Shown here: positions 1 through 64,000 of the stretch, piece by piece
Numbering within the stretch: position 1 is the first letter of the stretch
How the letters are laid out: every line of letters starts with the position of its first letter
Virus record (IMG/VR): IMGVR_UViG_2721755728_000011
Length of the DNA stretch: 64,000 nucleotides
Reading direction: 5' to 3' (one strand)
Source: a virus
Taxonomy: Duplodnaviria; Heunggongvirae; Uroviricota; Caudoviricetes
Notes under the pieces: generated by a model
What the model was told of the DNA's origin: nothing
The model's input: the letters and a program-made list of their open reading frames with translations, nothing else
Databases searched by the model: none
Made by a program: the position numbers and the translations under genes

Positions 1-900
1 CCGTTCAGCTCACGTTTTTGTTCAGGCATAATCCGTCCTGAACAGGAAGGACACTGAATATAAGCCGCCTCACTTGCCAGCACAGGATCGGCAATATCAC
101 GGAAACCAGCAACCACATCGCCGCAGGGCTGAAAATACTCACCACAGTGTGGACAGGGCCAGTACCAGCGACGGCGATCACCACGGTTATAGAGCGACAG
201 GATCCCCGTGGTTGGTGGAGCCTCATGCGGTGAAGTCCGTCGCCATTTCACATCCTTCACATCCCTGCCGGGGGAACTCTCCACAAGCGTCATACCGCTG
301 GACATAAATGTGGTGGTACGTTTTGAGGCAAGAGAGAAAGCATCCCCCTCGCCATCAATATCTTCCGGAAAACGGTCATAATCCGTCAGCGCGACGCATT
401 TATAATCTGATGAAGGACATGATATTGACTGACGGCCAGCCGATTTTCAGGTAGTTGCCAGCAAGGAATGTTCTGTCATAAACGTTGTTGTCATTTTTGT
501 TCGGACTCAGGCGACTGACCACTTCCGGGCTGACGCGAAACGTTCTGGCGAGTCGTTTTTTGGAGTGTTCGCGGGCTTTTTCCTCCGTCATCTGAATGAT
601 CAGCATATCAGCAGGATCGCAAATCACGTTGTAAATCACCCAGCCGTCAATCAGGCCGATAGTCTTGCCGGTTCGTGCCGGGCCAACAAATATCACTGCG
701 TCGTATTCACGCGAGGCCAGGCAGTTCATAGGCTCAATAACATACGGTGCCACCAGCGGATCCCACGGGACTGAGTTCCCTGCCCCCATGGGCACCCGCA
801 TATACTGAGCAACGGCATCAGCAACCCGCATTCGTCTCGGTGCGCGAAGGATATAACCTGAATCGGTTCGTGCTGCCTTTGCGGTTTCCTGATTCAGCAT
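1..900 (-). pseudogene. Terminase large subunit (TerL), N-terminal 166 aa then stop at 400; homology continues in another frame to the window edge
   Basis: ORF 400..900 has a Walker-A-like FVGPARTGKT; the minus-strand translation of 1..399 in a shifted frame contains WPCPHCGEYF, matching the lambda gpA ACPHCGEE region. Frameshift or sequencing error. Confidence 0.55.
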
Positions 901-1394
901 TACTCCTCCTGCTGTAATTCCTCCTCATCATCCGCACCTGCTTCAGTCACCCGCAGGGCTATCTGATCGCGCAGATCATCAATAATGGACTGAACACGGC
1001 TCACAGCGGCAGGCTGCAGACCGCAGTCACGTTCCAGAATATCCGGTAATGTCTCCAGCACCTGCACGACCGCTTTTGCCCAGATGGCAAACTCCCGTCT
1101 GACATCACTGGCCGGAATGAGTTGTGCCGTTTCCTGTTCGAACTTAAGACGCTCACGTTCAGACTGATACCAGGCTTTGCGCTCATGCGCGTCCATTTCG
1201 CCTTCTGCAACCGGCGGTGGCAATGCCAGAAATGCCGACACAATATCAACCACCCGATAAAGCTTGAGGTTGCTTTCATGCCCCCCTGCAACGGGTAGAT
1301 TTTGCAGCCTTGCCGCAGCAGTCTGGCGATGTACACCTGACAGTGCCGCCAGTTGACTGATATTCAGCGTCAGATTTTTTAACTCTCGATCCAT
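900..1394 (-). CDS. Terminase small subunit (Nu1-like)
   Basis: 164 aa immediately upstream of and overlapping terL by 1 nt; N-terminal HTH-like region and acidic C-terminus; position next to a cos-like region. Confidence 0.55.
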   Translation of the reverse strand: MDRELKNLTLNISQLAALSGVHRQTAAARLQNLPVAGGHESNLKLYRVVDIVSAFLALPPPVAEGEMDAHERKAWYQSERERLKFEQETAQLIPASDVRREFAIWAKAVVQVLETLPDILERDCGLQPAAVSRVQSIIDDLRDQIALRVTEAGADDEEELQQEE

Positions 1395-1498
1395 ACCCGC
1401 TCCAGAATGTTTTAAACATGCATCTTGCGAACAACTTTAGGCAAACGGTGTTAGTGATGAACAAAAAACAATCAAAATCGACACCATAAAAATAAAAC

Positions 1499-1526
1499 CA
1501 CTGTAATATCAATCTATTACAGTGGT
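1499..1526. repeat. Perfect 10-bp-stem hairpin (ccactgtaat ... attacagtgg) upstream of terS
   Basis: Read directly from sequence; function unknown (possible terminase-binding or terminator element). Confidence 0.4.
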
Positions 1527-2010
1527 GGTGATGACGAATGAAATTTCAAAAACTAGCCTTTTTCCGCGACGCTCCCGCCCCGTGGCAGGCCACCCCACCG
1601 GGAGGACCCGTCAGCCTGACAGCTCTGACGAACGTCTGATACAACGCCTTGCATGAATGGCATCGGGATAATCCAGAAAGGCATAGCATCGTGCCCACAA
1701 GAATCTGTGTAAGTGTCCTGTTTCTTCCACCCACGCACAGGACTGGCGAGCATGAGGGACAAACCCGCGAACCATAAACGCGGTAAAAACCCGGTGTGCA
1801 TCGTTTTTGATTATTCCCGCACACTCGCGCAGAAGGAGTTCCCCGTCGGGCTACGGTCTCTGTTAATACGGGAATACGGCGACGATACAGCGCATGATGT
1901 GTCAGGCTTGAATACCTTTATCCGTTAAAAGGGATATCAGTTAAGCTATCCCGTGTAGGGTATAAGCCATTATCAAAGCCACTCTGTAGGGAGTGGCTTT
2001 TGTAATGGCA

Positions 2011-2036
2011 ATAAAAAGCCCCGCGAATGCGAGGCT
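2011..2036 (-). terminator. Intrinsic terminator downstream of Rz (segment A)
   Basis: GC-rich hairpin followed by a T-run on the minus strand; equivalent hairpin found after Rz in segment C. Confidence 0.5.
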
Positions 2037-2209
2037 AAATCCTGGTATTTGTAATGACTGGCTCTTATCTCAACGCAGCCCCTTACCGCGCGCAAGATAC
2101 TCAATATCAAGCATCAGCAATGAGATGTTTAATCTGGATTCACTCCAGAAGTGATCACCATCCTGTCTACAGAGCCAGATGTGAAGGATGATGAGTAAAA
2201 TTATCGCTA

Positions 2210-2677
2210 TCATCGAAGGCATTGCGTCCTGATGTATTCCTGAAGCGTTCTCAGTGCTGTTTGGTCGCGGATAATTCCGTCCCGGATACCGAGAACGTTT
2301 CGTCCAGCAACTGGAGAGAGTTCGACGGTGGCATCATTGCCCATGCCGGAGGCGCTGGAGGTTTCGGCTGAGGATGGCACAGGGCATTTTCCTTTGACGA
2401 ACACCCGACCACCATTATCAAGCTTGCGCCGAAGAGCATCATTTTCAGCTTTCGCATCAGCTAACTCCTTCGTGTATTTAGCATCGAGTGCATCAGCAGA
2501 ACGCTGGCGCTGCTGCATGTCAGTAATGGTGGCGGTCGCCTGCTTCAGCTCACTGACTTTTTTATCTCGCTGTTCTTTGTAGGCGATGGCGTTATCACGG
2601 TAATGATTGACCGCCCACGACAGGCAGACGATGATGCAGATAACCAGAGCGGAGATAATCGCGGTTACTCTGCTCAT
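2210..2677 (-). CDS. Rz: Rz i-spanin
   Basis: N-terminal TM segment plus coiled-coil-like sequence; start taken at internal MSRV as in lambda/DLP12 Rz; overlaps endolysin end. Confidence 0.8.
2251..2457 (-). CDS. Rz1: Rz1 o-spanin lipoprotein, embedded in Rz in another frame
   Basis: Signal peptide with lipobox (MVVGC) followed by Pro-rich sequence; embedded architecture typical of Rz/Rz1. Confidence 0.7.
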
Positions 2678-3171
2678 TGTTGCCCCCACAAACAGACTTC
2701 ACGCTCAATCTCACGACGAGTCATCAGGCCTTTCCATTGCTTACCGCCAGCGTATATCCAGCGACGTAGCTGGTCACATGCGCCTTTGATATCGCCCTGG
2801 TTTATTTTGCGAAGAAGCGTCGATGTTCTGAAATTGCCAGCACCCACGTTGTAGACGAACGAGTAAAGAGCGCCGCGCGTTGTTTCCGGTATATCGACTT
2901 TGATGTACGGGTTAATTTGTCTGGCAACCGTGGCAAGGTCTTTATTCAGGAGGGCTTTGCATTCTGCTTCGGTATACGTTTTACCGAGCATGATGTCTTT
3001 TCCGGTGTGTCCGTGACATACAGTCCATACGCCAACGATATCTTTGTATGGTATGTAGCTGACACCTTCCAGGCCATCGTCACCACTTGGGCCAGTGATT
3101 AACACTGATGCTATAGCAATTGCTCCGCCACCAATAGCAGCAGCAACTGCTTTTCGTAATGATGGAGGCAT
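2674..3171 (-). CDS. SAR endolysin (phage 21 R-type lysozyme)
   Basis: 165 aa with N-terminal Gly/Ala-rich signal-anchor-release segment, same family as DLP12 rrrD; follows holin. Confidence 0.85.
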
Positions 3172-3386
3172 TATTCACCTCTCGCAGCCTTGCGCTTATC
3201 TTCTTTAATCTTGAAATAAAGGTTTGTCAGGTACGTCAGCAGGCCAAATACCAGGCTACCCAGCACACCTATTGCTGCCCACTGTGAGGGCGTGACTTTA
3301 TCGAGCAGCTGTAAAAACCAGTAACCGGCACTACCTGCTGAGGTGCCATAGGCGACACCCGTTGTTAACTTATCCATGGATTTCAT
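3171..3386 (-). CDS. Class II holin (S21 pinholin family)
   Basis: 71 aa from MKSMDK dual-start motif; two TM segments; C-terminal [13 protein letters not shown]; track ORF extends upstream via an alternative start. Confidence 0.85.
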
Positions 3387-3453
3387 AACCCCACCTCGCA
3401 GATGCGGGTGCTGTGTAATGGAAATAAAAAGGCCACCTGACGTGGCCACCAAA

Positions 3454-4506
3454 TTATTTCCCCACCAGCTCGTTTATCTCTTTCACTGTCTGGTTAAACC
3501 GCTCTGACTCAAGCTCAACACCTAAGGCCCGACGCCCCAGCGCCATTGCTGCTTTTATTGTGGAACCGGATCCCATAAAAAAATCAGCAACCAGATCACC
3601 AGGTCGACTACTGGCATTGATTATTTGCCTGAGCATATCCGCCGGTTTCTCACACGGATGTTTACCCGGGTAGAACTGAACGGGTTTATGCATCCAGACA
3701 TCGGTATAAGGCACGGAGACTGATACGGAGAAATAGCGCCGGAGAGATTTAAACTCATCCAGCAATTCAGAATATTTGCGATTCAGTGAATCATAAGATG
3801 CCACCAGCTGGTGGTGTGGTTGTTCCAGTTGTTGTTCCTGAAACTTCTCTGCCGCTATACGGGAAAACAGTGCCTGTAACTTCCGATAGTCAGCCTCATT
3901 CGGCAACTGCCACTGACTGGCACCAAACCAGTGGGAAACCATATTTTTCTTACCTGTGGCTTCGGCAATTTGTTTTGCCGTTATACCCAGTTCGGCACGA
4001 GCATCCCTGAAATACGAAATCAGCGGTGCCATTATGTGCTGTTTGAGTTCCCTTTCTTTTGCCGCATAGCCGTCACTTTTGCCGCGATATGGCCCCTGGT
4101 AATGTTCAGCAAACAGAACGCGCTCTGTGGCTGGAAAATATGCACGCAGACTTTCTTTATTACACCCATTCCAACGTCCGGACGGCTTCGCCCAGATGAT
4201 ATGGTTAAGCACGTTGAAACGTTCACGCATCATGATCTCAATATCAGATGCCAGGCGATGCCCACAGAACAGGTAAAGGCTTCCGGCAGGTTTTAACACC
4301 CGCCAGAACTGGGCCAGACAGTGGTCCAGCCACTTAAGGTAATCTTCGTCCCCTTTCCACTGATTGTCCCAGCCGTTGGGTTTCACCTTGAAGTACGGCG
4401 GATCGGTAACAATCAGGTCAATGGAATCATCAGGCAGGGACTGAATAAAATGCAGGCAATCAGCGTTGATTAAATCAACACTGTTTATTTTTACAGTATT
4501 TTTCAT
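3454..4506 (-). CDS. Orphan DNA methyltransferase (N6-adenine/N4-cytosine, beta-class)
   Basis: 350 aa with catalytic DPPY motif (VTDPPYF) N-terminal and AdoMet-binding FxGxG (FFMGSGST) C-terminal; no adjacent restriction gene. Confidence 0.8.
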
Positions 4507-4656
4507 GGATCAGTAAGCGTAACTCTGGTAGGCTCACTCTGCTTTTGCGCTAAAGCAGTGGGCCGTGGTTCGCTTGTGACCAGTAAGCATGAGCGAATGG
4601 CTGGCAGGTGCTACCAACACCCACCAGCCGCCCATTTTCACAGCAGGAAACCGCCA

Positions 4657-4884
4657 TTACTGGCAGCGTCTGAATTTATTCCCGTACCCGCCGTTATCCT
4701 TCGCCAGACCCGCCAGAACTAACTGAGTCAGTATTAACTGGCACCGGGCTTCGCTTACTCCGGTAGTTCTCGTCATCATGCGTGGCGTTACCCACTTGTC
4801 AGCAGGTAAGAAATGAAGGACTGCGGCGGCGGTTTCTGTCATATCTTGCTGTTTTAGCATGTCTTTTTCCCTTCTGGTTAACAT
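4657..4884 (-). CDS. Hypothetical small protein (75 aa)
   Basis: ORF between methyltransferase and lipoprotein moron; weak HTH-like segment; coding status uncertain. Confidence 0.3.
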   Translation of the reverse strand: MLTRREKDMLKQQDMTETAAAVLHFLPADKWVTPRMMTRTTGVSEARCQLILTQLVLAGLAKDNGGYGNKFRRCQ

Positions 4885-4981
4885 GACATACCAATAACTC
4901 TTGTCTAAAAAGCCAGCAAGATAAAAAGTCAGTATTCACGACCACCAGCGTGTTTACTGTACTGCACCAAGTTTACGGGTA

Positions 4982-5006
4982 CAAAAAACCCGCTCAGTGG
5001 CGGGTT
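4982..5006 (-). terminator. Intrinsic terminator downstream of lipoprotein moron
   Basis: Hairpin cccgc-tcagtg-gcggg followed by T-run on minus strand; near-identical copy of the hairpin at 5658..5688. Confidence 0.6.
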
Positions 5007-5083
5007 GCTATCACAGCTATATATTTACTTATTATGCCGTTACTAACATTTATCTTCGACATATAATCGAAAACAAGGTTTGC

Positions 5084-5500
5084 TTAAAACTCTGCTTTCA
5101 TTTTATCCGGGAATTTTTTATTTGCAGCATAATAACTACCAAGTACATAAGCGTTCATTTGCTGCTCTACATCAACCCGACATGCCGCACTAGAACAAGC
5201 TCCACTGATAAGCCCAAAAGAACTCCCTTTAGCAGAGAGATCAGCTTTGATTTCCTCTACAGTGTTTTTCCCCATAGCAACTACACACCCTGTCACAATA
5301 TATCTAGCTTTCACATCATCCATGCTAAGGATAGTAGTTTTCGCAATTTTGCTGTATCCATCATTTTTATAAACATCCATGGCAAACGCACGGCAATCTG
5401 TATAATACGGACTTGCTTTAACTTGCGAATACTCAGGTAATTTCATACCTGCACAACCAACTAAACAAAAACCTATCGCTGCTATTAATACCTTTTTCAT
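5084..5500 (-). CDS. Putative lipoprotein (AT-rich moron downstream of Q)
   Basis: Start at MKKVLIAAIGFCLVGCAG with lipobox LVGC; AT-rich codon usage; flanked by duplicated terminator hairpins. Confidence 0.6.
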   Translation of the reverse strand: MKKVLIAAIGFCLVGCAGMKLPEYSQVKASPYYTDCRAFAMDVYKNDGYSKIAKTTILSMDDVKARYIVTGCVVAMGKNTVEEIKADLSAKGSSFGLISGACSSAACRVDVEQQMNAYVLGSYYAANKKFPDKMKAEF

Positions 5501-5657
5501 TACAGTCATAACCTAGAAGCATCATTGAAACTAATTTATTAAATAACCATCGAGTTTCTGGAATACAGACGTTAACCATCTCTCCAAAATCTAAAAGATA
5601 ATAAGAAAAAATGTTTAACGCACCAATCCATTTCATAGTTTCATGAGACATCAGGCA

Positions 5658-5688
5658 CAAAAAAACCCGCTCAGCGGCGGGTTTTTGA
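5658..5688 (-). terminator. tR'-like intrinsic terminator about 100 bp downstream of Q (bidirectional hairpin)
   Basis: Hairpin cccgc-tcagcg-gcggg flanked by A-run and T-run; position matches lambda tR' relative to Q. Confidence 0.55.
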
Positions 5689-5789
5689 CATTTACCAACG
5701 GTAGACATACAAGGCCCATCGTTGAGAAAATCTTATCCATATTTTTTGAAAAATGCAAGTATCACGTCGACATCTTCGGCGAAAATTAT

Positions 5790-6584
5790 CTATCTTGTCA
5801 CTTTTCTCAATTGCGATTCAGCATACGCTTCTTCCTGCCAGCACTTTGTAACCAGTTTATTAATAACGTCTGCATATCCTTTGTACCACTGATAATCCGT
5901 CAGGTCCGGTACCAGTTTCTGGACATGATGCCGCGCCAGTGTGGTTGGTAAACGGCTAAACCGGTTGCCATTGCAACGCCCACAAATCTTATAAACAGGC
6001 ACACCATGAAGCCGGGTTCTTTTTTCATCCAGGACAATACCTTTACCCTTACACCCTCTGCACGCTGTGCTGACTTCTCCCTTACCATGGCAATGCTGAC
6101 ATAGTTCCTTCACCCACTCTTCCTTGATAACAGATTCCCCGCTTCTGGAGTGTTTCACCACTTCGCGCAATACATTATGAAATCCAGTACCAGCACAATG
6201 CTCACAGCGAGCCTTACTTGCCGCAGACCTGGAATAATCAGCAAAGGCAAAATTCACAAGGTAAGGGATGATCTGTAACCGGGTTTCTTCACTCAATTTG
6301 TTCAATGTCGGGTTATCCAGTGCCATCGCGTAATTGAGCAGACCTTCAATCGCAAATTGAGGATCCTGAACACCAACTTTTGCCAGGAATAAGGCAAACC
6401 CAAGCGGTGCTTTCGACTGCACCATCCCCTGCGCAGCCATCACATCCGTAATCGTTAAACCACCTGAGCCTGTCGCCGGTGCGTCATCGCTCAATTTTGG
6501 AGATTTTGGGGAGTAATATTTTGGTAAGGCTTCAAGGTTCATGCTCGTTCTCCACTTACGCCAGTACGCCAATTGCCAGCGCAC
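5790..6584 (-). CDS. quuQ: Late antiterminator Q, QuuQ type (lambda Q family, long form)
   Basis: Cys-rich motifs CEHCAGTG / CGRCNGN align with lambda Q zinc-finger region; probable true start at MNLEAL (6542). Confidence 0.8.
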   Translation of the reverse strand: MRWQLAYWRKWRTSMNLEALPKYYSPKSPKLSDDAPATGSGGLTITDVMAAQGMVQSKAPLGFALFLAKVGVQDPQFAIEGLLNYAMALDNPTLNKLSEETRLQIIPYLVNFAFADYSRSAASKARCEHCAGTGFHNVLREVVKHSRSGESVIKEEWVKELCQHCHGKGEVSTACRGCKGKGIVLDEKRTRLHGVPVYKICGRCNGNRFSRLPTTLARHHVQKLVPDLTDYQWYKGYADVINKLVTKCWQEEAYAESQLRKVTR

Positions 6585-6888
6585 GATCGATAAAACGAAA
6601 TATCAGCTCCAGCTGGGAGCCATACTTCTCTTCAAATGCCACGGTATCCGCATGCAGCTCGTCGTGATGCTTTCTGCACAAAGGCAACACAAAGAGGTCA
6701 TGCGCTTTTGTACCCATTCCACCCTGACCGTGGCCTATCAGGTGGTGGGGATCATCAGCAGGCTTTCCACAACATGCACACGGCTGTGTCTTAACCCAGC
6801 GCGTGTACTTTTCATTAACCCAGCGGCGACGTTTTGGGCGTAACATAAAAGACTCCGGCGACTCCGGATCCACTTTCAGCGCCAGCAC
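6556..6888 (-). pseudogene. 3' portion of ydfU/DUF968-like gene with HNH-like motif, 5'-truncated at inverted junction
   Basis: 110-aa ORF with CACCGK...HHLIGH...CRKHH motif; ends at Q start as ydfU does in Qin; mirror copy on plus strand at 6975..7355. Confidence 0.45.
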
Positions 6889-6974
6889 CTTTTTCGCTTT
6901 ATCCTGGATAATGCTGGTGGCAGGAACCGAAGGAACAAGGTCACTCTCCCGGGTGTACCCGGGAAAGTGACCTT

Positions 6975-7355
6975 GTGCCTTCGGTTCCTGCCACCAGCAT
7001 CATCCAGGATAAGGCGAAAAAGGTGCTGGCGCTGAAAGTGGATCCGGAGTCGCCGGAGTCTTTTATGTTACGCCCAAAACGTCGCCGCTGGGTTAATGAA
7101 AAGTACACGCGCTGGGTTAAGACACAGCCGTGTGCATGTTGTGGAAAGCCAGCTGATGATCCGCATCATCTGATAGGCCATGGTCAGGGTGGAATGGGTA
7201 CAAAAGCGCATGACCTTTTTGTGCTGCCTTTGTGCAGAAAACACCACGACGAACTGCATGCGGATACCGTGGCATTTGAAGAGAAGTATGGCTCCCAGCT
7301 GGAGCTGATATTTCGTTTTATCGATCGCGCACTGGCGATTGGTGTGCTGGCCTGA
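6975..7355 (+). pseudogene. 3' portion of ydfU/DUF968-like gene (mirror copy), 5'-truncated
   Basis: Protein identical over its shared length to the minus-strand copy at 6556..6888; no plausible native N-terminus. Confidence 0.45.
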
Positions 7356-7372
7356 TTTTGTGGAGAAAGTTA

Positions 7373-7756
7373 ATGCGTGATATTCAGATGGTTCTTGAAC
7401 GTTGGGGAGCGTGGGCGGCTAATAATCATGAAGATGTGACCTGGTCGTCCATTGCCGCCGGTTTTAAGGGATTAATTCCTTCAAAAGTAAAATCTCGCCC
7501 GCAATGTTGTGACGATGACGCGATGATCATTTGCGGGTGCATGGCCCGTCTGAAAAAGAACAACAGCGATTTGCACGATTTATTAGTAGATTATTATGTA
7601 GTCGGTATGACATTCATGTCACTGGCAGGTAAGCATTGCTGCTCTGATGGTTATATCGGGAAAAGGTTACAGAAGGCTGAGGGCATAATTGAAGGGATGT
7701 TAATGGCATTAGATATCCGGTTAGAGATGGATATCGTTGTTAATAACTCTAATTAA
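7373..7756 (+). CDS. quuD: Late antiterminator Q, phage 82 / DLP12 QuuD type
   Basis: 127 aa from [24 protein letters not shown], matching remembered DLP12 QuuD; track ORF starts at upstream TTG. Confidence 0.85.
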
Positions 7757-7945
7757 TATGCCAATTGTTTACTGAAAGTTATTAAAAATGGGGCGTTGCA
7801 ACGCCCCCAAAAATAAAGGGTAATATATAACAGAAGGTTTATATAGTTAGAAGCAAGGTTGTGCTCCTAAAGGAAGTGGCTTGAGGGAGCCACTTATATG
7901 TTGGGGAGGCAACGCCTCCCGCAACATATCTTTTTCGTAATCAGA

Positions 7946-9043
7946 TTAGAACTGGTAAACCAGACCTACAGCAACGATGTCATCAGTGCTTACACCGAGT
8001 GCTTTAGTGAAGTCATTTTTGTCAAGCAGGTTGATTTTGTAATCAACGAAAGTAGACATATTTTTGTTGAAGTAATAGGTTGCACCTACATCAACATATT
8101 TGACTAAGTCCTGATCGCCCCATACTCCAAGATCCTTACCTTTAGATTGCAGGTAAGCAACGGACGGACGCAGACCGAAATCGAACTGATATTGTGCAAC
8201 AGCTTCGAAGTTTTGAGCTTTATTAGCAACGAAGTGATCAGCAAATACAGTCATATTCTGGGTTTCAGAATAGGTAGTGGCCAGGTAAATGTTGTTAGCG
8301 TCATATTTCAGACCTGCGGCCCAAACTTCTGCATTTTTACCGGAAGCAAATACTTCAGGAAGAACTTTCCCTGCATTAACTTGAGTGTCGGTACGATCAG
8401 ATTTCGCATAAGTTGCACCGATACCGAATCCTTCGTATTCATAGGTAGCAGAGAAACCGAAGCCATCACCGTTACCTTCGGTGTAGTTATCGAAATCGCT
8501 ACGATCGTTTTTGCCTTGGTACTGAGCAGCAAAGTTCAGACCATCAACCAGACCAAAGAAGTCGTTGTTACGATAGGTTGCAACACCAGTGGTGCGACCA
8601 GTCATGAACACATCTGTTTGGGTCCAGGTATCGCCACCGAATTCTGGCAGAACGTCAGTCCACGCACCGATGTCGTATGCTACACCGTAGTTACGGCCGT
8701 AATCGATTGAGCCGTAGTCACCGAATTTCAGGCCTGCAAATGCAAGACGGGTTTTGTCTTTGGAGGAACCTTGAGATTCAGCGCGGTTGCCTTTGAATTC
8801 ATATTCCCACTGACCGAAACCAGTCAGCTGATCGTTGATTTGGGTTTCGCCTTTGAAGCCCAGACGAACATAAGTAGTATCACCATCATCTGCATCGTTA
8901 GAGGAAAAGTAGTGCTTGGCATTAACTTTCCCGTACAGATCCAGCTTGTTACTGTCTTTATTATAAATTTCAGCTGCCTGAGCAGACATCGCCATCAGTA
9001 CTGATGCAGCTACAGCAGAAATTGCCACTGTTAATTTTTTCAT
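7946..9043 (-). CDS. nmpC: Outer-membrane porin, NmpC/OmpD family (intact)
   Basis: 365 aa with signal peptide [23 protein letters not shown] and C-terminal aromatic residue (..VYQF); DLP12 position between Q and holin. Confidence 0.85.
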
Positions 9044-9631
9044 CGTGAGCCCTTTTTTTTGAACTATTATTAAAAAATGATGTCACTGCGCGATAAATAT
9101 TCATCTAATCAATGTGATTATTTCAAGATGTAAGTTTTAGTTTCTCATTTAATTTGTGAAGTAGATCTCTATTTTTATCTGAACTTTTTCTATCGAAACC
9201 TATTTATGGCTCTTATTTGAACAAAAATAAATCTATTAGCTAATTTATATTAATGGCTGTTATTTATGGTGGTTCTATAATTCGTCTGTTTAATTTAAAC
9301 CGGCTAAAAATAACACTGGAAATTATTTATTGGTTATTTGTTGAGGTTTTCTTATGTATTTGTGGTGATGTTTTGAACACTCGGTAGCATTCTCATAAAT
9401 ATCATTCAGTGGTTTACGTACGTAAAAAATTGGTTATGCTGTTAAGAGTGGTTACTTCGTCACACAGCTTAAACCCGCCGTCGAGCTGGTTTTTCCATTT
9501 TTTGAGTCTCGATATTAGCTGATAACTCAATACCTGAGTTATTCACTGACTCGGAGTCAGTTACGTTTCTGCTTTTTTGCGATACGTTGTATTCCCTCAA
9601 TTTACACCCGCTTTGTCTGCGAGGTGGGGTT

Positions 9632-9847
9632 ATGAAATTCATGGATAAGTTAACAACTGGAGTCGCCTATGGCACCTCAGCAGGTAGTGCCGGTTACTGG
9701 TTTTTACAGCTGCTCGATAAAGTCACTCCCTCACAGTGGGCAGCAATAGGTGTGCTGGGTAGCCTGGTATTTGGCCTGCTGACGTACCTGACAAACCTTT
9801 ATTTCAAGATTAAAGAAGATAAGCGCAAGGCTGCGAGAGGTGAATAA
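9632..9847 (+). CDS. essD: Class II holin (S21 family)
   Basis: 71 aa from MKFMDK dual-start; SD gaggtgg upstream; two TM segments. Confidence 0.85.
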
Positions 9848-10344
9848 TGCCTCCATCATTACGAAAAGCCGTTGCTGCTGCTATTGGTGGCGGAGCAATT
9901 GCTATAGCATCAGTGTTAATCACTGGCCCAAGTGGTAACGATGGTCTGGAAGGTGTCAGCTACATACCATACAAAGATATTGTTGGTGTATGGACTGTAT
10001 GTCACGGACACACCGGAAAAGACATCATGCTCGGTAAAACGTATACCAAAGCAGAATGCAAAGCACTCTTGAATAAAGACCTTGCCACTGTCGCCAGACA
10101 AATTAACCCGTATATCAAAGTTGATATACCGGAAACAACGCGCGGCGCTCTTTACTCATTCGTTTACAATGTGGGTGCTGGCAATTTTAGAACATCGACG
10201 CTTCTTCGCAAAATAAACCAGGGCGATATCAAAGGCGCATGTGATCAGCTGCGTCGCTGGACATACGCTGGCGGTAAGCAATGGAAAGGCCTGATGACTC
10301 GTCGTGAGATTGAGCGTGAAGTCTGTTTGTGGGGGCAACAGTGA
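9847..10344 (+). CDS. rrrD: SAR endolysin (R21-type lysozyme)
   Basis: 165 aa, near-identical to the segment A and C endolysins; SAR N-terminus. Confidence 0.85.
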
Positions 10345-10802
10345 GCAGAGTAACCGCGATTATATCCGCTCTGATTATCTGCATCATCGTCAGCCTGTCA
10401 TGGGCGGTCAATCATTACCGTGATAACGCAATCGCCTACAAAGCCCAGCGCGACAAAAATGCCAGAGAACTGAAGCTAGCGAACGCGGCAATTACTGACA
10501 TGCAGATGCGTCAGCGTGATGTTGCTGCGCTCGATGCAAAATACACGAAGGAGTTAGCTGATGCGAAAGCTGAAAATGATGCTCTGCGTGATGATGTTGC
10601 CGCTGGTCGTCGTCGGTTGCACATCAAAGCAGTCTGTCAGTCAGTGCGTGAAGCCACCACGGCCTCCGGCGTGGATAATGCAGCCTCCCCCCGACTGGCA
10701 GACACCGCTGAACGGGATTATTTCACCCTCAGAGAGAGGCTGATCACTATGCAAAAACAACTGGAAGGAACCCAGAAGTATATTAATGAGCAGTGCAGAT
10801 AG
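10341..10802 (+). CDS. rzpD: Rz i-spanin
   Basis: GTG start giving [11 protein letters not shown]...; lambda/DLP12 Rz-like throughout. Confidence 0.8.
10561..10743 (+). CDS. rzoD: Rz1 o-spanin lipoprotein (embedded)
   Basis: Lipobox VVGC followed by Pro-rich tail; embedded in Rz in another frame. Confidence 0.75.
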
Positions 10803-10833
10803 AGCTGACCATATCGATGGGCAACTCATGCAA

Positions 10834-11127
10834 TTATTTTGAGCAATACACACGCGCTTCCAGCGGAGTATAAATGCCTAAAGTAATAAAACCGAGCAAT
10901 CCATTTACGAATGTTTGCTGGGTTTCTGTTTTAACAACATTTTCTGCGCCGCCACAAATTTTGGCTGCATCGACAGTTTTCTTCTGCCCAATTCCAGAAA
11001 CGAAGAAATGATGGGTGATGGTTTCCTTTGGTGCTACTGCTGTCTGTTTGTTTTGAACAGTAAACGTCTGTTGAGCACATCCTGTAATAAGCAGGGCCAG
11101 CGCAGTAGCGAGTAGCATTTTTTTCAT
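10834..11127 (-). CDS. borD: Bor serum-resistance lipoprotein
   Basis: 97 aa MKKMLLATALALLITGCAQQ..., matches remembered lambda Bor / DLP12 BorD. Confidence 0.9.
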   Translation of the reverse strand: MKKMLLATALALLITGCAQQTFTVQNKQTAVAPKETITHHFFVSGIGQKKTVDAAKICGGAENVVKTETQQTFVNGLLGFITLGIYTPLEARVYCSK

Positions 11128-11417
11128 GGTGTTATTCCCGATGCTTTTTGAAGTTCGCAGAATCGTATGTGTAGAAAATTAAACAAACCCTAAACAATGA
11201 GTTGAAATTTCATATTGTTAATATTTATTAATGTATGTCAGGTGCGATGAATCGTCATTGTATTCCCGGATTAACTATGTCCACAGCCCTGACGGGGAAC
11301 TTCTCTGCGGGAGTGTCCGGGAATAATTAAAAACGATGCACACAGGGTTTAGCGCGTACACGTATTGCATTATGCCAACGCCCCGGTGCTGACACGGAAG
11401 AAACCGGACGTTATGAT

Positions 11418-11951
11418 TTAGCGTGGAAAGATTTGTGTAGTGTTCTGAATGCTCTCAGTAAATAGTAATGAATTATCAAAGGTATAGTAATATCTTTTAT
11501 GTTCGTGGATATTTGTAACCCATCGGAAAACTCCTGCTTTAGCAAGATTTTCCCTGTATTGCTGAAATGTGATTTCTCTTGATTTCAACCTATCAAAGGA
11601 CGTTTCTATAAGATGCGTATTTCTTGAGAATTTAACATTTACAACCTTTTTAAGTCCTTTTATTAACACAGTGTTATCGTTTTCTAACACAATGTGAATA
11701 TTATCTGTGGCTAGATAGTAAATATAATGTGAGACATTGTGACGTTTTAGTTCAGAATAAAACAATTCACAGTTTAAATCTTTTCGCACTTGATCGAATA
11801 TTTCTTTAAAAATGGCAACCTGAGCCATTGGTAAAACCTTCCATGTGATACGAGGGCGCGTAGTTTGCATTATCGTTTTTATCGTTTCAATCTGGTCTGA
11901 CCTCTTTGTGTTTTGTTGATGATTTATGTCAAATATTAGGAATGTTTTCAA
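11418..11951 (-). CDS. ybcV: YbcV-like protein (lambda orf78 region homologue)
   Basis: 177-aa AT-rich ORF in the DLP12 ybcV position between bor and ybcW. Confidence 0.6.
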
Positions 11952-12113
11952 TTAATAGTATTGGTTGTGTAACAAAGTGCGGTCCTGCTGGCATTCTGGA
12001 GGGAAATACAACCGACAGATGTATGTAAGGCCAACGTGCTCAAATCTTCATACAGAAAGATTTGAAGTAATATTTTAACCGCTAGATGAAGAGCAAGCGC
12101 ATGGAGCGACAAA

Positions 12114-12320
12114 ATGAATAAAGAACAATCTGCTGATGATCCCTCCGTGGATCTGATTCGTGTAAAAAATATGCTTAATAGCACCATTTCTATGAGTTAC
12201 CCTGATGTTGTAATTGCATGTATAGAACATAAGGTGTCTCTGGAAGCATTCAGGGCAATTGAGGCAGCGTTGGTGAAGCACGATAATAATATGAAGGATT
12301 ATTCCCTGGTGGTTGACTGA
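12114..12320 (+). CDS. ybcW: YbcW-like small protein (68 aa)
   Basis: Size and position match DLP12 ybcW / lambda orf79. Confidence 0.6.
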
Positions 12321-12484
12321 TCACCATAACTGCTAATCATTCAAACTACTTAACCTGTGACAGAGCCAACACGCAGTCTGTCACTGTCAGGAAAGTGGTA
12401 AAACTGCAACTCAATTACTGCAATGCCCTCGTAATTAAGTGAATTTACAATATCGTCCTGTTCGGAGGGAAGAACGCGGGATGT

Positions 12485-12679
12485 TCATTCTTCATCACTT
12501 TTAATTGATGTATATGCTATCTTTTCTGACGTTAGCCTCCGACGGCAGGCTTCAATGACCCAGGCTGAGAAATTCCCGGACCCTTTTTGATCAAGAGCGA
12601 TGTTAATTTGTTCAATCATTTGGTTAGGAAAGCGGATGTTGCGGGTTGTTGTTCTGCGGGTTCTGTTCTTCGTTGACAT
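12485..12679 (-). CDS. ylcI: YlcI-like DUF3950 protein (64 aa)
   Basis: Divergent from nu1 next to cos as in DLP12; second near-identical copy at 36981..37175. Confidence 0.6.
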   Translation of the reverse strand: MSTKNRTRRTTTRNIRFPNQMIEQINIALDQKGSGNFSAWVIEACRRRLTSEKIAYTSIKSDEE

Positions 12680-12878
12680 GAGGTTGCCCCGTATTCAGTG
12701 TCGCTGATTTGTATTGTCTGAAGTTGTTTTTACGTTAAGTTGATGCGGATCAATTAATACGATACCTGCGTCATAATTGATTATTTGACGTGGTTTGATG
12801 GCGTAGATGCACGTTGTGACATGTAGATGATAATTATTATCATTTTGCGGGTCCTTTCCGGCGATCCGACAGGTTACG

Positions 12879-12890
12879 GGGCGGCGACCT
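12879..12890 (+). other. cos: cosN cohesive-end site (gggcggcgacct)
   Basis: Sequence ...gacaggttacg|gggcggcgacct|cgcgggttttcgctatttatgaaaatttt matches the joined lambda right and left ends from memory. Confidence 0.85.
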
Positions 12891-13067
12891 CGCGGGTTTT
12901 CGCTATTTATGAAAATTTTCCGGTTTAAGGCGTTTCCGTTCTTCTTCGTCGTAACTTAATGTTTTTATTTAAAATACCCCCTGAAAAGAAAGGAAACGAC
13001 AGGTGCTGAAAACGAACTTTTGGGCCTTTGTCGTTTCCTTTCTCTGTTTTTGGCCGTGGAATGAACA

Positions 13068-13587
13068 ATGGAAGTCAACAAAAAGCAGCTGGCTGACATT
13101 TTCGGTGCGAGTATCCGTACCATTCAGAACTGGCAGGAACAGGGAATGCCCGTTCTGCGAGGCGGTGGCAAGGGTAATGAGGTGCTTTATGACTCTGCCG
13201 CCGTCATAAAATGGTATGCCGAAAGGGATGCTGAAATTGAGAACGAAAAGCTGCGCCGGGAGGTTGAAGAACTGCGGCAGGCCAGCGAGGCAGATCTCCA
13301 GCCAGGAACTATTGAGTACGAACGCCATCGACTTACGCGTGCGCAGGCCGACGCACAGGAACTGAAGAATGCCAGAGACTCCGCTGAAGTGGTGGAAACC
13401 GCATTCTGTACTTTCGTGTTGTCGCGGATCGCAGGTGAAATTGCCAGTATTCTCGACGGGCTCCCCCTGTCGGTGCAGCGGCGTTTTCCGGAACTGGAAA
13501 ACCGACATGTTGATTTCCTGAAACGGGATATCATCAAAGCCATGAACAAAGCAGCCGCGCTGGATGAACTGATACCGGGGTTGCTGA

Positions 13588-13613
<26 letters not shown>
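13068..13613 (+). CDS. nu1: Terminase small subunit Nu1
   Basis: 181 aa, MEVNKKQLADIFGASIRTIQNWQEQG..., matches remembered lambda Nu1. Confidence 0.95.
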
Positions 13614-17294
<3,681 letters not shown>

Positions 17295-17314
<20 letters not shown>

Positions 17315-18614
17315 TCTCCCGCATATTGCCAGCATGGCCTTTAATGAGCCGCTGATGCTTGAACCCGCCTATGCGCGGGTTTTCTTTTGTGCGCTTGCAG
17401 GCCAGCTTGGGATCAGCCGCCTGACGGATGCGGTGTCCGGCGACAGCCTGACTGCCCAGGAGGCACTCGCGACGCTGGCATTATCCGGTGATGATGACGG
17501 ACCACGACAGGCCCGCAGTTATCAGGTCATGAACGGCATCGCCGTGCTGCCGGTGTCCGGCACGCTGGTCAGCCGGACGCGGGCGCTGCAGCCGTACTCG
17601 GGGATGACCGGTTACAACGGCATTATCGCCCGTCTGCAACAGGCTGCCAGCGATCCGATGGTGGACGGCATTCTGCTCGATATGGACACGCCCGGCGGGA
17701 TGGTGGCGGGGGCATTTGACTGCGCTGACATCATCGCCCGTGTGCGTGACATAAAACCGGTATGGGCGCTTGCCAACGACATGAACTGCAGTGCAGGTCA
17801 GTTGCTTGCCAGTGCCGCCTCCCGGCGTCTGGTCACGCAGACCGCCCGGACAGGCTCCATCGGCGTCATGATGGCTCACAGTAATTACGGTGCTGCGCTG
17901 GAGAAACAGGGTGTGGAAATCACGCTGATTTACAGCGGCAGCCATAAGGTGGATGGCAACCCCTACAGCCATCTTCCGGATGACGTCCGGGAGACACTGC
18001 AGTCCCGGATGGACGCAACCCGCCGGATGTTTGCGCAGAAGGTGTCGGCATATACCGGCCTGTCCGTGCAGGCTGTGCTGGATACCGAGGCTGCAGTGTA
18101 CAGCGGTCAGGAGGCCATTGATGCCGGACTGGCTGATGAACTTGTTAACAGCACCGATGCGATCACCGTCATGCGTGATGCACTGGATGCACGTAAATCC
18201 CGTCTCTCAGGAGGGCGAATGACCAAAGAGACTCAATCAACAACTGTTTCAGCCACTGCTTCGCAGGCTGACGTTACTGACGTGGGGCCAGCGACGGAGG
18301 GCGAGAACGCCAGCGCGGCGCAGCCGGACGTGAACGCGCAGATCACCGCAGCGGTTGCGGCAGAAAACAGCCGCATTATGGGGATCCTCAACTGTGAGGA
18401 GGCTCACGGACGCGAAGAACAGGCACGCGTGCTGGCAGAAACCCCCGGTATGACCGTGAAAACGGCCCGCCGCATTCTGGCCGCAGCACCACAGAGTGCA
18501 CAGGCGCGCAGTGACACTGCGCTGGATCGTCTGATGCAGGGGGCACCGGCACCGCTGGCTGCAGGTAACCCGGCATCTGATGCCGTTAACGATTTGCTGA
18601 ACACACCAGTGTAA
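17295..18614 (+). CDS. C: Head maturation protease / scaffold C (includes nested Nu3)
   Basis: GTG start giving (M)TAELRNLPHIASMAFNEP...; track ORF extends upstream in frame. Confidence 0.9.
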
Positions 18615-18623
18615 GGGATGTTT

Positions 18624-18956
18624 ATGACGAGCAAAGAAACCTTTACCCATTACCAGCCGCAGGGCAACAGTGACCCGGCTCATACCGCAACCGCGCCCGG
18701 CGGATTGAGTGCGAAAGCGCCTGCAATGACCCCGCTGATGCTGGACACCTCCAGCCGTAAGCTGGTTGCGTGGGATGGCACCACCGACGGTGCTGCCGTT
18801 GGCATTCTTGCGGTTGCTGCTGACCAGACCAGCACCACGCTGACGTTCTACAAGTCCGGCACGTTCCGTTATGAGGATGTGCTCTGGCCGGAGGCTGCCA
18901 GCGACGAGACGAAAAAACGGACCGCGTTTGCCGGAACGGCAATCAGCATCGTTTAA
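18624..18956 (+). CDS. D: Head decoration protein D
   Basis: 110 aa [27 protein letters not shown]..., lambda gpD. Confidence 0.95.
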
Positions 18957-18976
18957 CTTTACCCTTCATCACTAAA

Positions 18977-18998
18977 GGCCGCCTGTGCGGCTTTTTTT
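18977..18998 (+). terminator. Intrinsic terminator hairpin between D and E
   Basis: ggccgc-ctgt-gcggc stem followed by 7 T. Confidence 0.55.
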
Positions 18999-19011
18999 AC
19001 GGGATTTTTTT

Positions 19012-20037
19012 ATGTCGATGTACACAACCGCCCAACTGCTGGCGGCAAATGAGCAGAAATTTAAGTTTGATCCGCTGTTTCTGCGTCTCTTTTTCCGTGA
19101 GAGCTATCCCTTCACCACGGAGAAAGTCTATCTCTCACAAATTCCGGGACTGGTAAACATGGCGCTGTACGTTTCGCCGATTGTTTCCGGTGAGGTTATC
19201 CGTTCCCGTGGCGGCTCCACCTCTGAATTTACGCCGGGATATGTCAAGCCGAAGCATGAAGTGAATCCGCAGATGACCCTGCGTCGCCTGCCGGATGAAG
19301 ATCCGCAGAATCTGGCGGACCCGGCTTACCGCCGCCGTCGCATCATCATGCAGAACATGCGTGACGAAGAGCTGGCCATTGCTCAGGTCGAAGAGATGCA
19401 GGCAGTTTCTGCCGTGCTTAAGGGCAAATACACCATGACCGGTGAAGCCTTCGATCCGGTTGAGGTGGATATGGGCCGCAGTGAGGAGAATAACATCACG
19501 CAGTCCGGCGGCACGGAGTGGAGCAAGCGTGACAAGTCCACGTATGACCCGACCGACGATATCGAAGCCTACGCGCTGAACGCCAGCGGTGTGGTGAATA
19601 TCATCGTGTTCGATCCGAAAGGCTGGGCGCTGTTCCGTTCCTTCAAAGCCGTCAAGGAGAAGCTGGATACCCGTCGTGGCTCTAATTCCGAGCTGGAGAC
19701 AGCGGTGAAAGACCTAGGTAAAGCGGTGTCCTATAAGGGGATGTATGGCGATGTGGCCATCGTCGTGTATTCCGGACAGTACGTGGAAAACGGCGTCAAA
19801 AAGAACTTCCTGCCGGACAACACGATGGTGCTGGGGAACACTCAGGCACGCGGTCTGCGCACCTATGGCTGCATTCAGGATGCGGACGCACAGCGCGAAG
19901 GCATTAACGCCTCTGCCCGTTACCCGAAAAACTGGGTGACCACCGGCGATCCGGCGCGTGAGTTCACCATGATTCAGTCAGCACCGCTGATGCTGCTGGC
20001 TGACCCTGATGAGTTCGTGTCCGTACAACTGGCGTAA
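19012..20037 (+). CDS. E: Major capsid protein E
   Basis: 341 aa MSMYTTAQLLAANEQKFKFDPLFLRLFFRESYPF..., lambda gpE. Confidence 0.95.
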   Translation: MSMYTTAQLLAANEQKFKFDPLFLRLFFRESYPFTTEKVYLSQIPGLVNMALYVSPIVSGEVIRSRGGSTSEFTPGYVKPKHEVNPQMTLRRLPDEDPQNLADPAYRRRRIIMQNMRDEELAIAQVEEMQAVSAVLKGKYTMTGEAFDPVEVDMGRSEENNITQSGGTEWSKRDKSTYDPTDDIEAYALNASGVVNIIVFDPKGWALFRSFKAVKEKLDTRRGSNSELETAVKDLGKAVSYKGMYGDVAIVVYSGQYVENGVKKNFLPDNTMVLGNTQARGLRTYGCIQDADAQREGINASARYPKNWVTTGDPAREFTMIQSAPLMLLADPDEFVSVQLA

Positions 20038-20041
20038 TCAT

Positions 20042-20063
20042 GGCCCTTCGGGGCCATTGTTTC
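20042..20063 (+). terminator. Hairpin terminator after E (ggccc-ttcg-gggcc then T-rich)
   Basis: UUCG tetraloop hairpin immediately after the E stop codon. Confidence 0.5.
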
Positions 20064-20078
20064 TCTGTGGAGGAGTCC

Positions 20079-20477
20079 ATGACGAAAGATGAACTGATTG
20101 CCCGTCTCCGCTCGCTGGGTGAACAACTGAACCGTGATGTCAGCCTGACGGGGACGAAAGAAGAACTGGCGCTCCGTGTGGCAGAGCTGGAAGAGGAGCT
20201 TGATGACACGGATGAAACTGCCGGTCAGGACACCCCTCTCAGCCGGGAAAATGTGCTGACCGGACATGAAAATGAGGTGGGATCAGCGCAGCCGGATACC
20301 GTGATTCTGGATACGTCTGAACTGGTCACGGTCGTGGCACTGGTGAAGCTGCATACTGATGCACTTCACGCCACGCGGGATGAACCTGTGGCATTTGTGC
20401 TGCCGGGAACGGCGTTTCGTGTCTCTGCCGGTGTGGCAGCCGAAATGACAGAGCGCGGCCTGGCCAGAATGCAATAA
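20079..20477 (+). CDS. Fi: DNA-packaging / head assembly protein Fi
   Basis: 132 aa MTKDELIARLRSLGEQLNRDV..., lambda Fi. Confidence 0.9.
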   Translation: MTKDELIARLRSLGEQLNRDVSLTGTKEELALRVAELEEELDDTDETAGQDTPLSRENVLTGHENEVGSAQPDTVILDTSELVTVVALVKLHTDALHATRDEPVAFVLPGTAFRVSAGVAAEMTERGLARMQ

Positions 20478-20488
20478 CGGGAGGCGCT

Positions 20489-20842
20489 GTGGCTGATTTC
20501 GATAACCTGTTCGATGCTGCCATTGCCCGCGCCGATGAAACGATACGCGGGTACATGGGAACGTCAGCCACCATTACATCCGGTGAGCAGTCAGGTGCGG
20601 TGATACGTGGTGTTTTTGATGACCCTGAAAATATCAGCTATGCCGGACAGGGCGTGCGCGTTGAAGGCTCCAGCCCGTCCCTGTTTGTCCGGACTGATGA
20701 GGTGCGGCAGCTGCGGCGTGGAGACACGCTGACCATCGGTGAGGAAAATTTCTGGGTAGATCGGGTTTCGCCGGATGATGGCGGAAGTTGTCATCTCTGG
20801 CTTGGACGGGGCGTACCGCCTGCCGTTAACCGTCGCCGCTGA
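20489..20842 (+). CDS. FII: Head-tail connector protein FII
   Basis: 117 aa, GTG start, (M)ADFDNLFDAAIARADETIRGYMG..., lambda FII. Confidence 0.9.
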   Translation: MADFDNLFDAAIARADETIRGYMGTSATITSGEQSGAVIRGVFDDPENISYAGQGVRVEGSSPSLFVRTDEVRQLRRGDTLTIGEENFWVDRVSPDDGGSCHLWLGRGVPPAVNRRR

Positions 20843-20853
20843 AAGGGGGATGT

Positions 20854-21432
20854 ATGGCCATAAAAGGTCTTGAGCAGGCCGTTGAAAACCTCAGCCGTAT
20901 CAGCAAAACGGCGGTGCCTGGTGCCGCCGCAATGGCCATTAACCGCGTTGCTTCATCCGCGATATCGCAGTCGGCGTCACAGGTTGCCCGTGAGACAAAG
21001 GTACGCCGGAAACTGGTAAAGGAAAGGGCCAGGCTGAAAAGGGCCACGGTCAAAAATCCGCAGGCCAGAATCAAAGTTAACCGGGGGGATTTGCCCGTAA
21101 TCAAGCTGGGTAATGCGCGGGTTGTCCTTTCGCGCCGCAGGCGTCGTAAAAAGGGGCAGCGTTCATCCCTGAAAGGTGGCGGCAGCGTGCTTGTGGTGGG
21201 TAACCGTCGTATTCCCGGCGCGTTTATTCAGCAACTGAAAAATGGCCGGTGGCATGTCATGCAGCGTGTGGCCGGGAAAAACCGTTACCCCATTGATGTG
21301 GTGAAAATCCCGATGGCGGTGCCGCTGACCACGGCGTTTAAACAAAATATTGAGCGGATACGGCGTGAACGTCTTCCGAAAGAGCTGGGCTATGCGCTGC
21401 AGCATCAACTGAGGATGGTAATAAAGCGATGA
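20854..21432 (+). CDS. Z: Tail completion protein Z
   Basis: 192 aa MAIKGLEQAVENLSRISKTAVPG..., lambda Z. Confidence 0.9.
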   Translation: MAIKGLEQAVENLSRISKTAVPGAAAMAINRVASSAISQSASQVARETKVRRKLVKERARLKRATVKNPQARIKVNRGDLPVIKLGNARVVLSRRRRRKKGQRSSLKGGGSVLVVGNRRIPGAFIQQLKNGRWHVMQRVAGKNRYPIDVVKIPMAVPLTTAFKQNIERIRRERLPKELGYALQHQLRMVIKR

Positions 21433-21824
21433 AACATACTGAACTCCGTGCAGCCGTACTGGATGCACTGGAGAAGCATGACACCGGGGCGACGTTTTTT
21501 GATGGTCGCCCCGCTGTTTTTGATGAGGCGGATTTTCCGGCAGTTGCCGTTTATCTCACCGGCGCTGAATACACGGGCGAAGAGCTGGACAGCGATACCT
21601 GGCAGGCGGAGCTGCATATCGAAGTTTTCCTGCCTGCTCAGGTGCCGGATTCAGAGCTGGATGCGTGGATGGAGTCCCGGATTTATCCGGTGATGAGCGA
21701 TATCCCGGCACTGTCAGATTTGATCACCAGTATGGTGGCCAGTGGCTATGACTACCGGCGCGACGATGATGCGGGCCTGTGGAGTTCAGCCGATCTGACT
21801 TATGTCATTACCTATGAAATGTGA
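21429..21824 (+). CDS. U: Tail terminator protein U
   Basis: 131 aa, lambda U. Confidence 0.9.
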
Positions 21825-21831
21825 GGACGCT

Positions 21832-22572
21832 ATGCCTGTACCAAATCCTACAATGCCGGTGAAAGGTGCCGGGACCACCCTGTGGGTTTATAAGGGGAGC
21901 GGTGACCCTTATGCGAATCCGCTTTCAGACGTTGACTGGTCGCGTCTGGCAAAAGTTAAAGACCTGACGCCCGGCGAACTGACCGCTGAGTCCTATGACG
22001 ACAGCTATCTCGATGATGAAGATGCAGACTGGACTGCGACCGGGCAGGGGCAGAAATCTGCCGGAGATACCAGCTTCACGCTGGCGTGGATGCCCGGAGA
22101 GCAGGGGCAGCAGGCGCTGCTGGCGTGGTTTAATGAAGGCGATACCCGTGCCTATAAAATCCGCTTCCCGAACGGCACGGTCGATGTGTTCCGTGGCTGG
22201 GTCAGCAGTATCGGTAAGGCGGTGACGGCGAAGGAAGTGATCACCCGCACGGTGAAAGTCACCAATGTGGGACGTCCGTCGATGGCAGAAGATCGCAGCA
22301 CGGTAACAGCGGCAACCGGCATGACCGTGACGCCTTCCAGCACCTCGGTGGTGAAAGGGCAGAGCACCACGCTGACCGTGGCCTTCCAGCCGGAGGGCGT
22401 AACCGACAAGAGCTTTCGTGCGGTGTCTGCGGATAAAACAAAAGCCACCGTGTCGGTCAGTGGTATGACCATCACCGTGAACGGCGTTGCTGCAGGCAAG
22501 GTCAACATTCCGGTTGTATCCGGTAATGGTGAGTTTGCTGCGGTTGCAGAAATTACCGTCACCGCCAGTTAA
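21832..22572 (+). CDS. V: Major tail tube protein V
   Basis: 246 aa [22 protein letters not shown]..., lambda V with C-terminal Ig-like domain. Confidence 0.95.
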
Positions 22573-22587
22573 TCCGGAGAGTCAGCG

Positions 22588-23010
22588 ATGTTCCTGAAAA
22601 CCGAATCATTTGAACATAACGGTGTGACCGTCACGCTTTCTGAACTGTCAGCCCTGCAGCGCATTGAGCATCTCGCCCTGATGAAACGGCAGGCAGAACA
22701 GGCGGAGTCAGACAGCAACCGGAAGTTTACTGTGGAAGACGCCATCAGAACCGGCGCGTTTCTGGTGGCGATGTCCCTGTGGCATAACCATCCGCAGAAG
22801 ACGCAGATGCCGTCCATGAATGAAGCCGTTAAACAGATTGAGCAGGAAGTGCTTACCACCTGGCCCACGGAGGCAATTTCTCATGCTGAAAACGTGGTGT
22901 ACCGGCTGTCTGGTATGTATGAGTTTGTGGTGAATAATGCCCCTGAACAGACAGAGGACGCCGGGCCCGCAGAGCCTGTTTCTGCGGGAAAGTGTTCGAC
23001 GGTGAGCTGA
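22588..23010 (+). CDS. G: Tail assembly chaperone G
   Basis: 140 aa MFLKTESFEHNGVTVTLSELSALQRIEHLALMKR..., lambda G. Confidence 0.9.
   Translation: MFLKTESFEHNGVTVTLSELSALQRIEHLALMKRQAEQAESDSNRKFTVEDAIRTGAFLVAMSLWHNHPQKTQMPSMNEAVKQIEQEVLTTWPTEAISHAENVVYRLSGMYEFVVNNAPEQTEDAGPAEPVSAGKCSTVS
22986..22992 (+). promoter_or_regulatory. Programmed -1 ribosomal frameshift slippery heptamer GGGAAAG (G to GT)
   Basis: Heptamer at the G/T overlap, as in lambda. Confidence 0.8.
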
Positions 23011-23426
23011 GTTTTGCCCTGAAACTGGCGCGTGAGATGGGGCGACCCGACTGGCGTGCCATGCTTGCCGGGATGTCATCCACGGAGTATGCCGACTGGC
23101 ACCGCTTTTACAGTACCCATTATTTTCATGATGTTCTGCTGGATATGCACTTTTCCGGGCTGACGTACACCGTGCTCAGCCTGTTTTTCAGCGATCCGGA
23201 TATGCATCCGCTGGATTTCAGTCTGCTGAACCGGCGCGAGGCTGACGAAGAGCCTGAAGATGATGTGCTGATGCAGAAAGCGGCAGGGCTTGCCGGAGGT
23301 GTCCGCTTTGGCCCGGACGGGAATGAAGTTATCCCCGCTTCCCCGGATGTGGCGGACATGACGGAGGATGACGTAATGCTGATGACAGTATCAGAAGGGA
23401 TCGCAGGAGGAGTCCGGTATGGCTGA
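22992..23426 (+). CDS. T: T portion of tail assembly chaperone GT (frameshift product)
   Basis: 144-aa -1 frame ORF overlapping G end; lambda T-like. Confidence 0.85.
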   Translation: MFDGELSFALKLAREMGRPDWRAMLAGMSSTEYADWHRFYSTHYFHDVLLDMHFSGLTYTVLSLFFSDPDMHPLDFSLLNRREADEEPEDDVLMQKAAGLAGGVRFGPDGNEVIPASPDVADMTEDDVMLMTVSEGIAGGVRYG

Positions 23427-24765
23427 ACCGGTAGGCGATCTGGTCGTTGATTTGAGTCTGGATGCGGCCAGATTTGACGAGCAGATGGCCAGAGTCAGGC
23501 GTCATTTTTCCGGTACGGAAAGTGATGCGAAAAAAACAGCGGCAGTCGTTGAACAGTCGCTGAGCCGACAGGCGCTGGCTGCACAGAAAGCGGGGATTTC
23601 CGTCGGGCAGTATAAAGCCGCCATGCGTATGCTGCCTGCACAGTTCACCGACGTGGCCACGCAGCTTGCAGGCGGGCAAAGTCCGTGGCTGATCCTGCTG
23701 CAACAGGGGGGGCAGGTGAAGGACTCCTTCGGCGGGATGATCCCCATGTTCAGGGGGCTTGCCGGTGCGATCACCCTGCCGATGGTGGGGGCCACCTCGC
23801 TGGCGGTGGCGACCGGTGCGCTGGCGTATGCCTGGTATCAGGGCAACTCAACCCTGTCCGATTTCAACAAAACGCTGGTCCTTTCCGGCAATCAGGCGGG
23901 ACTGACGGCAGATCGTATGCTGGTCCTGTCCAGAGCCGGGCAGGCGGCAGGGCTGACGTTTAACCAGACCAGCGAGTCACTCAGCGCACTGGTTAAGGCG
24001 GGGGTAAGCGGTGAGGCTCAGATTGCGTCCATCAGCCAGAGTGTGGCGCGTTTCTCCTCTGCATCCGGCGTGGAGGTGGACAAGGTCGCTGAAGCCTTCG
24101 GGAAGCTGACCACAGACCCGACGTCGGGGCTGACGGCGATGGCACGCCAGTTCCATAACGTGACGACGGAGCAGATTGCGTATGTTGCTCAGTTGCAGCG
24201 TTCCGGCGATGAAGCCGGGGCATTGCAGGCGGCGAACGAGGCCGCAACGAAAGGGTTTGATGACCAGACCCGCCGCCTGAAAGAGAACATGGGCACGCTG
24301 GAGACCTGGGCAGACAGGACTGCGCGGGCATTCAAATCCATGTGGGATGCGGTGCTGGATATCGGTCGTCCTGATACCGCGCAGGAGATGCTGATTAAGG
24401 CAGAGGCTGCGTTTAAGAAAGCAGACGACATCTGGAATCTGCGCAAGGATGATTATTTTGTTAACGATGAAGCGCGGGCGCGTTACTGGGATGATCGTGA
24501 AAAGGCCCGTCTTGCGCTTGAAGCCGCCCGAAAGAAGGCTGAGCAGCAGACTCAACAGGACAAAAATGCGCAGCAGCAGAGCGATACCGAAGCGTCACGG
24601 CTGAAATATACCGAAGAGGCGCAGAAGGCTTACGAACGGCTGCAGACGCCGCTGGAGAAATATACCGCCCGTCAGGAAGAACTGAACAAGGCACTGAAAG
24701 ACGGGAAAATCCTGCAGGCGGATTACAACACGCTGATGGCGGCGGCGAAAAAGGATTATGAAGGG
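23419..24765 (+). pseudogene. H: Tape-measure protein H, 5' portion only (about codons 1..448)
   Basis: Matches remembered lambda H through ...LMAAAKKDYE, then runs into antisense of the other H copy; the 574-aa track ORF is read-through. Confidence 0.85.
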
Positions 24766-24775
24766 CCTTATTCAG
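24755..24775. other. Inverted (tail-to-tail) junction between two truncated H genes
   Basis: Plus-strand H homology ends at about 24762; minus-strand H homology ends at about 24764; no shared flanking sequence. Confidence 0.8.
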
Positions 24776-26056
24776 TTCTTCCTGACGGGCGGTATATTTC
24801 TCCAGCGGCGTCAGCAGACGCTCATACGCCTTCTGCGCCTCTCCGGTATACTTCAGCTGTGATGCGTCCCGTTCGGCCCGGTCCCTGGCGGCCAGTTCAC
24901 CGGCTTTTTCCATATCCGACTGCAGCGTGGCCGCTGCCAGCCCCAGACGGGCATTTTCCCGGTCATTCCATGCACCCTGAAGGTTCGCACGAAAAGAGGC
25001 GGTTTTTCCCCGGCGCTGGCTCCGGCTCTGGTACCACTGCCATTTTTTATCCGCCTCATCAAATGCCTTCTGTGCACTGGCGAGCATATCCGCTGAGGAC
25101 TCAGGACGACCGATATCCAGAATGGCATCCCACATCGATTTGAATGCCTTCCCGGTTTTATCCGCCCAGGTCTCCAGTGTCCCCATGTTTTCTTTCAGGC
25201 GACGGGTCTGCTCATCAAAGCCTTTCGTGGCGATATCGTTCGCCGCCTGTAAGGCCCCGGCCTCATCACCGGAACGCTGCAGCTGCGCAACATACGCAAT
25301 CTGCTCTGCCGTCACGTTACGGAACTGGCGCGCCATCGCCATCAGCCCCGACGTCGGGTCGGTGGTCAGTTTTCCGAAAGCCTCTGCAACCTTGTCCACC
25401 TCCACACCGGATGCAGAAGCAAAACGCGCGACACTCTGGTTGATGGCATCAAACTGTTCACCACCACGCACACCGGCATTCACCAGGGCTGCCAGTGACT
25501 CACTCGCCTGGTTAAACGTCAGCCCTGCGGCCTGTCCGGCTCTGGAGAGCGTCAGCATGCGATCGGCAGTCAGTCCGGACTGATTACCGGAAAGAACCAG
25601 GGTTTTATTAAACGCTGAAAGCGTGGAATCCCCCTGGTACCAGGCGTACGCCAGCGCACCTGTCGCCACCGCCAGCGAGGTGACCCCGACCATCGGCAGG
25701 GTGATCGCACCGGCAAGCCCCCTGAACATGGGGATCATCCCGCCGAAGGAGTCCTTCACCTGACCGCCCTGTTGCAGCAGGATCAGCCAGGGATTCTGAC
25801 CACCGGCAAGCTGCGTGGCGATATCCGTAAACTGTGCGGGCAGGGTTCGCATGGCCGCTTTATACTGCCCGACGGAAATCCCGGCTTTTTGTGCAGCCAG
25901 CGCCTGGCGGCTCAGGCCCTGTTCAACAGCACTGGCGGTTTTTCTGGCGTCGGTATCCAGACCTGAAAAATGACGCCTTACCCGGCTCATCTGCTCATCG
26001 AAACGGACCGCATCCAGACTAAGGTCAATAACAAGATCACCAACCGGCTGGGACAT
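24764..26056 (-). pseudogene. H: Tape-measure protein H (segment C copy), 5' portion only (about codons 1..431)
   Basis: Minus-strand ORF matches H through ...YTARQEELNKAL, then reads antisense of segment B H. Confidence 0.85.
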
Positions 26057-26450
26057 ATCTCACACCTCCGGAAATCCCCGCTGAAGCCATCATTAATGCG
26101 GCATCATCCACCATGACATCCGCCACATCCGCAGACGATAAAATATCGCGCCCTCCGTCCCCACCGAACCGGACGCCTCCGGCAAGTCCTGCCGCTTTCT
26201 GCATCAGCATTTTGTCCTCATCCGGCCTCTCCACCTGCTCTTCCTCATGCCGGGGGACAAGCAGACTGAAATCAGAGGGATGCATATCCGGATCGCAAAA
26301 AAACAGGCTGAGTACAGCGTACGTCAGCCCGGAAAAATGCATATCCAACTGGGTATCGTGAAAATAATGCATGCGGTAAAAATGTCGCCAGTCGGCATAT
26401 TCGGTGGATGTCATCCCGGCAAGCATGGCGCGCCAGTCAGGCCTCCCCAT
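26037..26450 (-). CDS. T: T portion of tail assembly chaperone GT
   Basis: Homologue of lambda T; overlaps G. Confidence 0.8.
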   Translation of the reverse strand: MGRPDWRAMLAGMTSTEYADWRHFYRMHYFHDTQLDMHFSGLTYAVLSLFFCDPDMHPSDFSLLVPRHEEEQVERPDEDKMLMQKAAGLAGGVRFGGDGGRDILSSADVADVMVDDAALMMASAGISGGVRYVPAGW

Positions 26451-26476
26451 CTCACGCGCCAGTCTGAGGGCAAAAT

Positions 26477-26908
26477 TCAGCTCGCCGTCGAAGACTTTCC
26501 CGCAGAAAAATCATCATCAGTCAGCGCGTTATTTTTCGCCACTTCGGTAATATCCGTATCCACATGAACAGGCCCGCTCATCCCGGACAGACGCAACACC
26601 ACATCTTCCGCCCGGGCAATGGCATCAGCAGGCCAGGTGGTCAGGACTTCCTGCTCAATCTGCATCACGGCCTCATTCATTGACGGTGACCCCGTTTTCT
26701 GCGGATGGTTATGCCACAGGGACATCGCCACCAGAAACGCGCCGGTTCTGACGAGATCTTCCACGCTTACCTGCAGGTTGCCGCTGGATTCTGCCTGTTC
26801 TGCACGCCGTTTCAGGAGGGCAAGATGCTCAATACGCTGCAGCGCAGACAATTCGGAAAGCGTGACAGACACACCGTTATATTCAAATTGTTCTGTTTTC
26901 AGAAACAT
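26477..26908 (-). CDS. G: Tail assembly chaperone G
   Basis: 143 aa, lambda G-like (MFLKTEQFEYNGVSVTLSELSALQRIEHLALLKR). Confidence 0.85.
   Translation of the reverse strand: MFLKTEQFEYNGVSVTLSELSALQRIEHLALLKRRAEQAESSGNLQVSVEDLVRTGAFLVAMSLWHNHPQKTGSPSMNEAVMQIEQEVLTTWPADAIARAEDVVLRLSGMSGPVHVDTDITEVAKNNALTDDDFSAGKSSTAS
26495..26501 (-). promoter_or_regulatory. Frameshift slippery heptamer GGGAAAG (minus strand)
   Basis: ctttccc on plus strand at the G/T overlap. Confidence 0.75.
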
Positions 26909-26921
26909 GTATGACCTCCGT

Positions 26922-27674
26922 TTACCCTGCAGCGCCTGCTTCAGTAACGGTGACTTCAGCTACCGTGGCAAACTGACCATTACCGGAAATCACGGGGATA
27001 CTCACTTTTCCAGCCTTAACCCCCGTCACAGTGATCACCATATCTTTCACAGCAATGGTTCCCGTTGACGGATCGGCGGAAACCGCTCTGAACGTCTTGT
27101 CGGTTGCACTTTCCGGCTCAAAAGAAACAGTCAGGGTGGTTGTTTTTCCTTTTTCCACGGTACCGGATGTCGGTGTCACCTTAATTGCAGTGGCCGGCGT
27201 AATTTCGCTGCGTTCTTCCGCCACGGAAGGTTTGCCCACGTTGGTCACTTTCACTGTTCGGGTGATCACTTCTTTCGCCGTCACTGCCTTACCGATACTG
27301 CTGATCCAGCCACGAAACACATCCACCGTGCCATTCGGAAAACGGATTTTATAGGCCCGCACATCCCCGCTTTCAAACCAGCCTATAAGCCCTTTCTGAC
27401 CTTCTTCTCCCGGTTTCCAGGCCAGTGTAAAACTGGTATCACCTGCAGATTTCTGTCCCTGCCCGGTCGCGCTCCAGTCCGCGTCTTCATCATCCAGGTA
27501 GTTATCATCGTAGGATTCTGCCGTCATCTCGCCCGGCGTCAGATCCTTCACCTTAGCCAGTCGCTGCCAGTCATCATCTGACAACGGGTTTGCATAAGCA
27601 TCACCCTTGCCGGTGTAAACCCACAGAGTGGTACCGGCACCTTTTACCGGCGCCAGGGGATTTGGTGTTGGCAT
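26922..27674 (-). CDS. V: Major tail tube protein V
   Basis: 250 aa, lambda V-like. Confidence 0.9.
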
Positions 27675-27681
27675 ATCGTCC

Positions 27682-28077
27682 TCACATCTCGTATGTAATG
27701 GAATAAGTCAAATCTGCAGAGCTCCATAACGCCATATCGTCATCACGACGATAGTCATAGCCCTGCTGAACCATCGTGGTAATCATCCCTGCCAGTGCAG
27801 GGATCGCGGACATCGCCGGATAAATCCGGGACTCCATCCACGAATCCAGCTCTGAATCCGGCACCTGAGCAGGCAGGAAAACTTCAATATGCAGTGTGGC
27901 CCGCCAGGTATCCGCATCCAGCTCTTCACCGGTATACTCTGCATCCGTCAGATAAACCGCGACCGCGGGAAAATCCTCTTCGTCAAAAACAACGGGGCGA
28001 CCATCAAACAGCGTCGCCCCGTGTTCATGCAGCTCCAGTGCATCCAGCACTGCAGCACGGATATCAGTATGTTTCAT
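27682..28077 (-). CDS. U: Tail terminator protein U
   Basis: 131 aa, lambda U-like. Confidence 0.85.
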
Positions 28078-28607
28078 CGTTTTATCGCAATCCTCAGTTG
28101 TTGTTTCAGCGCATATGCCAGTTCTCCGGGCAGGCGTTCACGCCGGATACGGTCAACGTTTTCATCAAACGCCTGTTTCAGTGGGGCCGCCATCGGGATT
28201 TTCACCACATCAATGGGGTAACGGTTTTTCCCGGCCACACGCTGCATGACATGCCAGCGACCATTTTTTAATCGCTGAATAAATGCCCGCTGATAACGAT
28301 GCTGACCGGCTTTGAGTATGCTGTCCGGACGACGCCCCGGCATCCTGATCCCCAGCTTAATCACCGGGAGATCACCGCGGTTAACGATAATTCTGGCATT
28401 CGGATTTCTGACCGTGGCCCGTTTCAGTCTGGACCGTTCCTTTACCAGTTTCCGGCTCACCCTGGTCTCCCGGGCAACCTGTGACGAAGACTGATTAATC
28501 GCCGTTGTGGCCACGCGGTTAATGGCCATTGCTGAAGCCGCCGGAATGGCGTTTTTACGAACCCGGCTCAGATTTTCAATCGCCTGATCAAGCCCTTTTA
28601 TCGCCAT
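28074..28607 (-). CDS. Z: Tail completion protein Z
   Basis: 177 aa, lambda Z-like. Confidence 0.85.
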   Translation of the reverse strand: MAIKGLDQAIENLSRVRKNAIPAASAMAINRVATTAINQSSSQVARETRVSRKLVKERSRLKRATVRNPNARIIVNRGDLPVIKLGIRMPGRRPDSILKAGQHRYQRAFIQRLKNGRWHVMQRVAGKNRYPIDVVKIPMAAPLKQAFDENVDRIRRERLPGELAYALKQQLRIAIKR

Positions 28608-28621
28608 AATTCACCCTGCGT

Positions 28622-28975
28622 TTATCGTCGCCGGTTAACTGCCGGTGGTTGCCCACGGTTGAGCCAGAGATAACAACTGCCCCCGTCATCCGGAGAAACA
28701 CGATCCACCCAGAATGTCTCACCATTAATGGTCAGCGTGTCACCACGCCGCACAGCACGAACCGTATCCGTCCGTACAAATAATGACGGGCAGCTTCCTT
28801 CAATACGGACCCCGCTACCGGCAAACCCCAGCGACTCCGGATCGTCAAAAACCCCCTGAACTTCGCTGCCACACTGTGCCCCCGAGGTGAACTGCGCACA
28901 GAGCCCCATCACTTCAACAATCGTGCTGTCCACCCCGGCAAGGGCAGCATCAAAGGCATTCTGAAAATCACGCAT
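28622..28975 (-). CDS. FII: Head-tail connector FII
   Basis: 117 aa, lambda FII-like. Confidence 0.85.
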   Translation of the reverse strand: MRDFQNAFDAALAGVDSTIVEVMGLCAQFTSGAQCGSEVQGVFDDPESLGFAGSGVRIEGSCPSLFVRTDTVRAVRRGDTLTINGETFWVDRVSPDDGGSCYLWLNRGQPPAVNRRR

Positions 28976-29351
28976 GCTCAGCCGTTCCGTGCTGTATCAT
29001 GGCTGTCGCCAGTGGTGATGGCACCAGAACACGCATGCCCCGGTACGTCAGTTCAACGGGACGGCCTGTCTCCGGGCAATACCCCATCACATGCAGGCAT
29101 TTCCGCACACGGACCGCTTTAACATCATCCGTAGCATCAGTGTTGTGCAACTGCTCACCATCGTCTGTGTGATTTTGCTCAGGCCCGCTCTCATCACCAG
29201 GCATAATGCCCTCCCGGGAAGCAGCAAGCTCCTCTTCCCACTCAGACACACGTTGCGCAATATCCGCAGCACTCCCCGACATATCCGCCTCGCGCCCCAG
29301 CAGGCCAGCCAGTTGACGAAGACGTTTCTGATTTTCTTCTTTTGTTGCCAT
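28968..29351 (-). CDS. Fi: Fi-like head assembly protein
   Basis: Start at MATKEENQKRL; acidic protein in the Fi position, diverged from lambda Fi. Confidence 0.65.
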   Translation of the reverse strand: MATKEENQKRLRQLAGLLGREADMSGSAADIAQRVSEWEEELAASREGIMPGDESGPEQNHTDDGEQLHNTDATDDVKAVRVRKCLHVMGYCPETGRPVELTYRGMRVLVPSPLATAMIQHGTAEHA

Positions 29352-29402
29352 ATCAGCCCCCTGTGAAAAAAGACACGGGGGCATTTCGCCCCCGCTCACG
29401 GA

Positions 29403-30431
29403 TTATTTCACCTGCACCACCACAAACTCATCCGGATCCGGCAGCACCATCAGCGGTGCGGACTGCGTCATGGTAAATTCACGGGCCGGATCGCCCACGG
29501 TCAGCCAGTGTTTCGGGTAACGGGAAGAAGCCACCACACCTTCGGACAACGCCTGCGCATCCTGAATGGCACCGTAACAACGGATCCCATCTGCAGCCGT
29601 ATTTCCCAGGACCAGCGTGCCCTCCGGCAGATAACGTTTTTCGGTACCGTCCTCTGCCACATAAGACGTTTTCGCCACCACAATGGCCAGATCGCCGTAA
29701 TACCCTTTGAAAGACACCACCGCCCCCAGGTCTTTCACTGCCGTTTCGAGTTGTGAATTTGAGCCGCGACGGGTATCCAGTTTTTCGCGGAACAGCTTAA
29801 AACCATTCAGCAGACGCCAGACAGTACCGTCCATAATGGCAATATTCACAAGACCGCTGGCCTGATCGCAGTAGAGGTCAATATCATGCGTCGGATCAAA
29901 CGTATCACGGTCCTGCTCAGACCATTTTTTACCGTCGGCCTGCTCAATGTTATTTCCTTCAGAGCGTCCAAAATCCACCTCGACAGTATCAAACTGATCC
30001 CCTTCCATGGTGTATTTGCCATACAGCACGGCATTCACCGCCTGCATTTCTTCCACCTGGACAATGGCATGCTCTTCCTGTTTGAGGTTATCGGTGATGA
30101 TACGCAGACGACGGTAGGCCGGGTCGTTCAGTTGAGCCGGATCTTCACCGGGAAGACGCTCAACCGCCTGCTGGTAATTAAATTCGTGTTTCGGCTTGAC
30201 GTAGCCCGGACGTAACACGCGGGTTTCACCACCGCGATGACGCAGCACTTTTCCTTCAACAACCGGGGAGACATAGGCCGCCACCGGCGTTTTTCCGGTA
30301 ATTTTGTCCAGCATCACCTCTTCGGTATGGAAATTCACCGTACGGCGGAAAAACAGCTCCAGAAACAGCGCACGAAATTTCACTTTTTGTTCGGTATAAC
30401 CGAGTAACTGGCGGGTCGTAAACAATCCCAT
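29403..30431 (-). CDS. E: Major capsid protein E
   Basis: 342 aa, lambda E-like (…GDPAREFTM.QSAPLM.L.DPDEFV.VQ…). Confidence 0.9.
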   Translation of the reverse strand: MGLFTTRQLLGYTEQKVKFRALFLELFFRRTVNFHTEEVMLDKITGKTPVAAYVSPVVEGKVLRHRGGETRVLRPGYVKPKHEFNYQQAVERLPGEDPAQLNDPAYRRLRIITDNLKQEEHAIVQVEEMQAVNAVLYGKYTMEGDQFDTVEVDFGRSEGNNIEQADGKKWSEQDRDTFDPTHDIDLYCDQASGLVNIAIMDGTVWRLLNGFKLFREKLDTRRGSNSQLETAVKDLGAVVSFKGYYGDLAIVVAKTSYVAEDGTEKRYLPEGTLVLGNTAADGIRCYGAIQDAQALSEGVVASSRYPKHWLTVGDPAREFTMTQSAPLMVLPDPDEFVVVQVK

Positions 30432-30488
30432 AAATCAGTTCCTTTCATTCAGAAATCAGTCAGGCCACCGCGGTGGCCTGATAACGTG

Positions 30489-30836
30489 TTACGGCAGCGC
30501 CGCGTGACTCAGGGCACTGCCGGCAAAGGCATTTGCCTTTTTGTGTTCATCCACACTTTCAGGCCAGCGGATTGCCTCCGTCGCAAAGGTCCCCGACTTG
30601 TAATAGGTCAGTACCGTCTCTGTGCCTTCAAGCGGCAGTACCAGTATGCCAACTGCACTACCGGCTTTCTGTCCGTCCCAGACCACCAGTTTCCCGCTGG
30701 CTTCATCCAGCATCAGGGGCGTCAGTGCCGGTGTTGCCGAGGAAATCCCGCTGCTGCCTGTGGCGGTATGAGCCGGATCATTACCGGCAAAAATACGTAC
30801 TTCCGCACGCTGTTCAGTGATGTTTTTCGTTACCAT
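30489..30836 (-). CDS. D: Head decoration protein D
   Basis: 115 aa, gpD-like (…DPAHTATG…TPLMLD…). Confidence 0.85.
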   Translation of the reverse strand: MVTKNITEQRAEVRIFAGNDPAHTATGSSGISSATPALTPLMLDEASGKLVVWDGQKAGSAVGILVLPLEGTETVLTYYKSGTFATEAIRWPESVDEHKKANAFAGSALSHAALP

Positions 30837-30872
30837 ATTGTAAAAACCTCCTGTTGATGGTCAGCACTGACT

Positions 30873-32378
30873 TCATGGCATGGCCATGAGCATTTTCACG
30901 TCCGCATCACCGTCTGCTGACGTCTGTGGCACGCCACCCTGTACCGCAGCCGGTGAATGGTTCGCCATGATGCGTTCAAACAGGGCGGTTGTGGATGCAG
31001 AGACCGGTTCTGCCTTACCTGATCCCGCAGCCAGCACAGCCCGGGCGCTCTCCACAGTCATTCCCGGGCAGGCAGCCAGCTGTTCAGCCTGCGCCTCAGC
31101 CCCTTTTGCCTCATCCAGTGCCATGATCTGATCACGGAGTGAGGGTCCGGCATCCGCCTGCGGTGAAGCAGCCAGGATCGGGCGGGCTTTTTCCACCGTC
31201 ATCTCCGGCATCGCCGCCAGCGTTGCCGCCAGTTGTTCACGACCGTTCGCTTCTTCACACGCCATAATGCGATCGGCTTCACTCTGCGCGGATGCCACCG
31301 GCTGCTGCGGTGCCGCCGCGGCCAGAATCGCCCGGGCCTGTTCAACGCTCATGCCCTGTTGTCCTGCCAGCATCGTGGCAAGCTGTTCACGTCCTTTCGC
31401 TTCCTGGCATGTCAGGATCCCCATCACTCGCTGGTTCTCCTGCGCGGCGGCTTCCGTTGCAGTTAATTGCGGCATAGTGCCTCCTCTGACATTACTGTTC
31501 AGCGCCGTGGCCATCACACTGATGGCATCCGACGCATTGACTAATTCATCCGCCAGCCCGGCATCAATGCCGGACTGACCTTCAAAAACGGCGGCCTCTG
31601 TTCCCGTGACGGCATCAACAGACAGACCGGTAAACATCGCCACTTTTTCGGCAAACATCCGGCGCGCCGCATCAATGCGCTGCTGCATGTCCTGGCGAAC
31701 CTCTGCCGGTAAGGCTTCAAACTGATTGCCATCCACCTTGTGCGTCCCTGAGTAAATCAGCGTGATATCCACACCGGCCTGCGCCAGATGACCGGCATAG
31801 CTGACATGGCTCATCATCACGCCAATGGAGCCGATACGGGATGTCTGGGTAACCAGCCGTCGGGAGCAGGCCGACGCCAGCAGCATGGCTGCAGAACAGG
31901 CCGTGTCATTGCACAGTGCCCAGACCGGCTTCTGCTGACGGAGGCGGTAAATCATGTCAGCGCAGTCAAACGCGCCGGCGGCCTGCCCGCCCGGACTGTC
32001 AATGTCCAGCAGTACGCCCCGCACCTGGCTATCCGCCATTGCCTGCTGAAGACAGGCGACAATACCGTCATAGCCTGTCATTCCGGAAAATGGCCGCATA
32101 CCCCCCAGCCGGTGCACCAGCGTGCCGGTCACCGGCAGTACAGCAATACCGTTCACCACCCTGTAAACACGGGCCGGTCGTTTACCTCCGGCCATGTACT
32201 CGTCCGTTTCAGCCAGCATTCCGGGAGCATCAAACTGTACCTGCTGTTGTGGTACCGAAAGACTTGCTGCCCCCATCTCGCGCCCGAGCGCGCAAAAGAA
32301 AACCCGCGCATAGGCGGGCTCCAGAAGCAGCGGTTCATTGAATGCTGCGGCAATAATGTGTGAAAGATTACGTCTCAC
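30873..32378 (-). CDS. C: Head protease / scaffold C
   Basis: 501 aa, lambda C-like N-terminal S49 peptidase region, diverged repeat-rich C-terminus. Confidence 0.85.
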   Translation of the reverse strand: MRRNLSHIIAAAFNEPLLLEPAYARVFFCALGREMGAASLSVPQQQVQFDAPGMLAETDEYMAGGKRPARVYRVVNGIAVLPVTGTLVHRLGGMRPFSGMTGYDGIVACLQQAMADSQVRGVLLDIDSPGGQAAGAFDCADMIYRLRQQKPVWALCNDTACSAAMLLASACSRRLVTQTSRIGSIGVMMSHVSYAGHLAQAGVDITLIYSGTHKVDGNQFEALPAEVRQDMQQRIDAARRMFAEKVAMFTGLSVDAVTGTEAAVFEGQSGIDAGLADELVNASDAISVMATALNSNVRGGTMPQLTATEAAAQENQRVMGILTCQEAKGREQLATMLAGQQGMSVEQARAILAAAAPQQPVASAQSEADRIMACEEANGREQLAATLAAMPEMTVEKARPILAASPQADAGPSLRDQIMALDEAKGAEAQAEQLAACPGMTVESARAVLAAGSGKAEPVSASTTALFERIMANHSPAAVQGGVPQTSADGDADVKMLMAMP

Positions 32379-33960
32379 GGGGTGTTGTCTCCTCTTCCGG
32401 CCTGCGACTCTCCGCTATCTGCTGCTGATACGCCTGCGCTATCCACACCGGACGTGAGAGTCCGGCTTTTTGCCGCTCTGCAGATTCCCTGACCTGCTGG
32501 CGGAAAATGTCCTGATAATCCTCGCCCATCAGCGCCAGCTCTTTCTCATACGTGCTCAGTCCGGCCTCAATGCGCATCACCGATTCCTGAACCTCCTTGA
32601 GCCCGTCAATGGCCATTCTTCCGGCACCAATCCACTCTGCCCGTGACCAGGCTGATCGCGCCTGATAAAAATCAAAACGCGCCCGTGGCGGACGGATAAT
32701 CCCCCGAAGAAGTGCCTCTTCCAGCCAGCAGGAAAACATCTGCGTGGCCAGCCGGGCCGCAATAAATTTTCGCCGCCCCATAAAATAGCGCCACGACTCA
32801 TTGGCAGAGGCCCTGGCACTTGAATAACTGACCTTCGAGTAATCACGGGACAACTGTTCGTAGGAAACGCCAAGACCGGCGGCGATATACCGCAGCAGCG
32901 CCTGTTCAAGCGCAGAAAATCCATTGTCTGAATCCTGCGCAGTCTGTAGTTTCAGATCATCACCAGGGAAAAGGTGCGGAATTTTGACACCGCCCAGTGT
33001 CACGTTATTCGTGTCATACCAGCTGGAGAACTTCTCCAGAATATTAATAAGCGGATTATCCTTCTGCTCCTGTGGCGCGCCGGCGATATATTCAAAGGCC
33101 TTTTCGGTATCAAGTTCACTTTCAATCGTCGCTGCATACATGGCTTTCACAATGGCCGACTGAAGCTGTGTTGCCTGCAGGGAATCCAGCATCTTCAGCC
33201 GTTCCATGACGCTGTAAAACTGATTAGCCCCACGGGTCTGCCCGTCCTCCACCGGCTCGAAAATATGCAGCATGGCCGGACGCCCGGTGGGAAGTTCACG
33301 CGGGATCCGTTCCCATCGTCCACTCCCGGAGCGAGGAAAATCATCCTCACAGATATGGTACGCAACGGCACGGCCATATCGATCGACCTCCACCCCGGCC
33401 CGCAGAAAACGGTTCCCCATACCGTGTCCTGGCGTGTCCACCCGTTTCGGACTCACGGCTTTAAAACGCGTACGGAATAACTGCGTGGTTTCCGTATCCC
33501 AGACCGGCTGCACAAAGATTTCGCCGTTAAACGCATGAACGCCAACACCTTCACGGATAAACTCCGTAAATGTGCGTTTTCCTTCCACGTCGATCTCGCC
33601 AGACATCCCTTCTGCGTATTCCGACCAGGCCGCCTCCACCTCATCGACAAAGCTTTTTGCTGCGGTCTCCCGCATCCCCAGCCAGCGCCAGTTCGGACGG
33701 TAGCTGATCAGAAACATATGCCCGACAATGTGATCCTTATGCAGGGCCACCGCATTAGCCGCTATTCCGTTATTGCGCACCAGATCATCTGCCCGGGCAT
33801 TCCCCAGACGCAACGCGGGCAGCAGGGCCGCATCGACACTCTGCGCCGGTGGCAACCACTCCGCCATTTGCCCGCCAAATCCTGCGCCGCCCCCGTTGTA
33901 GCTGAGACTCTCACGAAGCGGAACGCCGTTCACATCAATCAGGACAGGCGTTCGTTTCAT
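32368..33960 (-). CDS. B: Portal protein B
   Basis: 530 aa, gpB-like. Confidence 0.9.
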   Translation of the reverse strand: MKRTPVLIDVNGVPLRESLSYNGGGAGFGGQMAEWLPPAQSVDAALLPALRLGNARADDLVRNNGIAANAVALHKDHIVGHMFLISYRPNWRWLGMRETAAKSFVDEVEAAWSEYAEGMSGEIDVEGKRTFTEFIREGVGVHAFNGEIFVQPVWDTETTQLFRTRFKAVSPKRVDTPGHGMGNRFLRAGVEVDRYGRAVAYHICEDDFPRSGSGRWERIPRELPTGRPAMLHIFEPVEDGQTRGANQFYSVMERLKMLDSLQATQLQSAIVKAMYAATIESELDTEKAFEYIAGAPQEQKDNPLINILEKFSSWYDTNNVTLGGVKIPHLFPGDDLKLQTAQDSDNGFSALEQALLRYIAAGLGVSYEQLSRDYSKVSYSSARASANESWRYFMGRRKFIAARLATQMFSCWLEEALLRGIIRPPRARFDFYQARSAWSRAEWIGAGRMAIDGLKEVQESVMRIEAGLSTYEKELALMGEDYQDIFRQQVRESAERQKAGLSRPVWIAQAYQQQIAESRRPEEETTPRET

Positions 33961-34163
33961 AACCTCACTCCCAGCGGACGACGGCGACGTCGGGTTGTCC
34001 CCAGTACCGACTCCGCATCATTGATCGCCCGGTTAAGCTCATCCAGAGAAGCCGCCGTATATTCAATTCTGCGACCATCTTTCTGGACAGACACCACCCG
34101 TTTACCGGTTAATAAATCAAGGCGCGCCTGACGCAGCGCCTGCAGTTCAGCGACTGTAACCAT
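33957..34163 (-). CDS. W: Head-tail joining protein W
   Basis: 68 aa, W-like. Confidence 0.85.
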   Translation of the reverse strand: MVTVAELQALRQARLDLLTGKRVVSVQKDGRRIEYTAASLDELNRAINDAESVLGTTRRRRRPLGVRL

Positions 34164-53066: not shown

Positions 53067-53774
53067 ATGGTTCAGAATGAAAAAGTGCGCAAAGAATTCG
53101 CCCAGCGGCTAGCGCAAGCCTGTAAAGAAGCTGGTCTTGATGAACATGGTAGGGGAATGGCCATAGCCCGTGCCCTTTCTCTTTCGTCCAAAGGCGTTAG
53201 CAAATGGTTTAATGCTGAGTCTTTACCACGCCAGGAAAAAATGAATGCGCTTGCGAAATTTCTAAACGTTGATGTTGTTTGGCTTCAGCACGGCACTTCG
53301 TTAAATGGAGCGAATGATGAAGATACTTTTTCAATTGTTGGCAAATTAAAAAAAGGGTTAGTGCGCGTGGTTGGTGAGGCAATTCTTGGTGTTGATGGTG
53401 CCATCGAGATGACCGAAGAGCGCGATGGGTGGCTCAAGATTTATAGCGATGATCCAGATGCCTTTGGTCTTCGTGTAAAAGGAGACAGCATGTGGCCCAG
53501 AATTAAATCAGGAGAATATGTACTCATTGAGCCTAACACCAAAGTATTCCCAGGTGATGAAGTGTTTGTCAGAACCATTGAAGGGCACAACATGATCAAG
53601 GTTCTTGGCTATGACAGAGACGGAGAATACCAATTTACAAGCATCAATCAAGACCACAGGCCAATAACGTTGCCTTATCATCAAGTAGCAAAGGTGGAGT
53701 ATGTGGCTGGTATTTTGAAGCAATCTCGCCACCTAGATGACATCGAGGCAAGGGAATGGATTAAAAGTTCGTGA
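53067..53774 (+). CDS. cI: CI prophage repressor (HTH plus S24 LexA-like peptidase domain)
   Basis: 235 aa; N-terminal HTH, C-terminal GDSMWPRIKSGEYVLIEP and catalytic-Lys region. Confidence 0.85.
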   Translation: MVQNEKVRKEFAQRLAQACKEAGLDEHGRGMAIARALSLSSKGVSKWFNAESLPRQEKMNALAKFLNVDVVWLQHGTSLNGANDEDTFSIVGKLKKGLVRVVGEAILGVDGAIEMTEERDGWLKIYSDDPDAFGLRVKGDSMWPRIKSGEYVLIEPNTKVFPGDEVFVRTIEGHNMIKVLGYDRDGEYQFTSINQDHRPITLPYHQVAKVEYVAGILKQSRHLDDIEAREWIKSS

Positions 53775-53871
53775 CTTCATCGTCACATAGCTGGTAACCA
53801 ATGGCCTGAAGAGACGTTTGGGTGACAAGAAGCATAGGTATTAACAATAACTTTCATGGTGATACGAATCA

Positions 53872-54414
53872 GTGGCTAAAAAAGGCGACTTTAAGCCTAC
53901 CCAGAAAGAGGTTGACCAAGCTATTACTTGCTTGAAAAAAGTAACTTTTAGCGGAGTTTCGTGGACCGGAAGTGAGGGACGAACCCCAATCTGGTTTAAA
54001 TTGGATCTCAAAGCTTTTGATGAAATTGGCAACCCAATCACAGGCATAAGATTTATGCTTCACTGGCGTTCTCCTATCGTTGAAGGGGTGGATATAGTGA
54101 AGCTTTCATTTGTGATGTTTCTTCATGACAGGCGCATTTACGCGCTTGACCCGTACCCTGCGCATAACAAGTCACACCGTAATAAATCTATAGTGCACCA
54201 TCCAGATTTTGTTGAGGTGGCTCGAGGTCCTCACTATCACATGTACTTCGAATCAGCTGGGGAAGAAATTGCACTCAAGCTTGAAACGAACATCAAGCCA
54301 GATGATTTTTTTGGCTACTGGAATTATTTTTGCGAGGCGCTTAATATCATATATGAAGGCAGCCCACCTTTACCGAATCAAGATAAATCAGGTCAGCTAT
54401 CATGGGAAATGTAA
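53872..54414 (+). CDS. Unknown protein (180 aa), first gene of the cI-downstream operon
   Basis: Co-directional with cI, 97 bp downstream; GTG start; no TM segments or recognisable motifs; lower GC than flanks. Confidence 0.55.
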   Translation: MAKKGDFKPTQKEVDQAITCLKKVTFSGVSWTGSEGRTPIWFKLDLKAFDEIGNPITGIRFMLHWRSPIVEGVDIVKLSFVMFLHDRRIYALDPYPAHNKSHRNKSIVHHPDFVEVARGPHYHMYFESAGEEIALKLETNIKPDDFFGYWNYFCEALNIIYEGSPPLPNQDKSGQLSWEM

Positions 54415-55178
54415 CGTGTTCAACAGTCATATCTAAGCTCGGGTTTGAATGCCACCCAATGAGCGACACGTTGCTGCGCGTTATTAGTCCCTTCACATAC
54501 TACGATGATTGTGAGCAGATAAGCGTATTCGTTCAAGAGATGAGTGGTCAGTATAGGGTTACAGACTACTGCGATACATTGATGAATATTGAATCACGCG
54601 GCATCCACCTGACTAAAAAGAAAATTGATCTGATCAGGTCATCACTCGCTTCGCAAGGAATTTCATTAAATGACTCTGGAGAGATATCTGCGTGGGCAGA
54701 TGAGTCGTCCGTTGGACAGGTAACTGCAAATGTTATTCGTGGTGGGATTCTTGCATCCGCCCAAACTGCTGATTGGTACGCTGAGGTCAAAGACGATAAG
54801 TTTGAAAAATGTGTAATCAGTTACTTAAAATCAGCAGGGCTTGGGAAGCGACTAGCCTTAAAGGAAAAAGTGAAAGGTATTAGTGGGCATAACATTACTG
54901 TTCCGTTAACGCTAAGGAATGAGTCTCGACTAATACCACCAAAACGCGGGTTTACGGTAAGCCTTGCCAGCAGTAAAGGATGGAATACTGCCCACTCAAC
55001 AGTTGGGAAGATTGTTGACTTAAGTCAGGTCGTTCCTGACATAAACAATAGATTTGTAATAGTTGACAGCGATGGGTTAACACCTGAGCTACAGCAACTA
55101 TCACTACTATTTAATGATACCGCACGAGTGTTGCCATTCCATACCAGAGACTCTTGGATTGACTCTCTGGTAGCCTAG
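54402..55178 (+). CDS. Unknown protein (258 aa), second gene of the cI-downstream operon
   Basis: Overlaps upstream ORF by 13 nt; followed by a strong intrinsic terminator; no recognisable motifs. Confidence 0.6.
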   Translation: MGNVTCSTVISKLGFECHPMSDTLLRVISPFTYYDDCEQISVFVQEMSGQYRVTDYCDTLMNIESRGIHLTKKKIDLIRSSLASQGISLNDSGEISAWADESSVGQVTANVIRGGILASAQTADWYAEVKDDKFEKCVISYLKSAGLGKRLALKEKVKGISGHNITVPLTLRNESRLIPPKRGFTVSLASSKGWNTAHSTVGKIVDLSQVVPDINNRFVIVDSDGLTPELQQLSLLFNDTARVLPFHTRDSWIDSLVA

Positions 55179-55180
55179 AA

Positions 55181-55209
55181 AAACCCGGCCTCTGCGCCGG
55201 GTTTTCTTT
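55181..55209 (+). terminator. Intrinsic terminator ending the cI operon
   Basis: cccggc-ctctgc-gccggg followed by ttttcttt. Confidence 0.7.
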
Positions 55210-55468
55210 ACCTCACGTTCGCCTCCCCTATTTAACATCCGCATATGTGCTAACCCACGAACTAACACGCCAGCAATACAGTCCTTTCTCCCCTACAGAC
55301 CAATCTTCAATCTTTGCAAAAATAAATTCCCTTACATATCAAAATCTTATCTAATAAAATTAATGAGTTACAAAATTTCGTACTTATAGTTCTTGATAAT
55401 ATCGAACTATTAGTTCATTATTATCGCCATCTGCAGGATGCTGGCAGCCAAACGGAACAGATTGGCAG

Positions 55469-55502
55469 GCTCTTTAACTTCGATGGGGCGCTGACAAAGT
55501 GC
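55469..55502 (+). promoter_or_regulatory. nutL: nutL-like site (boxA gctctttaa plus boxB hairpin gcgc-tgacaaa-gtgc)
   Basis: Upstream of N; boxB resembles P22 type. Confidence 0.55.
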
Positions 55503-55621
55503 AAACAGATACCAAACGAGATGGATTTGGCGGTGATGTGAATTGCAGCTGCAACGACAGCAACCAGAAGATCAGCATCTGGCACATCACCCCCAAAGCC
55601 ATTTCACATGAGGAAAACATC

Positions 55622-55957
55622 ATGACGGTAATCGTGTACGGGAAATCAACATTTGCAGGAAATGCCAAAACTCGCCGTCATGAGCGGCGCAGAAAGCTGG
55701 CTATCGAGCGTGATGCTATATGCAACATCATCGATTCGATCTTCGGCACAGACAGTGAGGAACCTGTTCAGGAAGCCCCGAGAAAACGTTTAAGCCTTTC
55801 TGAAAAAGCAATATCACTCGGAAGCCTTCGCTGCCAGAAGGCAGAAGAAGTCGAGCGTAAACAGAACCGTATTTACTACCGCAAGCCACGCAGTGAAATG
55901 GGTGTGACTTGTGTTGGTCGCCAGAAAATGAAATTCGGCAACAAACCACTTATTTGA
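55622..55957 (+). CDS. N: Antiterminator N (P22-type ARM, lambda-like C-terminus)
   Basis: MTVIVYGKSTFAGNAKTRRHERRRKLAIER... at N-terminus; C-terminus RKQNRIYYRKPRSEMGVTCVGRQKMKFGNKPLI resembles lambda N. Confidence 0.8.
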   Translation: MTVIVYGKSTFAGNAKTRRHERRRKLAIERDAICNIIDSIFGTDSEEPVQEAPRKRLSLSEKAISLGSLRCQKAEEVERKQNRIYYRKPRSEMGVTCVGRQKMKFGNKPLI

Positions 55958-56035
55958 GGTGAGATATGGAAGAAGAATTTGAAGAGTTCGAAGAGCATCC
56001 TCAGGATGTGATGGAACAATACCAGGACTATCCGT

Positions 56036-56215
56036 ATGACTACGACTATTGATACAAATCAATGGTGTGGACAATTCAAACGATGCAATGGATGCAAGCT
56101 GCAATCGGAATGCATGGTTAAGCCTGAAGAAATGTTTCCTGTAATGGAGGATGGGAAATATGTCGATAAATGGGCAATACGAACGACGGCAATGATTGCC
56201 AGAGAACTTGGTTAA
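56036..56215 (+). CDS. ral: Ral restriction-alleviation protein
   Basis: 59 aa MTTTIDTNQWCGQFKRCNGCKLQSECMVKPEEMFPVMEDGKYVDKWAIRTTAMIARELG, lambda Ral-like. Confidence 0.85.
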   Translation: MTTTIDTNQWCGQFKRCNGCKLQSECMVKPEEMFPVMEDGKYVDKWAIRTTAMIARELG

Positions 56216-56372
56216 CAGAACAACAAAGCTGCCTGATAGTGGCCTTTATTTTTGGCATAAATAACAGAATAAACACTGCACTGTGTATTCATTCCAACGA
56301 GTGAATACACGGAGCAATGTCGCTCGTAACTAAACAGGAGCCGACTTGTTCTGATTATTGGAAATCTTCTTT

Positions 56373-56398
56373 GCCCTCCAGTGTGAGGGCGATTTTTT
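56373..56398 (+). terminator. tL-like intrinsic terminator
   Basis: gccctc-cagtgt-gagggc followed by T6. Confidence 0.6.
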
Positions 56399-56418
56399 AT
56401 CTATGAGGATATGAATAG

Positions 56419-56787
56419 ATGTCAAACATCAAAAAATACATCATTGATTACGACTGGAAAGCATCAATAGAAATTGAAATCGACCATGACGTAATGACAG
56501 AGGAAAAACTTCACCAGATTAATAATTTCTGGTCAGACTCTGAATACCGACTCAATAAACACGGCTCTGTATTAAATGCTGTATTAATCATGCTGGCGCA
56601 ACATGCTCTGCTTATAGCAATTTCAAGCGACTTAAATGCATATGGTGTTGTGTGTGAGTTCGACTGGAATGATGGAAATGGTCAGGAAGGATGGCCTCCA
56701 ATGGATGGTAGCGAAGGAATAAGAATTACCGATATCGATACATCAGGAATATTTGATTCAGATGATATGACTATCAAGGCCGCCTGA
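56419..56787 (+). CDS. ea10: Ea10-like protein
   Basis: 122 aa MSNIKKYIIDYDWKASIEIEIDHD...; matches lambda Ea10 from memory (moderate certainty). Confidence 0.65.
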   Translation: MSNIKKYIIDYDWKASIEIEIDHDVMTEEKLHQINNFWSDSEYRLNKHGSVLNAVLIMLAQHALLIAISSDLNAYGVVCEFDWNDGNGQEGWPPMDGSEGIRITDIDTSGIFDSDDMTIKAA

Positions 56788-56833
56788 GTGCGGCTTTACC
56801 GCATACCAATAACGCTTCACTCGAGGCGTTTTT
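56779..56833 (+). terminator. Tandem hairpins after ea10 (second followed by T-run)
   Basis: gccgc-ctgagt-gcggc and cgcttc-actc-gaggcg plus ttttt. Confidence 0.45.
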
Positions 56834-56859
56834 CGTTATGTATAAATAAGGAGCACACC

Positions 56860-57024
56860 ATGCAATATGCCATTGCAGGGTGGCCTGTTGCTGGCTGCCC
56901 TTCCGAATCTTTACTTGAACGAATTACCCGTAAATTACGTGACGGATGGAAACGCCTTATCGACATACTTAATCAGCCAGGAGTCCCGAAAAATGGATCA
57001 AACAATTATGGCTATCCAGACTAA
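56860..57024 (+). CDS. cIII: cIII (FtsH inhibitor)
   Basis: 54 aa [54 protein letters not shown]. Confidence 0.95.
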   Translation: MQYAIAGWPVAGCPSESLLERITRKLRDGWKRLIDILNQPGVPKNGSNNYGYPD

Positions 57025-57157
57025 ATTCACTATCGCCACTTTTATTGGCGATGAAAAGATGTTTCGTGAGGCCGTCGACGCTTATAAAAAATGGATATTA
57101 ATACAGAAACTGAGATCAGGCAAAAGCATTCACTACCCCCCTTTCCTGTTTTCCTAA
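56993..57157 (+). CDS. kil: Kil (host cell-division inhibitor)
   Basis: [37 protein letters not shown]..., overlaps cIII and gam as in lambda. Confidence 0.8.
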
Positions 57158-57507
57158 TCAGCCTGGCATTTCGCGGGCGATATTTTCACAGCTATTTCAG
57201 GAGTTCGGCCATGAACGCTTATTACATTCAGGATCGTCTTGAGGCTCAGAGCTGGGCGCGTCACTACCAGCAGATAGCCCGTGAAGAGAAAGAGGCAGAA
57301 CTGGCAGACGACATGGAAAAAGGCCTGCCCCAGCACCTGTTTGAATCGCTATGCATCGATCATTTGCAACGCCACGGGGCCAGCAAAAAAGCCATTACCC
57401 GTGCGTTTGATGACGATGTTGAGTTTCAGGAGCGCATGGCAGAACACATCCGGTACATGGTTGAAACAATTGCTCACCACCAGGTTGATATTGATTCAGA
57501 GGTATAA
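57091..57507 (+). CDS. gam: Gam (RecBCD inhibitor; GamL with internal GamS start)
   Basis: 138 aa [21 protein letters not shown]...; internal [21 protein letters not shown]. Confidence 0.95.
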
Positions 57508-57512
57508 AACGG

Positions 57513-58298
57513 ATGAGTACAGCACTCGCAACGCTGGCAGGGAAGCTGGCTGAACGTGTCGGCATGGATTCTGTCGACCCACAGGAACTGATCACCACTC
57601 TTCGCCAGACGGCATTTAAAGGTGATGCCAGCGATGCGCAGTTCATCGCATTGTTGATCGTCGCCAACCAGTACGGCCTTAATCCGTGGACGAAAGAAAT
57701 TTACGCCTTCCCTGATAAGCAGAACGGCATTGTTCCGGTGGTGGGCGTTGATGGCTGGTCCCGCATCATCAATGAAAACCAGCAGTTTGATGGCATGGAC
57801 TTTGAGCAGGACAATGAATCCTGTACATGCCGGATTTACCGCAAGGACCGTAATCATCCGATCTGCGTTACCGAATGGATGGATGAATGCCGCCGCGAAC
57901 CATTCAAAACCCGCGAAGGCAGAGAAATCACGGGGCCGTGGCAGTCGCATCCTAAACGGATGTTACGGCATAAAGCTATGATTCAGTGTGCCCGCCTGGC
58001 CTTCGGATTTGCTGGTATCTATGACAAGGATGAAGCCGAGCGCATTGTCGAAAATACTGCATACACTGCAGAACGCCAGCCGGAACGCGACATCACTCCG
58101 GTAAACGATGAAACCATGCAGGAGATTAACACTCTGCTGATCGCCCTGGATAAAACATGGGATGACGACTTATTGCCGCTCTGTTCCCAGATATTTCGCC
58201 GCGACATTCGCGCATCGTCAGAACTGACACAGGCCGAAGCAGTGAAAGCTCTTGGATTCCTGAAACAGAAAGCCGCAGAGCAGAAGGTGGCAGCATGA
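57513..58298 (+). CDS. bet: Bet (Red-beta single-strand annealing protein)
   Basis: 261 aa [38 protein letters not shown]... Confidence 0.95.
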
Positions 58299-58975
58299 CA
58301 CCGGACATTATCCTGCAGCGTACCGGGATCGACGTGAGAGCTGTCGAACAGGGGGATGATGCGTGGCACAAATTACGGCTCGGTGTCATCACAGCGTCAG
58401 AAGTTCATAATGTAATAGCAAAACCCCGCTCCGGAAAAAAGTGGCCTGACATGAAAATGTCCTACTTCCACACCCTGCTTGCTGAGGTTTGCACCGGTGT
58501 GGCTCCGGAAGTTAACGCTAAAGCGCTGGCCTGGGGAAAACAGTACGAAAACGACGCCAGAGCCCTGTTTGAGTTTACTTCCGGCGTGAATGTTACTGAA
58601 TCCCCGATCATCTATCGCGACGAAAGTATGCGCACCGCCTGCTCTCCGGATGGTTTATGCAGTGACGGCAACGGCCTTGAACTGAAATGCCCGTTTACCT
58701 CCCGGGATTTCATGAAATTCCGGCTCGGTGGTTTCGAGGCCATAAAATCGGCTTACATGGCCCAGGTGCAGTACAGCATGTGGGTGACACGAAAAGATGC
58801 CTGGTACTTTGCCAACTATGACCCGCGTATGAAGCGTGAAGGACTGCATTATGTCGTGATTGAGCGGAATGAAAAGTACATGGCGAGTTTTGACGAGATG
58901 GTGCCGGAGTTCATCGAAAAAATGGACGAGGCACTGGCTGAAATTGGTTTTGTATTTGGGGAGCAATGGCGATGA
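58295..58975 (+). CDS. exo: Exo (Red-alpha 5'-3' exonuclease)
   Basis: 226 aa [58 protein letters not shown]... Confidence 0.95.
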
Positions 58976-59154
58976 CGCATCCTCACGATAATATCCGGGT
59001 AGGCGCGATCACTTTCGTCTACTCCGTTACAAAGCGAGGCTGGGTATTTCCCGGCCTTTCTGTTATCAGAAATCCACTGAAAGCACAGCGGCTGGCTGAG
59101 AAGATAAATAATAAACGGGAGGCGGTATGCACAAAGCATCTCCTGTTGAGTTAA
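58966..59154 (+). CDS. Small lambda ea-region ORF (orf60a-like)
   Basis: 62-aa ORF overlapping exo end; position matches lambda orf60a. Confidence 0.5.
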
Positions 59155-59318
59155 GAACGAGTATTGAGATGGCACATAGCCTTGCTCAAATTGGAGTCAG
59201 GTTTGTGCCAATACCAGTAGAAACAGACGAAGAATTTCATACGTTAGCCACATCCCTTTCACAAAAGCTGGAAATGATGGTGGCGAAAGCAGAAGCAGAT
59301 GAAAGAGACCAGGTATGA
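59127..59318 (+). CDS. Small lambda ea-region ORF (orf63-like)
   Basis: 63-aa ORF; position as in lambda. Confidence 0.5.
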   Translation: MHKASPVELRTSIEMAHSLAQIGVRFVPIPVETDEEFHTLATSLSQKLEMMVAKAEADERDQV

Positions 59319-59395
59319 CAACCACTGAATGCATTTTTCTGGCAGCGGGCTTCATATTCTGTGTGCTTATGCTTGCCGACATGGGGCTTGTTCAG

Positions 59396-59610
59396 TGACA
59401 CCTCAGCAGGAAAACGCCCTTCGCAGCATTGCCCGTCAGGCTAATTCTGAAATCAAAAAAGCCAGACAGCAGTTTCCGGATAAAAACGTCGATGACATTT
59501 GCCGTAGCGTACTGAAGAAGCACCGCGAAACGGTAACGCTGATGGGATTCACACCGACTCATTTAAGCCTGGCAATCGGCATGTTAAACGGCGTTTTTAA
59601 GGAACGGTGA
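59396..59610 (+). CDS. Small lambda ea-region ORF (orf61-like; GTG start)
   Basis: About 71 aa from (M)TPQQENALRSIARQ...; track ORF begins further upstream. Confidence 0.45.
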
Positions 59611-59708
59611 ACATGAAAAGCAAAATCATCAGGGAGCTACAGGCTCCTTTTTTATTATTCGCATTTACCCTCAAGCGTATTAACCAACAATTCAGGGATT
59701 AATGAAAG

Positions 59709-59930
59709 ATGGCGGACATCATTGATTCAGCATCAGAAATTGAAGAATTACAGCGCAATACAGCAATAAAAATGCGTCGTCTGAACTACCAGACTATATC
59801 CGCCACTCATTGTTGTGAGTGTGGCGATCCCATAGATGAACGAAGACGCCTGGTCGTTCAGGGTTGTCGGACTTGTGCAAGTTGCCAGGAGGATCTGGAG
59901 CTTATCAGTAAACAGAGAGGTTCGAAGTGA
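59709..59930 (+). CDS. DksA/TraR-family C4 zinc-finger protein
   Basis: 73 aa with CCECGDPIDERRRLVVQGCRTCASCQ motif. Confidence 0.75.
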   Translation: MADIIDSASEIEELQRNTAIKMRRLNYQTISATHCCECGDPIDERRRLVVQGCRTCASCQEDLELISKQRGSK

Positions 59931-60334
59931 GCGAAATTAACTCTCAGGCACTGCGTGAAGCGGCAGAGAAAGCCGGTGAAGATAAGTGGCAGGCTAAAAA
60001 AATAAATGGTGATTTTTTCGTTATTCGTCACGGTAGTTATACAAGACAGCATGGCTACACATCGTATCAACCCATTGCGGAGATTGATTGTAAGCCAGTC
60101 CGGGATTTTGTTGCCAAGGCTAATCCGGCTACCGTGCTGGAATTACTGGATGAACTGGAAGCAGCAAAAAAGCGCATTGCAGAACTGGAAGCGCGGGAAA
60201 TACTGCTCCCGGAACGTAGCAGCATGCTTCATCGAACAGATTTTCACGATGATTACCAAACGGTAATGGCATACAAAGTTTCTGAAGTCATCGATGCAAT
60301 CCGCGCTACTGGCATTCGCATCAAAGGAGAGTGA
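59927..60334 (+). CDS. Ea22-like protein (135 aa)
   Basis: Coiled-coil segment LELLDELEAAKKRIAELEARE; position in ea region. Confidence 0.45.
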   Translation: MSEINSQALREAAEKAGEDKWQAKKINGDFFVIRHGSYTRQHGYTSYQPIAEIDCKPVRDFVAKANPATVLELLDELEAAKKRIAELEAREILLPERSSMLHRTDFHDDYQTVMAYKVSEVIDAIRATGIRIKGE

Positions 60335-60335
60335 G

Positions 60336-61091
60336 ATGATTCACTACCACGGTGGGCCTATTACTCCTGATACGTGCGCAATGAGAGCATGGAAAGGGCG
60401 ACATGCGTTTATCAGTTTTGCGCATTCAGGCCAGATCAATCTCGCGGCTGAATACTGTCAGTCGTTCGCGCTGGACAACGGTGCATTCACCGCCTGGAAA
60501 GCAGCTGGCAAAAACAAAATCGACTGGAGCGATTACTACGAGTTTGTTGCTCGCTGGAAGAATCACCCAGGATTCGATTTTGCCATTATCCCGGATGTTA
60601 TTGATGGCGGAGAGGAGGAAAATGATGCGCTTCTGAATGAGTGGCCTCACGGAAAACTAGCTGGCGTTCCAGTGTGGCACATGAATGAAAGTGACGAGCG
60701 ATTTATTCATTTGTGCAATGAGTTTCCGCGAGTGGCTATCGGTAGTTGTGGCGACTATGACGTAAAGCGCCCAACTCTTGCGGTAGCCAGAATGAAAGAC
60801 CTGATTCGTCACATTGTTGATGGGCATGGTCAGCCGGTTACGAAACTACATGGATTGCGCATGTTAAATCCGCTGATATTCACAAAATTACCCTTAGCCA
60901 GCGCAGATAGTACGAACGTCGCTCGAAACATCGGTATTGATAAAGCCTGGTCTGGGGCTTATGCACCTGCAAGTAAAGAGACACGCGCAGCATTAATGGT
61001 AGAACGGATTGAGGCACACAATAGCCCTGGTTCTCTTGCGTATTGTGAACAACGCGACCGCTTTGAAATGCAATTGCAACTAGCACTTTAA
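60336..61091 (+). CDS. Hypothetical 251-aa protein; weak tRNA-guanine-transglycosylase/DpdA-like motif (speculative)
   Basis: Strong SD before ATG at 60336; motif SFALDNGAF loosely resembles the TGT TDSGGFQ motif; not confirmed. Confidence 0.5.
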   Translation: MIHYHGGPITPDTCAMRAWKGRHAFISFAHSGQINLAAEYCQSFALDNGAFTAWKAAGKNKIDWSDYYEFVARWKNHPGFDFAIIPDVIDGGEEENDALLNEWPHGKLAGVPVWHMNESDERFIHLCNEFPRVAIGSCGDYDVKRPTLAVARMKDLIRHIVDGHGQPVTKLHGLRMLNPLIFTKLPLASADSTNVARNIGIDKAWSGAYAPASKETRAALMVERIEAHNSPGSLAYCEQRDRFEMQLQLAL

Positions 61092-61101
61092 GGACTAACA
61101 A

Positions 61102-61890
61102 ATGACCACTATTACCAAAGAACGTATTGAATTGTTCATTAAAAATCCGCTTGAAAACGGGCTTACTCGTGGCGAACAAATGGAACTGGCACGAATTGCA
61201 CTGGCATCACTGGAACGCGAACTGATTCGCCACGAGCATGCCAAATGGTCTGACTCCACATTTGGCTGCGTTGGCCCCATTGGTCCACTGAAACACCTCT
61301 CAAAAGAGGCTCTGGAAGCCGCAGCCGAACCAGACGATCTCAGCGAGTGGGCTGATATGCATTTCCTGTTGTGGGATGCACAGCGCCGTGCTGGCATCAG
61401 CGATGCTGAAATTACCGCTGCTATGGAAGATAAATTGAAGATCAACATGGAGCGCCAGTGGCCTGAACCAAAAGATGGTGAGCCTCGCTTGCACATTAAA
61501 GAACCCGGCAACTCTCCGGTAATTCCGGATGGTTTATCCACGGTATGCGCTGAGGCTTATCAGGTTGTAGGAGTTATGGCAGATGCGCTTGGTGTATTCG
61601 GTGATGCAGCAGTACAGAAAGTTCTGGATAACCTGTCACAGCAAAAACTTGTTCACAGAGATGTGCTGCCGTTCTCGCTTCCGGTAACTCCGGATGGTTG
61701 GATAAGCTGTAGTGAGCTAATGCCAGATGATGGTCAGCACGTAATTATTTTATGTGATGGCGCATTCGTTCTTTATGCGCAATATCGAGACGGAGAGTTT
61801 TTCGATATTGTCCGCAATGGTGATGAATTTTTCGAAACACAGAGTCGCAATGTAACCGACTGGATGCAACTACCAGAACCTCCTCTTTGA
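61102..61890 (+). CDS. Hypothetical protein, probable DUF550 (dATP/dGTP pyrophosphohydrolase-like) plus DUF551 architecture
   Basis: 262 aa; C-terminal WISCSELMPDDGQHVIILCDGAFVLYAQY...WMQLPEPP resembles DUF551, common in lambdoid ea regions. Confidence 0.5.
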   Translation: MTTITKERIELFIKNPLENGLTRGEQMELARIALASLERELIRHEHAKWSDSTFGCVGPIGPLKHLSKEALEAAAEPDDLSEWADMHFLLWDAQRRAGISDAEITAAMEDKLKINMERQWPEPKDGEPRLHIKEPGNSPVIPDGLSTVCAEAYQVVGVMADALGVFGDAAVQKVLDNLSQQKLVHRDVLPFSLPVTPDGWISCSELMPDDGQHVIILCDGAFVLYAQYRDGEFFDIVRNGDEFFETQSRNVTDWMQLPEPPL

Positions 61891-61986
61891 TAGCTAAGCT
61901 TATACATATCTTTTACATCAGCAATCTATTGTTAATCTCCAATCAATGTTACGTTGTCATCTCTCTCATGCTTTGGAGGTAGTGAT

Positions 61987-62166
61987 ATGTCTTGTCCAAA
62001 ATGCGGTTCTGGAAATATTGCAAAAGAAAAAACAATGCGTGGATGGTCTGATGATTATGTGTGCTGCGATTGCGGATACAACGACTCTAAAGACGCATTT
62101 GGAGAGCGTGGTAAAAACGATTTTGTCAAAATTAATAAAGAACGCGAAGGCAACGAAAAAAGCTAA
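61987..62166 (+). CDS. Small zinc-ribbon protein
   Basis: MSCPKCGSGN...YVCCDCGY two CxxC pairs; SD ggaggt upstream. Confidence 0.5.
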   Translation: MSCPKCGSGNIAKEKTMRGWSDDYVCCDCGYNDSKDAFGERGKNDFVKINKEREGNEKS

Positions 62167-62229
62167 TTTATTTATTCATATATGAAAACAATGTAACCAA
62201 TATTCGAATTGAAGAACTGAAAGAACACC

Positions 62230-62254
62230 AAGCCGCCTGATGGCGGTTTTTTTT
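62230..62254 (+). terminator. Intrinsic terminator (gccgcc-tgat-ggcgg plus T8)
   Basis: Read directly from sequence. Confidence 0.65.
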
Positions 62255-62268
62255 ATTGGAGACAAGAA

Positions 62269-64000: not shown

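Follow-up and report, generated by a model that had tools for sequence, protein, structure and literature searches.

The 64,000-nucleotide stretch of DNA analysed here (the window) encodes a 350-aa methyltransferase at 3454-4506 on the minus strand, taken from the list of open reading frames with their translations. The gene belongs to a lambdoid prophage, where it has the Q antiterminator on one side and the holin/endolysin/Rz cassette on the other, and the locus comprises the following features, given in the direction of transcription:

5790..6542 (-): late-gene antiterminator Q (PF03589), upstream of the methylase and in the same orientation
5657..5684 (-): tR'-like terminator hairpin, AAACCCGCCGCTGAGCGGGTTTTTTT, ~105 nt downstream of the Q stop
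5084..5509 (-): 141-aa predicted lipoprotein with lipobox LVGC (phrog_4748, function unknown), between two near-identical terminators; context only
4980..5006 (-): intrinsic-terminator-like hairpin, AACCCGCCACTGAGCGGGTT and a T-run, between the lipoprotein gene and the winged-helix ORF
4657..4860 (-): 67-aa winged-helix protein (phrog_331), with the start used by RefSeq and the homologues
4507..4647 (-): conserved structured 5' leader RNA of 141 nt ending at the methylase AUG (4506-4504), from conservation, covariation, covariance-model matches and energies
3454..4506 (-): M.EcoGII-family beta-class N6-adenine DNA methyltransferase, 350 aa, from profile, motifs and alignment
residues ~115-280 of the methylase: central part with an HTH-like TRD and a charged helical linker, from alignment
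3424..3447 (-): terminator-like hairpin, GGCCACGTCAGGTGGCC and a T-run, between the methylase stop and the holin start
2210..3386 (-): lysis cassette directly downstream of the methylase, with a P21-type holin (3171-3386), lysozyme (2674-3171) and Rz (2210-2677)

A previous reading based on the sequence only had placed the methylase next to the lysis cassette, and in transcription order it does lie directly upstream of holin, lysozyme and Rz. The gene order Q, winged-helix ORF, methylase, followed by lysis genes or stx, is recurrent in E. coli, Shigella, Hafnia, Morganella and O157 prophages. No tRNA genes were found in the window; in Stx phages such genes accompany the methylase module.

Inspection of the window revealed a mosaic of three prophage segments joined head-to-head, and the natural neighbourhood of the gene is therefore better represented by an intact version of the prophage (L001). 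The copy in the window is truncated at an artificial-looking foldback junction inside a DUF968 gene, leaving the early region outside the window, and may as a result not be inducible. The methylase could accordingly be seen as the decaying remnant of a defective prophage, functionless in the present strain. We regard this as very unlikely, since the ORF is undamaged and its product shows 100% identity to the methylases of cdtI and Ayreon, both viable, plaque-forming phages, and since in strain C3 the same DNA forms part of a complete prophage that runs from integrase through tail genes.

The methylase matches Pfam PF01555 (N6_N4_Mtase) with 145.9 bits, above the curated cut-off of 26.7, over profile positions 1-220 of 221. 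The order of its motifs is that of the beta class, with DPPY at residues 35-38, then the TRD, and then FFMGSG (FxGxG, SAM motif I) at residues 309-314, which bears out the class assigned from the letters alone. Homologues in the PDB align in two blocks, residues 9-115 and 282-335. The protein is collinear over its full length with M.EcoGII (81% identity, 281/349, 2 gaps; gap-free through residues 115-280) and 89% identical (310/348) to the reconstructed ancestor Anc291, both sequences being machine-read from PDF and the M.EcoGII copy, from Supp. Table S1 of PMC11551740, containing visible OCR errors. Anc291 is active on DNA and RNA (PMC11551740). Among phage enzymes, SfV orf48 is 98% identical and that of phage 1720a-02, named by Murray et al. 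as carrier of a very similar enzyme (PMC5778455), 80.9% identical.

Judged by these comparisons, the methylase is a known M.EcoGI/M.EcoGII-type prophage enzyme and the gene is not new; it is very common in prophages, and a further copy adds nothing new by itself. M.EcoGII, the founder of the family, modifies all adenines in DNA and is sold as a tool for mapping chromatin and RNA. Like M.EcoGII and M.EcoGI, which derive from prophages of E. coli O104:H4 C227-11 (GenBank EGT69837.1), the window's enzyme has the beta-class motif order, a length of 349-350 aa, the same TRD and linker, a temperate phage or prophage as carrier and no restriction partner. It differs from them in 19% of its residues, and their published descriptions are without an upstream winged-helix ORF or a leader RNA. 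Membership of this family had escaped the sequence-only reading.

M.EcoGII is non-specific, silent in its own lysogen and harmful when expressed (PMC5778455, PMC12707154). The window's methylase is predicted to perform SAM-dependent N6 methylation of adenine, and, extrapolating from a protein in which 19% of the residues are different, its allele would do so in any sequence context. An orphan enzyme could instead be sequence-specific in the manner of Dam or CcrM, and regulate the phage life cycle or host genes epigenetically rather than give blanket protection. Regulatory orphan methyltransferases are known from phages, e.g. Dmt of P1 (PMC12707154), the predicted fold of M.PflMI, the nearest relative with site specificity, is similar overall (PMC11551740), and the intact prophage carries a separate Dam-like methylase (L001 17792-18445). 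We nevertheless find site-specificity quite improbable in view of the identity to the non-specific M.EcoGII and to the active ancestor. Furthermore, the HTH-like TRD and the long charged two-helix linker are missing from M.PflMI (PMC11551740), whereas the window's methylase possesses this family trait, as judged from its gap-free alignment with M.EcoGII.

The methylase had been described as an orphan, and this description holds. No restriction endonuclease was found in the list of open reading frames, in the RefSeq annotation of the three matching regions of strain C3 or by PADLOC, which returned generic MTase_II matches only. The neighbours of the gene are Q, the lipoprotein gene, the winged-helix ORF and the holin, and not the adjacent cognate endonuclease of a Type II restriction-modification system. 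The intact prophage (L001) is likewise without any restriction gene. As the M.EcoGI/M.EcoGII family is non-specific, the idea of a "cognate" restriction enzyme, or of target prediction by REBASE, is beside the point. The proposed role as an orphan that protects phage DNA agrees, by analogy, with the literature on the homologue M.EcoGII (PMC5778455, PMC12707154).

The hairpin at 4980-5006 is a near-duplicate of that at 5657-5684. The latter was aligned as the terminator stem in weak Rfam matches to Trp/Leu leaders, and the annotation of N15 places the same hairpin behind the late promoter. SfV and Ayreon carry the equivalent of the hairpin at 3424-3447, annotated there as a terminator. For the late promoter, 5685-5789 is the expected interval; a simple sigma-70 consensus scan gave no convincing site. 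The methylase is thus located behind two terminator-like hairpins downstream of Q, a predicted arrangement consistent with silence in the lysogen.

The small ORF upstream of the methylase had been reported as 75 aa (4657-4884, minus strand), with a weak HTH-like segment and a possible role as regulator. The ORF exists, but its length needs correction: RefSeq and all homologues use an internal ATG at 4860, giving a protein of 67 aa (MLKQQDMTE...), and the ATG at 4884 is unused. The HTH-like segment turned out to be a winged helix in the AlphaFold2 model (pLDDT 85.4, H-b-H-H-b-b topology). TM-scores against IclR wHTH and Z-alpha domains are 0.80-0.86, with Foldseek E-values of only ~4e-3, and the model is similar to stand-alone nucleic-acid-binding winged-helix domains, including Z-alpha and the mRNA-binding domain of SelB. 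Diverged relatives carry the NCBI name "TrmB family transcriptional regulator". As a winged-helix protein genetically linked to the methylase, it could plausibly have a regulatory role. A small protein with a DNA-binding fold, located just upstream of a methyltransferase and co-oriented with it, recalls the controller (C) proteins of Type II restriction-modification systems; unlike those, it is accompanied by no restriction gene and is a winged helix rather than an Xre-type HTH.

By analogy with PNB-2 of a different prophage methyltransferase (PMC10810198), the winged-helix protein could equally be a nucleic-acid-binding subunit. It might then direct the methylase to RNA, with phage or host mRNA or rRNA as the physiological substrate. 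In vitro, ssRNA and RNA:DNA hybrids are substrates of M.EcoGII (PMC5778455), methylase and winged-helix ORF are found together across genera, the model of the winged-helix protein resembles nucleic-acid-binding domains, and in the Stx-prophage precedent a 1:1 complex with the upstream winged-helix protein prefers 16S rRNA (PMC10810198). This explanation appears distinctly unlikely to us, as M.EcoGII works alone and is ~100-fold more active on DNA than on RNA (PMC11551740 Supp.; PMC5778455), while Gilliamella has kept leader and methylase and lacks the winged-helix ORF. The precedent, M.EcoPA8orf6770P with PNB-2, shares with our locus a prophage methyltransferase co-transcribed with an upstream winged-helix protein, but it belongs to another family (MT-A70, DPPW), lies near the left end of its prophage and forms an rRNA-directed holoenzyme (PMC10810198). 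That the window's methylase might itself be the STEC "rRNA methyltransferase" of that study was rejected on the same differences in family and position.

The strongest candidate for a regulatory element is the structured leader RNA between the two ORFs, to which the sequence-only reading did not refer. The helices proposed for it are:

4634-4630/4563-4559 (-): P1
4629-4618/4610-4599 (-): P2, with loop UUGGUAG
4597-4589/4577-4569 (-): P3
4557-4552/4545-4540 (-): P4
4564-4558/4537-4531 (-): P5, an alternative pairing
4581-4571/4519-4508 (-): alternative AUG-proximal helix, ending 1 nt before the AUG

Between the window and Hafnia and Morganella the leader is 69-72% identical, compared to 45-46% at third codon positions of the methylase. 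Its conservation is on par with that of coding sequence and, across genera, far above the level at synonymous sites. Manual curation of the helices was followed by tests against controls: in an unbiased MAFFT alignment 82.9% of cells are paired, as opposed to 29-45% in slid controls. Double-sided changes were found at 15 pairs, against 4-8 in controls, with none of 500 shuffles reaching the observed values for pairing and double-sided changes, although much of this covariation is between two clades, Enterobacteriaceae and Morganellaceae. Three to four helices are supported by compensatory changes; compensatory double substitutions occur in P2, P3 and P5, and P2 is wholly re-written in N15, Gilliamella and Providencia. 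P1 is almost invariant, as are many loop positions, and the junction nucleotides are conserved. RNAalifold on the MAFFT alignment returned only fragments of the structure, because P2 was misregistered. The generic marks of a structured leader, namely a conserved fold, compensatory changes and a fixed position in the 5' UTR, are thus all present.

The spacer could also be conserved as DNA, for instance because it is a promoter or holds an operator site of the winged-helix protein, or only through recent recombinational spread, with no RNA structure involved. In favour of this are the invariance of P1 and of many loop positions, a winged-helix protein that is a plausible DNA binder, and a leader that is 100% identical between the window and SfV, with the small ORF 64% identical; an identical spacer amid differing flanking genes indicates mosaic exchange. 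This explanation seems unlikely. Against it stand the compensatory double substitutions, including the re-writing of P2, the conservation far above synonymous sites across genera, the fixed orientation and the invariable abutment on the methylase start codon.

A structured leader RNA is further supported by its distribution. It is present in 2,689 of 5,426 complete E. coli genomes (about half), adjoins the same methylase gene in lambdoid, N15-like and VHML-like phages, and is annotated nowhere. In N15, VHML, Vibrio and Gilliamella a covariance model located it, again beside this methylase gene but with helix sequences that are largely different, and phage 1720a-02 has the same arrangement of winged-helix ORF, leader and methylase. 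It is absent from other family members (L036, L046, phiO18P and many Vibrio and Shewanella loci) and is therefore not obligatory; two covariance models run with filters off recovered no leader at the distant Vibrio, Shewanella, Psychromonas and phiO18P loci.

A search of Rfam 15 (4227 families) gave no relevant match, neither on 2.7 kb (E<=1) nor on a 181-nt stretch (E<=10), the matches being noise and the weak ones to the terminator hairpin. In the literature, a search by leader sequence matched a cloning primer only, and a search by concept led to the motif catalogue of Weinberg 2017 alone, without a matching motif. Two other identities for the spacer were rejected. A 34-codon ORF within it (ATGGGCGGC...TGA) is not kept in frame, because 1-nt indels between close relatives break it, and the prophage sRNAs Pas, AgvB and AsxR have no association with a methylase in the sRNA papers.

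The AUG-proximal helix is 87% paired in the alignment, compared to 20-44% in slid controls, but passed only some of the shuffle controls. The duplex has an energy of -11 kcal/mol (shuffled tails: -5.5), and the two overall folds are nearly isoenergetic (-55.4 and -56.5 kcal/mol). The leader shares with translational riboswitches and protein-responsive leaders a place in the 5' UTR with its end at the AUG, conserved junction nucleotides, covarying helices and two mutually exclusive, near-isoenergetic folds, one of which covers the initiation region. It differs from them in being without a match among the Rfam families, and its ligand or partner is only putative.

Taken together, we propose with a probability of about 0.7 that the locus encodes a late-operon anti-restriction methylase of the M.EcoGII type in a lambdoid prophage, with control at the RNA level. 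In the lysogen, transcripts from the late promoter would stop at the intrinsic terminators between Q and the module, keeping the toxic methylase silent; upon induction, Q-modified RNA polymerase would pass the terminators and the methylase would be made late. It would then modify adenines of the replicating phage DNA in nearly any sequence context, and the packaged genomes would be protected against most of the m6A-sensitive restriction systems that they meet in the next host, a benefit that is an assumption even for M.EcoGII. Hypermethylation would also expose the DNA to m6A-dependent nucleases. As a second layer, the three-way junction of the leader (P1-P2-P3, with the P4 hairpin) would leave the Shine-Dalgarno-less AUG region free, while in the alternative fold the 3' half of P3 would pair with the 12 nt directly 5' of the AUG. 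The leader may in this way gate translation. Candidate triggers are a ligand, the 67-aa winged-helix protein encoded on the same transcript, or some other factor.

A parallel is offered by Mom/Com of phage Mu, likewise a toxic, late, broad anti-restriction adenine modification that is silent in the lysogen (PMC12707154), and here too control would act through RNA structure at the translation-initiation region. The two systems differ in chemistry and protein family, and the leader has no resemblance to the com-mom RNA as far as this could be tested. No CxxC ORF encoding a Com-like zinc-ribbon activator was found in 4507-5100 of the window. Vibrio relatives have a small CxxC...CxxC ORF between leader and methylase, with a below-threshold match to Zn_ribbon_Com (E 0.037).

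More tentatively, and at somewhat less than even odds, we suggest that structured cis-regulatory RNAs of this kind form a class of their own, not described so far and dedicated to M.EcoGII-family genes, which ranges from Enterobacterales lambdoid and N15-like phages to VHML-like Vibrio phages and Gilliamella. The leader would be bistable, would respond to a ligand or to the winged-helix protein, and would control at the level of translation when a toxic enzyme that modifies DNA genome-wide is made. The possible importance of the locus therefore lies in regulation and not in the methylase itself. The leader and the linked winged-helix protein provide concrete handles on how phages keep such a methylase off, and then turn it on before packaging. 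In many Shiga-toxin phages the module is found between Q and stx or the lysis genes, so that this control could also influence their passage across restriction barriers between hosts.

From its sequence, the window methylase is a known and very common prophage gene, because 982 of 5,426 complete E. coli genomes contain (at least 80% coverage) a module spanning the start of the holin gene, the methylase and the small upstream ORF. Its description in the sequence-only reading, a 350-aa beta-class methyltransferase with DPPY before FxGxG, agrees with the ORF, the Pfam score and the motif positions: DPPY is located at residues 35-38 and FFMGSG at 309-314, the beta-class order. Solved beta-class enzymes cover only residues 9-115 and 282-335, and an insert of about 165 residues separates the two halves. 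When 50,697 phage records were searched by tblastn, relatives were found in cdtI and Ayreon (100% identity), mEp460 (99.7%), SfV (orf48, 98.3%), Stx2c phages (85%), phiP27 (82.6%) and phage 1720a-02 (80.9%).

M.EcoGII is a 349-aa non-specific beta-class adenine methyltransferase of a very large family, encoded in an apparent well-defined prophage, and a very similar enzyme has been reported on phage 1720a-02 (Murray et al., PMC5778455). The window methylase is about 81% identical to M.EcoGII over its full length, with two gaps, and about 89% identical to the reconstructed ancestor Anc291; both percentages are approximate, the references (M.EcoGII as printed in Supplementary Table S1 of PMC11551740) having been machine-read with small OCR errors. 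Anc291 is active on DNA and RNA, the M.EcoGII TRD is similar to HTH domains, and a highly charged helical linker sets M.EcoGII apart from its nearest site-specific relative, M.PflMI (PMC11551740). Across the TRD and charged linker region the window methylase aligns without gaps to M.EcoGII. By this comparison it belongs to the well-known M.EcoGII family, and the methyltransferase finding taken by itself is ordinary. M.EcoGII modifies adenine irrespective of context; its substrates are dsDNA, ssDNA and RNA:DNA hybrids, with weak activity on RNA. It is silent in its native lysogen, slows growth upon expression, and is presumed to be turned on at induction to overcome restriction (PMC5778455).

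Genes for a P21-type holin, lysozyme and Rz are located downstream of the methylase on the same strand. On the upstream side the small ORF comes first, then the gene of a predicted lipoprotein (141 aa) and that of a Q antiterminator (PF03589):

3424-3447, minus (coding) strand: terminator-like hairpin between methylase and holin
3454-4506, minus strand: beta-class methyltransferase, 350 aa; Pfam N6_N4_Mtase 145.9 bits, cut-off 26.7
4507-4647, minus strand: 141-nt spacer between small ORF and methylase AUG
4657-4860, minus strand: small winged-helix ORF
4980-5006, minus (coding) strand: terminator-like hairpin, near-duplicate of 5657-5684
5084-5509, minus strand: predicted lipoprotein gene, phrog_4748
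5657-5684, minus (coding) strand: terminator-like hairpin, about 105 nt past the Q stop

The order Q, small ORF, methylase, followed by lysis genes, stx or tRNAs, is found in SfV, phiP27, 1720a-02, Hafnia phage yong2, Morganella phage IME1369_02 and prophages of E. coli JJ2434 and O157:H7, which carry several unrelated Q types. ARAGORN found no tRNA genes in the window. In N15 the same kind of hairpin is annotated immediately past the late promoter. Since the late promoter of the window operon was not located, we can only infer Q-dependent late expression of the methylase. The near-identical hairpins at 4980-5006 and 5657-5684 bracket the low-GC lipoprotein gene, which has no Pfam or PADLOC match and looks as if it were a moron inserted at tR', with the terminator duplicated.

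The window derives from E. coli DNA. Strain C3 carries positions 1-6955 at 100% identity within a lambdoid prophage that is otherwise complete; from 6956 to about 24760 the match is to a DLP12-like prophage at a distant locus of that strain, and the remainder matches a third prophage. In C3, otherwise identical, the three prophage segments lie megabases apart; in the window they form a mosaic, joined head-to-head at near-perfect palindromes. A 395-nt inverted repeat inside DUF968 genes forms the first join (arms 6560-6954 and 6957-7351, 2 nt apart), and this junction is absent from all complete E. coli genomes searched; the second, around 24730 (about 24589-24868), is roughly palindromic and lies inside tail tape-measure genes. 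The joins look like foldback or chimeric assembly products rather than simple inversions, and therefore the lack of a restriction gene in the window is by itself a weak statement. The earlier claim nevertheless holds: the annotation of the window's equivalents lists a single endonuclease, an HNH gene within the third prophage's nin region, and the intact C3 prophage has no restriction gene from integrase to tail genes. Reading the gene as an orphan phage methyltransferase was reasonable but under-specified, as no cognate restriction enzyme is expected for a member of the M.EcoGII family.

The part of the intact prophage absent from the window encodes, in its nin region, a second, Dam-like adenine methylase ('phage N-6-adenine-methyltransferase', L001 17792-18445), so that the phage has two adenine methylases. 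The DLP12-like segment carries an intact 365-aa NmpC/OmpC-like porin gene (7946-9043, minus strand) adjoining quuD. A 590-aa ORF (44132-45904, plus strand) without Pfam or PADLOC match falls within the stretch of the window where GC is lowest (0.34); it belongs to the nin region of the third prophage segment, close to IS3 copies.

The small ORF had been read as 75 aa with a weak HTH. The length is corrected to 67 aa, since ATG 4860 is the start in RefSeq and in all homologues, and the fold is borne out by an AlphaFold2 model (24 sequences, pLDDT 85.4) of canonical winged-helix topology. It belongs to phrog_331 (function unknown) and matches Pfam MarR and TrmB only below threshold; NCBI names a diverged clade 'TrmB family transcriptional regulator'. 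Foldseek matches are weak (E about 4e-3), with TM 0.80 to an IclR-type wHTH, 0.84-0.86 to Z-alpha and 0.77 to the SelB mRNA-binding domain. The ORF is located 140-155 nt upstream of the methylase in 57 phage records. Distant homologues are N15 gp51 (25% identity, pairwise E 5e-6), located before the late promoter, and a protein of a Vibrio locus; the Gilliamella locus has none. In a different Stx-prophage methyltransferase, an upstream winged-helix protein is the specificity subunit (PMC10810198), but that enzyme is an MT-A70 with DPPW and not the window gene. The product may be a regulator or a subunit. Its first 11 codons (MLKQQDMTETA, 4830-4860) and the RCQLILTQL segment (4715-4740, both minus strand) are conserved at the nucleotide level across genera, and its middle is a mosaic with two alternative versions.

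When the region from small ORF to methylase was aligned for six phages, the spacer was better conserved than the small ORF. Between the window and Hafnia or Morganella, identity is 69-72% in the spacer, 67-70% in the methylase CDS (45-46% at third codon positions) and 61-65% in the small ORF. A methylase alignment scan with one genome per species gave 80 loci, and at every detected Enterobacterales locus an nhmmer spacer profile matched directly 5' of the methylase ATG. One-nucleotide indels rule out a conserved ORF within the spacer.

Helices P2, P3, P4 and P5 were curated by hand and then tested on an unbiased MAFFT alignment, where 82.9% of cells were paired versus 29-45% with slid partners, and 15 pairs had double-sided changes versus 4-8 in controls; 0 of 500 shuffles reached the observed values. 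Pairing was 85-89% on model-fitted alignments. The long-range helix P1 (UGGGC/GCCCA), mutually exclusive with P5, is 99% paired and nearly invariant; the departures are a single A-U double change, in L028, and in Gilliamella a shifted pairing, UGGGG/CCCCA. Judged by comparative sequence analysis, the RNA of the spacer has a conserved structure.

The methylase AUG in Enterobacteriaceae is without a Shine-Dalgarno sequence. The 3' half of P3 (GGUCACAAGCG) could pair instead with the tail CGCUUACUGAUC, ending one base 5' of the AUG. This pairing is 87% conserved versus 20-44% in slid controls and has clade-specific compensation, and it passed only some shuffle controls; its mean duplex energy is -11 kcal/mol versus -5.5 for shuffled tails. 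For the window leader, the three-way junction (P1, P2, P3 and P4) folds at -55.4 kcal/mol and the alternative (P2, P4, P5 and tail helix) at -56.5, with an MFE of -56.9. The leader may thus act as a translational switch. In nearly all Enterobacterales copies a Dam site (GATC; 4508-4511 in the window, minus strand) lies one base 5' of the methylase ATG; together with a second GAUC/GGUC, in the P3 loop, it makes up the alternative helix's core.

Covariance models R1 and R2 found 61 Enterobacterales copies (87-169 bits), among them a single one in the window (4503-4647, 156 bits). Distant members, with helix sequences largely rewritten, were found at four Vibrio loci (37-44 bits), upstream of ORF17 in VHML (46 bits), between the late terminator and gp52 in N15 (44 bits) and in Gilliamella (37 bits), the most divergent locus bearing the leader. 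The models did not find it upstream of more divergent Vibrio, Shewanella and Psychromonas genes, or at phiO18P or two Erwiniaceae loci. At the Vibrio loci (L071 3834-3962, a Vibrio MAG; L072, L073 and L085 similar) the leader ends at the AUG of a 42-aa ORF between leader and methylase, a double-CxxC zinc-ribbon (MTKLIPLRCPRCNKLL...) reminiscent of Mu Com, with Pfam Zn_ribbon_Com below threshold (E 0.037). In Gilliamella (L075 5053-6279) the adenine methylase is directly followed by a C5-cytosine methyltransferase-like ORF and lacks an upstream winged-helix ORF.

By blastn the leader is present in 60 phage records, abutting the methylase start in each and annotated as RNA in none. Among 5,426 complete E. 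coli genomes, 2,689 have it, at 3,970 unannotated places and up to eight per genome. Rfam 15 holds no matching family, and literature searches by leader sequence and by concept revealed nothing matching. The leader RNA is widespread, apparently undescribed and tied to the M.EcoGII gene family, and it is the sole part of this follow-up that deserves more work.

Follow-up and report, generated by a model that had tools for sequence, protein, structure and literature searches.

In an E. coli lambdoid prophage, the interval from the late antiterminator gene Q to the lysis genes holds a 677-bp, AT-rich cassette with a single gene for a small lipoprotein. The cassette is bordered on either side by nearly identical hairpins that are predicted to act as intrinsic terminators. 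In the interpretation that we favor, and to which we assign a probability of roughly 70%, the cassette is a moron, that is, a unit that was acquired by the Q-to-lysis interval independently of its surroundings. The DNA analysed is a stretch of 64,000 nucleotides from a tailed phage (referred to as the window in what follows); several complete E. coli chromosomes match positions 4500-6600 with 100% identity, and the window is, by sequence comparison, E. coli lambdoid prophage DNA. The features of interest are collected in Table 1. On the minus strand they follow one another in the order Q, hairpin 2, the 141-aa lipoprotein gene, hairpin 1, a 67-aa gene, a DNA methylase and the lysis genes. A previous sequence-only reading of this region had placed the lipoprotein gene directly after the tR'-like hairpin of a QuuQ-type Q, and this placement holds; as everything lies on the minus strand it is hairpin 2 that corresponds to the tR'-like copy, with hairpin 1 in the distal position.

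Table 1. Positions of the cassette, its borders and the neighbouring genes in the window
Feature	Position	Strand	Basis or remark
Q late-gene antiterminator, QuuQ/YdfT type	5790..6542	-	PF03589 (E=7e-54) and DnaJ-type zinc finger
Candidate late promoter pR'	5730..5758	-	TTGCAT-17 nt-TAAGAT, read from sequence
Hairpin 2, Q-proximal tR'-like intrinsic terminator (predicted), upstream border of the cassette	5653..5686	-	Repeat and fold
Candidate cassette promoter	5598..5626	-	TTGGTG-17 nt-TATTAT in AT-rich leader
Lipoprotein gene, 141 aa	5084..5509	-	ORF, phrog_4748
Hairpin 1, distal intrinsic terminator (predicted), downstream border of the cassette	4977..5006	-	Repeat, scan and fold
Present/absent unit, 677 bp	5007..5683	-	Start-to-start spacing of the repeat
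67-aa gene, first after the cassette	4657..4860	-	phrog_331; longest ORF reaches 4884
DNA methylase	3454..4506	-	PF01555; downstream of the 67-aa gene
Holin	3171..3452	-	Downstream of the DNA methylase
Lysozyme	2674..3171	-	Downstream of the holin

The order expected of a Q-dependent late operon is present, with a PF03589 Q, a conserved candidate pR' together with hairpin 2, and holin and lysozyme genes downstream. While the longest open reading frame of Q reaches 6584, the RefSeq start gives a protein of 250 aa, which RefSeq labels ydfT or antitermination protein Q in many genomes that are 100% identical here; at the DNA level the gene is ∼86% identical to quuQ/ydfT of the K-12 Qin prophage. 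Alignments establish that the candidate pR' region is conserved with Qin and with prophages that lack the cassette (see below). Transcription from pR' is predicted to start near position 5723, which would give a leader RNA of ∼70 nt ending at hairpin 2, and for this leader a structure of two hairpins is predicted (-23.8 kcal/mol, z=-2.8). Short pR'-tR' transcripts of this sort include lambda 6S RNA and StxS. The layout is thus shared with the Q-pR'-tR'-cargo-lysis arrangement of lambdoid and Stx phages, where cargo is likewise located right behind the terminator that Q controls and before the holin, and where stx, tRNA genes and a DNA methylase occupy the same interval. It differs, however, in that the cargo is followed by another terminator with the same sequence and in that this cargo is a lipoprotein without assigned function rather than a toxin or a tRNA.

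The two flanking elements, previously described as near-identical and about 25 bp in length, are recovered by a repeat search as a direct repeat of 24 nt (4983-5006 vs 5660-5683) with 23 of 24 positions identical. Read by eye, the similarity extends over 30 vs 31 nt (4977-5006 vs 5653-5683; 28/30 identical plus one indel), the extended copies being GGTAC-A6-CCCGCTCAGTGGCGGGTT (4977-5006) and GGCAC-A7-CCCGCTCAGCGGCGGGTT (5653-5683), with a consensus that consists of GG(T/C)AC, A6 or A7, and CCCGCTCAG(T/C)GGCGGGTT. As minus-strand RNA the elements are predicted to form G+C stems of 7-10 bp with 6-nt loops, followed by U6 in the case of hairpin 1 (-12.0 kcal/mol) and by U7 in the case of hairpin 2 (-13.9 kcal/mol). 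Both are canonical predicted intrinsic terminators, oriented along the direction of late transcription, and both had been labelled 'terminator' by the depositors of phage Ayreon. A consensus terminator scan flagged hairpin 1 and missed hairpin 2, probably because the stem of the latter runs into A/T runs, and a search of Rfam returned sub-threshold matches only, which we attribute to the terminator shape. When up to 3 mismatches are allowed the hairpin 20-mer is found at 4 sites in the 64-kb window, compared with 0.03 expected, and the exact 20-mer occurs at two sites only, these being the two hairpins that flank the cassette.

The 677-bp unit comprises one copy of the hairpin, an AT-rich leader of ∼145 nt, the lipoprotein gene and a 77-bp spacer. 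The AT-richness that had been remarked upon for the gene is confirmed for the cassette, with a GC content of 36% as compared to 47% for Q, 48% for the methylase, 47-50% for the flanks including the 67-aa gene, and 49.5% for the window.

A comparison with related prophages had been put forward as the way in which an insertion could be defined, and here it yields the borders of the unit. We constructed a synthetic cassette-less junction, window positions 4600-5006 joined to 5684-6100, and searched it against 5,426 complete E. coli genomes. At filled sites the query matches as two pieces ∼1,500 bp apart, and at empty sites (H93, H95 and H96) it is matched in one piece with 95.6-96.1% identity. 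Two annotated empty loci, L004 and L005, contain Q, a single hairpin, the 67-aa gene and the methylase, and their single-piece identities to the junction are 96.1% and 95.8%, respectively. In alignments the lone hairpin of the empty sites links exactly the two flanks of the window, so that these one-hairpin sites with their collinear flanks define the ends of the present/absent unit. The cassette is found in 214 of the 5,426 genomes (∼4%), in 168 of them together with both window flanks, and the empty junction (160-bp query) in ∼186. The spacing between hairpins is 677 or 676 bp in 14 of 15 two-copy sources (the window and 13 other loci).

The site accommodates other cargo as well. In 90 genomes the same interval between Q and the 67-aa gene holds a 176-aa protein (phrog_8867) with its own, unrelated terminator, and in 185 genomes, in prophages with another Q type, it holds a reverse-strand gene for a 148-aa lipoprotein (phrog_3152). 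K-12 Qin, which has a related Q and a variant hairpin, carries cspF/cspB after them in place of the 67-aa gene. Judging from these comparisons the Q-to-67-aa site is a moron hot spot with at least four alternative cargoes.

The present-day empty sites may be ancestral, or they may be deletions between the repeats. If the latter, the cassette could be ancestral to the Q module, with the 'empty' prophages having arisen by recombination or replication slippage between repeats of 24-30 nt; direct repeats of this length around 650 bp are a classic deletion substrate. Two observations are in keeping with such a scenario. Empty sites carry one hybrid-looking hairpin, with both T and C found in the loop, and the arrangement is old, since a Salmonella prophage has the same hairpin-leader-gene-hairpin layout and dS exceeds 1 when its gene is compared with that of E. 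coli. However, a GC content of 36% within flanks of 47-50% points to a foreign origin at some stage, other Q-linked prophages have different cargo or none at this position, and the gene also occurs alone in unrelated phage positions without these hairpins. The gene is, on the evidence of its distribution, mobile on its own, and we consider an ancestral cassette to be somewhat unlikely, with the caveat that gain and loss are not mutually exclusive.

To return to the preferred interpretation of an acquired moron, the hairpins are found as borders of the cassette in other surroundings as well. The Salmonella prophage (L011) has another type of Q (PF06530/DUF1133) ahead of its homologue of the gene; its similarity to the window starts at the hairpin (CCCGCCACTGAGCGGG plus the U run) and spans leader and gene, and a related terminator with a different loop (CCCGCATTGCGCGGG) is located after the stop codon. 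A prophage of an O111:H8 strain (L014) retains the cassette together with hairpin 1, while all that lies beyond hairpin 1 differs (tRNA-Met and other genes). Many partial matches across genomes break exactly at the hairpin. Among IMG/VR contigs one downstream flank type (D1) is joined via the hairpin to five upstream types, and one Q-side type (U1) is joined in the same manner to three downstream types. Filled and empty sites alike include either Q-side flank allele and either loop variant (T or C), which argues for repeated exchange. The recurrence of the hairpin borders in such different contexts suggests that the cassette has been repeatedly gained, lost or exchanged with the terminator as the point of crossover. 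We envisage that recombination inside the ∼24-30-nt terminator homology would move the cassette in and out and, at the same time, shuffle the flanks. Homologies of ∼24-30 nt suffice for phage Rad52-type recombinases.

The hairpin is by no means confined to this locus. The exact 20-mer is present in at least 120 IMG/VR stretches, on contigs of 42-65% GC, and clustering of the flanks (137 sources scanned, 133 loci and the window, with L135-L137 left out) gives at least 46 upstream and at least 47 downstream clusters. Because the 20-mer is so widespread the identity of the two copies is, taken alone, no proof of a local duplication, and one can ask whether the hairpins are independent copies of a common enterobacterial phage terminator, one belonging to the Q module as its tR' and the other having been brought in by the lipoprotein gene or the downstream module. 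The many flank contexts are in line with this possibility, as are the separate terminator of the 176-aa cassette at the same site and the differing loop of the distal Salmonella terminator. Yet the similarity between the window copies continues outside of the hairpin, in the form of GGYAC before the A run, and all four E. coli and Salmonella copies have in common a related 3' tail in which the U-run is followed by GURYCYG. E. coli and Salmonella copies both have the GGYAC flank, which is absent from unrelated occurrences of the 20-mer, so that these copies are most simply regarded as related by descent, and independent origins for the two hairpins strike us as decidedly unlikely.

Of the earlier proposal that a terminator-bounded cassette was inserted with duplication of the terminator, it is the first part that is supported, the cassette being present or absent and ending at the hairpins in independent contexts. 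The duplication is plausible, since the similarity runs ∼5 nt past the hairpin, but unproven; because the exact hairpin is a frequent mosaic joint, with the number of flank contexts given above, the second copy could derive from recombination rather than from duplication in place.

Direct repeats on either side of a discrete unit, at a fixed distance of 677 bp, might also have been left behind by an insertion of the transposition-like or site-specific kind, the repeat then representing a target duplication or an att-like site. The repeat is, however, a functional-looking terminator that is imperfect and common to many unrelated joints, and 24-30 nt is outside of the usual length of target duplications. 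Neither a transposase or integrase gene nor terminal inverted repeats were found in or beside the 677-bp unit; a transposon-style target duplication was rejected on the grounds that enzyme genes and terminal inverted repeats are missing, and we accord an insertion footprint of any kind only the slimmest of chances.

In one further locus (L116) a second pair of identical hairpin copies brackets another small lipoprotein gene, in this case in a tail operon. It is conceivable that the hairpin is a dedicated, portable recombination joint that is recognised as a structure, in the spirit of integron attC sites or of hairpin-targeting single-strand transposases, and that mobilises terminator-bounded single-gene cassettes among enterobacterial phages, with the cargo in the present case constituting a novel family of conversion or exclusion lipoproteins that act at the envelope. 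Were this so, it would explain both the identical 20-mer at dozens of unrelated phage joints and the bracketed pair in L116; we judge it highly improbable. Lambdoid boundary or linker sequences are likewise short conserved sequences between modules at which homology starts or stops, and the joint described here differs from them in being a functional-looking terminator that is present twice and that brackets a cassette. That one terminator serves as a recurrent joint makes this a handy natural system for studies of phage mosaicism driven by short homology.

Morons have been defined as obvious additions of deviant GC content that have a promoter and a terminator of their own (PMC3594210). The present cassette resembles the phage morons to which the HK97/HK022 definition refers (HK97 gene 15, lambda bor and lom), as an obvious addition of deviant GC in a phage operon and as a small single-gene unit with its own predicted intrinsic terminator and an envelope protein as its product. 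The empty sites establish that it is extra DNA in otherwise collinear phages, its base composition deviates from that of the flanks, and the predicted hairpin 1 stays with it when the downstream region differs, as in L014. Two differences must be mentioned, namely that its own promoter is only a candidate, and that the same terminator is found on both sides, with the upstream copy doubling as the Q-controlled tR'. The cassette is already present in deposited phage genomes, and neither morons as a concept nor the hot spot between Q and lysis is new; what is added here are the exact borders, the empty sites and alternative cargoes, and the use of one promiscuous terminator as a joint. The practical value is modest, amounting to base-pair borders for an accessory cassette that is widespread among complete E. 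coli genomes.

The N-terminus of the encoded protein, MTVMKKVLIAAIGFCLVGC|AG..., includes the lipobox LVGC, and the signal peptide MKKVLIAAIGFCLVGC fits the lipobox pattern [LVI][ASTVI][GAS]C. Translation likely starts at the Met of MKK, position 5500, although the ribosome-binding site, read from the sequence, is poor before either ATG. The mature lipoprotein has ∼123 aa, a pI of 8.6, Ala at position +2 and Gly at +3, and contains four further Cys residues. An alignment of 8 homologues with identities down to 54% has G18, C19, C39, C75, C105 and C110 as invariant residues, so that the lipobox Cys and the several mature Cys that had been pointed out earlier are all strictly conserved. Ratios of dN/dS range from 0.07 to 0.18 relative to homologues of 54-76% identity. 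The lipoprotein gene is real and is under strong purifying selection.

The family to which it belongs is small. The protein matches phrog_4748 with E=7.5e-91 and phrog_8068 weakly, neither of which has an assigned function; there was no match in Pfam, NCBIfam, PADLOC or any annotated PHROG, and a sequence profile search of the PDB returned nothing. An exhaustive HMMER profile search of 1.84 billion representatives yielded 8 proteins, all of them close family members or fragments, and among 5.8 billion proteins the family makes up 9 clusters, with E. coli, Salmonella and Buttiauxella as hosts. In databases the protein is labelled either 'hypothetical protein', as for RefSeq WP_000217632.1, or 'Lipoprotein', and it is found on at least 1,000 contigs; no literature on the gene was found under WP_000217632 or in papers on the Stx2c Q region. 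An AF2 model (pLDDT 79, pTM 0.75) consists of four long helices and one short helix, for which comparison with the PDB and BFVD gave no informative structural neighbour. The modelled fold is likely a generic helical bundle with two likely disulfides.

All of the family contexts that we inspected are phage or mobile-element DNA. Homologues are located beside vapBC in the early region of Rac-like prophages, a homologue on a Buttiauxella phage-plasmid is followed by a second small lipoprotein, and a distant relative sits amid transposases.

The proposed scheme of expression begins with the two terminators. Without Q, hairpin 2 would end the transcripts that start at pR'. The cassette's own weak promoter in the leader would drive its expression in the lysogen, and hairpin 1 would stop this transcription ahead of the methylase and the lysis genes, which would remain silent. 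Once the prophage is induced, polymerase modified by Q would pass both hairpins, with the consequence that the lipoprotein would also be made early in the late phase. The candidate cassette promoter matches the consensus at 3 of 6 positions in the -35 element, and it is because of this weak -35 that it went unflagged in a consensus scan; in the Salmonella leader it is aligned with TTGGTA-18 nt-TATCAT. The leaders of Ayreon and of the Stx2k phage have an annotated 37-aa open reading frame, which was judged to be spurious because the Salmonella leader, with its indels, does not preserve the frame.

The lipoprotein gene could, on the other hand, be nothing more than the first of the late genes, silent in the repressed prophage and with a role in lytic growth, for example masking receptors so that progeny are not lost on debris or modulating breakdown of the envelope. 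It lies in the late transcript, after pR' and ahead of the lysis genes, and has their orientation, the candidate internal promoter is weak, and the Salmonella copy is again directly downstream of a Q gene. Against such a role speak the homologues beside vapBC and on a phage-plasmid, which imply that placement in a late operon is not required, and the distal terminator, which is most easily understood if transcription of the cassette takes place without Q; the deviant GC content and the present/absent pattern are, moreover, the signature of a moron. We consider a purely late, lytic gene unlikely.

Returning to the cassette as a moron that would be expressed in the lysogen, the product would be a Sec/Lsp-processed lipoprotein, a disulfide-stabilised helical bundle facing the periplasm, probably from the outer membrane. 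By the +2 rule, lipoproteins that lack an inner-membrane retention signal are expected to be sorted to the outer membrane, and such sorting is probable here because there is no Asp at +2. As the protein is conserved, disulfide-bonded according to the model and probably in the outer membrane, and as it is encoded by a stand-alone accessory gene of temperate phages, we tentatively propose a role in conversion at the level of the envelope, in the form of superinfection exclusion or receptor masking. The role would be analogous to that of Cor or Llp without membership in these families and, although possible, has odds somewhat against it. With Cor (phi80, N15, HK022), Llp (T5) and Bor (lambda) the protein has in common that it is a small phage lipoprotein with a lipobox and no Asp at +2, encoded by an accessory gene of temperate coliphages. 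It differs in that it has no sequence relationship to them (the searches of annotated PHROGs, Pfam, NCBIfam and PADLOC gave no match that would place it with Cor, Llp or Bor), in its larger size (∼123 mature residues), in its predicted all-helical structure with two likely disulfides, and in genomic position. The genes cor and llp adjoin tail or receptor-binding genes and bor is found after Rz; the suggestion in the sequence-only reading that exclusion lipoproteins are typical of the position next to Q finds no backing in anything that we examined. As a conserved and strongly constrained family, these lipoproteins are candidates for exclusion or envelope phenotypes.

Finally, the cassette of the window is present in phages mEp460, Ayreon and PhiR47_1, its product being a 'hypothetical protein' in mEp460 and Ayreon. 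A small RNA, sRNA-17 (193 nt, ArcA-regulated), has been assigned to a prophage resembling mEp460 and is about as frequent as the cassette (PMC7719688); its sequence is absent from the window and it is thus unrelated. In phiSTEC1575-Stx2k the cassette is located upstream of tRNA genes and stx2, and it is also found in 15 Stx2c phages whose records are unannotated, presumably upstream of the tRNA genes and stx2 there as well. These Stx2c and Stx2k phages would thus have two terminators, not one, between pR' and the toxin genes.

The interval between the Q antiterminator gene and the gene for the 67-aa protein (phrog_331) carries cargo other than the lipoprotein of the window in some E. coli prophages, and the coordinates of these units, along with those of the other features considered here, are collected in the table. 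The first alternative is a 176-aa protein, phrog_8867, for which no match was obtained in Pfam, and it occupies the site in 90 complete E. coli genomes. In the two loci compared (L007 and L008) this unit ends in an unrelated terminator of its own, ACCGCGTTCTCGCGGT and then, as read on the transcript strand, a run of U, which replaces hairpin 1, the distal member of the pair that brackets the cassette. The second alternative is again a lipoprotein, 148 aa in length, which begins MNKMTVLLLSATIISGC... and has its own terminator; it lies in the Q-to-hairpin interval of 185 complete E. coli genomes. Prophages of this type, represented by L009, have a different Q of 121 aa, and the interval is closed by the same hairpin and 67-aa gene. 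Yet other cargo is found with the upstream flank types U3, U38 and U39 of the 20-nt hairpin, preceded by a common 32-nt stretch.

Features and their coordinates in the window and in the loci compared
Feature	Position	Remark
Alternative cargo, 176-aa protein	L007 2885-3500 and L008	site equivalent to window 5007-5683
Alternative cargo, 148-aa lipoprotein	L009 2915-3560, reverse strand	phrog_3152
DNA-methylase remnant	L011 5480-5810	read by eye against window methylase ORF
Lipoprotein homologue and second lipoprotein gene	L012 5001-5745	Buttiauxella sp. WJP83
Lipoprotein homologue	L013, L136, L137, around position 5001 each	Rac-like prophages
Two identical 20-nt hairpin copies	L116 5674-7121	1,428 bp apart
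Inverted repeat, 395 nt	window 6560-6954 and 6957-7351	arms 95% complementary

In the Salmonella prophage L011 a remnant of a DNA methylase, its C-terminal end, lies behind the distal terminator of the cassette; it comes from the same gene that E. coli has after the cassette, and no gene is called across it in the annotation. The downstream neighbourhood was therefore once common to L011 and E. coli, and part of it has since been deleted.

Homologues of the lipoprotein are also found away from Q. One, with 54% identity to the window protein, is carried by a 111-kb 'plasmid' with phage-like replication genes (L012), and 10 nt 3' of it begins another small lipoprotein gene, whose 99-aa product has the lipobox LSGC and several Cys; this arrangement suggests a two-gene unit in that element. 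In Rac-like prophages of Salmonella and other enterobacteria the homologue is located within the early/accessory region, adjoining a vapBC toxin-antitoxin pair and with DUF1391, kilR and recE downstream, without the hairpin-leader context found behind Q.

Beside Q the window contains a 395-nt inverted repeat with only 2 nt between its arms, each of which is the 3' part of a DUF968 allele; the two alleles differ and meet tail to tail. The left arm continues into the minus-strand QuuQ-type prophage and the right arm into a plus-strand DLP12-like quuD-nmpC region. No copy of the joint exists among 5,426 complete E. coli genomes, and in strain C3 the two halves that flank it are ∼2.67 Mb apart. 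Because a simple inversion between homologous genes would be expected to leave a hybrid gene and no palindrome, a chimeric join or an assembly artefact seems likely at this position.

A second instance of a small lipoprotein gene flanked by the 20-nt hairpin known from the window occurs within a tail/baseplate gene cluster on the contig of an unrelated phage (L116), where the hairpin copies enclose the gene of a 118-aa protein whose lipobox reads LALTSC, together with a 338-aa tail gene.

Follow-up and report, generated by a model that had tools for sequence, protein, structure and literature searches.

Can the 3' ends of two copies of one prophage gene, joined tip to tip as mirror images, be neighbors in a living genome? 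The question is raised by a palindrome near the left end of the stretch of caudoviral DNA analyzed here (IMG/VR virus record IMGVR_UViG_2721755728_000011, 64,000 nucleotides, hereafter the window), in which two fragments of a DUF968/ydfU-like nuclease gene meet between two genes for late antiterminators. Overall, we believe the palindrome is probably an assembly or graph misjoin rather than a structure of a living genome, and we infer that the join was made in silico. That the two arms are physically adjacent in the organism is doubtful.

Anatomy of the palindrome

A repeat search of the window returned an inverted repeat with arms at 6560-6954 and 6957-7351 (395 nt, 95% complementary), and base-by-base comparison extends these to the arms listed in Table 1, each of 400 nt, with 378 of the 400 positions complementary (94.5%) and 22 mismatched. 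Together they form a near-perfect palindrome of ~800 bp in which the spacer, filler and microhomology between the arms all amount to zero. Folded as single-stranded DNA, 6541-7372 adopts a single hairpin at -507 kcal/mol, compared with -126 +/- 6 kcal/mol for shuffled sequences (z = -65), confirming that the inverted repeat reported by the first-pass annotation is real and far above chance. That annotation described the arms correctly while placing them slightly off at both ends (6541..6948 and 6972..7372), and the stretch that it took for a center, 6949..6971, proves to be arm sequence, with no unpaired center present.

The cccgggtgtacccggg sequence at 6948-6963 likewise belongs to the arms, its sole asymmetric pair being the innermost one, g6955/t6956, in which the t is the base that the right-hand copy natively carries. 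The mismatches nearest the axis lie 1, 10, 22, 46 and 58 nt out, and are followed by a perfect run of 137 nt. The center itself, cccgggt..acccggg, has perfect local symmetry.

Table 1. Features at and around the two junctions of the window
Feature	Position	Strand	Details
ydfT/QuuQ-type Q antiterminator (as phage SfV Q); activates the late operon of fragment A	5790..6542	-	PF03589 Antiterm, E=7e-54
Left arm, truncated DUF968/ydfU-like His-Me (HNH) pseudogene	6556..6955	-	gene nt 591-990; PF06147 E=4e-67, PF16784
Longest perfect palindrome run	6761..6897	.	137 nt, exact complement of 7014-7150
Left-arm patch adjoining the axis, third-copy alleles (C3 copy D, 3.80 Mb)	6829..6955	-	127 nt
Symmetry axis, junction J1	6955..6956	.	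innermost bases differ between the copies: C vs T, gene nt 591
Right arm, truncated DUF968 pseudogene of DLP12-like prophage B	6956..7355	+	gene nt 591-990; PF06147 E=2e-64
quuD, lambda-Q-type antiterminator, fragment B	7373..7756	+	PF06530 E=1e-53; annotation of identical C3/OkiPb01675 DNA
nmpC-like porin	7946-9043	-	after quuD; annotation of identical C3/OkiPb01675 DNA
Segment A	1-6955		C3 2956815-2963768, minus; 99.8% identity
Segment B, match to C3	6956-24696		C3 266111-283851, minus; 100% identity
Segment B, DLP12-like prophage, DUF968 nt 591 to tape-measure nt 1345	6956..24763	+	OkiPb01675 583155-600962
B tape-measure 5' part	23419-24763	+	tape-measure nt 1-1345
Junction J2	24763..24764	.	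B tape-measure 5' part joined to antisense C tape-measure 5' part
C tape-measure 5' part	24764-26056	-	tape-measure nt 1-1293
Segment C	24764-64000		C3 4583149-4622368, minus; 99.6-99.9% identity
Integrase (the only one)	62927-64000		56 kb from J1

Origin of the two arms

DUF968/YdfU and YbcO make up group 7 of the His-Me finger nucleases (PMC5714182), and DUF968 members with an HNH zinc-finger C-terminal extension have been described (PMC4118853). Both arms belong to this family, scoring 217-226 bits against PF06147 (cutoff 27.8), and both contain the His-Me/HNH zinc-finger region, with 29.5 and 29.4 bits against PF16784 (HNHc_6; cutoff 26.6) and the motif CACCGKPADDPHHLIGH...PLCRKHHDELH in both translations, a CxxC ... 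HH ... CxxHH pattern. The initial reading of the arms as DUF968 3' ends with an HNH-like motif is thus borne out. Neither arm is the complete gene of 329 aa: codons 1-197 are missing from both, and the profile alignments start at positions 40 and 47 of 171. Both DUF968 copies are gene fragments, and they are cut, as first noticed, at the same point, nt 591 of 990, the left-arm offset being 590 within the 990-nt intact genes of Escherichia coli C3 (NZ_CP010119.1) and M8. At this point the intact genes read cccgggtg/acagacgg, and the window reads cccgggtg/tacccggg. A 126-aa open reading frame of the right arm is on record only in ordinary loci with a frameshift-split DUF968 gene, and is not diagnostic.

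The right arm is identical at 400 of 400 positions to an intact DUF968 gene (copy B) upstream of quuD in C3 and OkiPb01675, and 221 genomes have an intact DUF968 gene upstream of quuD. The left arm is mosaic in its alleles, which are those of C3 copy A (2.956 Mb) in the outer part and those of copy D in the patch next to the axis: 6 of the 11 differences between window positions 1-6955 and copy A fall within 6829-6946, and 6800-6955 is 100% identical to C3 3801690-3801845, and also to intact genes in many genomes. The suggestion that relatives be searched for an intact ydfU has a clear answer, thousands of genomes having an intact gene as the continuation of each half of the palindrome. The 22 mismatches therefore mark two independent alleles, not one copy folded back, and the original description of two diverged copies is upheld by the intact genes that each arm matches. 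Because all 22 are synonymous, the two 132-codon translations being identical, both arms must have evolved as working genes that were truncated very recently, or only on paper. In themselves the arms are ordinary, the 3' ends of two intact, functional prophage alleles of a His-Me nuclease gene, each followed by its own Q gene.

These results bear directly on the simplest route to a spacer-less palindrome cut at one position, namely fold-back duplication of one DUF968 copy followed by divergence. In fold-back or tandem-inversion-duplication events the arms come from one locus and are identical when formed, but the arms in the window are paralogues that lie megabases apart in relatives, and their 22 differences follow extant alleles. 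The right arm equals an extant intact allele throughout, the left arm is a mosaic of two others, and the flanks differ as well, being unrelated Q genes. We therefore give a single-copy origin almost no credence. An older one-copy palindrome that was later converted was also considered and rejected, since even the innermost base already follows the natural alleles.

Flanking genes and the three segments of the window

The two Q genes belong to unrelated families, the left one to PF03589 (ydfT) on the minus strand and the right one to PF06530 (quuD) on the plus strand, in agreement with the types first assigned to them. The left Q is collinear with the C3 gene at 2957228-2957980 (annotated as an antitermination protein; ydfT in relatives), and outward of it lie a methyltransferase gene and lysis genes. 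On the right, according to the annotation of the identical C3/OkiPb01675 DNA, the lysis genes essD-rrrD-rzpD lie beyond the nmpC-like porin.

Both arrangements have familiar counterparts. The ydfU-ydfT (quuQ) pair of Qin and the orf45-Q pair of Shigella phage SfV show the same order, a DUF968 gene and then a PF03589 Q, and SfV orf45-Q is 99.1% identical to the left half of the palindrome region at 5790-6955. In Qin and SfV, however, the DUF968 gene has its full 990 nt and follows KilA-N and RusA genes, whereas the copy in the window stops at nt 591 and meets its mirror image. Similarly, the DLP12-type late region (DUF968-quuD-nmpC-essD-rrrD-rzpD-bor) in OkiPb01675 and in the C3 prophage is 100% identical to the right half and segment B, but its early region, the first 590 nt of its DUF968 gene and everything 3' of tape-measure nt 1345 are missing here. 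The parts, then, are known modules, the SfV/Qin ydfU-ydfT pair and the DLP12 quuD-nmpC-lysis region.

The window as a whole consists of three segments, A, B and C, each collinear with one prophage of C3, and all three on the C3 minus strand. Segment B in addition matches OkiPb01675 without a gap over 17,808 nt (100.0% identity). In C3, the closest relative, the segments lie at 2.96, 0.28 and 4.6 Mb, and B and C are 557 kb apart in OkiPb01675. Both genomes carry separate, complete prophages at the argW-like, DLP12 and torS-torT sites. Relative to C3, J1 would be a same-strand jump of 2.67 Mb and J2 one of 0.99 Mb, and a chromosome that had lost both stretches would not be viable. A simple inversion of segment B was also rejected, as undoing it restores no gene.

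The other inverted junction, which the first-pass annotation named as bracketing segment B together with the palindrome, lies in the tape-measure gene, at 24763/24764. Here the two copies share a 2-nt AG overlap with an offset of 68-70 nt. The B and C tape-measure genes are 36-96% alike up to alignment column 1292 and then ~100% identical for 1.2 kb. The C arm of J2 stops exactly at the last C-specific base, and the B arm reaches 70 nt into the common stretch.

Breakpoints and uniqueness of the joins

Both arms of J1 begin with a base that differs between the copies (C vs T, nt 591). It opens a cluster of five copy differences, and in the intact genes it is preceded by a run of 71 nt in which copies B and D are identical. 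The window is without the DUF968 5' half, the early genes, the 3' half of the tape-measure gene and the tail genes, and it contains no exact repeat longer than 175 nt. From the positions of the breakpoints and the missing common sequence, both J1 and J2 have the form of joins of unique sequence to unique sequence from which the shared repeat is absent.

Neither join has a counterpart in the collections searched. Of 5426 complete E. coli genomes, 4653 match one half of the J1 query, the match ending at 6954-6955, and in none of the 5426 is the center spanned; J2 is likewise spanned in none of them. The J1 junction does not occur among 50,697 phage or 72,556 plasmid records, and the junction strings, exact or degenerate, have no match in IMG/VR, in GTDB genomes (a collection of one genome per species) or in JGI metagenomes. 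As a positive control, the intact-gene sequence over the same bases is present in >120 IMG/VR contigs. Neither of the two chimeric open reading frames created at J2 occurs in a collection covering 153 billion gene positions.

Assembly misjoin or fold-back rearrangement

The favored explanation is that three lambdoid prophage fragments were joined end to end during assembly of the source sequence. Fragment A would comprise late genes, a Q gene and a DUF968 3' end; fragment B would run from a DUF968 3' end through the 5' half of a tape-measure gene; and fragment C would run from the 5' half of a tape-measure gene back to int. The sequence common to the copies would have been omitted, the early region and DUF968 5' half at one join, and the tape-measure 3' half and tail genes at the other. 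The DUF968 arms would then represent the two branches that part at a single node of an overlap or de Bruijn graph, and a path up one branch and down the other would spell an inverted repeat. Two branches of a single vertex start at one position and differ at their first base, which is the pattern at J1, so the shared start nucleotide and the differing first bases of the arms would both be accounted for. The intact gene would, on this explanation, continue past 6955 / 6956 as ACAGACGGCACAACAGG....

Several lines of evidence point to such a misjoin. Known misjoins at repeat boundaries are likewise joins found in one record, with breakpoints where copies diverge or merge and with the common repeats absent; the joins in the window are unique to a single record among all the collections searched, show the branch-point geometry at J1 and J2 alike, and have lost the common repeats. 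The precision of J1 is telling as well. With both arms starting at nt 591, and with zero spacer and zero microhomology, some process that aligns the two copies is needed, and homologous recombination, which also aligns them, would give a full-length hybrid gene. The segments lie megabases apart in C3, and B and C are far apart in OkiPb01675 too. The join has no age: segment B remains 100% identical to an intact prophage over 17.8 kb, and the arm differences are only synonymous, implying that both genes were intact until very recently. The 127-nt switch to the alleles of a third paralogue, immediately beside the axis, resembles a path wandering among repeat copies. Finally, there is the question of viability. 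A perfect 460-bp palindrome without spacer in the E. coli chromosome kills sbcCD+ cells even if they are proficient in recombination, whereas cells survive when a 20-bp spacer is present (PMC4245961); the J1 palindrome measures 800 bp, has no spacer, and shows its first mismatch beyond the tip 10 nt out.

At the same time, a misjoin leaves some observations awkwardly placed. No valid walk in a bidirected graph exits a vertex by the side on which it came in, and we can name no assembler that legally makes such a U-turn. The DUF968 5' halves in C3 are 96-99% alike, so nt 591 does not mark where a long exact repeat ends and a contig break there is not forced. The segments are otherwise flawless, as the perfect 17.8 kb of segment B attests; the five central mismatches could soften the sensitivity of the palindrome to SbcCD; and J2, with its 2-nt microhomology and 68-nt offset, resembles a genuine template-switch junction. 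With k = 71, a de Bruijn graph would match the 71-nt run at J1 as well as the 70 nt retained at J2. We regard this value as a post hoc hint, as the C3 copies stand in for those of the source genome, and as an explanation it was set aside, for it leaves unexplained how larger exact repeats (up to 175 nt) inside the segments were resolved.

The main alternative, which we consider unlikely though worthy of attention, is a real junction that arose by a recent illegitimate fold-back, or U-turn, between paralogous prophages. A broken or stalled nascent strand, guided by homology to another prophage, would switch to the displaced strand and copy outwards, and two such switches, J1 in DUF968 and J2 in the tape-measure gene, would in one replication-based event produce a chain of A, 17.8 kb of B, and C. 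J2 carries the classic signature of a template switch in its AG microhomology and 68-70 nt offset, and the C breakpoint falls at a homology boundary, where a D-loop would end. All three segments retain the common strand and the cyclic order that they have in C3, and the consensus is otherwise clean. Fold-back and tandem-inversion-duplication junctions are likewise inverted joins of homologous sequence with little or no spacer, a description that suits J2 and its 2 nt of microhomology, and palindromes drive inverted duplications in E. coli (PMC3315005).

J1 conforms poorly to such an event, with microhomology and offset both zero, the local GTCAC..GTGAC and CCCGGG symmetries predicting other centers, and the 58 nt beside it being the most diverged part of the arm. 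Two rare events 17.8 kb apart are needed, the reciprocal products would be near-perfect palindromes on the kilobase scale or megabases lost or duplicated, and further rearrangements are required for a whole chromosome. Nothing similar was found in any other genome searched, and to our knowledge no paralogue-to-paralogue fold-back has been described in bacteria. In sbcCD+ cells, a palindrome this large and without spacer would be expected to prove lethal or to be deleted quickly (PMC4245961). The chromosomal palindromes engineered by the Leach laboratory are the nearest comparison, being also hairpin-forming repeats of several hundred bp without spacer, but they were constructed in vitro with identical arms, and the perfect 460-bp version is lethal with SbcCD (PMC4245961), whereas J1 has 800 bp and is 94.5% matched. 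That A, B and C are physically joined by one replication-based event with two U-turns, the palindrome being tolerated by a natural sbcCD+ E. coli, strikes us as improbable.

Other mechanisms were considered and rejected. Between two copies of a gene, homologous recombination, single-strand annealing and break-induced replication invariably produce a hybrid gene of full length and never a join of 3' part to 3' part, and in the window 3' part does meet 3' part, with no 5' part present. Moreover, two 3' tails that head for the 5' end of the gene are identical rather than complementary. A template switch primed at CCCGGG predicts ...ctcccggg/aaagtgacc, with one CCCGGG, but the window has two with tgta between them, and hairpin priming at GTCAC-N8-GTGAC predicts a center in the loop, which is not observed. 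Restriction or homing cleavage is not indicated either, as ctgt/cacc and ctgt/tacc form no palindromic site and no motif is common to them and the J2 breakpoints.

A chimera at the level of reads or library, carried into the consensus, would place the artefact before assembly. Among nanopore genomic reads, 1-4% are fold-backs, a share that can rise to 20-30%, and they produce spacer-less inverted joins (PMC12870357). The arms of such reads come from one molecule and are identical, however, whereas those in the window are different alleles, traced to two loci, with different flanking genes, a discrepancy that also weighs against the favored misjoin (PMC12870357). Two ligated molecules would have had to break at the same nucleotide, which calls for a sequence-specific cut, and no palindromic restriction site is present at 590/591. 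A read or library chimera is thus very unlikely.

A functional element, whether a programmed invertible switch or recombinase site at the center or a regulatory hairpin between the Q genes, is suggested by the local symmetry of the center and by the location of the arms between two divergently oriented late-gene activators. We find this extremely hard to credit. The symmetry is that of one gene's coding sequence read twice, with arm differences that are all synonymous; promoter-like sites occur at chance level; and the structure is conserved nowhere among E. coli genomes, phage and plasmid records. The annotation of the homologous DNA to the left and right of J1 includes no gene for an invertase or other recombinase, the sole integrase being that at the far end of the window, and the locus differs from Hin/Gin/Cin/Pin-type switches in its 400-nt coding arms and in having no segment between them.

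Because the structure departs from what recombination, a switch or a fold-back would give, and displays those features of a misjoin that can be tested, we hold with moderate confidence that it is not a real feature.

Implications

If the palindrome is indeed an artefact, the record is unfit for inferring prophage structure, gene content or prophage-mediated inversions, and it contributes two false DUF968 pseudogenes and two chimeric tape-measure open reading frames. If it is real, it represents an undescribed route of prophage-driven chromosome rearrangement, a bacterial counterpart of multi-switch replicative rearrangements in which prophage paralogues can template fold-back joins. Both DUF968 fragments would then be dead, and both late operons would be silent, since between each Q gene and its early promoter would stand the other arm in mirror image. 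A real palindrome would also be a natural test case for the central asymmetry that a long palindrome needs to survive SbcCD, with five central mismatches being enough to tame it. As an artefact, the locus could also supply a signature for screening other assemblies and provirus collections: two alleles joined in inverted orientation at a branch point, without spacer and with the common repeat missing.

Inverted junction within the tape-measure gene

The window carries a second inverted junction, J2 (24763|24764, within 23419-26056), at which the 5' half of the prophage B tape-measure gene meets, in antisense orientation, the 5' half of the tape-measure gene of prophage C, with an overlap of 2 nt (AG) and an offset of 68-70 nt. 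The join creates two chimeric ORFs, one on each strand, both of which are without any match on record in a collection of 153 billion gene positions, and J2 itself is spanned by none of 5426 complete E. coli genomes. The tail region is scrambled in the closest relative, E. coli C3 (RefSeq assembly NZ_CP010119.1), where 258-267 kb (locus L003) reads, in order, the 5' half of the tape-measure gene H, two successive units that each pair a J 3' part with a lom 5' part, and the 3' half of H. There the tape-measure breakpoints, at nt 1278 and 1337, fall within the 70-nt region at the homology boundary that also holds J2, and this shared region is either a hotspot or else the sign of a region that is hard to assemble.

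Left-arm mosaic and extent of the record

Beside J1 (6955|6956), the spacer-less inverted join of two DUF968 3' ends, the left arm is itself a mosaic: at 6829-6955 the alleles of C3 copy A give way to those of C3 copy D, a third DUF968 copy (3.80 Mb), and the switch falls inside a stretch that is identical between copies A and D. The exact mosaic is present in none of the genomes of the collection, the best match to 6300-6955 being 99.2%.

At the opposite end, the last base of the window is the end of the stop codon of the prophage C integrase gene (62927-64000); this end point corresponds to C3 4583149 and adjoins torS. Because the window stops on this stop codon and consists entirely of prophage DNA, we suggest that the source record was trimmed at a gene boundary, in the manner of provirus-extraction software, and is not a piece of chromosome with arbitrary ends.

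Gene content of the prophage fragments

Each prophage fragment has its own lysis cassette, and those of fragments A and B are mirror images around J1, ~6.2 kb apart. The nmpC-like porin gene is intact; the K-12 DLP12 copy of nmpC is broken by an IS element. The methyltransferase gene of fragment A occupies the Q-to-lysis position in which lambdoid phages hold moron, or cargo, genes.

Both IS3-family elements of prophage C are found in C3 as well, and both are missing from the otherwise identical prophage of E. coli OkiPb01675. In these relatives, prophage C has nleG and espJ, both genes for type III effectors, past the tail fibres, adjoining torT; the copy in the window stops short of this region.

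Features of the three prophage fragments and of prophage C in its relatives
Feature	Position	Strand	Remarks
essD-rrrD-type lysis cassette	2430-3402		cassettes 89-95% alike
essD-rrrD-type lysis cassette	9616-10588		
essD-rrrD-type lysis cassette	38451-39281		
DNA methyltransferase gene	3454-4506	-	350 aa; between Q and lysis genes, fragment A
nmpC-like porin gene	7946-9043	-	365 aa; downstream of quuD
Chimeric ORF made by J2	23419-25143	+	574 aa
Chimeric ORF made by J2	24461-26056	-	531 aa
IS3-family element	46895-48205		nin region, prophage C; the two in direct orientation, 94% alike
IS3-family element	49129-50439		
nleG/espJ region, C3 (L005)	4634-4637 kb		outside window
nleG/espJ region, OkiPb01675 (L008)	1193-1196 kb		outside window

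What the first reader, a model, noticed from the sequence alone, without database searches (positions are those of the whole stretch)
24740..24790. Tail-to-tail fusion of two 5' halves of tape-measure gene H
The plus-strand H follows lambda H up to about codon 448 (…LMAAAKKDYE) and the minus-strand H up to about codon 431 (…YTARQEELNKAL); they meet head-on near 24760..24766 with no shared junction sequence. The long track ORFs (574 and 531 aa) are each read-through into antisense of the other copy. No 3' H, M, L, K, I, J or tail-fibre genes exist for either prophage in the window. Homologous recombination between inverted H copies would give intact hybrid genes, so this needs an illegitimate inverted join, or it is an assembly chimera across near-identical repeats.
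Basis: partly seen in the sequence, partly recalled or inferred. Interest (0 to 1): 0.75.

Follow-up and report, generated by a model that had tools for sequence, protein, structure and literature searches.

The report
Misassembled join of two tape-measure genes
The head-on meeting of two half tape-measure genes is in the deposited sequence, but it is almost certainly an assembly error in which contigs that stopped at repeat boundaries were butt-joined.

Summary
At window 24762-24764, codons 1-448 of a lambda-type H gene (+ strand) abut codons 1-431 of a second, 81%-identical H gene (- strand).

The window is E. coli strain C7, NZ_CP010240.1. The junction occurs in 1 of 5,426 complete E. coli genomes, which is C7 itself, and in no viral or metagenome contig.

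Both fragments stop where the two H genes turn from divergent into near-identical sequence. A second join of the same kind lies at 6955/6956, between two 5'-truncated DUF968 genes. There each arm ends on the first base that tells the two copies apart, at the edge of a 470-nt shared repeat.

Everything left of the H junction also exists elsewhere in the same record:
- Window 6955-24763 (17,809 nt) has no mismatch to the ompT-site prophage, where H runs on intact into M-L-K-I-J.
- Window 1-6955 is the end of a 24,464-nt exact duplicate.
- At the ompT site the 470-nt DUF968 repeat is missing.

Three related genomes (OkiPb01675, JB2, C3) carry the tor-site prophage intact, and OkiPb01675 also carries the ompT-site prophage intact.

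Verdict: a repeat-induced mis-join, not a real feature. Read-level proof was not available.

The parts
1..6955 (-). End of a 24,464-nt exact duplicate ('block X'). It holds the late and regulatory genes of an ssrA-side prophage: part of terminase, DUF1441, the lysis genes, a DNA methyltransferase, antiterminator Q (5790-6542) and a DUF968 3' fragment (6556-6955).
   Evidence: No mismatch to the copy at record 2.902-2.927 Mb. The annotation shows the same proteins and the same two frameshifted pseudogenes in both copies.
6955..6956 (.). Junction J1: two 5'-truncated DUF968 genes joined head to head. Each arm ends on its own allele of the first base that distinguishes the copies, at the edge of a 470-nt shared repeat.
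   Evidence: I7: 395-nt arms, 95% complementary, 2 nt apart. (alignment A4, column 698). PGAP labels both genes 'partial in the middle of a contig'. Among the records listed, only C7 matches across the join. The junction string is absent from viral and metagenome contigs.
6956..24763 (+). Segment M: an exact second copy of part of the ompT-site (DLP12-type) prophage. It runs from the DUF968 3' fragment through quuD, the porin gene, the lysis genes, terminase, and the head and tail genes to H codon 448.
   Evidence: Window 6955-24763 against record 277,878-260,070: 17,809 nt, 0 mismatches, 0 gaps. One mismatch in 17,808 nt against OkiPb01675.
23419..24763 (+). 5' part of tape-measure gene H (codons 1-448), DLP12/lambda type.
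   Evidence: 445/448 aa identical to lambda H. 1345/1345 nt identical to the full-length H at the ompT site of the same record. TMP_2 domain present.
24762..24764 (.). Junction J2, the reported finding: a tail-to-tail butt join of the two H 5' parts. Two bases could belong to either arm.
   Evidence: A match spanning the junction is found in 1 of 5,426 genomes. The junction string has 0 hits in viral and metagenome contigs.
24764..26056 (-). 5' part of the second tape-measure gene H' (codons 1-431), tor-site prophage type.
   Evidence: 100% identical to JB2 and 99.9% to OkiPb01675, where the gene is full length. 75% identical to lambda H. It ends 0-2 nt after the last base that differs from the other H type (column 1293).
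24764..64000 (-). Segment R: the tor-site prophage from H' codon 431 back through its head, terminase, lysis, Q, nin, replication and immunity genes to the integrase. torS follows just past the window end.
   Evidence: Window 24762-45705 is 99.6% identical to the OkiPb01675 tor-site prophage.

Best explanation
The junction is an assembly artefact in the deposited 'complete' genome of E. coli C7.

The strain carries several lambdoid prophages that share long, near-identical modules:
- The 3' ~1.1 kb of H plus gene M is shared by the ompT-site and tor-site prophages.
- A 470-nt stretch of DUF968 is shared by the ompT-site and ssrA-side prophages.
- A J-to-L block is shared by the tor-site and ssrA-side prophages.

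The assembler could not pass through these repeats, so unique contigs ended at the repeat edges. During scaffolding or finishing, contig ends that border the same side of a repeat were joined directly to each other. This amounts to a U-turn at a repeat node. It produced the tail-to-tail H|H' join and the head-to-head DUF968|DUF968 join. It also placed a 17.8-kb and a 24.5-kb segment in the record twice.

Shown: the sequence facts listed under evidence. Inferred: that the cause is the assembly process. The reads and the assembly method were not available.

The real tor-site prophage most likely runs H'-M-L-...-J-torT, as in related strains.
For: 1. The junction-spanning sequence occurs only in C7 among 5,426 complete E. 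coli genomes. The 38-nt junction strings of J2 and J1 have 0 hits in IMG/VR and in JGI metagenome contigs. The natural continuation of H is found in 62 IMG/VR contigs.

2. The breakpoints sit on repeat edges. In OkiPb01675 the two H genes are ~81% alike up to column 1293, then nearly identical for ~1,100 nt. C7's minus fragment ends at column 1293-1295. The plus fragment ends at column 1363, which is 7 nt after the only nearby distinguishing SNP.

3. At J1 both arms end on the SNP at column 698, which bounds a 470-nt stretch identical in the two DUF968 types.

4. At the ompT site of the same record exactly those 470 nt are missing, with the flanks joined at the two bounding SNPs. In each of the listed genomes, the matching stretch spans 771 nt where C7 has 301.

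5. Window 6955-24763 is a 17,809-nt copy, with no mismatch, of the ompT-site prophage, where H continues intact into M-L-K-I-J-ompT.

6. Window 1-6955 is the end of a 24,464-nt exact duplicate. The other copy continues normally through a complete DUF968 gene and the early genes.

7. Related complete genomes hold the prophages intact at their own loci: OkiPb01675 holds both, and JB2 and C3 hold the tor-site one. C3 comes from the same strain series. Protein accessions are almost all identical to C7's.

8. These patterns are the repeat collapse/expansion and rearrangement/inversion classes of mis-assembly described in PMC2397507.
Against: No reads, coverage data or assembly-method record could be examined, so the artefact is inferred from sequence structure alone. 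No paper describing the C7 assembly was found.

The plus H fragment overruns the last known distinguishing SNP by 7 nt, or by 70 nt if C7's tor-type H carries T at column 1356 as C3's does. The DUF968 ends have no such overrun. No single simple trimming rule explains all the ends.

A recent real duplication would also give copies with no mismatch.
Confidence: 0.94

Rival explanations
1. The junctions are real. Strain C7 underwent a complex rearrangement, for example replication template switching or fold-back repair. This copied 17.8 kb of the ompT-site prophage and 24.5 kb of the ssrA-side prophage into the tor-site prophage through two illegitimate inverted joins.
For: The record is deposited as a complete genome and kept in RefSeq. 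The 2-nt overlap at J2 is compatible with microhomology. Exact identity of the copies would fit a very recent event.
Against: At least six independent break ends fall within 0-7 nt of the points where paralogous prophage sequence turns into identical repeat (two at J1, two at J2, two at the ompT-site deletion). A physical breakage process has no reason to do this.

The shared homologous stretch is lost rather than kept at the joins. No other genome, viral contig or metagenome contig shows either junction. The same 470-nt repeat is cleanly absent at a third place in the record.
Confidence: 0.04
2. The local joins are artefacts, but they sit inside a real ~2-Mb chromosomal inversion. That inversion would have formed by homologous recombination between the oppositely oriented J-to-L block shared by the tor-site and ssrA-side prophages.
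For: In the record, torT adjoins a coherent recombinant prophage that ends at the integrase next to glaH. torS lies 2.1 Mb away, on the ssrA side. The shared block is in inverted orientation at the two loci, which is what such recombination needs.
Against: The same wrong exit from the shared block would be produced by mis-scaffolding. OkiPb01675 and C3 have torS and torT flanking one prophage. The inversion would be strongly asymmetric about the terminus; this is my estimate from K-12 map positions, not a tool result.

This rival concerns the large-scale order only. It does not rescue J1 or J2.
Confidence: 0.25
3. The junction was formed by homologous recombination between inverted H genes, that is, an ordinary prophage-mediated inversion.
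For: The two H genes share a ~1.1-kb near-identical 3' part that could support recombination.
Against: Recombination within homology gives intact hybrid genes that keep the shared stretch. Here the shared stretch is absent and two 5' halves are joined tail to tail. In OkiPb01675 the two H genes lie in direct, not inverted, orientation.
Confidence: 0.01

Closest known systems
Repeat-induced mis-assembly: the mis-join/inversion and collapse/expansion classes of Phillippy, Schatz and Pop 2008 (PMC2397507)
   Same: Breakpoints lie at the edges of multi-copy repeats. Unique segments are wrongly oriented and wrongly neighboured. One short repeat copy is lost and two unique segments are present in an extra copy. 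The result could be mistaken for a biological rearrangement, as that paper warns.
   Different: The classical inversion mis-assembly flips the sequence between two inverted repeat copies and keeps the repeats. Here the repeat itself is skipped and two contigs bordering the same side of it are butt-joined, which gives paralogous 'palindromes'. The read-level signatures that define the class could not be examined.
Tandem inversion duplications and fold-back inverted duplications in bacteria (recalled from the literature on Salmonella and E. coli; not checked here)
   Same: They contain head-to-head and tail-to-tail junctions with little or no junction homology, together with duplicated DNA.
   Different: In those events the two arms of a junction are copies of the same locus, and the joins form at short quasi-palindromes. 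Here the arms are different prophages (81-95% identical), and the breakpoints track boundaries between paralogous repeats.
Prophage-mediated chromosomal inversions in E. coli with many lambdoid prophages (general knowledge)
   Same: They involve lambdoid prophages at different chromosomal sites that share long identical modules.
   Different: Those inversions arise by homologous recombination and leave intact hybrid prophage genes. J1 and J2 leave truncated genes and lack the shared segment.

Membership tests
Repeat-induced assembly mis-join | Breakpoints coincide with boundaries of sequence repeated elsewhere in the genome. | tested here: met
   J1: both arms end on the SNP at column 698, which bounds a 470-nt identical stretch. 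J2: the arms end at columns 1293-1295 and 1363, at the start of a ~1.1-kb near-identical stretch. The 24.5-kb duplicate starts 1 nt after the last difference between the two J genes.
Repeat-induced assembly mis-join | The joined segments occur in a normal, uninterrupted context elsewhere, either in the same assembly or in close relatives. | tested here: met
   The + H copy continues into M-L-K-I-J-ompT at record 246-261 kb. The - H copy is full length in OkiPb01675, JB2 and C3.
Repeat-induced assembly mis-join | Copy-number errors: a collapsed or missing repeat, or extra copies of unique sequence. | tested here: met
   The 470-nt DUF968 repeat is missing at the ompT site. The record holds exact extra copies of 17,809 nt and 24,464 nt.
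Repeat-induced assembly mis-join | Read-level signatures: no spanning reads, discordant mate pairs, abnormal depth. | not testable with these tools
   No reads or assembly metadata were accessible, and no paper on the assembly was found.
Lambda-type tail tape-measure protein (gpH; Pfam TMP_2 PF06791) | N-terminal TMP_2 domain and colinearity with lambda H. | tested here: met
   TMP_2 E-values of 4.5e-70 and 2.2e-69. 445/448 aa and 75% identity to lambda H over the N-terminal half.
Lambda-type tail tape-measure protein (gpH; Pfam TMP_2 PF06791) | Full-length gene (~853 aa) followed by M, L, K, I and J. | tested here: not met
   Both window copies stop at codons 448 and 431, and no M-J genes lie in the window.
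Tandem inversion duplication / fold-back inverted duplication | The two arms of a junction are inverted copies of the same sequence. | tested here: not met
   The arms are paralogues from different prophages: 95% identical at J1, 81-89% at J2.
Inversion by homologous recombination between prophages | The junction lies inside shared homology and leaves intact hybrid genes. | tested here: not met
   The shared stretch is absent and both genes are truncated.

The most novel reading that the evidence does not exclude
Strain C7 really carries a compound inverted-duplication scar. In this reading, pieces of two other resident prophages were copied into the tor-site prophage by template-switching replication, and the switches were steered to the points where homeologous prophage sequence becomes identical. 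That would be a new way in which co-resident lambdoid prophages reshuffle.
Probability: 0.04. Interest if true: 0.55.

Novelty: not a real feature. Interest (0 to 1): 0.06.

Why it matters
Biologically, very little. The real content is three ordinary lambdoid prophages that share modules.

Practically, it matters in four ways:
- A RefSeq 'complete genome' (NZ_CP010240.1) carries about 42 kb of falsely duplicated prophage DNA.
- It carries at least five false truncated pseudogenes.
- It has a 470-nt deletion inside DUF968 at the ompT site.
- It may carry a false 2-Mb inversion.

Prophage censuses, mosaicism studies and rearrangement surveys that use this record would inherit these errors. One study of lambdoid phage mosaicism drew prophages from this record (PMC9836094).

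The case also gives a simple sequence-only test for such errors. The signs are paired truncated paralogues whose ends sit on repeat-boundary SNPs, together with exact second copies elsewhere in the record.

Tried and rejected
- Literature searches for CP010240, the assembly accession and sibling accessions found no description of how C7 was sequenced or assembled.
- Look-ups of the two chimeric read-through ORF products (574 and 531 aa) in the public gene-position collection found nothing. This says only that no other assembly holds them.
I then passed locus sequence into Python through alignments. Later I found that all loci had been available in /data all along, bundled several to a file.
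- I considered a simple inversion of segment 6956-24763. Un-inverting it would put a DUF968 fragment next to an H fragment, which makes no sense, so I rejected it.
- I considered a PacBio missed-adapter palindrome and rejected it, because the arms are different paralogues rather than self-complementary copies.
- I considered leftover contigs appended at the end of the record and rejected it, because the window is flanked by ordinary chromosome (ssrA on one side, torS-hya on the other).
- I tried to explain all the contig ends by a single k-mer overlap-trimming rule. A value of k=71 would fit the 70-nt overhang at J2 if the tor-type H has T at column 1356. It does not fit the flush ends at DUF968, so I left it as speculation.

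Full report
**Source and observation.** The window is record positions 4,962,774-5,026,773 of NZ_CP010240.1, Escherichia coli strain C7 (cow), deposited as a complete chromosome.

- The + strand ORF 23419-25143 follows lambda H for residues 1-448 at 445/448 identity.
- The - strand ORF 26056-24461 follows lambda H for residues 1-425 at 75% identity.
- Both carry the Pfam TMP_2 domain.
- BLAST against 5,426 complete E. coli genomes places the end of the + copy at window 24763 and the start of the - copy at 24762. The copies therefore abut with two ambiguous bases and no shared junction sequence.
- PGAP annotates both as tape-measure pseudogenes, 'partial in the middle of a contig; missing C-terminus'.

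**The junction is unique to this record.** A match spanning the junction exists in one genome of 5,426, which is C7 itself. Each half alone matches thousands of genomes at up to 100%. The 38-nt string across the junction has no exact match in IMG/VR viral contigs or in JGI metagenome contigs. As a positive control, the natural continuation of the same H gene is found in 62 IMG/VR contigs. The two chimeric read-through ORF products are not on record in the public gene-position collection.

**What close relatives look like.** OkiPb01675 (NZ_AP042478.1, bovine) carries both prophages intact, with protein accessions almost all identical to C7's.
- One prophage sits at the DLP12/ompT site: ...DUF968-quuD-porin-lysis-terminase-...-H-M-L-K-I-J-...-ompT.
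- The other sits between torS and torT: int-...-Q-lysis-terminase-...-H'-M-L-Arc-Ant-K-I-J-...-EspJ-torT.

Window 6956-24763 differs from the OkiPb01675 ompT-site prophage by one base in 17,808. Window 24762-45705 is 99.6% identical to its tor-site prophage. JB2 also has the tor-site H' full length and followed by M and L. So does C3, a cow isolate whose accession and locus-tag prefix suggest the same sequencing project.

**The breakpoints sit on repeat edges.** I aligned the two intact OkiPb01675 H genes with the two C7 fragments. The genes are about 81% alike up to alignment column 1293. From there they are nearly identical for about 1,100 nt, with five SNPs at columns 1356, 1533, 1536, 1566 and 1584. 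They diverge again near the 3' end.

C7's minus fragment ends at column 1293-1295, which is on or 2 nt past the last differing base. The plus fragment ends at column 1363, 7 nt past the SNP at 1356. In C3 the tor-type H carries the same base as the other type at column 1356. In this lineage the identical stretch may therefore begin right after column 1293.

**A second junction of the same kind.** At window 6955/6956 two 5'-truncated DUF968 genes meet head to head. The repeat finder reports 395-nt arms, 95% complementary and 2 nt apart (I7). PGAP calls both 'partial in the middle of a contig; missing N-terminus'.

Alignment with intact copies shows that the two DUF968 types are identical between SNPs at columns 227 and 698, a stretch of 470 nt. 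The minus arm ends on its own allele (C) of column 698, at window 6955. The plus arm starts on its own allele (T) of column 698, at window 6956. Both arms thus end on the first base that distinguishes the two copies. The junction string is absent from viral and metagenome contigs.

**Everything left of the H junction is a second copy.**
- Window 6955-24763 is identical, with 0 mismatches and 0 gaps over 17,809 nt, to record 277,878-260,070. That region is the ompT-site prophage of the same assembly. There H is full length and followed by M, L, K, I, J and ompT.
- Window 1-6955 is the end of a 24,464-nt stretch (record 4,945,265-4,969,728) identical to record 2,926,574-2,902,111. The duplicate begins one base after the last difference between the two J genes and ends at J1.
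- The other copy of that stretch continues normally through a complete DUF968 gene, the early genes and an integrase.
- At the ompT site itself, DUF968 is again a 396-nt 3' fragment. Exactly the 470 shared nucleotides are missing, and the flanks are joined at the two bounding SNPs. In each of the listed genomes, the matching stretch spans 771 nt where C7 has 301.

**Interpretation.** The tail region of the tor-site prophage consists of two adjacent long repeats with no unique sequence between them. The first is H-3'/M/L, shared with the ompT-site prophage: 98.7% identical to OkiPb01675's tor type over 2.4 kb and 99.9% to relatives. The second is L-Arc-Ant-K-I-J-5', shared with the ssrA-side prophage. 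An assembler that cannot span these repeats leaves segment R (H' 5' part to int-torS) with a dangling end at the H repeat edge.

In an assembly graph, segments R and M both attach to the same end of the H-3' repeat node. Segment M and block X both attach to the same end of the DUF968 repeat node. Joining such 'sibling' contigs directly gives exactly the observed chain: block X (reversed) | M | R (reversed). The chain has paralogous palindromes at both joins, and both M and X are used twice.

[quoted passage not shown] The sequence facts are shown. The attribution to the assembly process is inferred, because no reads or method description were available.

**Why a real event is unlikely.** Homologous recombination would keep the shared stretch and give intact hybrids. 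In addition, the two H genes lie in direct orientation in OkiPb01675. An illegitimate event would need at least six break ends to fall within 0-7 nt of the transitions from divergent to identical sequence. These are two at J1, two at J2 and two at the ompT-site deletion. By my rough estimate, assuming uniform breakpoints over a ~40-kb prophage with a few tens of such boundaries, the chance is far below 1e-6. Known inverted-duplication mechanisms join a sequence to its own inverted copy, not to a paralogue. I give a real junction about 4%.

**Loose ends.** The plus H fragment runs 7 nt into the repeat, or 70 nt if column 1356 is not a difference in C7. The DUF968 ends are flush. No single trimming rule explains both. 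A k-mer size of 71 with one-sided overlap removal would fit J2 only.

Whether the large-scale order in the record is real or part of the same error cannot be decided here. In that order the torT side lies at 2.93 Mb next to a glaH-side prophage, and the torS side lies at 5.03 Mb next to ssrA. This amounts to a ~2-Mb inversion relative to OkiPb01675.

**Verdict.** The 'assembly chimera' alternative is supported and the 'illegitimate inverted join' alternative is not. This is not a real biological feature, and interest is low. It is useful as a warning about this RefSeq record.

Noticed in passing
window 6955-6956 (arms 6560-6954 and 6957-7351): A second paralogous 'palindrome': two 5'-truncated DUF968 genes joined head to head. 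Each arm ends on the SNP that bounds a 470-nt shared repeat. It is the same kind of join as the reported H junction.
   Followed up: yes
L008 42873-43005 (NZ_CP010240.1 ~277,873-278,005, ompT-site prophage): At its proper chromosomal site, C7's DUF968 gene lacks exactly the 470 nt shared with the other DUF968 type, and the flanks are joined at the two bounding SNPs. This is a third break at the same repeat.
   Followed up: yes
window 1-6955 and upstream; record 4,945,265-4,969,728 vs 2,926,574-2,902,111 (L004, L006, L007): A 24,464-nt prophage block (from inside J to mid-DUF968) is present twice in the record with no mismatch, including the same two frameshifted pseudogenes (terminase large subunit, DUF2190).
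   Followed up: yes
record 2.89-2.94 Mb (L006, L007) and 4.93-5.03 Mb (L004, window, L005): In the record, torT adjoins a prophage whose integrase end lies next to glaH, while torS adjoins the ssrA side 2.1 Mb away. This is an apparent ~2-Mb inversion relative to OkiPb01675 and K-12 gene order. It could be a real recombination between the shared J-to-L block or part of the same mis-scaffolding.
   Followed up: partly
window 23419-26056; L002 19160-21721; L003 18716-21295: A natural mosaic boundary lies inside the tape-measure gene. In an intact relative, the two H genes are ~81% alike for codons 1-431 and nearly identical for the next ~365 codons. This is a genuine module boundary in mid-gene, well downstream of the TMP_2 domain (residues 54-256).
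   Followed up: partly
window 6556-6955 (-) vs 6956-7355 (+): All 20 nucleotide differences between the two DUF968 3' fragments are synonymous. PGAP assigns the same protein accession (WP_001360050.1) to full-length copies of both DNA types.
   Followed up: partly
L008 23853-26414 (C7 ompT-site H, WP_073520345.1): The full-length H at the ompT site is a hybrid. It is DLP12-type up to column 1584 and tor-type from column 2391 on, followed by a tor-type M and then a DLP12-type L. C3 has a 99.9% identical arrangement at the same coordinates, so the hybrid is probably natural in this lineage. It lengthens the repeat shared by the two prophages.
   Followed up: partly
window 46949-48162 and 49183-50396: Two IS3-family insertion sequences lie in the early region of the tor-site prophage. 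One splits ninB into two annotated fragments. A published study excluded one CP010240.1 prophage because it contained an insertion element (PMC9836094).
   Followed up: no
window 2430-3402 / 9616-10588 / 38451-39281; 12468-12919 / 36741-37192: Further long inverted repeats (89-98% identical) link the lysis genes and the regions upstream of terminase in the three prophage pieces. They show how much sequence the co-resident prophages share.
   Followed up: no

What the first reader, a model, noticed from the sequence alone, without database searches (positions are those of the whole stretch)
53872..55209. Uncharacterised two-gene operon immediately downstream of cI, at the rexAB / exclusion-gene position
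Two overlapping ORFs (180 aa and 258 aa, 13-nt overlap) lie 97 bp downstream of cI on the same strand and end at a strong intrinsic terminator just before the PL/nutL/N region. In lambda this slot holds rexA-rexB, expressed with cI in the lysogen, and in lambdoid prophages it is a recurrent site for exclusion and abortive-infection genes. Neither protein resembles RexA/RexB (no TM segments) and neither shows a P-loop, kinase or nuclease motif I can recognise. GC content is lower than the flanking immunity genes. This is my best candidate for an undescribed prophage-encoded defence or exclusion system.
Basis: partly seen in the sequence, partly recalled or inferred. Interest (0 to 1): 0.8.

Follow-up and report, generated by a model that had tools for sequence, protein, structure and literature searches.

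The report
Untested prophage defence candidate beside cI
Two tightly coupled genes of unknown function sit just after the repressor gene of an E. coli lambda-like prophage, in the slot that other phages use for proven anti-phage genes (rexAB, BstA). They are most likely a lysogen-expressed defence module built around a nuclease-like protein, but nobody has tested this and others have already flagged it by computer.

Summary
ORF A (53872-54414, 180 aa) and ORF B (54402-55178, 258 aa) overlap by 13 nt, start 97 bp after an S24-type cI, and end at a strong hairpin with a T-run just before PL/nutL/N. The GC remark is only marginally true.

**What the proteins are**
- B has a DUF1828 domain (fold like YbjN proteins and type III secretion chaperones) followed by a DUF1829-like domain with a restriction-endonuclease fold. 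It lacks the canonical PD-(D/E)xK residues.
- A is a small, fast-evolving beta-rich protein with an invariant H..GPHxH cluster and no known fold.

**Context**
- A abuts B in 110 of 111 loci surveyed, and the two co-diverge (r = 0.98).
- An S24 repressor gene lies upstream in about 100 loci, with at least 26 different repressor alleles.
- The cassette (53802-55216) is swapped in and out. The same cI allele occurs in 650 E. coli genomes but carries A-B in only 25, and elsewhere it is followed by BstA, a proven abortive-infection gene.

**What is already known**
- Distant cousins are the untested PADLOC candidate PDC-M24.
- The E. coli cluster is listed by DefensePredictor (Science 2026) as "predicted novel defense", and it does not appear in that paper's tables of tested systems.

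**Verdict:** a real, good but untested defence candidate. It is not undescribed.

The parts
53067..53774 (+). cI-type repressor (HTH_3 + Peptidase_S24), first gene of the presumed lysogenic transcript
   Evidence: ORF. Pfam Peptidase_S24 E 3.5e-16 and HTH_3 E 1.2e-5. RefSeq annotates it as 'S24 family peptidase'.
53775..53871 (+). cI-A spacer (97 nt). No + strand terminator and no significant structure. The left recombination junction of the cassette lies at about 53802-53826. A's Shine-Dalgarno-like GGTGA is at 53858-53862.
   Evidence: Terminator scan. Fold z = +1.1. Matches to other genomes break at query positions 734-760 or begin at 736. Sequence read.
53802..55216 (+). Mobile cassette ('moron'): 5' leader + A + B + terminator. 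It is exchanged as one block between prophages with different repressors.
   Evidence: 61 E. coli genomes carry the block. Only 25 of the 650 genomes with this cI allele carry both. Strain S1-KEN-03-A matches window 53802-55216 behind a different LexA-family repressor.
53872..54414 (+). Gene A, 180 aa. A small cytosolic beta-rich protein, weakly DUF6978-like, with conserved R88, H102, G119-P-H121-x-H123, F153 and N158, and an invariant but disordered C-terminal tail (PPLPNQDxSGQLSWEM).
   Evidence: - **Family hits:** Pfam DUF6978 E 2.7e-4, below the cut-off. PHROG 2017 E 9e-73. PDC-M24A E 1.5e-3.
- **Conservation:** alignments A2, A4 and A5.
54402..54767 (+). Gene B, N-terminal domain (aa 1-122). 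DUF1828, with a fold like YbjN proteins and type III secretion chaperones. Conserved C6, C17, D36, D55, D58 and G93-E94-I95.
54795..55175 (+). Gene B, C-terminal domain (aa 132-258). DUF1829-like, with a restriction-endonuclease (PD-(D/E)xK clan) fold. Non-canonical conserved residues G159-x-S161-G-H163, K203, D206 and D222.
55184..55209 (+). Intrinsic terminator that ends the cI-A-B transcript (analogue of the lambda terminator after rexB). It also marks the right end of the cassette.
   Evidence: Fold dG -21.4 kcal/mol, z = -3.6, with 1 of 200 shuffles as stable. Homology to other genomes ends at window 55216.
55393..55957 (+). Downstream boundary of the slot: PL-like promoter (55393-55421), boxB-like nutL hairpin (55488-55502) and an N-like antiterminator ORF (55622-55957).
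   Evidence: Promoter scan. Sequence. ORF with the motif AKTRRHERRRKLAIER. That this resembles the P22 N arginine-rich motif and boxB is from my own knowledge.

Best explanation
A-B is a lysogen-expressed, two-gene anti-phage defence (abortive-infection or exclusion) cassette that rides in the cI operon of temperate phages.

**Shown**
- It is a discrete block (leader + A + B + terminator).
- It has no terminator between it and cI.
- It is inherited strictly as a pair.
- It is exchanged among prophages independently of the repressor allele.
- It occupies the same slot as rexAB and BstA.

**Inferred mechanism**
- B is the effector. Its C-terminal restriction-endonuclease-like domain cuts nucleic acid using a non-canonical site (H163, K203, D206, D222).
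- B's N-terminal domain, which resembles a secretion chaperone, acts as a protein- or peptide-binding gate.
- A is made by translational coupling just before B and evolves faster. It is the regulatory or sensing partner. It may be an antitoxin-like subunit held through its invariant disordered C-terminal tail, or a metal-binding co-effector using its His cluster.
- Infection by a heterologous phage would disturb the A-B complex and unleash B.

My confidence that it is a defence module is about 0.6. My confidence in the particular division of labour is about 0.3.
For: **Operon anatomy**
- 97-nt unstructured spacer, 13-nt overlap and a strong terminator.

**Pairing**
- An A-like ORF abuts B in 30 of 31 loci and in 80 of 80 viral contigs.
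- The two co-diverge, r = 0.977, and A is the less conserved in 81% of comparisons.

**Position**
- An S24 repressor lies upstream on the same strand in 21 of 22 and 79 of 80 loci, with at least 26 repressor alleles.
- This holds in Gamma-, Beta- and Epsilonproteobacteria.

**Accessory nature**
- The cI allele is in 650 E. coli genomes, but A-B accompanies it in only 25. A-B occurs in 61 genomes.

**Allelic alternatives**
- BstA (PADLOC E 4e-106) follows the same cI allele in strain RM6927.
- BstA and rexAB are proven abortive-infection genes at this hotspot (Owen 2021, PMC8585504).

**Autonomy**
- Stand-alone pairs occur next to SIR2_2, HsdR, PIN and resolvase genes.

**Folds**
-.

**Independent predictions**
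- Remote matches to PDC-M24A/B. PDC-M24 was found embedded in BREX, DISARM or type I RM loci.
- DefensePredictor lists both genes of the E. coli cluster as 'Predicted novel defense gene'.

**Retention**
- Both genes are intact and under purifying selection in a rearranged, IS-riddled prophage.
Against: - No phenotype is on record for any member. The accessions are absent from DefensePredictor's tables of tested and validated units, and PDC systems are explicitly untested.
- The canonical PD-(D/E)xK triad is not conserved, so B may not be a nuclease at all.
- A has no recognisable fold or motif family, and its model is only moderate (pLDDT 68).
- No homologue occurs on plasmids, unlike many defence systems.
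- Position-based guilt by association also fits any gene that benefits from lysogenic expression.
- Co-transcription with cI is inferred from the sequence, not measured.
Confidence: 0.55

Rival explanations
1. A-B is primarily a toxin-antitoxin or addiction module that stabilises the prophage (or any element carrying it). Any anti-phage effect would be secondary. One protein (probably B's nuclease-like domain) is toxic, and the other (A, upstream and translationally coupled) neutralises it.
For: - Compact two-gene architecture with overlapping genes, the small gene first.
- Strict co-inheritance and co-divergence.
- Stand-alone copies in chromosomes outside prophages.
- Retention in a decayed prophage.
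- The only validated system with a (weak) DUF1829 match, HipAD, is proposed to work as a TA system.
Against: - No similarity to any known toxin or antitoxin family in Pfam, NCBIfam or PADLOC.
- No DNA-binding antitoxin-type domain was detected.
- Absent from plasmids, where addiction modules are common.
- TA and defence are not mutually exclusive, so this is more a sub-hypothesis than a true rival.
Confidence: 0.2
2. A-B serves the phage's own lysis-lysogeny biology. It would modulate the S24 repressor switch, induction or the transition to lytic growth (as has been reported for lambda RexA/RexB) rather than act against other phages.
For: - Near-absolute linkage to an S24-type repressor on the same strand: 21 of 22 loci and 79 of 80 loci.
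- This holds across repressors only 13-29% identical.
- The chaperone-like domain could bind a regulator.
Against: - The module combines freely with at least 26 repressor alleles.
- It is missing from about 96% of genomes carrying the very same cI allele.
- It is replaceable by BstA or an unrelated 299-aa gene.
- It exists without any repressor nearby.
- A specific partner of CI would be expected to co-vary with it.
Confidence: 0.12
3. A-B is lysogenic-conversion cargo with a host-directed function unrelated to phages (metabolic, stress or virulence-related), or a selfish passenger with no function beyond its own spread.
For: - Function unknown, with no catalytic motif confirmed.
- bstA itself was first linked to virulence phenotypes before its defence role was found.
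- Some distant copies sit among housekeeping genes.
Against: - Both proteins are cytosolic, with no TM segment (signal peptides were not specifically tested).
- The nuclease-type fold, the neighbourhoods with defence genes and two independent defence predictions all point elsewhere.
- Strong purifying selection argues against a functionless passenger.
Confidence: 0.1

Closest known systems
PADLOC candidate PDC-M24 (CAS_00098, FAM_00129>>FAM_00065; Payne et al. 2024, bioRxiv 10.1101/2024.01.29.577857)
   Same: - Two genes in the same order and on the same strand: a small protein (146-148-position models) followed by a protein of about 255 aa.
- Both window proteins hit the corresponding models and no others. 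A hits M24A and B hits M24B.
- All B relatives hit M24B at 1e-5 to 1e-14, some over their full length.
- Same DUF6978-like + DUF1828/DUF1829 superfamily.
   Different: - Homology is remote (A E 1.5e-3 over 50 residues; B E 6e-7 over the N-terminal 100 residues), so PADLOC would probably not call this locus.
- A is longer (180 aa).
- PDC-M24 was defined from copies embedded in BREX, DISARM or type I RM loci, whereas this branch lives behind prophage repressors.
- PDC-M24 is itself one of 145 untested candidates.
E. coli 'ev207-type' pair (WP_001062368.1 + WP_000968518.1; phages ev207, ev017, PhiR63_2, PhiR57_1, Stx1_121427), listed by DefensePredictor (Science 2026, PMC13092281)
   Same: - Same slot (cI then A then B then N), same architecture, 51% (B) and 41% (A) identity.
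- The paper's cluster representative for the A protein, WP_001074607.1, is the window-type A of strain S1-KEN-03-A.
- Both genes are scored as 'Predicted novel defense gene', with log-odds 4.9-6.3.
   Different: - It is a distinct subtype, with a 4-nt rather than 13-nt overlap and B three residues shorter at the N-terminus.
- It is a prediction only. The accessions are absent from the tables of tested and validated units.
Lambda RexAB
   Same: Identical genomic logic. Two genes lie directly downstream of cI on the same strand, end at a terminator before PL/N, and are presumed to be expressed in the lysogen. RexAB is the classic abortive-infection system of this slot (and established lambda biology).
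   Different: No sequence or fold relationship. RexB is a polytopic membrane protein, whereas A and B have no TM segment. There were no Rex hits in PADLOC.
BstA (Owen et al. 2021, PMC8585504)
   Same: - A prophage-encoded abortive-infection gene downstream of cI with its own terminator.
- Here it is shown to be a direct allelic alternative. The same cI allele (96.4% nt identity) is followed by BstA in E. coli RM6927.
- It shares the same tight association with repressor loci across Gram-negative bacteria.
   Different: A single 300-aa protein with an unrelated sequence. Its aba self-immunity element is not known here.
Effector nucleases with a restriction-endonuclease fold (Can2/Card1, NucC) and the NgoMIV/Cfr10I/PspGI group of type II enzymes
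   Different: - B has no CARF domain or other ligand domain of the Can2/NucC kind.
- B lacks the conserved D...(D/E)xK residues and has H163, K203, D206 and D222 instead.
- A relocated acidic residue on the helix after beta-3, as in Cfr10I/NgoMIV, is a possibility from my own knowledge. It was not tested.
HipAD / DS-6 (DS-6B = DUF3037 + DUF1829)
   Same: The only experimentally validated defence system in which a DUF1829-like region has been reported.
   Different: The DUF1829 match there is weak (HHpred probability 0.78). The partner is a HipA kinase, and there is no DUF1828 or DUF6978-like protein. It is a different system.

Membership tests
Pfam DUF1828 (PF08861) | Score above Pfam's gathering cut-off for the domain | tested here: met
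   B aa 30-112, 40.9 bits against a cut-off of 22, E 2.6e-10. All homologues carry PF08861.
Pfam DUF1829 (PF08862, clan PDDEXK) | Score above the gathering cut-off in the C-terminal half | tested here: inconclusive
   - The window's B gives no DUF1829 hit at E <= 1.
- Distant homologues do (23.4 and 29.1 bits against a cut-off of 22.2).
- Published HHpred gives 98.8% probability for the 51%-identical E. coli homologue.
- The fold is restriction-endonuclease-like.
PD-(D/E)xK nucleases | Conserved catalytic D on beta-2 and (D/E)xK on beta-3 | tested here: not met
   Across the family alignment the invariant residues are G159, S161, H163 and D206, with G162, K203 and D222 nearly invariant. K181 on beta-3 is not conserved, and there is no acidic residue at the start of beta-2. 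Activity through a non-canonical site cannot be excluded.
Pfam DUF6978 (PF22398) | Score above the gathering cut-off (29.6 bits) | tested here: not met
   A scores 21.7 bits, E 2.7e-4, over the C-terminal 60 residues only. 5 of 23 family members match, best E 1.1e-4. It is a remote relative at most.
PADLOC PDC-M24 | Confident, near full-length hits of both proteins to the PDC-M24A and PDC-M24B models | tested here: not met
   A: E 1.5e-3, residues 111-160. B: E 6.3e-7, residues 5-104 of 258. I did not run PADLOC's own thresholds.
PADLOC PDC-M24 | Gene order small>>large, same strand, adjacent | tested here: met
   A then B with a 13-nt overlap. The cassette is defined as FAM_00129>>FAM_00065.
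PADLOC PDC-M24 | Found embedded within BREX, DISARM or type I RM loci (the basis on which the candidate was defined) | tested here: not met
   Here and in about 100 related loci the pair lies behind a prophage S24 repressor. One distant copy lies 4 kb from an HsdR-like gene.
RexAB | Homology to RexA/RexB; RexB is a multi-pass membrane protein | tested here: not met
   No Rex model hit in PADLOC. Maximum 19-residue hydropathy is 1.22 (A) and 0.79 (B).
RexAB | Position directly downstream of cI, same strand, terminator before PL/N | tested here: met
BstA | Match to the BstA model | tested here: not met
   No BstA hit for A or B. The model does detect true BstA at E 4e-106 in the allelic locus.
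Validated anti-phage defence system (any) | Reduced plaquing or culture protection when expressed | not testable with these tools
   No experimental record was found in ten literature searches. Brenes & Laub 2025 could not be read.
Type II toxin-antitoxin | One product toxic alone and neutralised by the other through a direct complex | not testable with these tools
   Only the architecture (overlapping pair, co-divergence r = 0.977) is compatible.

The most novel reading that the evidence does not exclude
A-B is a mechanistically new, widespread defence family of temperate phages. In this reading a domain with a secretion-chaperone fold senses a phage protein (or holds the fast-evolving partner A by its invariant disordered tail). 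That domain gates a restriction-endonuclease-fold effector with a re-wired, histidine-containing active site. The system is hard-wired into S24-repressor operons, so that it is on only in lysogens. No validated defence system has this architecture.
Probability: 0.35. Interest if true: 0.7.

Novelty: new variant of a known kind. Interest (0 to 1): 0.55.

Why it matters
If it defends, this would add a new protein architecture to the set of prophage defence genes at the cI-N hotspot, alongside RexAB and BstA. That architecture is a chaperone-like domain, a nuclease-like domain with non-canonical residues, and a small His-cluster partner.

It would also turn two computational predictions (PDC-M24 and DefensePredictor) into a validated system.

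Its distribution makes it a clean natural experiment on how temperate phages trade defence cargo:
- It occurs in 61 of 5,426 complete E. coli genomes and 151 IMG/VR contigs.
- It is found in Pseudomonas, Burkholderia, Cupriavidus, Yersinia, Providencia and Helicobacter prophages.
- It is exchanged in strict allelic fashion behind many repressor alleles.

The test is cheap. It needs a 1.4-kb clone and a phage panel.

Tried and rejected
**Sequence and RNA searches that found nothing**
- Profile searches of both families against all PDB chains gave no hit at E <= 10.
- NCBIfam gave no hit.
- A megablast of the cassette against INPHARED phages gave no match. Only protein-level relatives exist there.
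- PLSDB plasmids hold no homologue.
- Rfam on 52600-56100 gave only a sub-threshold chance hit.

**Searches on protein A**
- The BFVD search of A gave one uncharacterised viral protein.
- The AFDB50 library was unavailable.
- A deep HMMER search with the A profile found only 22 representative clusters in 1.84 billion proteins, so no annotated or fused relative could lend a function.

**Ideas considered and dropped**
- A as an HNH / His-Me finger nuclease. The H-x-N...H-x-H spacing and the beta-beta-alpha order are suggestive, but I have no structural or profile support, so it stays a speculation.
- An internal promoter in B (54802-54831, 10 of 12 consensus positions). The number of promoter-like sites in the region equals the chance expectation.

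**Literature**
- DUF1828, DUF6978 and PDC-M24 return only incidental mentions.
- I could not trace phages PhiR63_2 and PhiR57_1 to a paper.
- Brenes & Laub 2025 is not in the held library.
Full report
**1. Observation**

The two ORFs exist exactly as described.
- A is at 53872..54414 (GTG start, 180 aa) and B at 54402..55178 (258 aa). Both are on the + strand and overlap by 13 nt.
- A starts 97 nt after the stop of a 235-aa repressor gene at 53067..53774.
- That repressor carries HTH_3 and Peptidase_S24 domains.
- The window is 100% identical to E. coli strain C7 (NZ_CP010240.1, 4962774-5026773). RefSeq annotates the same two genes there, as 'hypothetical protein' and 'DUF1828 domain-containing protein'.

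Six bases after B's stop codon lies a terminator.
- A 6-bp all-GC stem (55184-55201) is followed by UUUUCUUU.
- It folds at -21.4 kcal/mol, z = -3.6.
- The pattern scanner missed it, probably because the upstream A-run can pair with the T-run.

The 97-nt spacer between cI and A has no + strand terminator and no significant structure (z = +1.1). Read-through from the cI promoters is therefore plausible but unmeasured.

Downstream come a PL-like promoter (55393-55421), a boxB-like hairpin (55488-55502) and an N-like ORF with an arginine-rich motif (55622-55957).

Neither protein has a TM segment or a Walker A motif.

The GC claim is marginal. A is 0.429 and B 0.436, against cI 0.448, cro 0.421, cII 0.465 and N 0.476.

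**2. The proteins**

Protein B:
- It scores above threshold for Pfam DUF1828 (aa 30-112) and belongs to PHROG 1960.
- An AlphaFold2 model built on 21 homologues is good (pLDDT 82) and has two domains.
  - The second is restriction-endonuclease-fold nucleases (Can2 10.4, NgoMIV 9.4, PspGI 9.3, BsoBI, MunI, Cfr10I, NucC).
- It agrees with three other results. Distant homologues hit Pfam DUF1829 in their C-terminal half. Published HHpred results for the 51%-identical E. coli homologue give DUF1829 at 98.8% probability. Pfam places DUF1829 in clan CL0236 (PDDEXK).
- The canonical D...(D/E)xK residues are not conserved, however. The family-wide invariant residues are G159, S161, H163 and D206, with G162, K203 and D222 nearly invariant, plus C6, C17, D36, D55, D58 and G93-E94-I95 in the N-domain.

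Protein A:
- It belongs to PHROG 2017.
- It only weakly resembles Pfam DUF6978 (21.7 bits against a cut-off of 29.6; 5 of 23 relatives match).
- Its model is moderate (pLDDT 68) and mostly beta.
- Conserved positions are R88, H102, G119-P-H121-x-H123, F153 and N158.
- The last 15 residues (PPLPNQDxSGQLSWEM) are invariant among close relatives yet predicted disordered. Only the last 13 nt overlap B.
- A full HMMER scan of 1.84 billion representative proteins found only 22 related clusters.

**3. The pair is one unit**

- Using HMMs built from my alignments, an A-like ORF abuts B in 30 of 31 loci from phage, genome and metagenome sources. The single exception has a truncated B.
- The same holds in 80 of 80 IMG/VR contigs.
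- In several loci the A-like ORF had not been annotated or called, including Pseudomonas phage phPA-G.
- Across 56 non-identical pairs the pairwise identities of A and B correlate at r = 0.977, and A is the less conserved partner in 81% of comparisons.
- Both genes are under purifying selection.

**4. Genomic niche**

- The gene upstream on the same strand is an S24 repressor in 21 of 22 diverse loci, although those repressors are only 13-29% identical to the window's cI.
- It is also an S24-like repressor in 79 of 80 viral contigs, where 26 different repressor alleles (at 90% identity) are represented.
- Carriers include coliphages ev207 and ev017, ECOR13 phages, an Stx1a phage, Pseudomonas phage phPA-G, Burkholderia phi644-2 and a Helicobacter prophage.
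- They also include prophages of Eoetvoesiella, Cupriavidus, Pantoea, Providencia, Yersinia, Xenorhabdus, Azotobacter and Pseudomonas.
- A minority of very distant copies are stand-alone. One lies between a DnaB-like gene and PIN_12, resolvase and HsdR-like genes. One is near a SIR2_2 gene. One is among housekeeping genes.
- None is on a PLSDB plasmid.

**5. It is exchangeable cargo in a proven defence slot**

- The cassette is present in 61 of 5,426 complete E. coli genomes.
- The cI allele of the window is present in 650 genomes, but only 25 carry cI and A-B together. In the others the match stops 26-52 nt after the cI stop.
- Conversely, 36 genomes carry A-B behind another repressor. In strain S1-KEN-03-A the match spans window 53802-55216. 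This defines a block of leader + A + B + terminator.
- Behind the same cI allele, strain RM6927 carries BstA instead (PADLOC E 4e-106) and strain RIVM_C039227 carries an unrelated 299-aa gene.
- BstA is an experimentally proven prophage abortive-infection protein. Its discoverers stressed its conserved position downstream of cI, the mosaic nature of the cI-N interval, and that rexAB occupies the same site in lambda (PMC8585504).
- In Providencia and Izhakiella a DUF3024 gene (PADLOC candidate PDC-S43, E 6e-37) sits between the repressor and A-B.

**6. What is already known**

- PADLOC's models for the candidate PDC-M24 are the only ones hit, in the right pairing: A to M24A (E 1.5e-3) and B to M24B (E 6e-7).
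- Relatives of B hit M24B at 1e-5 to 1e-14.
- PDC-M24 is cassette CAS_00098 (153 occurrences). It is one of 145 candidates derived by 'guilt by embedding' in BREX, DISARM and type I RM loci, and it is explicitly untested.
- DefensePredictor (Science 2026, PMC13092281) lists the ev207-type E. coli pair as 'Predicted novel defense gene'. WP_000968518.1/WP_000968517.1 score log-odds 5.6-6.3, and WP_001062368.1 scores 4.9-5.4.
- Its cluster representative for the small protein, WP_001074607.1, is the window-type A found in strain S1-KEN-03-A.
- These accessions do not occur in the paper's tables of tested and validated units, which are held uncut.
- The paper's statement that DUF1829 is newly implicated in defence refers to HipAD (DS-6B), a different system with a weak DUF1829 match.
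- I found no experimental test of any family member. One relevant paper (Brenes & Laub 2025) could not be read.

**7. Interpretation**

The best-supported reading is a lysogen-expressed defence or exclusion cassette.

What is shown:
- its anatomy;
- its strict pairing;
- its accessory and mobile nature;
- its allelism with BstA;
- the fold assignments.

What is inferred:
- co-transcription with cI;
- nuclease activity of B through a non-canonical site;
- the chaperone-like domain as a sensor or gate;
- A as regulator, sensor or antitoxin, perhaps docking by its conserved tail.

The rivals are a TA or addiction role (compatible and partly overlapping), a role in the phage's own switch, and unrelated conversion cargo. 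The switch role is disfavoured by free recombination with at least 26 repressor alleles and by repressor-less copies.

**8. Verdict**

It is not undescribed, though. It is a divergent, prophage-borne branch of a catalogued but untested candidate family, and this E. coli cluster is already on a published prediction list. Interest is moderate. The architecture is unlike any validated system and the experiment is easy, but a specialist would not be surprised by another defence gene at this hotspot.

Noticed in passing
L034:4378-5280 (E. coli RM6927) and L033:4338-5237 (E. coli RIVM_C039227): Behind the same cI allele as in the window (96-98.5% nt identity), other strains carry BstA (PADLOC E 4e-106) or an unrelated 299-aa hypothetical protein (WP_000076839.1, no PADLOC or Pfam hit). 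The latter is another untested occupant of the defence slot.
   Followed up: partly
L017:5052-5393, L018:5053-5394, L021:5044-5385: In Providencia and Izhakiella prophages a 113-aa DUF3024 protein (PADLOC candidate PDC-S43, E 6e-37) is inserted between the S24 repressor and the A-B pair. Two candidate systems are therefore stacked in one repressor operon.
   Followed up: partly
L003:3420-4004 (Pseudomonas phage VB_PaD_phPA-G, PP083311.1): The A-like partner gene is not annotated in the deposited record, although an ORF with the conserved PHxH motif overlaps the DUF1828 gene start by 4 nt. Gene callers also missed the A-like ORF in metagenome loci L010, L012 and L013. A 216-aa gene between the repressor and A weakly matches PDC-S48.
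   Followed up: partly
window 21216-28289 (junction about 24762): Two truncated tape-measure genes meet tail to tail, flanked by inverted tail-gene blocks about 78% identical. Two lambdoid prophages appear to have recombined by inversion, leaving the prophage that carries A-B without a complete tail module.
   Followed up: partly
window 46949-48162 and 49184-50397: Two IS3-family copies (94% identical to each other) interrupt and flank ninB fragments in the nin region of the same prophage. This is further evidence that the element is decaying, while cI, A and B stay intact.
   Followed up: no
window 44132-45904 (+): A 590-aa hypothetical protein (WP_000612803.1) is encoded on the opposite strand to the surrounding nin/HNH genes. 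It looks like a moron and has no PADLOC hit.
   Followed up: partly
window 6556-7355: Two partial DUF968 genes in opposite orientation (95% identical inverted repeat, 6560-7351) mark another inversion junction between prophage late regions. Three sets of lysis genes (essD/rrrD) lie in the window.
   Followed up: no
window 3454-4506 (-): A prophage-borne DNA methyltransferase matches a PADLOC type II MTase model (E 1e-151). No adjacent restriction gene is annotated, so it is probably an orphan phage methylase.
   Followed up: no
L013:7010-7525 and L015:4906-5424: In two related non-prophage loci the A-B pair sits next to a uracil-DNA glycosylase family gene, on different sides. This is probably shared chromosomal context rather than a functional link.
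   Followed up: no

Follow-up and report, generated by a model that had tools for sequence, protein, structure and literature searches.

Between the orf63-like and orf61-like genes of a lambdoid prophage lies an ATG-started reading frame of 27 codons (hereafter, the mini-ORF) that overlaps both of its neighbours by four bases. Judging from its sequence and polymorphism, we believe that it is probably a real, coupled gene encoding a small hydrophobic protein, which belongs to one module with orf61 and would also feed ribosomes to it. The frame was found in the window, that is, the whole 64,000-nt stretch of DNA analysed, and is summarized with its surroundings in Table 1. The initial annotation had recognized this ATG ORF and its exact peptide, although with both ends one base too high (59316-59399), and it was right in describing a hydrophobic product of 27 aa, an overlap with the end of the upstream ORF, an end at the GTG start of the next gene, and neighbours resembling orf63 and orf61. 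It left undecided whether the frame encodes a small membrane peptide or merely reflects an artefact of coupling. The evidence presented here (a dN/dS of about 0.24, overlaps kept behind two unrelated upstream genes and a hydrophobic segment of 21 residues) favours real coding, and the coupling looks functional, not artefactual. A point that it had missed is that the mini-ORF sits inside the annotated lambda orf61 and inside the 93-aa frame called "orf61/ZapA" in other records.

The mini-ORF and its surroundings

The genes belong to the exo-xis block in the delayed-early pL operon of a lambdoid prophage; all are on the transcribed strand, and a cI-like repressor and a P22-type N lie upstream of the block. 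Between these last two, in the place of lambda's rexAB, there are two overlapping genes of 180 and 258 aa (53872..55178); the second one carries DUF1828 and weakly matches PDC-M24B, a candidate defence protein of PADLOC (E ~6e-7), and the pair may represent a prophage-encoded defence cassette. A 265-aa gene located after ea22 (60294..61091) had no Pfam or PADLOC match.

Table 1. Features of the exo-xis block in the window, with the mini-ORF and the sites discussed in the text
Feature	Position	Strand	Remarks
gam	57091	+	exo-xis context
bet	57513	+	exo-xis context
exo	58295	+	exo-xis context
orf60a	58966	+	DUF1317
orf63-like gene, 63 aa	59127..59318	+	Pfam DUF1382 (PF07131), E=7.7e-31; PDB 8dsb, lambda Orf63 chain, E=7e-33
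Minus-strand ORF, 61 aa	59197..59382	-	antisense alternative
Weak purine-rich SD-like stretch GAAAGAGACCAGGT ahead of the mini-ORF	59301..59314	+	-3.9 kcal/mol
Mini-ORF, 27 codons MTTTECIFLAAGFIFCVLMLADMGLVQ plus TGA	59315..59398	+	ATG-started ORF
N-terminal extension of the 93-aa call	59329..59394	+	rejected: dN/dS ~1.9, five common variants all non-synonymous, no usable SD
Transmembrane-like hydrophobic segment, residues 6-26 CIFLAAGFIFCVLMLADMGLV	59330..59392	+	21 residues, mean Kyte-Doolittle 2.42
C deleted in pGAWorf61_mut	59366	+	lambda 30957; first base of mini-ORF codon 18
orf61-like gene, 71 aa	59395..59610	+	GTG start here, ATG in most relatives
A6 run inside orf61	59455..59460	+	A7 in the lambda reference (L001 ~952..958)
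31-aa ORF MNMKSKIIRELQAPFLLFAFTLKRINQQFRD	59607..59702	+	GTGA overlap on the orf61 stop
orf73	59709	+	TraR/DksA zinc finger
ea22-like gene	59927	+	exo-xis context
xis and lambda-type int	to 64000	+	end of block

At the upstream junction, the ATG of the mini-ORF overlaps the orf63 TGA (59316..59318) as ATGA (59315..59318) and, at the downstream one, its TGA overlaps the orf61 start as GTGA (59395..59398), two bases being common to both codons; in most relatives this second junction reads ATGA. The stop/start overlap with a gene on the same strand that defines coupled pairs is accordingly present at both ends, and the frame has a start codon with an initiation route (an ATG within ATGA) as expected of a small ORF, for which the route may be either an SD or coupling.

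The predicted peptide has a GRAVY of 1.62, which places it in the top 1% (3/289) of the ATG-ORFs of 20-40 aa obtained mechanically from the window. Residues 6-26 have, on hydropathy, the length needed to span a bilayer, with a crude Hessa sum of ~0 kcal/mol. The net charge is -2, and both Lys and Arg are absent. The openness of the frame is by itself unremarkable: with both ends fixed, the frame stayed open in 34% of cases when the 76 interior bases were shuffled and in 43% when they were replaced by random 76-mers taken from the window. In contrast, only 0.2% of random fillers were both open and as hydrophobic as the peptide. Profile searches of the peptide against Pfam, PHROGs and NCBIfam yielded no significant match, the best profiles below threshold being PHROG 21538 "membrane protein" (E=0.68) and NCBIfam MtrF (E=0.034, below cut-off).

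We also considered whether the region acts as nucleic acid. An Rfam search gave no match and the 131-nt mini-ORF region folded less stably than its shuffles (z=+1.9), and an RNA element was rejected on these two grounds. A leader peptide or attenuator was discarded on the same z value and because no terminator-like site lies between the mini-ORF and orf61. A search for promoter-like sites in or beside the mini-ORF on both strands disclosed none, the only match being on the minus strand at 59683..59654; a type I toxin-antitoxin locus was rejected because the frame lies within the pL operon, without a promoter of its own and without an Rfam match.

Polymorphism by reading frame

Loci were drawn from IMG/VR, metagenomes, GenBank phages and E. 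coli genomes. Some contigs were entered twice, so that counts of loci are not fully independent, whereas those of haplotypes are. We calculated dN/dS from site and allele counts over 103 distinct haplotypes in a 965-nt alignment running from orf60a to orf73 (divergence up to 5.5%), because single-tree parsimony (754 events at 183 sites) was inflated by recombination. The interior of the mini-ORF frame showed a dN/dS of ~0.24 (9 synonymous and 7 non-synonymous, p=0.005), which resembles the values of the neighbour genes (0.22 in orf61, 0.30 in orf73, 0.31 in orf60a and 0.44 in orf63). When the same 76 nt were read in the plus-strand frame anchored at 59316 the figure was 0.58 (5 synonymous, 11 non-synonymous), and in the frame of the 93-aa call it rose to ~1.9 (2 synonymous, 14 non-synonymous). 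Frame conservation, proposed in the initial annotation as a check, is thus borne out for the mini-ORF frame.

The 340 loci bearing the ORF represented 36 distinct haplotypes of 84 nt, with 27 interior variants. By raw count, 12 of these variants were synonymous and 15 non-synonymous (p=0.026 in a simulation matched for transitions and transversions) and, weighted by loci, 379 synonymous occurrences were opposed to 44 non-synonymous ones. The five commonest variants, each present in at least 39 loci, were all synonymous in the mini-ORF frame and all non-synonymous in the 93-aa frame, and haplotype backgrounds were more numerous for synonymous than for non-synonymous variants (Mann-Whitney p=0.0006). 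Position 59326, just upstream of ATG 59329, illustrates this: its T, G and A alleles all encode Thr in the mini-ORF, and produce TGA, GGA and AGA (stop, Gly and Arg) in the 93-aa frame. In a 314-locus subset taken with a 131-nt probe, the peptide was identical in 270 loci, and the ATG and 26-27 codons were kept in 309. The amino-acid changes were mostly conservative (F>L, I>V, A>V/S, V>I/A, T>A), and no indels appeared in the mini-ORF save in one artefactual sequence. This sequence, an IMG/VR-derived haplotype of the 965-nt alignment, lacked a base at 59027, 59087, 59146, 59207, 59267 and so on, about every 60 nt, which looks like a line-wrapping artefact, and we excluded it. These results indicate purifying selection on the mini-ORF peptide, with p values of 0.0006 to 0.026 depending on the test and at a shallow evolutionary depth; since the family is shallow, the test rests on just 27 variants.

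Distribution and gene arrangements

The family is indeed shallow, with a DNA identity of at least ~92%, and confined to Escherichia. Of 183 matching phage records, 180 (lambda among them) showed 95-99% identity over the 541-nt neighbourhood, and a 221-nt core was found in 3,212 of 5,426 complete E. coli genomes, in up to five copies per genome and 4,383 copies altogether. A tblastn search of the peptide against 50,697 phage records (E up to 10) returned this family plus one chance match, and scanning IMG/VR with a degenerate back-translated pattern detected the same family only. A scan of genome contigs returned mostly lambda DNA contamination in unrelated assemblies. The matches in Shewanella, Bradyrhizobium, Pseudomonas, Paenibacillus, Kitasatospora, Oceanobacillus and others (L013-L026) are lambda-type sequence with aligned Orf61 segments 100% identical, and they extend over 214 nt for a query of 213 nt, the extra base being that expected of the lambda A7 run; they are almost certainly lambda DNA contaminating those assemblies. 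Two seemingly distant Orf61 matches (P0069 and P0075) proved to be frameshifted degraded copies and not divergent homologues, and the distant Orf63 homologues (a P1 variant, Enterobacter phage CobraSix, ZX5 and TL-2011c) had other neighbours and no mini-ORF.

Three gene arrangements were observed. In arrangement A (309 loci) the order is orf63, mini-ORF and orf61, as in the window. Arrangement B (27 loci) carries an N6-adenine methyltransferase gene in the place of orf63. BLAST homology to the window starts there exactly at the mini-ORF ATG, the methylase stop overlaps this start as ATGA, and a GGGAGG motif lies 4 nt upstream. This junction marks a module boundary at the mini-ORF start, with the overlap and a putative ribosome-binding site rebuilt in a foreign context. 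In arrangement C (for example, phage SfI and E. coli fS25a) another gene is followed directly by orf61, without the mini-ORF, and Orf61 begins with MTIEHNNALRS... at the equivalent Met, behind a GAGG of its own. Considering that arrangement C starts at the same Met, the length of Orf61 can be fixed at 71 aa. In one mini-ORF-less locus (L362 23..775) the gene directly preceding orf61 encodes a 250-aa relative of the protein encoded after ea22 in the window, annotated in SfI as a queuine tRNA-ribosyltransferase (DpdA-like).

The mini-ORF was followed by orf61 in all 79 distinct sequence contexts and was never found without it; the two travel together as one mosaic module. One counter-example is locus L012 (1780..2216, Escherichia sp. 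E1V33), a variant that falls 13 nt short of the mini-ORF region in length and in which a 355-aa DGQHR-type gene is coupled through ATGA to the 93-aa frame, behind a GGAGG. That locus may really produce an Orf61 with an N-terminal extension.

Translation signals

The anti-SD pairing energy ahead of the mini-ORF in arrangement A was -3.1 kcal/mol in lambda, -3.9 in the window and -5.1 in Stx2 II, and it reached -10.3 kcal/mol (GGGAGG) in arrangement B, the same value and motif as at the orf63 start. At the orf61 start it was -3.9 kcal/mol in lambda and -4.7 in the window, and -5.6 in arrangement C. No usable SD paired ahead of ATG 59329, the start of the 93-aa call. Because the anti-SD duplex of the mini-ORF is weak, we infer that initiation would occur mainly through ATGA coupling to orf63, and since the SD of orf61 is also weak, the mini-ORF would in turn hand ribosomes over to orf61.

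The simplest reading of these signals would be a relay from orf63 through the mini-ORF and orf61 to the 31-aa ORF. Ribosomes ending orf63 would reinitiate at ATGA and translate the mini-ORF, which in the methyltransferase context could also be initiated through the strong SD. The product would be a very hydrophobic, uncharged-to-acidic peptide of 27 residues, most likely a single helix in the inner membrane. Termination at the TGA overlapping the A/GTG would then pass ribosomes on to orf61, and the relay would end with a further reinitiation at GTGA for the 31-aa ORF. Were we to commit ourselves to one role for the peptide, it would be that of an inner-membrane single helix acting early after induction or infection.

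As to the 31-aa ORF itself, it contains a terminator-like hairpin followed by a T-run (59631..59649), has an equivalently located 33-aa homologue in Enterobacter phage CobraSix (L114 1304..1405) and displayed a dN/dS of 0.51, which was not significant. It is probably the 31-aa ORF detected by ribosome profiling and cited in PMC8614690.

Orf61 annotation and published mutants

Lambda encodes the identical peptide, unannotated, at complement(30925..31008) of J02459 (L001 814..897). The orf61 of the lambda reference (J02459 30839..31024) is a longest-ORF call in another frame that contains the whole mini-ORF. An additional A in the lambda reference (A7, against A6 in the window and most relatives) breaks the frame of the real Orf61 in lambda after 22 codons, which predicts a 29-aa product; on this comparison, the annotated 61-aa lambda orf61 joins a non-coding frame to the first 22 codons of Orf61. 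The gene calls in other records are of two types. Some take a 93-aa ORF from ATG 59329 ("ZapA"/orf61); others, including those of PGAP and CPT, take a 71-aa protein from the mini-ORF stop and leave a 76-nt blank. We rejected the mini-ORF region as the N-terminal part of Orf61 (PHROG 303), given that it shows no constraint in the orf61 frame and that Orf61 starts elsewhere at the internal Met. The PGAP name for Orf61, "cell division protein ZapA", derives from a Pfam match of 16.2 bits, below the cut-off of 23.8, and the C-terminal half of the protein (GFTPTHLSLAIGMLNGVF) displays a weak likeness to a single ankyrin-repeat motif (PDB 5y4d, E=3e-4, DARPins).

The mini-ORF was not called in the RefSeq and curated phage records examined. 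The exact peptide is present as a "hypothetical protein" in GenBank and UniRef (for example, A0A0A2SGE8_ECOLX) and in 981 contigs of the protein collection. A full-text literature search for the peptide string retrieved no paper, and the supplement of one paper on small membrane proteins did not contain it. The peptide is, then, sporadically predicted in databases and absent from the lambda reference and the exo-xis literature.

These positions bear on published mutants. In the lambda "orf61 frameshift" plasmid pGAWorf61_mut, a C was deleted in CTTCATATTCTGTGTG[C]TTATGC... (Table 1 primer in PMC4195576), and the mutated plasmid no longer accelerated phage development after induction with mitomycin C or H2O2 (PMC4195576). 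With this deletion, which maps upstream of the real orf61 start, the frame would continue beyond that start and yield 42 aa in the place of the peptide. Similarly, "orf61" has been swapped for a cassette in lambda and Phi24B (PMC6213356), and both deletions take out most or all of the mini-ORF. Considering the A7-truncated Orf61, the deletion at codon 18 and the loss of the mini-ORF in the delta-orf61 phages, it is possible, albeit as a tentative proposal that we would not call probable, that the 27-aa peptide and not Orf61 causes the lambda "orf61" phenotypes.

Lambda Orf61 has been described as apparently truncated, and residues 1-23 of the 93-aa Orf61 model stay outside the fold (PMC8614690); both points agree with the 71-aa reading. 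According to the same review, ribosome profiling (Liu et al. 2013) confirmed the expression of "orf61" and added two ORFs of 7 and 31 aa ("orf2311/orf2313"). Because the mini-ORF is wholly inside the annotated lambda orf61, any ribosome footprints over it would have been assigned to orf61.

Alternative explanations

Several observations speak against a real gene. As additional ORFs of the block from ribosome profiling, the review PMC8614690 cites only the 7-aa and 31-aa ones; the raw count is just 12 synonymous against 15 non-synonymous among the 27 variants; the SD is weak in the common context; a membrane anchor lacking Lys and Arg would be unusual; the peptide has no match among the family models; orf61 occurs without the mini-ORF in arrangement C; and L012 couples ATGA and GGAGG into the 93-aa frame. 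Among the other readings, the strongest is that the mini-ORF is translated only to move ribosomes from orf63 to orf61, its peptide being functionless and degraded. The four-base overlaps at both ends, the weak SD ahead of orf61 (-4.7 and -3.9 kcal/mol), the GAGG that orf61 owns where the mini-ORF is absent and the constant company of orf61 would all be accounted for. However, a pure bridge needs an open frame only and, therefore, amino-acid changes should be neutral, whereas the dN/dS is ~0.24 and non-synonymous variants, mostly conservative, are rare; moreover, coupling does not require extreme hydrophobicity. We thus regard a mere bridge as unlikely. It is more improbable still that the 76 bases are an untranslated leader of orf61 in which the open frame and overlaps arose by chance. 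Such a spacer would fit the 34-43% of random fillers that stay open, the weak SD in the main context, the ORF being uncalled in the RefSeq and curated phage records examined and the citation of only two extra ribosome-profiling ORFs in PMC8614690. It does not explain why polymorphism is codon-periodic and frame-specific, why the mosaic junction coincides with the ATG to the base and the second context has both ATGA and a strong SD there, why just 0.2% of fillers are open and equally hydrophobic, or why 309 of 314 loci retain the start codon.

The two remaining readings assign the region to another reading frame. That a 93-aa Orf61 takes its first 22 residues from the region (the "ZapA"/lambda orf61 call) has in its favour the many records annotating this form and the L012 gene that is ATGA-coupled into its frame behind GGAGG. 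Against it stand the dN/dS of ~1.9 with the common variants all non-synonymous in that frame, the absence of an SD before ATG 59329, the start of Orf61 at the internal Met where the region is absent and the position of residues 1-23 outside the fold in published models (PMC8614690), which together make it very improbable. As for a gene on the opposite strand, the minus-strand ORF was open in every locus checked, gave a dN/dS of ~0.26 and also had the common variants as synonymous. Yet this is the expected mirror image of a plus-strand coding frame, since the minus-strand ORF has its wobble positions in common with the mini-ORF frame, and it scores slightly worse than the plus frame. In addition, it is out of wobble register with orf63 over the two thirds of its length that overlap that gene, and in the methyltransferase context another sequence takes the place of its C-terminal two thirds (44 against 61 aa). 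The common variant at 59386 falls outside it, no promoter-like site or SD serves it, and its orientation opposes the pL transcript. We give this explanation the least credit of all, and a real coupled gene remains the reading that we favour.

Comparison with known systems and implications

Small single-helix membrane proteins of up to 50 aa are known in E. coli (the Hemm/Storz type), such as the 29-aa KdpF, and their ORFs are often missed by gene callers. As a candidate gene, the mini-ORF is like them in size, in its one helix-length hydrophobic segment, in its location within an operon and in having been missed by gene callers, and KdpF shares the lack of basic residues. It differs in that no partner membrane complex is encoded nearby and in being phage-borne and restricted to Escherichia lambdoid prophages. 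Termination-reinitiation at ATGA or GTGA couples overlapping genes in phage and bacterial operons. The mini-ORF matches this pattern in its four-base stop/start overlaps on both sides, on the same strand, and in the weak SD downstream; translation of orf61 may depend on it, as the weak SD of orf61 here and its own GAGG where the mini-ORF is absent would suggest. With the type I toxins (Hok, Ldr, Ibs, TisB, ShoB and DinQ), it has in common a length of ~20-50 aa and one dominant hydrophobic helix but, unlike them, it has no promoter of its own and no antisense RNA partner, lies in a polycistronic operon and lacks their typical basic residues. It belongs to the same operon and size class as the 7-aa and 31-aa "orf2311/orf2313" (PMC8614690), and the 31-aa ORF is the next link of overlap; unlike them, it is not among the ribosome-profiling ORFs cited in that review. 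Finally, with respect to the annotated lambda orf61 and the 93-aa calls in Stx phages, the DNA is the same and the reading frame is different, the annotated N-terminal part being without coding constraint.

The kind of gene proposed here, a small phage or bacterial membrane protein within a coupled operon, is already known. The locus would offer a clean and testable case of a three-gene ribosome relay (orf63, mini-ORF and orf61, then the 31-aa ORF). The exo-xis block of lambda, the reference temperate phage, affects the induction of prophages, Shiga-toxin ones included, and is still poorly understood. If the mini-ORF is a gene, the orf61 of the lambda reference would be wrong both in its frame and in its limits, structural modelling would have relied on a 93-aa Orf61 with 22 spurious residues, and the published phenotypes of orf61 frameshift and deletion mutants would be confounded by the loss of the peptide and would need re-assignment.

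Follow-up and report, generated by a model that had tools for sequence, protein, structure and literature searches.

When dpdA is deleted in Escherichia phage CAjan, dPreQ0 is lost altogether (Table 2 of Hutinet et al., 2019, PMC6884629). In the CAjan enzyme D206 is the proposed catalytic nucleophile and D63 the proposed general base that deprotonates the incoming preQ0, and the residues S64, F67, D105, H132, G153, G154 and F189 belong to the pocket (Kot et al., PMC7544227). When the DpdA of phage 9g was expressed alone in E. coli, dPreQ0 appeared in plasmid DNA. The same was observed for DpdA2 of nt-1 expressed alone, and this modification was lost in a queD mutant.

A 'third group' of 76 phages carries DpdA with no preQ0 or G+ genes, and these singleton DpdAs group by host clade, gamma-Proteobacteria included (PMC6884629). 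The DNA of the DpdA-only phage 7-11 contains 50 dADG per million nucleotides (~0.02% of G) and that of the DpdA-only phage MED16 contains 354 per million (~0.13% of G), giving by arithmetic approximately 9 and 33 bases per genome, respectively. MED16 DNA is still cut by the guanine-site restriction enzymes that were tested. The DpdA-only mycobacteriophage Orion has no modification at all, and the host of Orion makes no preQ0 (PMC6884629).

The locus described here lies in a 64,000-nucleotide stretch of phage DNA, referred to below as the window. Two adjacent open reading frames, ORF1 and ORF2, were taken from the ORF list and are both real genes on the + strand. They are located between an ea22-like gene and the xis and int genes of an E. 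coli lambdoid prophage, which agrees with the initial annotation of two proteins in the int-proximal ea region. The features of the locus are as follows.

59927-60334, + strand: Ead/Ea22-like gene directly upstream of ORF1 (Pfam PF13935, 2.6e-17; junction sequence; RefSeq annotation)
60324-60329, + strand: AAGGAG Shine-Dalgarno sequence of ORF1, 6 nt before the ATG at 60336 (read directly in the sequence)
60336-61091, + strand: ORF1, 251 aa, predicted singleton phage DpdA-family transglycosylase with a TGT-superfamily TIM barrel lacking the Zn subdomain
60474-60476, + strand: codon of D47 in the LDNGAF motif, aligned with D63 of CAjan DpdA, invariant in 58/58 homologues
60906-60908, + strand: codon of D191 in the SADST motif, aligned with D206 of CAjan DpdA, invariant in 58/58 homologues
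61102-61890, + strand: ORF2, 262 aa, mosaic protein resembling EaA, its start 10 nt beyond the stop of ORF1
61225-61512, + strand: DUF550 / dATP-dGTP pyrophosphohydrolase domain of ORF2, residues 42-137 (Pfam PF04447)
61696-61884, + strand: DUF551 domain of ORF2, residues 199-261 (Pfam PF04448)

Over its final 9.8 kb the window shares 99.97% identity with a prophage that is integrated beside torS in E. coli 13E0767. The match covers positions 54200-64000 only, and the annotation of that strain was applied to this stretch alone. The possibility that ORF1 is a chance reading frame was ruled out by more than 7,800 database relatives at E <= 1e-3 and by 813 cluster representatives at the 50% level, and the same possibility was ruled out for ORF2 by two Pfam matches (1e-41 and 2.9e-17).

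The reading frame of ORF1 ends at 61091 and offers two ATG codons, at 60294 (265 aa) and at 60336 (251 aa). The correct start is the ATG at 60336, because the resulting MIHYHG N-terminus is common to homologues of many genera, the Shine-Dalgarno sequence is placed directly before it, it lies one base past the stop of the ea22-like gene and RefSeq selects the identical start. As the ea22-like stop codon (60332-60334) precedes this ATG by a single base, the two genes are probably translationally coupled. The genes gam, bet and exo are found upstream on the same strand, with xis and int downstream. From the ea22-like gene to the stop of ORF2, no terminator-like site exceeding five stem pairs was detected, and the sole + strand site inside the ORF1-ORF2 pair, at 61515, has a weak 5-pair stem. 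The shared strand and the lack of such terminators place ORF1 and ORF2 in the early leftward (pL-type) operon of the lambdoid prophage.

When ORF1 was compared with the PHROGs database it matched phrog_887, 'queuine tRNA-ribosyltransferase', with an E-value of 2.3e-103, and the validated DpdA of CAjan matched the same family at 8.2e-96. Direct comparison of the two proteins by BLASTP gave an E-value of 3e-9 with 25% identity over 152 residues, and comparison of a profile of 58 ORF1 family sequences with CAjan DpdA using hhalign gave 98.9% and an E-value of 1.3e-17. The motif SFALDNGAF, at residues 43-51 (nt 60462-60488), had been read in the initial annotation as a hint of the TGT/DpdA family, and both this homology and the conservation of the catalytic residues bear that reading out. 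Conservation was counted over the 58 homologues, which share 33-94% identity. In the BLASTP alignment the two catalytic aspartates of CAjan DpdA, D63 and D206, correspond to D47 and D191 of ORF1, each present in 58/58 sequences, and the serines flanking D191, S189 and S192, are likewise invariant (58/58). Of the pocket residues, F67 corresponds to F51 (F or Y in 56/58), H132 to H115 (57/58) and G153 to G136 (55/58). D105 aligns with D90, where Asp is found in only 31/58 homologues; D87, close by, is Asp in 57/58, which makes the register of the alignment uncertain at this point, and it may be shifted.

Searches of Pfam, NCBIfam and PADLOC returned zero matches for ORF1. The Pfam TGT model PF01702 missed ORF1 and all 58 homologues even at E <= 10, and sequence and profile searches of the PDB with ORF1 and the family alignment gave nothing relevant. 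The validated CAjan DpdA also fails the Pfam TGT test and the single-sequence PDB search, and the Pfam and PDB negatives were for this reason not counted against the membership of ORF1. An hhalign comparison of the family alignment with the single sequence of E. coli Tgt was not significant.

A structural model of ORF1 was built with AlphaFold2 using the 58-sequence alignment, which gave a mean pLDDT of 91.9 and a pTM of 0.88. The strands and helices of the model alternate, producing a predicted TGT-type (beta/alpha)8 barrel in which the invariant residues are placed at or just beyond the C-terminal ends of the beta-strands, as they would be in the active site of a TIM barrel. A Foldseek search of the predicted viral structures in BFVD returned 29 matches at E <= 1e-3. 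All nine of those with a named function are phage queuine/queuosine tRNA-ribosyltransferases, the others being uncharacterised or unnamed. Among the nine are proteins from Mycobacterium phage Bella96 and from Dinoroseobacter phage R5C, two phages that appear in the published list of DpdA phages. The corresponding Foldseek search of the PDB was unspecific. TGT and ArcTGT were among the best structural matches, and structural comparison gave a score of 16.0 for Cap10 (9% identity) and 15.2 for DpdA (14% identity). Given this small margin and the unspecific PDB search, the predicted structure by itself would be insufficient to carry the assignment of ORF1. The chain ends approximately 60 residues past the nucleophile, so ORF1 is predicted to lack the Zn subdomain of TGT. 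No conserved cysteine was found among the 58 homologues, and the only invariant or near-invariant histidines are H5, H115 and H172.

No preQ0 synthesis or Que gene was found within the 64-kb window, and the lack of 7-deazaguanine synthesis or uptake genes is the defining trait of the singleton DpdA subgroup. The neighbours of the DpdA gene were surveyed in 160 related loci. A gene for a YhhQ-family (Vut_1) transporter is located directly downstream of the ORF1 homologue in three loci (L081, L061 and L034), with three further weaker cases. Elsewhere the homologue lies beside QueC and a radical-SAM QueE-like gene (L075) or beside FolE, QueD and a QueE-like gene (L072), and in another locus (L067) a QueE-like gene overlaps the start of the DpdA homologue. 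These homologues with Que, FolE or YhhQ-family neighbours are 44-57% identical to ORF1 and belong to other bacteria. Caulobacter phage DMCA has a QueD gene immediately adjoining its homologue. The base could be supplied by the host, as queC is present in 5424 of 5426 complete E. coli genomes. Taken with the homology, the fold and the catalytic residues, this pathway linkage in the relatives identifies ORF1 as a member of the phage DpdA family.

An 80-aa neighbour family, phrog_37496, adjoins DpdA homologues in Pseudomonas and Burkholderiales. An identity of this family with QueF was not supported: neither Pfam nor a profile search of the PDB nor an hhalign comparison with E. coli QueF yielded significant evidence for it.

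A tblastn search of phage records with ORF1 gave 92.8% identity for Salmonella phages BTP1 and SPN3UB, 67.6% for Shigella phage SfI, 38% for Pantoea phage MED16 and 35.9% for both HK106 and Salmonella phage 7-11. Apart from MED16, all of these phages are entered in the published list (PMC6884629, Supplementary Data 1) as having DpdA and lacking preQ0 or G+ genes. On sequence grounds the class to which ORF1 is assigned, together with its near-identical orthologues, is therefore already known from 2019 and of low novelty, the activity of the lambdoid-phage proteins being a prediction. The searchable literature yielded no published experiment on ORF1 or on a lambdoid or P22-like orthologue of it. 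The ORF1 gene is carried by 200 of 5426 complete E. coli genomes (~4%), its sequence being at least 99% identical in 188 E. coli genomes, and among the matches listed many carriers look cattle-associated or Shiga-toxin-type as judged from strain names and sources. The orthologues are named 'queuine tRNA-ribosyltransferase' in RefSeq phage records and 'hypothetical protein' (PGAP) in E. coli.

ORF2 was read in the initial annotation as a fusion of a MazG-like DUF550 with DUF551, and both domains score above their Pfam cut-offs. The match to PF04447 (DUF550), now named dATP/dGTP pyrophosphohydrolase, has 141.5 bits (cut-off 23) and covers profile positions 1-96 of 97, and the match to PF04448 (DUF551) has 63.7 bits (cut-off 22). 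The MazG-like character is consistent with the sequence E69-x-x-E72 ... E82-x-x-D85, an EXXE...EXXD arrangement which we take to be the acidic metal-binding motif of MazG-like proteins. These residues align, weakly (E 0.69), with the corresponding part of S-2L MazZ (7ODY). The DUF550 domain and its counterpart in P22 EaA share 76.7% identity. Conversion of dGTP/dATP to dNMP and PPi has been reported for DUF550 proteins of Z-genome phages (PMC12884076), which are distant from ORF2; by analogy the DUF550 domain of ORF2 most likely releases a monophosphate and pyrophosphate from dGTP/dATP. With these results the initial domain reading of both ORFs was essentially right.

The reading that we favour, at a probability of about 0.65, is that ORF1 is a singleton DpdA that exchanges a host-made preQ0-type base into DNA, probably at few sites, and that ORF2 is a separate EaA-family dGTP/dATP hydrolase placed next to it by mosaicism. 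From the homology, fold, catalytic residues and operon position of ORF1, the host queC and the pathway genes beside its relatives, we infer the substrate, product, extent of modification and biological role as follows. In lytic growth ORF1 would be transcribed as part of the early leftward operon (gam-bet-exo ... xis-int), and as a minimal TGT-fold DNA-guanine transglycosylase it would flip particular guanines out of double-stranded DNA. A covalent intermediate would form between Asp191 and the deoxyribose as guanine leaves, and a 7-deazaguanine base, deprotonated on entry by Asp47, would be installed in its place. The incoming base would come from the host FolE-QueD-QueE-QueC pathway, as preQ0 or as a compound closely derived from it, giving dPreQ0 and/or dADG as the end product in DNA. 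The modification would probably occur at a small number of sequence-specific sites, not in bulk, and the most likely gain would be that the modified sites are shielded from host nucleases. Because of the low level of modification in the DpdA-only phages, and because MED16 DNA is still cut by the enzymes tested, an anti-restriction role for ORF1 is a doubtful hypothesis.

The two genes might instead form a functional module in which the DUF550 protein lowers dGTP, or cleans the purine nucleotide pool, as DpdA modification requires. The two genes lie on one strand with 10 nt between them, both in the window and in Salmonella phage BTP1, which has an eaA-like gene at this position, both would handle guanine nucleotides or bases, and in Z-genome phages DUF550/MazZ supplies a base-replacement pathway. 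When adjacency was defined as a DUF550 domain envelope within 100 nt of the DpdA gene, DUF550 adjoined DpdA in only 7/160 related loci: 6/25 of the viral loci with at least 90% identity to ORF1, 1/21 at 75-90%, 0/34 at 60-75% and 0/80 in genomes of other species. DUF551 was adjacent to DpdA in 12/25 of the closest viral loci. The distributions of the two families also argue against a module, with DUF550 found in 501 phage records (mostly Klebsiella phages) as against 108 for DpdA, and P22 has eaA without DpdA. In SfI and KO-TP1 the features annotated at or beside the DpdA match contain no DUF550 gene, and DpdA swaps bases in polymerised DNA, for which dGMP is not needed. The gene downstream of DpdA is thus mosaic, ORF1 and ORF2 are neighbours and not a conserved module or obligate pair, and a functional partnership in this prophage is very unlikely.

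Three further explanations of ORF1 depart from a DNA-modifying enzyme. Since tRNA enzymes are the founding members of the superfamily, and since the top structural matches include TGT and ArcTGT, ORF1 might modify tRNA or another RNA, its 7-deazaguanine retuning host translation in lytic growth, and the very low DNA modification of 7-11 and MED16 could then be a side activity. This is quite unlikely, as the closest validated relative works on DNA, E. coli has its own Tgt, and ORF1 consists of the 251-aa barrel alone and lacks a Zn subdomain, C-terminal RNA-binding domains and a conserved Cys/His cluster, whereas the structural matches have 373-577 residues. A second alternative is that ORF1 has been repurposed away from nucleic acids, either to bind or transfer a deazaguanine-protein conjugate in the manner of Cap10 or to serve as a counter-defence protein intercepting the 7-deazaguanine precursors of host immunity (type IV CBASS Cap9/Cap10, QatABCD, Dpd). 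We regard this as highly improbable: the margin of Cap10 over DpdA is small and its sequence identity to ORF1 is the lower of the two, there is no PADLOC match and no Cap9/QueC-like or CD-NTase partner within the window, both transglycosylase aspartates are invariant, consistent with base-exchange catalysis, and the relatives adjoin genes for preQ0 synthesis and uptake, not immune genes. Finally, ORF1 could be a decaying or functionless passenger of the variable ea region. Neither lambda nor P22 needs its ea region, and the DpdA-only phage Orion shows no modification. The frame of ORF1 is nevertheless intact with a strong Shine-Dalgarno sequence and gives a confident model, the sequence is nearly unchanged across the 188 E. 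coli genomes, and the family is large with active-site residues invariant over its whole range of identity, which makes a passenger the least probable of these explanations.

An extension of the favoured reading, which is tentative and on balance unlikely, is that the singleton DpdAs of temperate lambdoid and P22-like phages place a handful of sequence-specific 7-deazaguanines, possibly dADG, from host preQ0, and that the purpose is not bulk anti-restriction but escape from one host nuclease or defence, a self-mark of the genome, or interference with 7-deazaguanine-dependent immunity. If this were true, the lambdoid singleton DpdA would be the most tractable system for low-level 7-deazaguanine marks, because it combines an E. 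coli host with a lambda-like phage; an E. coli lambdoid prophage, for whose host queC, queD, queF and tgt mutants are at hand, would also be a convenient test system for the role of DpdA-only phages in general. Were ORF1 active, the prophages that carry it in ~4% of complete E. coli genomes could introduce 7-deazaguanine into DNA by way of the host queuosine precursor, with possible effects on restriction, on sequencing signals and on the host range of phages. Re-annotation of ORF1 is justified since the RefSeq E. coli copies remain 'hypothetical protein'. The result leaves knowledge of the enzyme class unchanged.

Comparison with known systems places ORF1 and ORF2 at different distances from each. 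ORF2 shares PF04447 and the EXXE...EXXD motif with the DUF550/MazZ proteins of Z-genome phages such as SH-Ab 15497, but it has no PurZ/DatZ context and is fused to DUF551 instead of DUF5664. For ORF1, the TGT (PF01702) and ArcTGT enzymes differ in having a Zn subdomain and RNA-binding domains, both of which ORF1 lacks. Cap10 of type IV CBASS is encoded in an operon with Cap9 (QueC-like) and a CD-NTase, which are absent from the window, and its likeness to ORF1 is structural only. Bacterial DpdA has a Zn site, needs DpdB and is part of a host defence island. The chain of the Salmonella Montevideo enzyme (PDB 7UI4) has 413 residues compared with 251 for ORF1. Unlike the Dpd island, the ORF1 locus has no dpd partner genes and no PADLOC match, and its neighbours are phage early genes.

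Of the DpdA1 proteins of CAjan and 9g (Queuovirinae), that of CAjan resembles ORF1 in its PHROG, Asp pair and several pocket residues, and that of 9g functions by itself in E. coli with preQ0 from the host. CAjan DpdA differs in its length of 306 aa, its 25% identity to ORF1 and its gene cluster with folE, queD, queE, queC and a transporter, and it replaces ~32% of G, whereas a far lower level would be expected for ORF1. The closest described system is the singleton DpdA group of BTP1, SPN3UB, SfI, HK106, 7-11 and MED16. Within this group DNA has been analysed in 7-11 and MED16 only, which are 36-38% identical to ORF1 and both contain low dADG. The group belongs to the same protein family as ORF1, with BTP1 and SPN3UB carrying the same orthologue, and shares its setting, in which the phage has DpdA and lacks preQ0 genes. 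In BTP1 the DpdA gene also occupies the same position, between ea22 and eaA near int. Nothing substantial distinguishes ORF1 from these proteins, and it is the copy located in an E. coli lambdoid prophage at torS.

The ORF1 gene (window 60336-61091), which we assign as a singleton phage DpdA, is carried by 200 E. coli genomes. The name that RefSeq/PGAP gives it on the listed E. coli chromosomes is 'hypothetical protein'; the RefSeq phage records name the orthologue of Salmonella phage BTP1 (93% identical to ORF1) and others 'queuine tRNA-ribosyltransferase'. The ORF1 family is covered by no NCBIfam or Pfam model.

Examination of related loci (L-numbers, with positions within each locus) revealed a conserved protein of approximately 80 amino acids, phrog_37496, adjoining the DpdA homologues. 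Its gene either stops at or runs into the beginning of the DpdA homologue, or is positioned just after it.

phrog_37496 genes upstream of the DpdA homologue:
L035 4756-5004
L038 3590-3982
L045 4594-5004
L048 4732-5004
L051 4612-5004
L062 4660-5004
L079 4543-4998
L154 2329-2580

phrog_37496 genes downstream of the DpdA homologue:
L052 5696-5998
L066 5747-5998
L057 803-1081

These loci belong to Pseudomonas, Cupriavidus, Paraburkholderia and Acidovorax, plus a single Bacteroidetes MAG and a single viral contig, and the protein has the core NIYRHxF..CP..G..I.Y.LE....VEHI....HE.IAD.L...GG......HHGV.I.T. One possible role for it is that of an accessory protein, so far undescribed, in the 7-deazaguanine DNA pathway. 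Neither Pfam nor a PDB profile search nor hhalign lent significant support to a QueF-like identity, which was considered for it.

The following features were located on either side of ORF1 and ORF2, the latter a DUF550-DUF551 fusion.

54402-55178, +, DUF1828-domain gene (from L002 203-979)
about 56036-56215, +, antirestriction Ral-family gene (from L002 1837-2016)
61954-62166, +, 70-aa ORF with two CxxC pairs, just 3' of ORF2
62230-62249, strong terminator-like hairpin, 3' of the 70-aa ORF

The Ral-family gene shares the early operon with ORF1, so that one anti-restriction function is already present in this operon. The 70-aa ORF matches phrog_2945 and gave a sub-threshold Pfam match to a zinc-ribbon family; against the Lar restriction-alleviation family of Pfam it scored 22.4 bits, below the cut-off of 28.6, and the gene overlapping it is named 'Eag protein' in RefSeq. 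Upstream of the early operon genes lie a hypothetical gene and then the DUF1828-domain gene, which could be a moron or a defence gene.

When the window was compared with the torS-adjacent prophage of E. coli strain 13E0767, colinearity was confined to the last 9.8 kb. Beyond this, two blocks of the window match the same prophage, a 12-kb block in reverse orientation at 98.4% (12468-24763) and a 10-kb block in forward orientation at 99.4% (36741-46896). The window may represent a rearranged prophage, or portions of two prophages.
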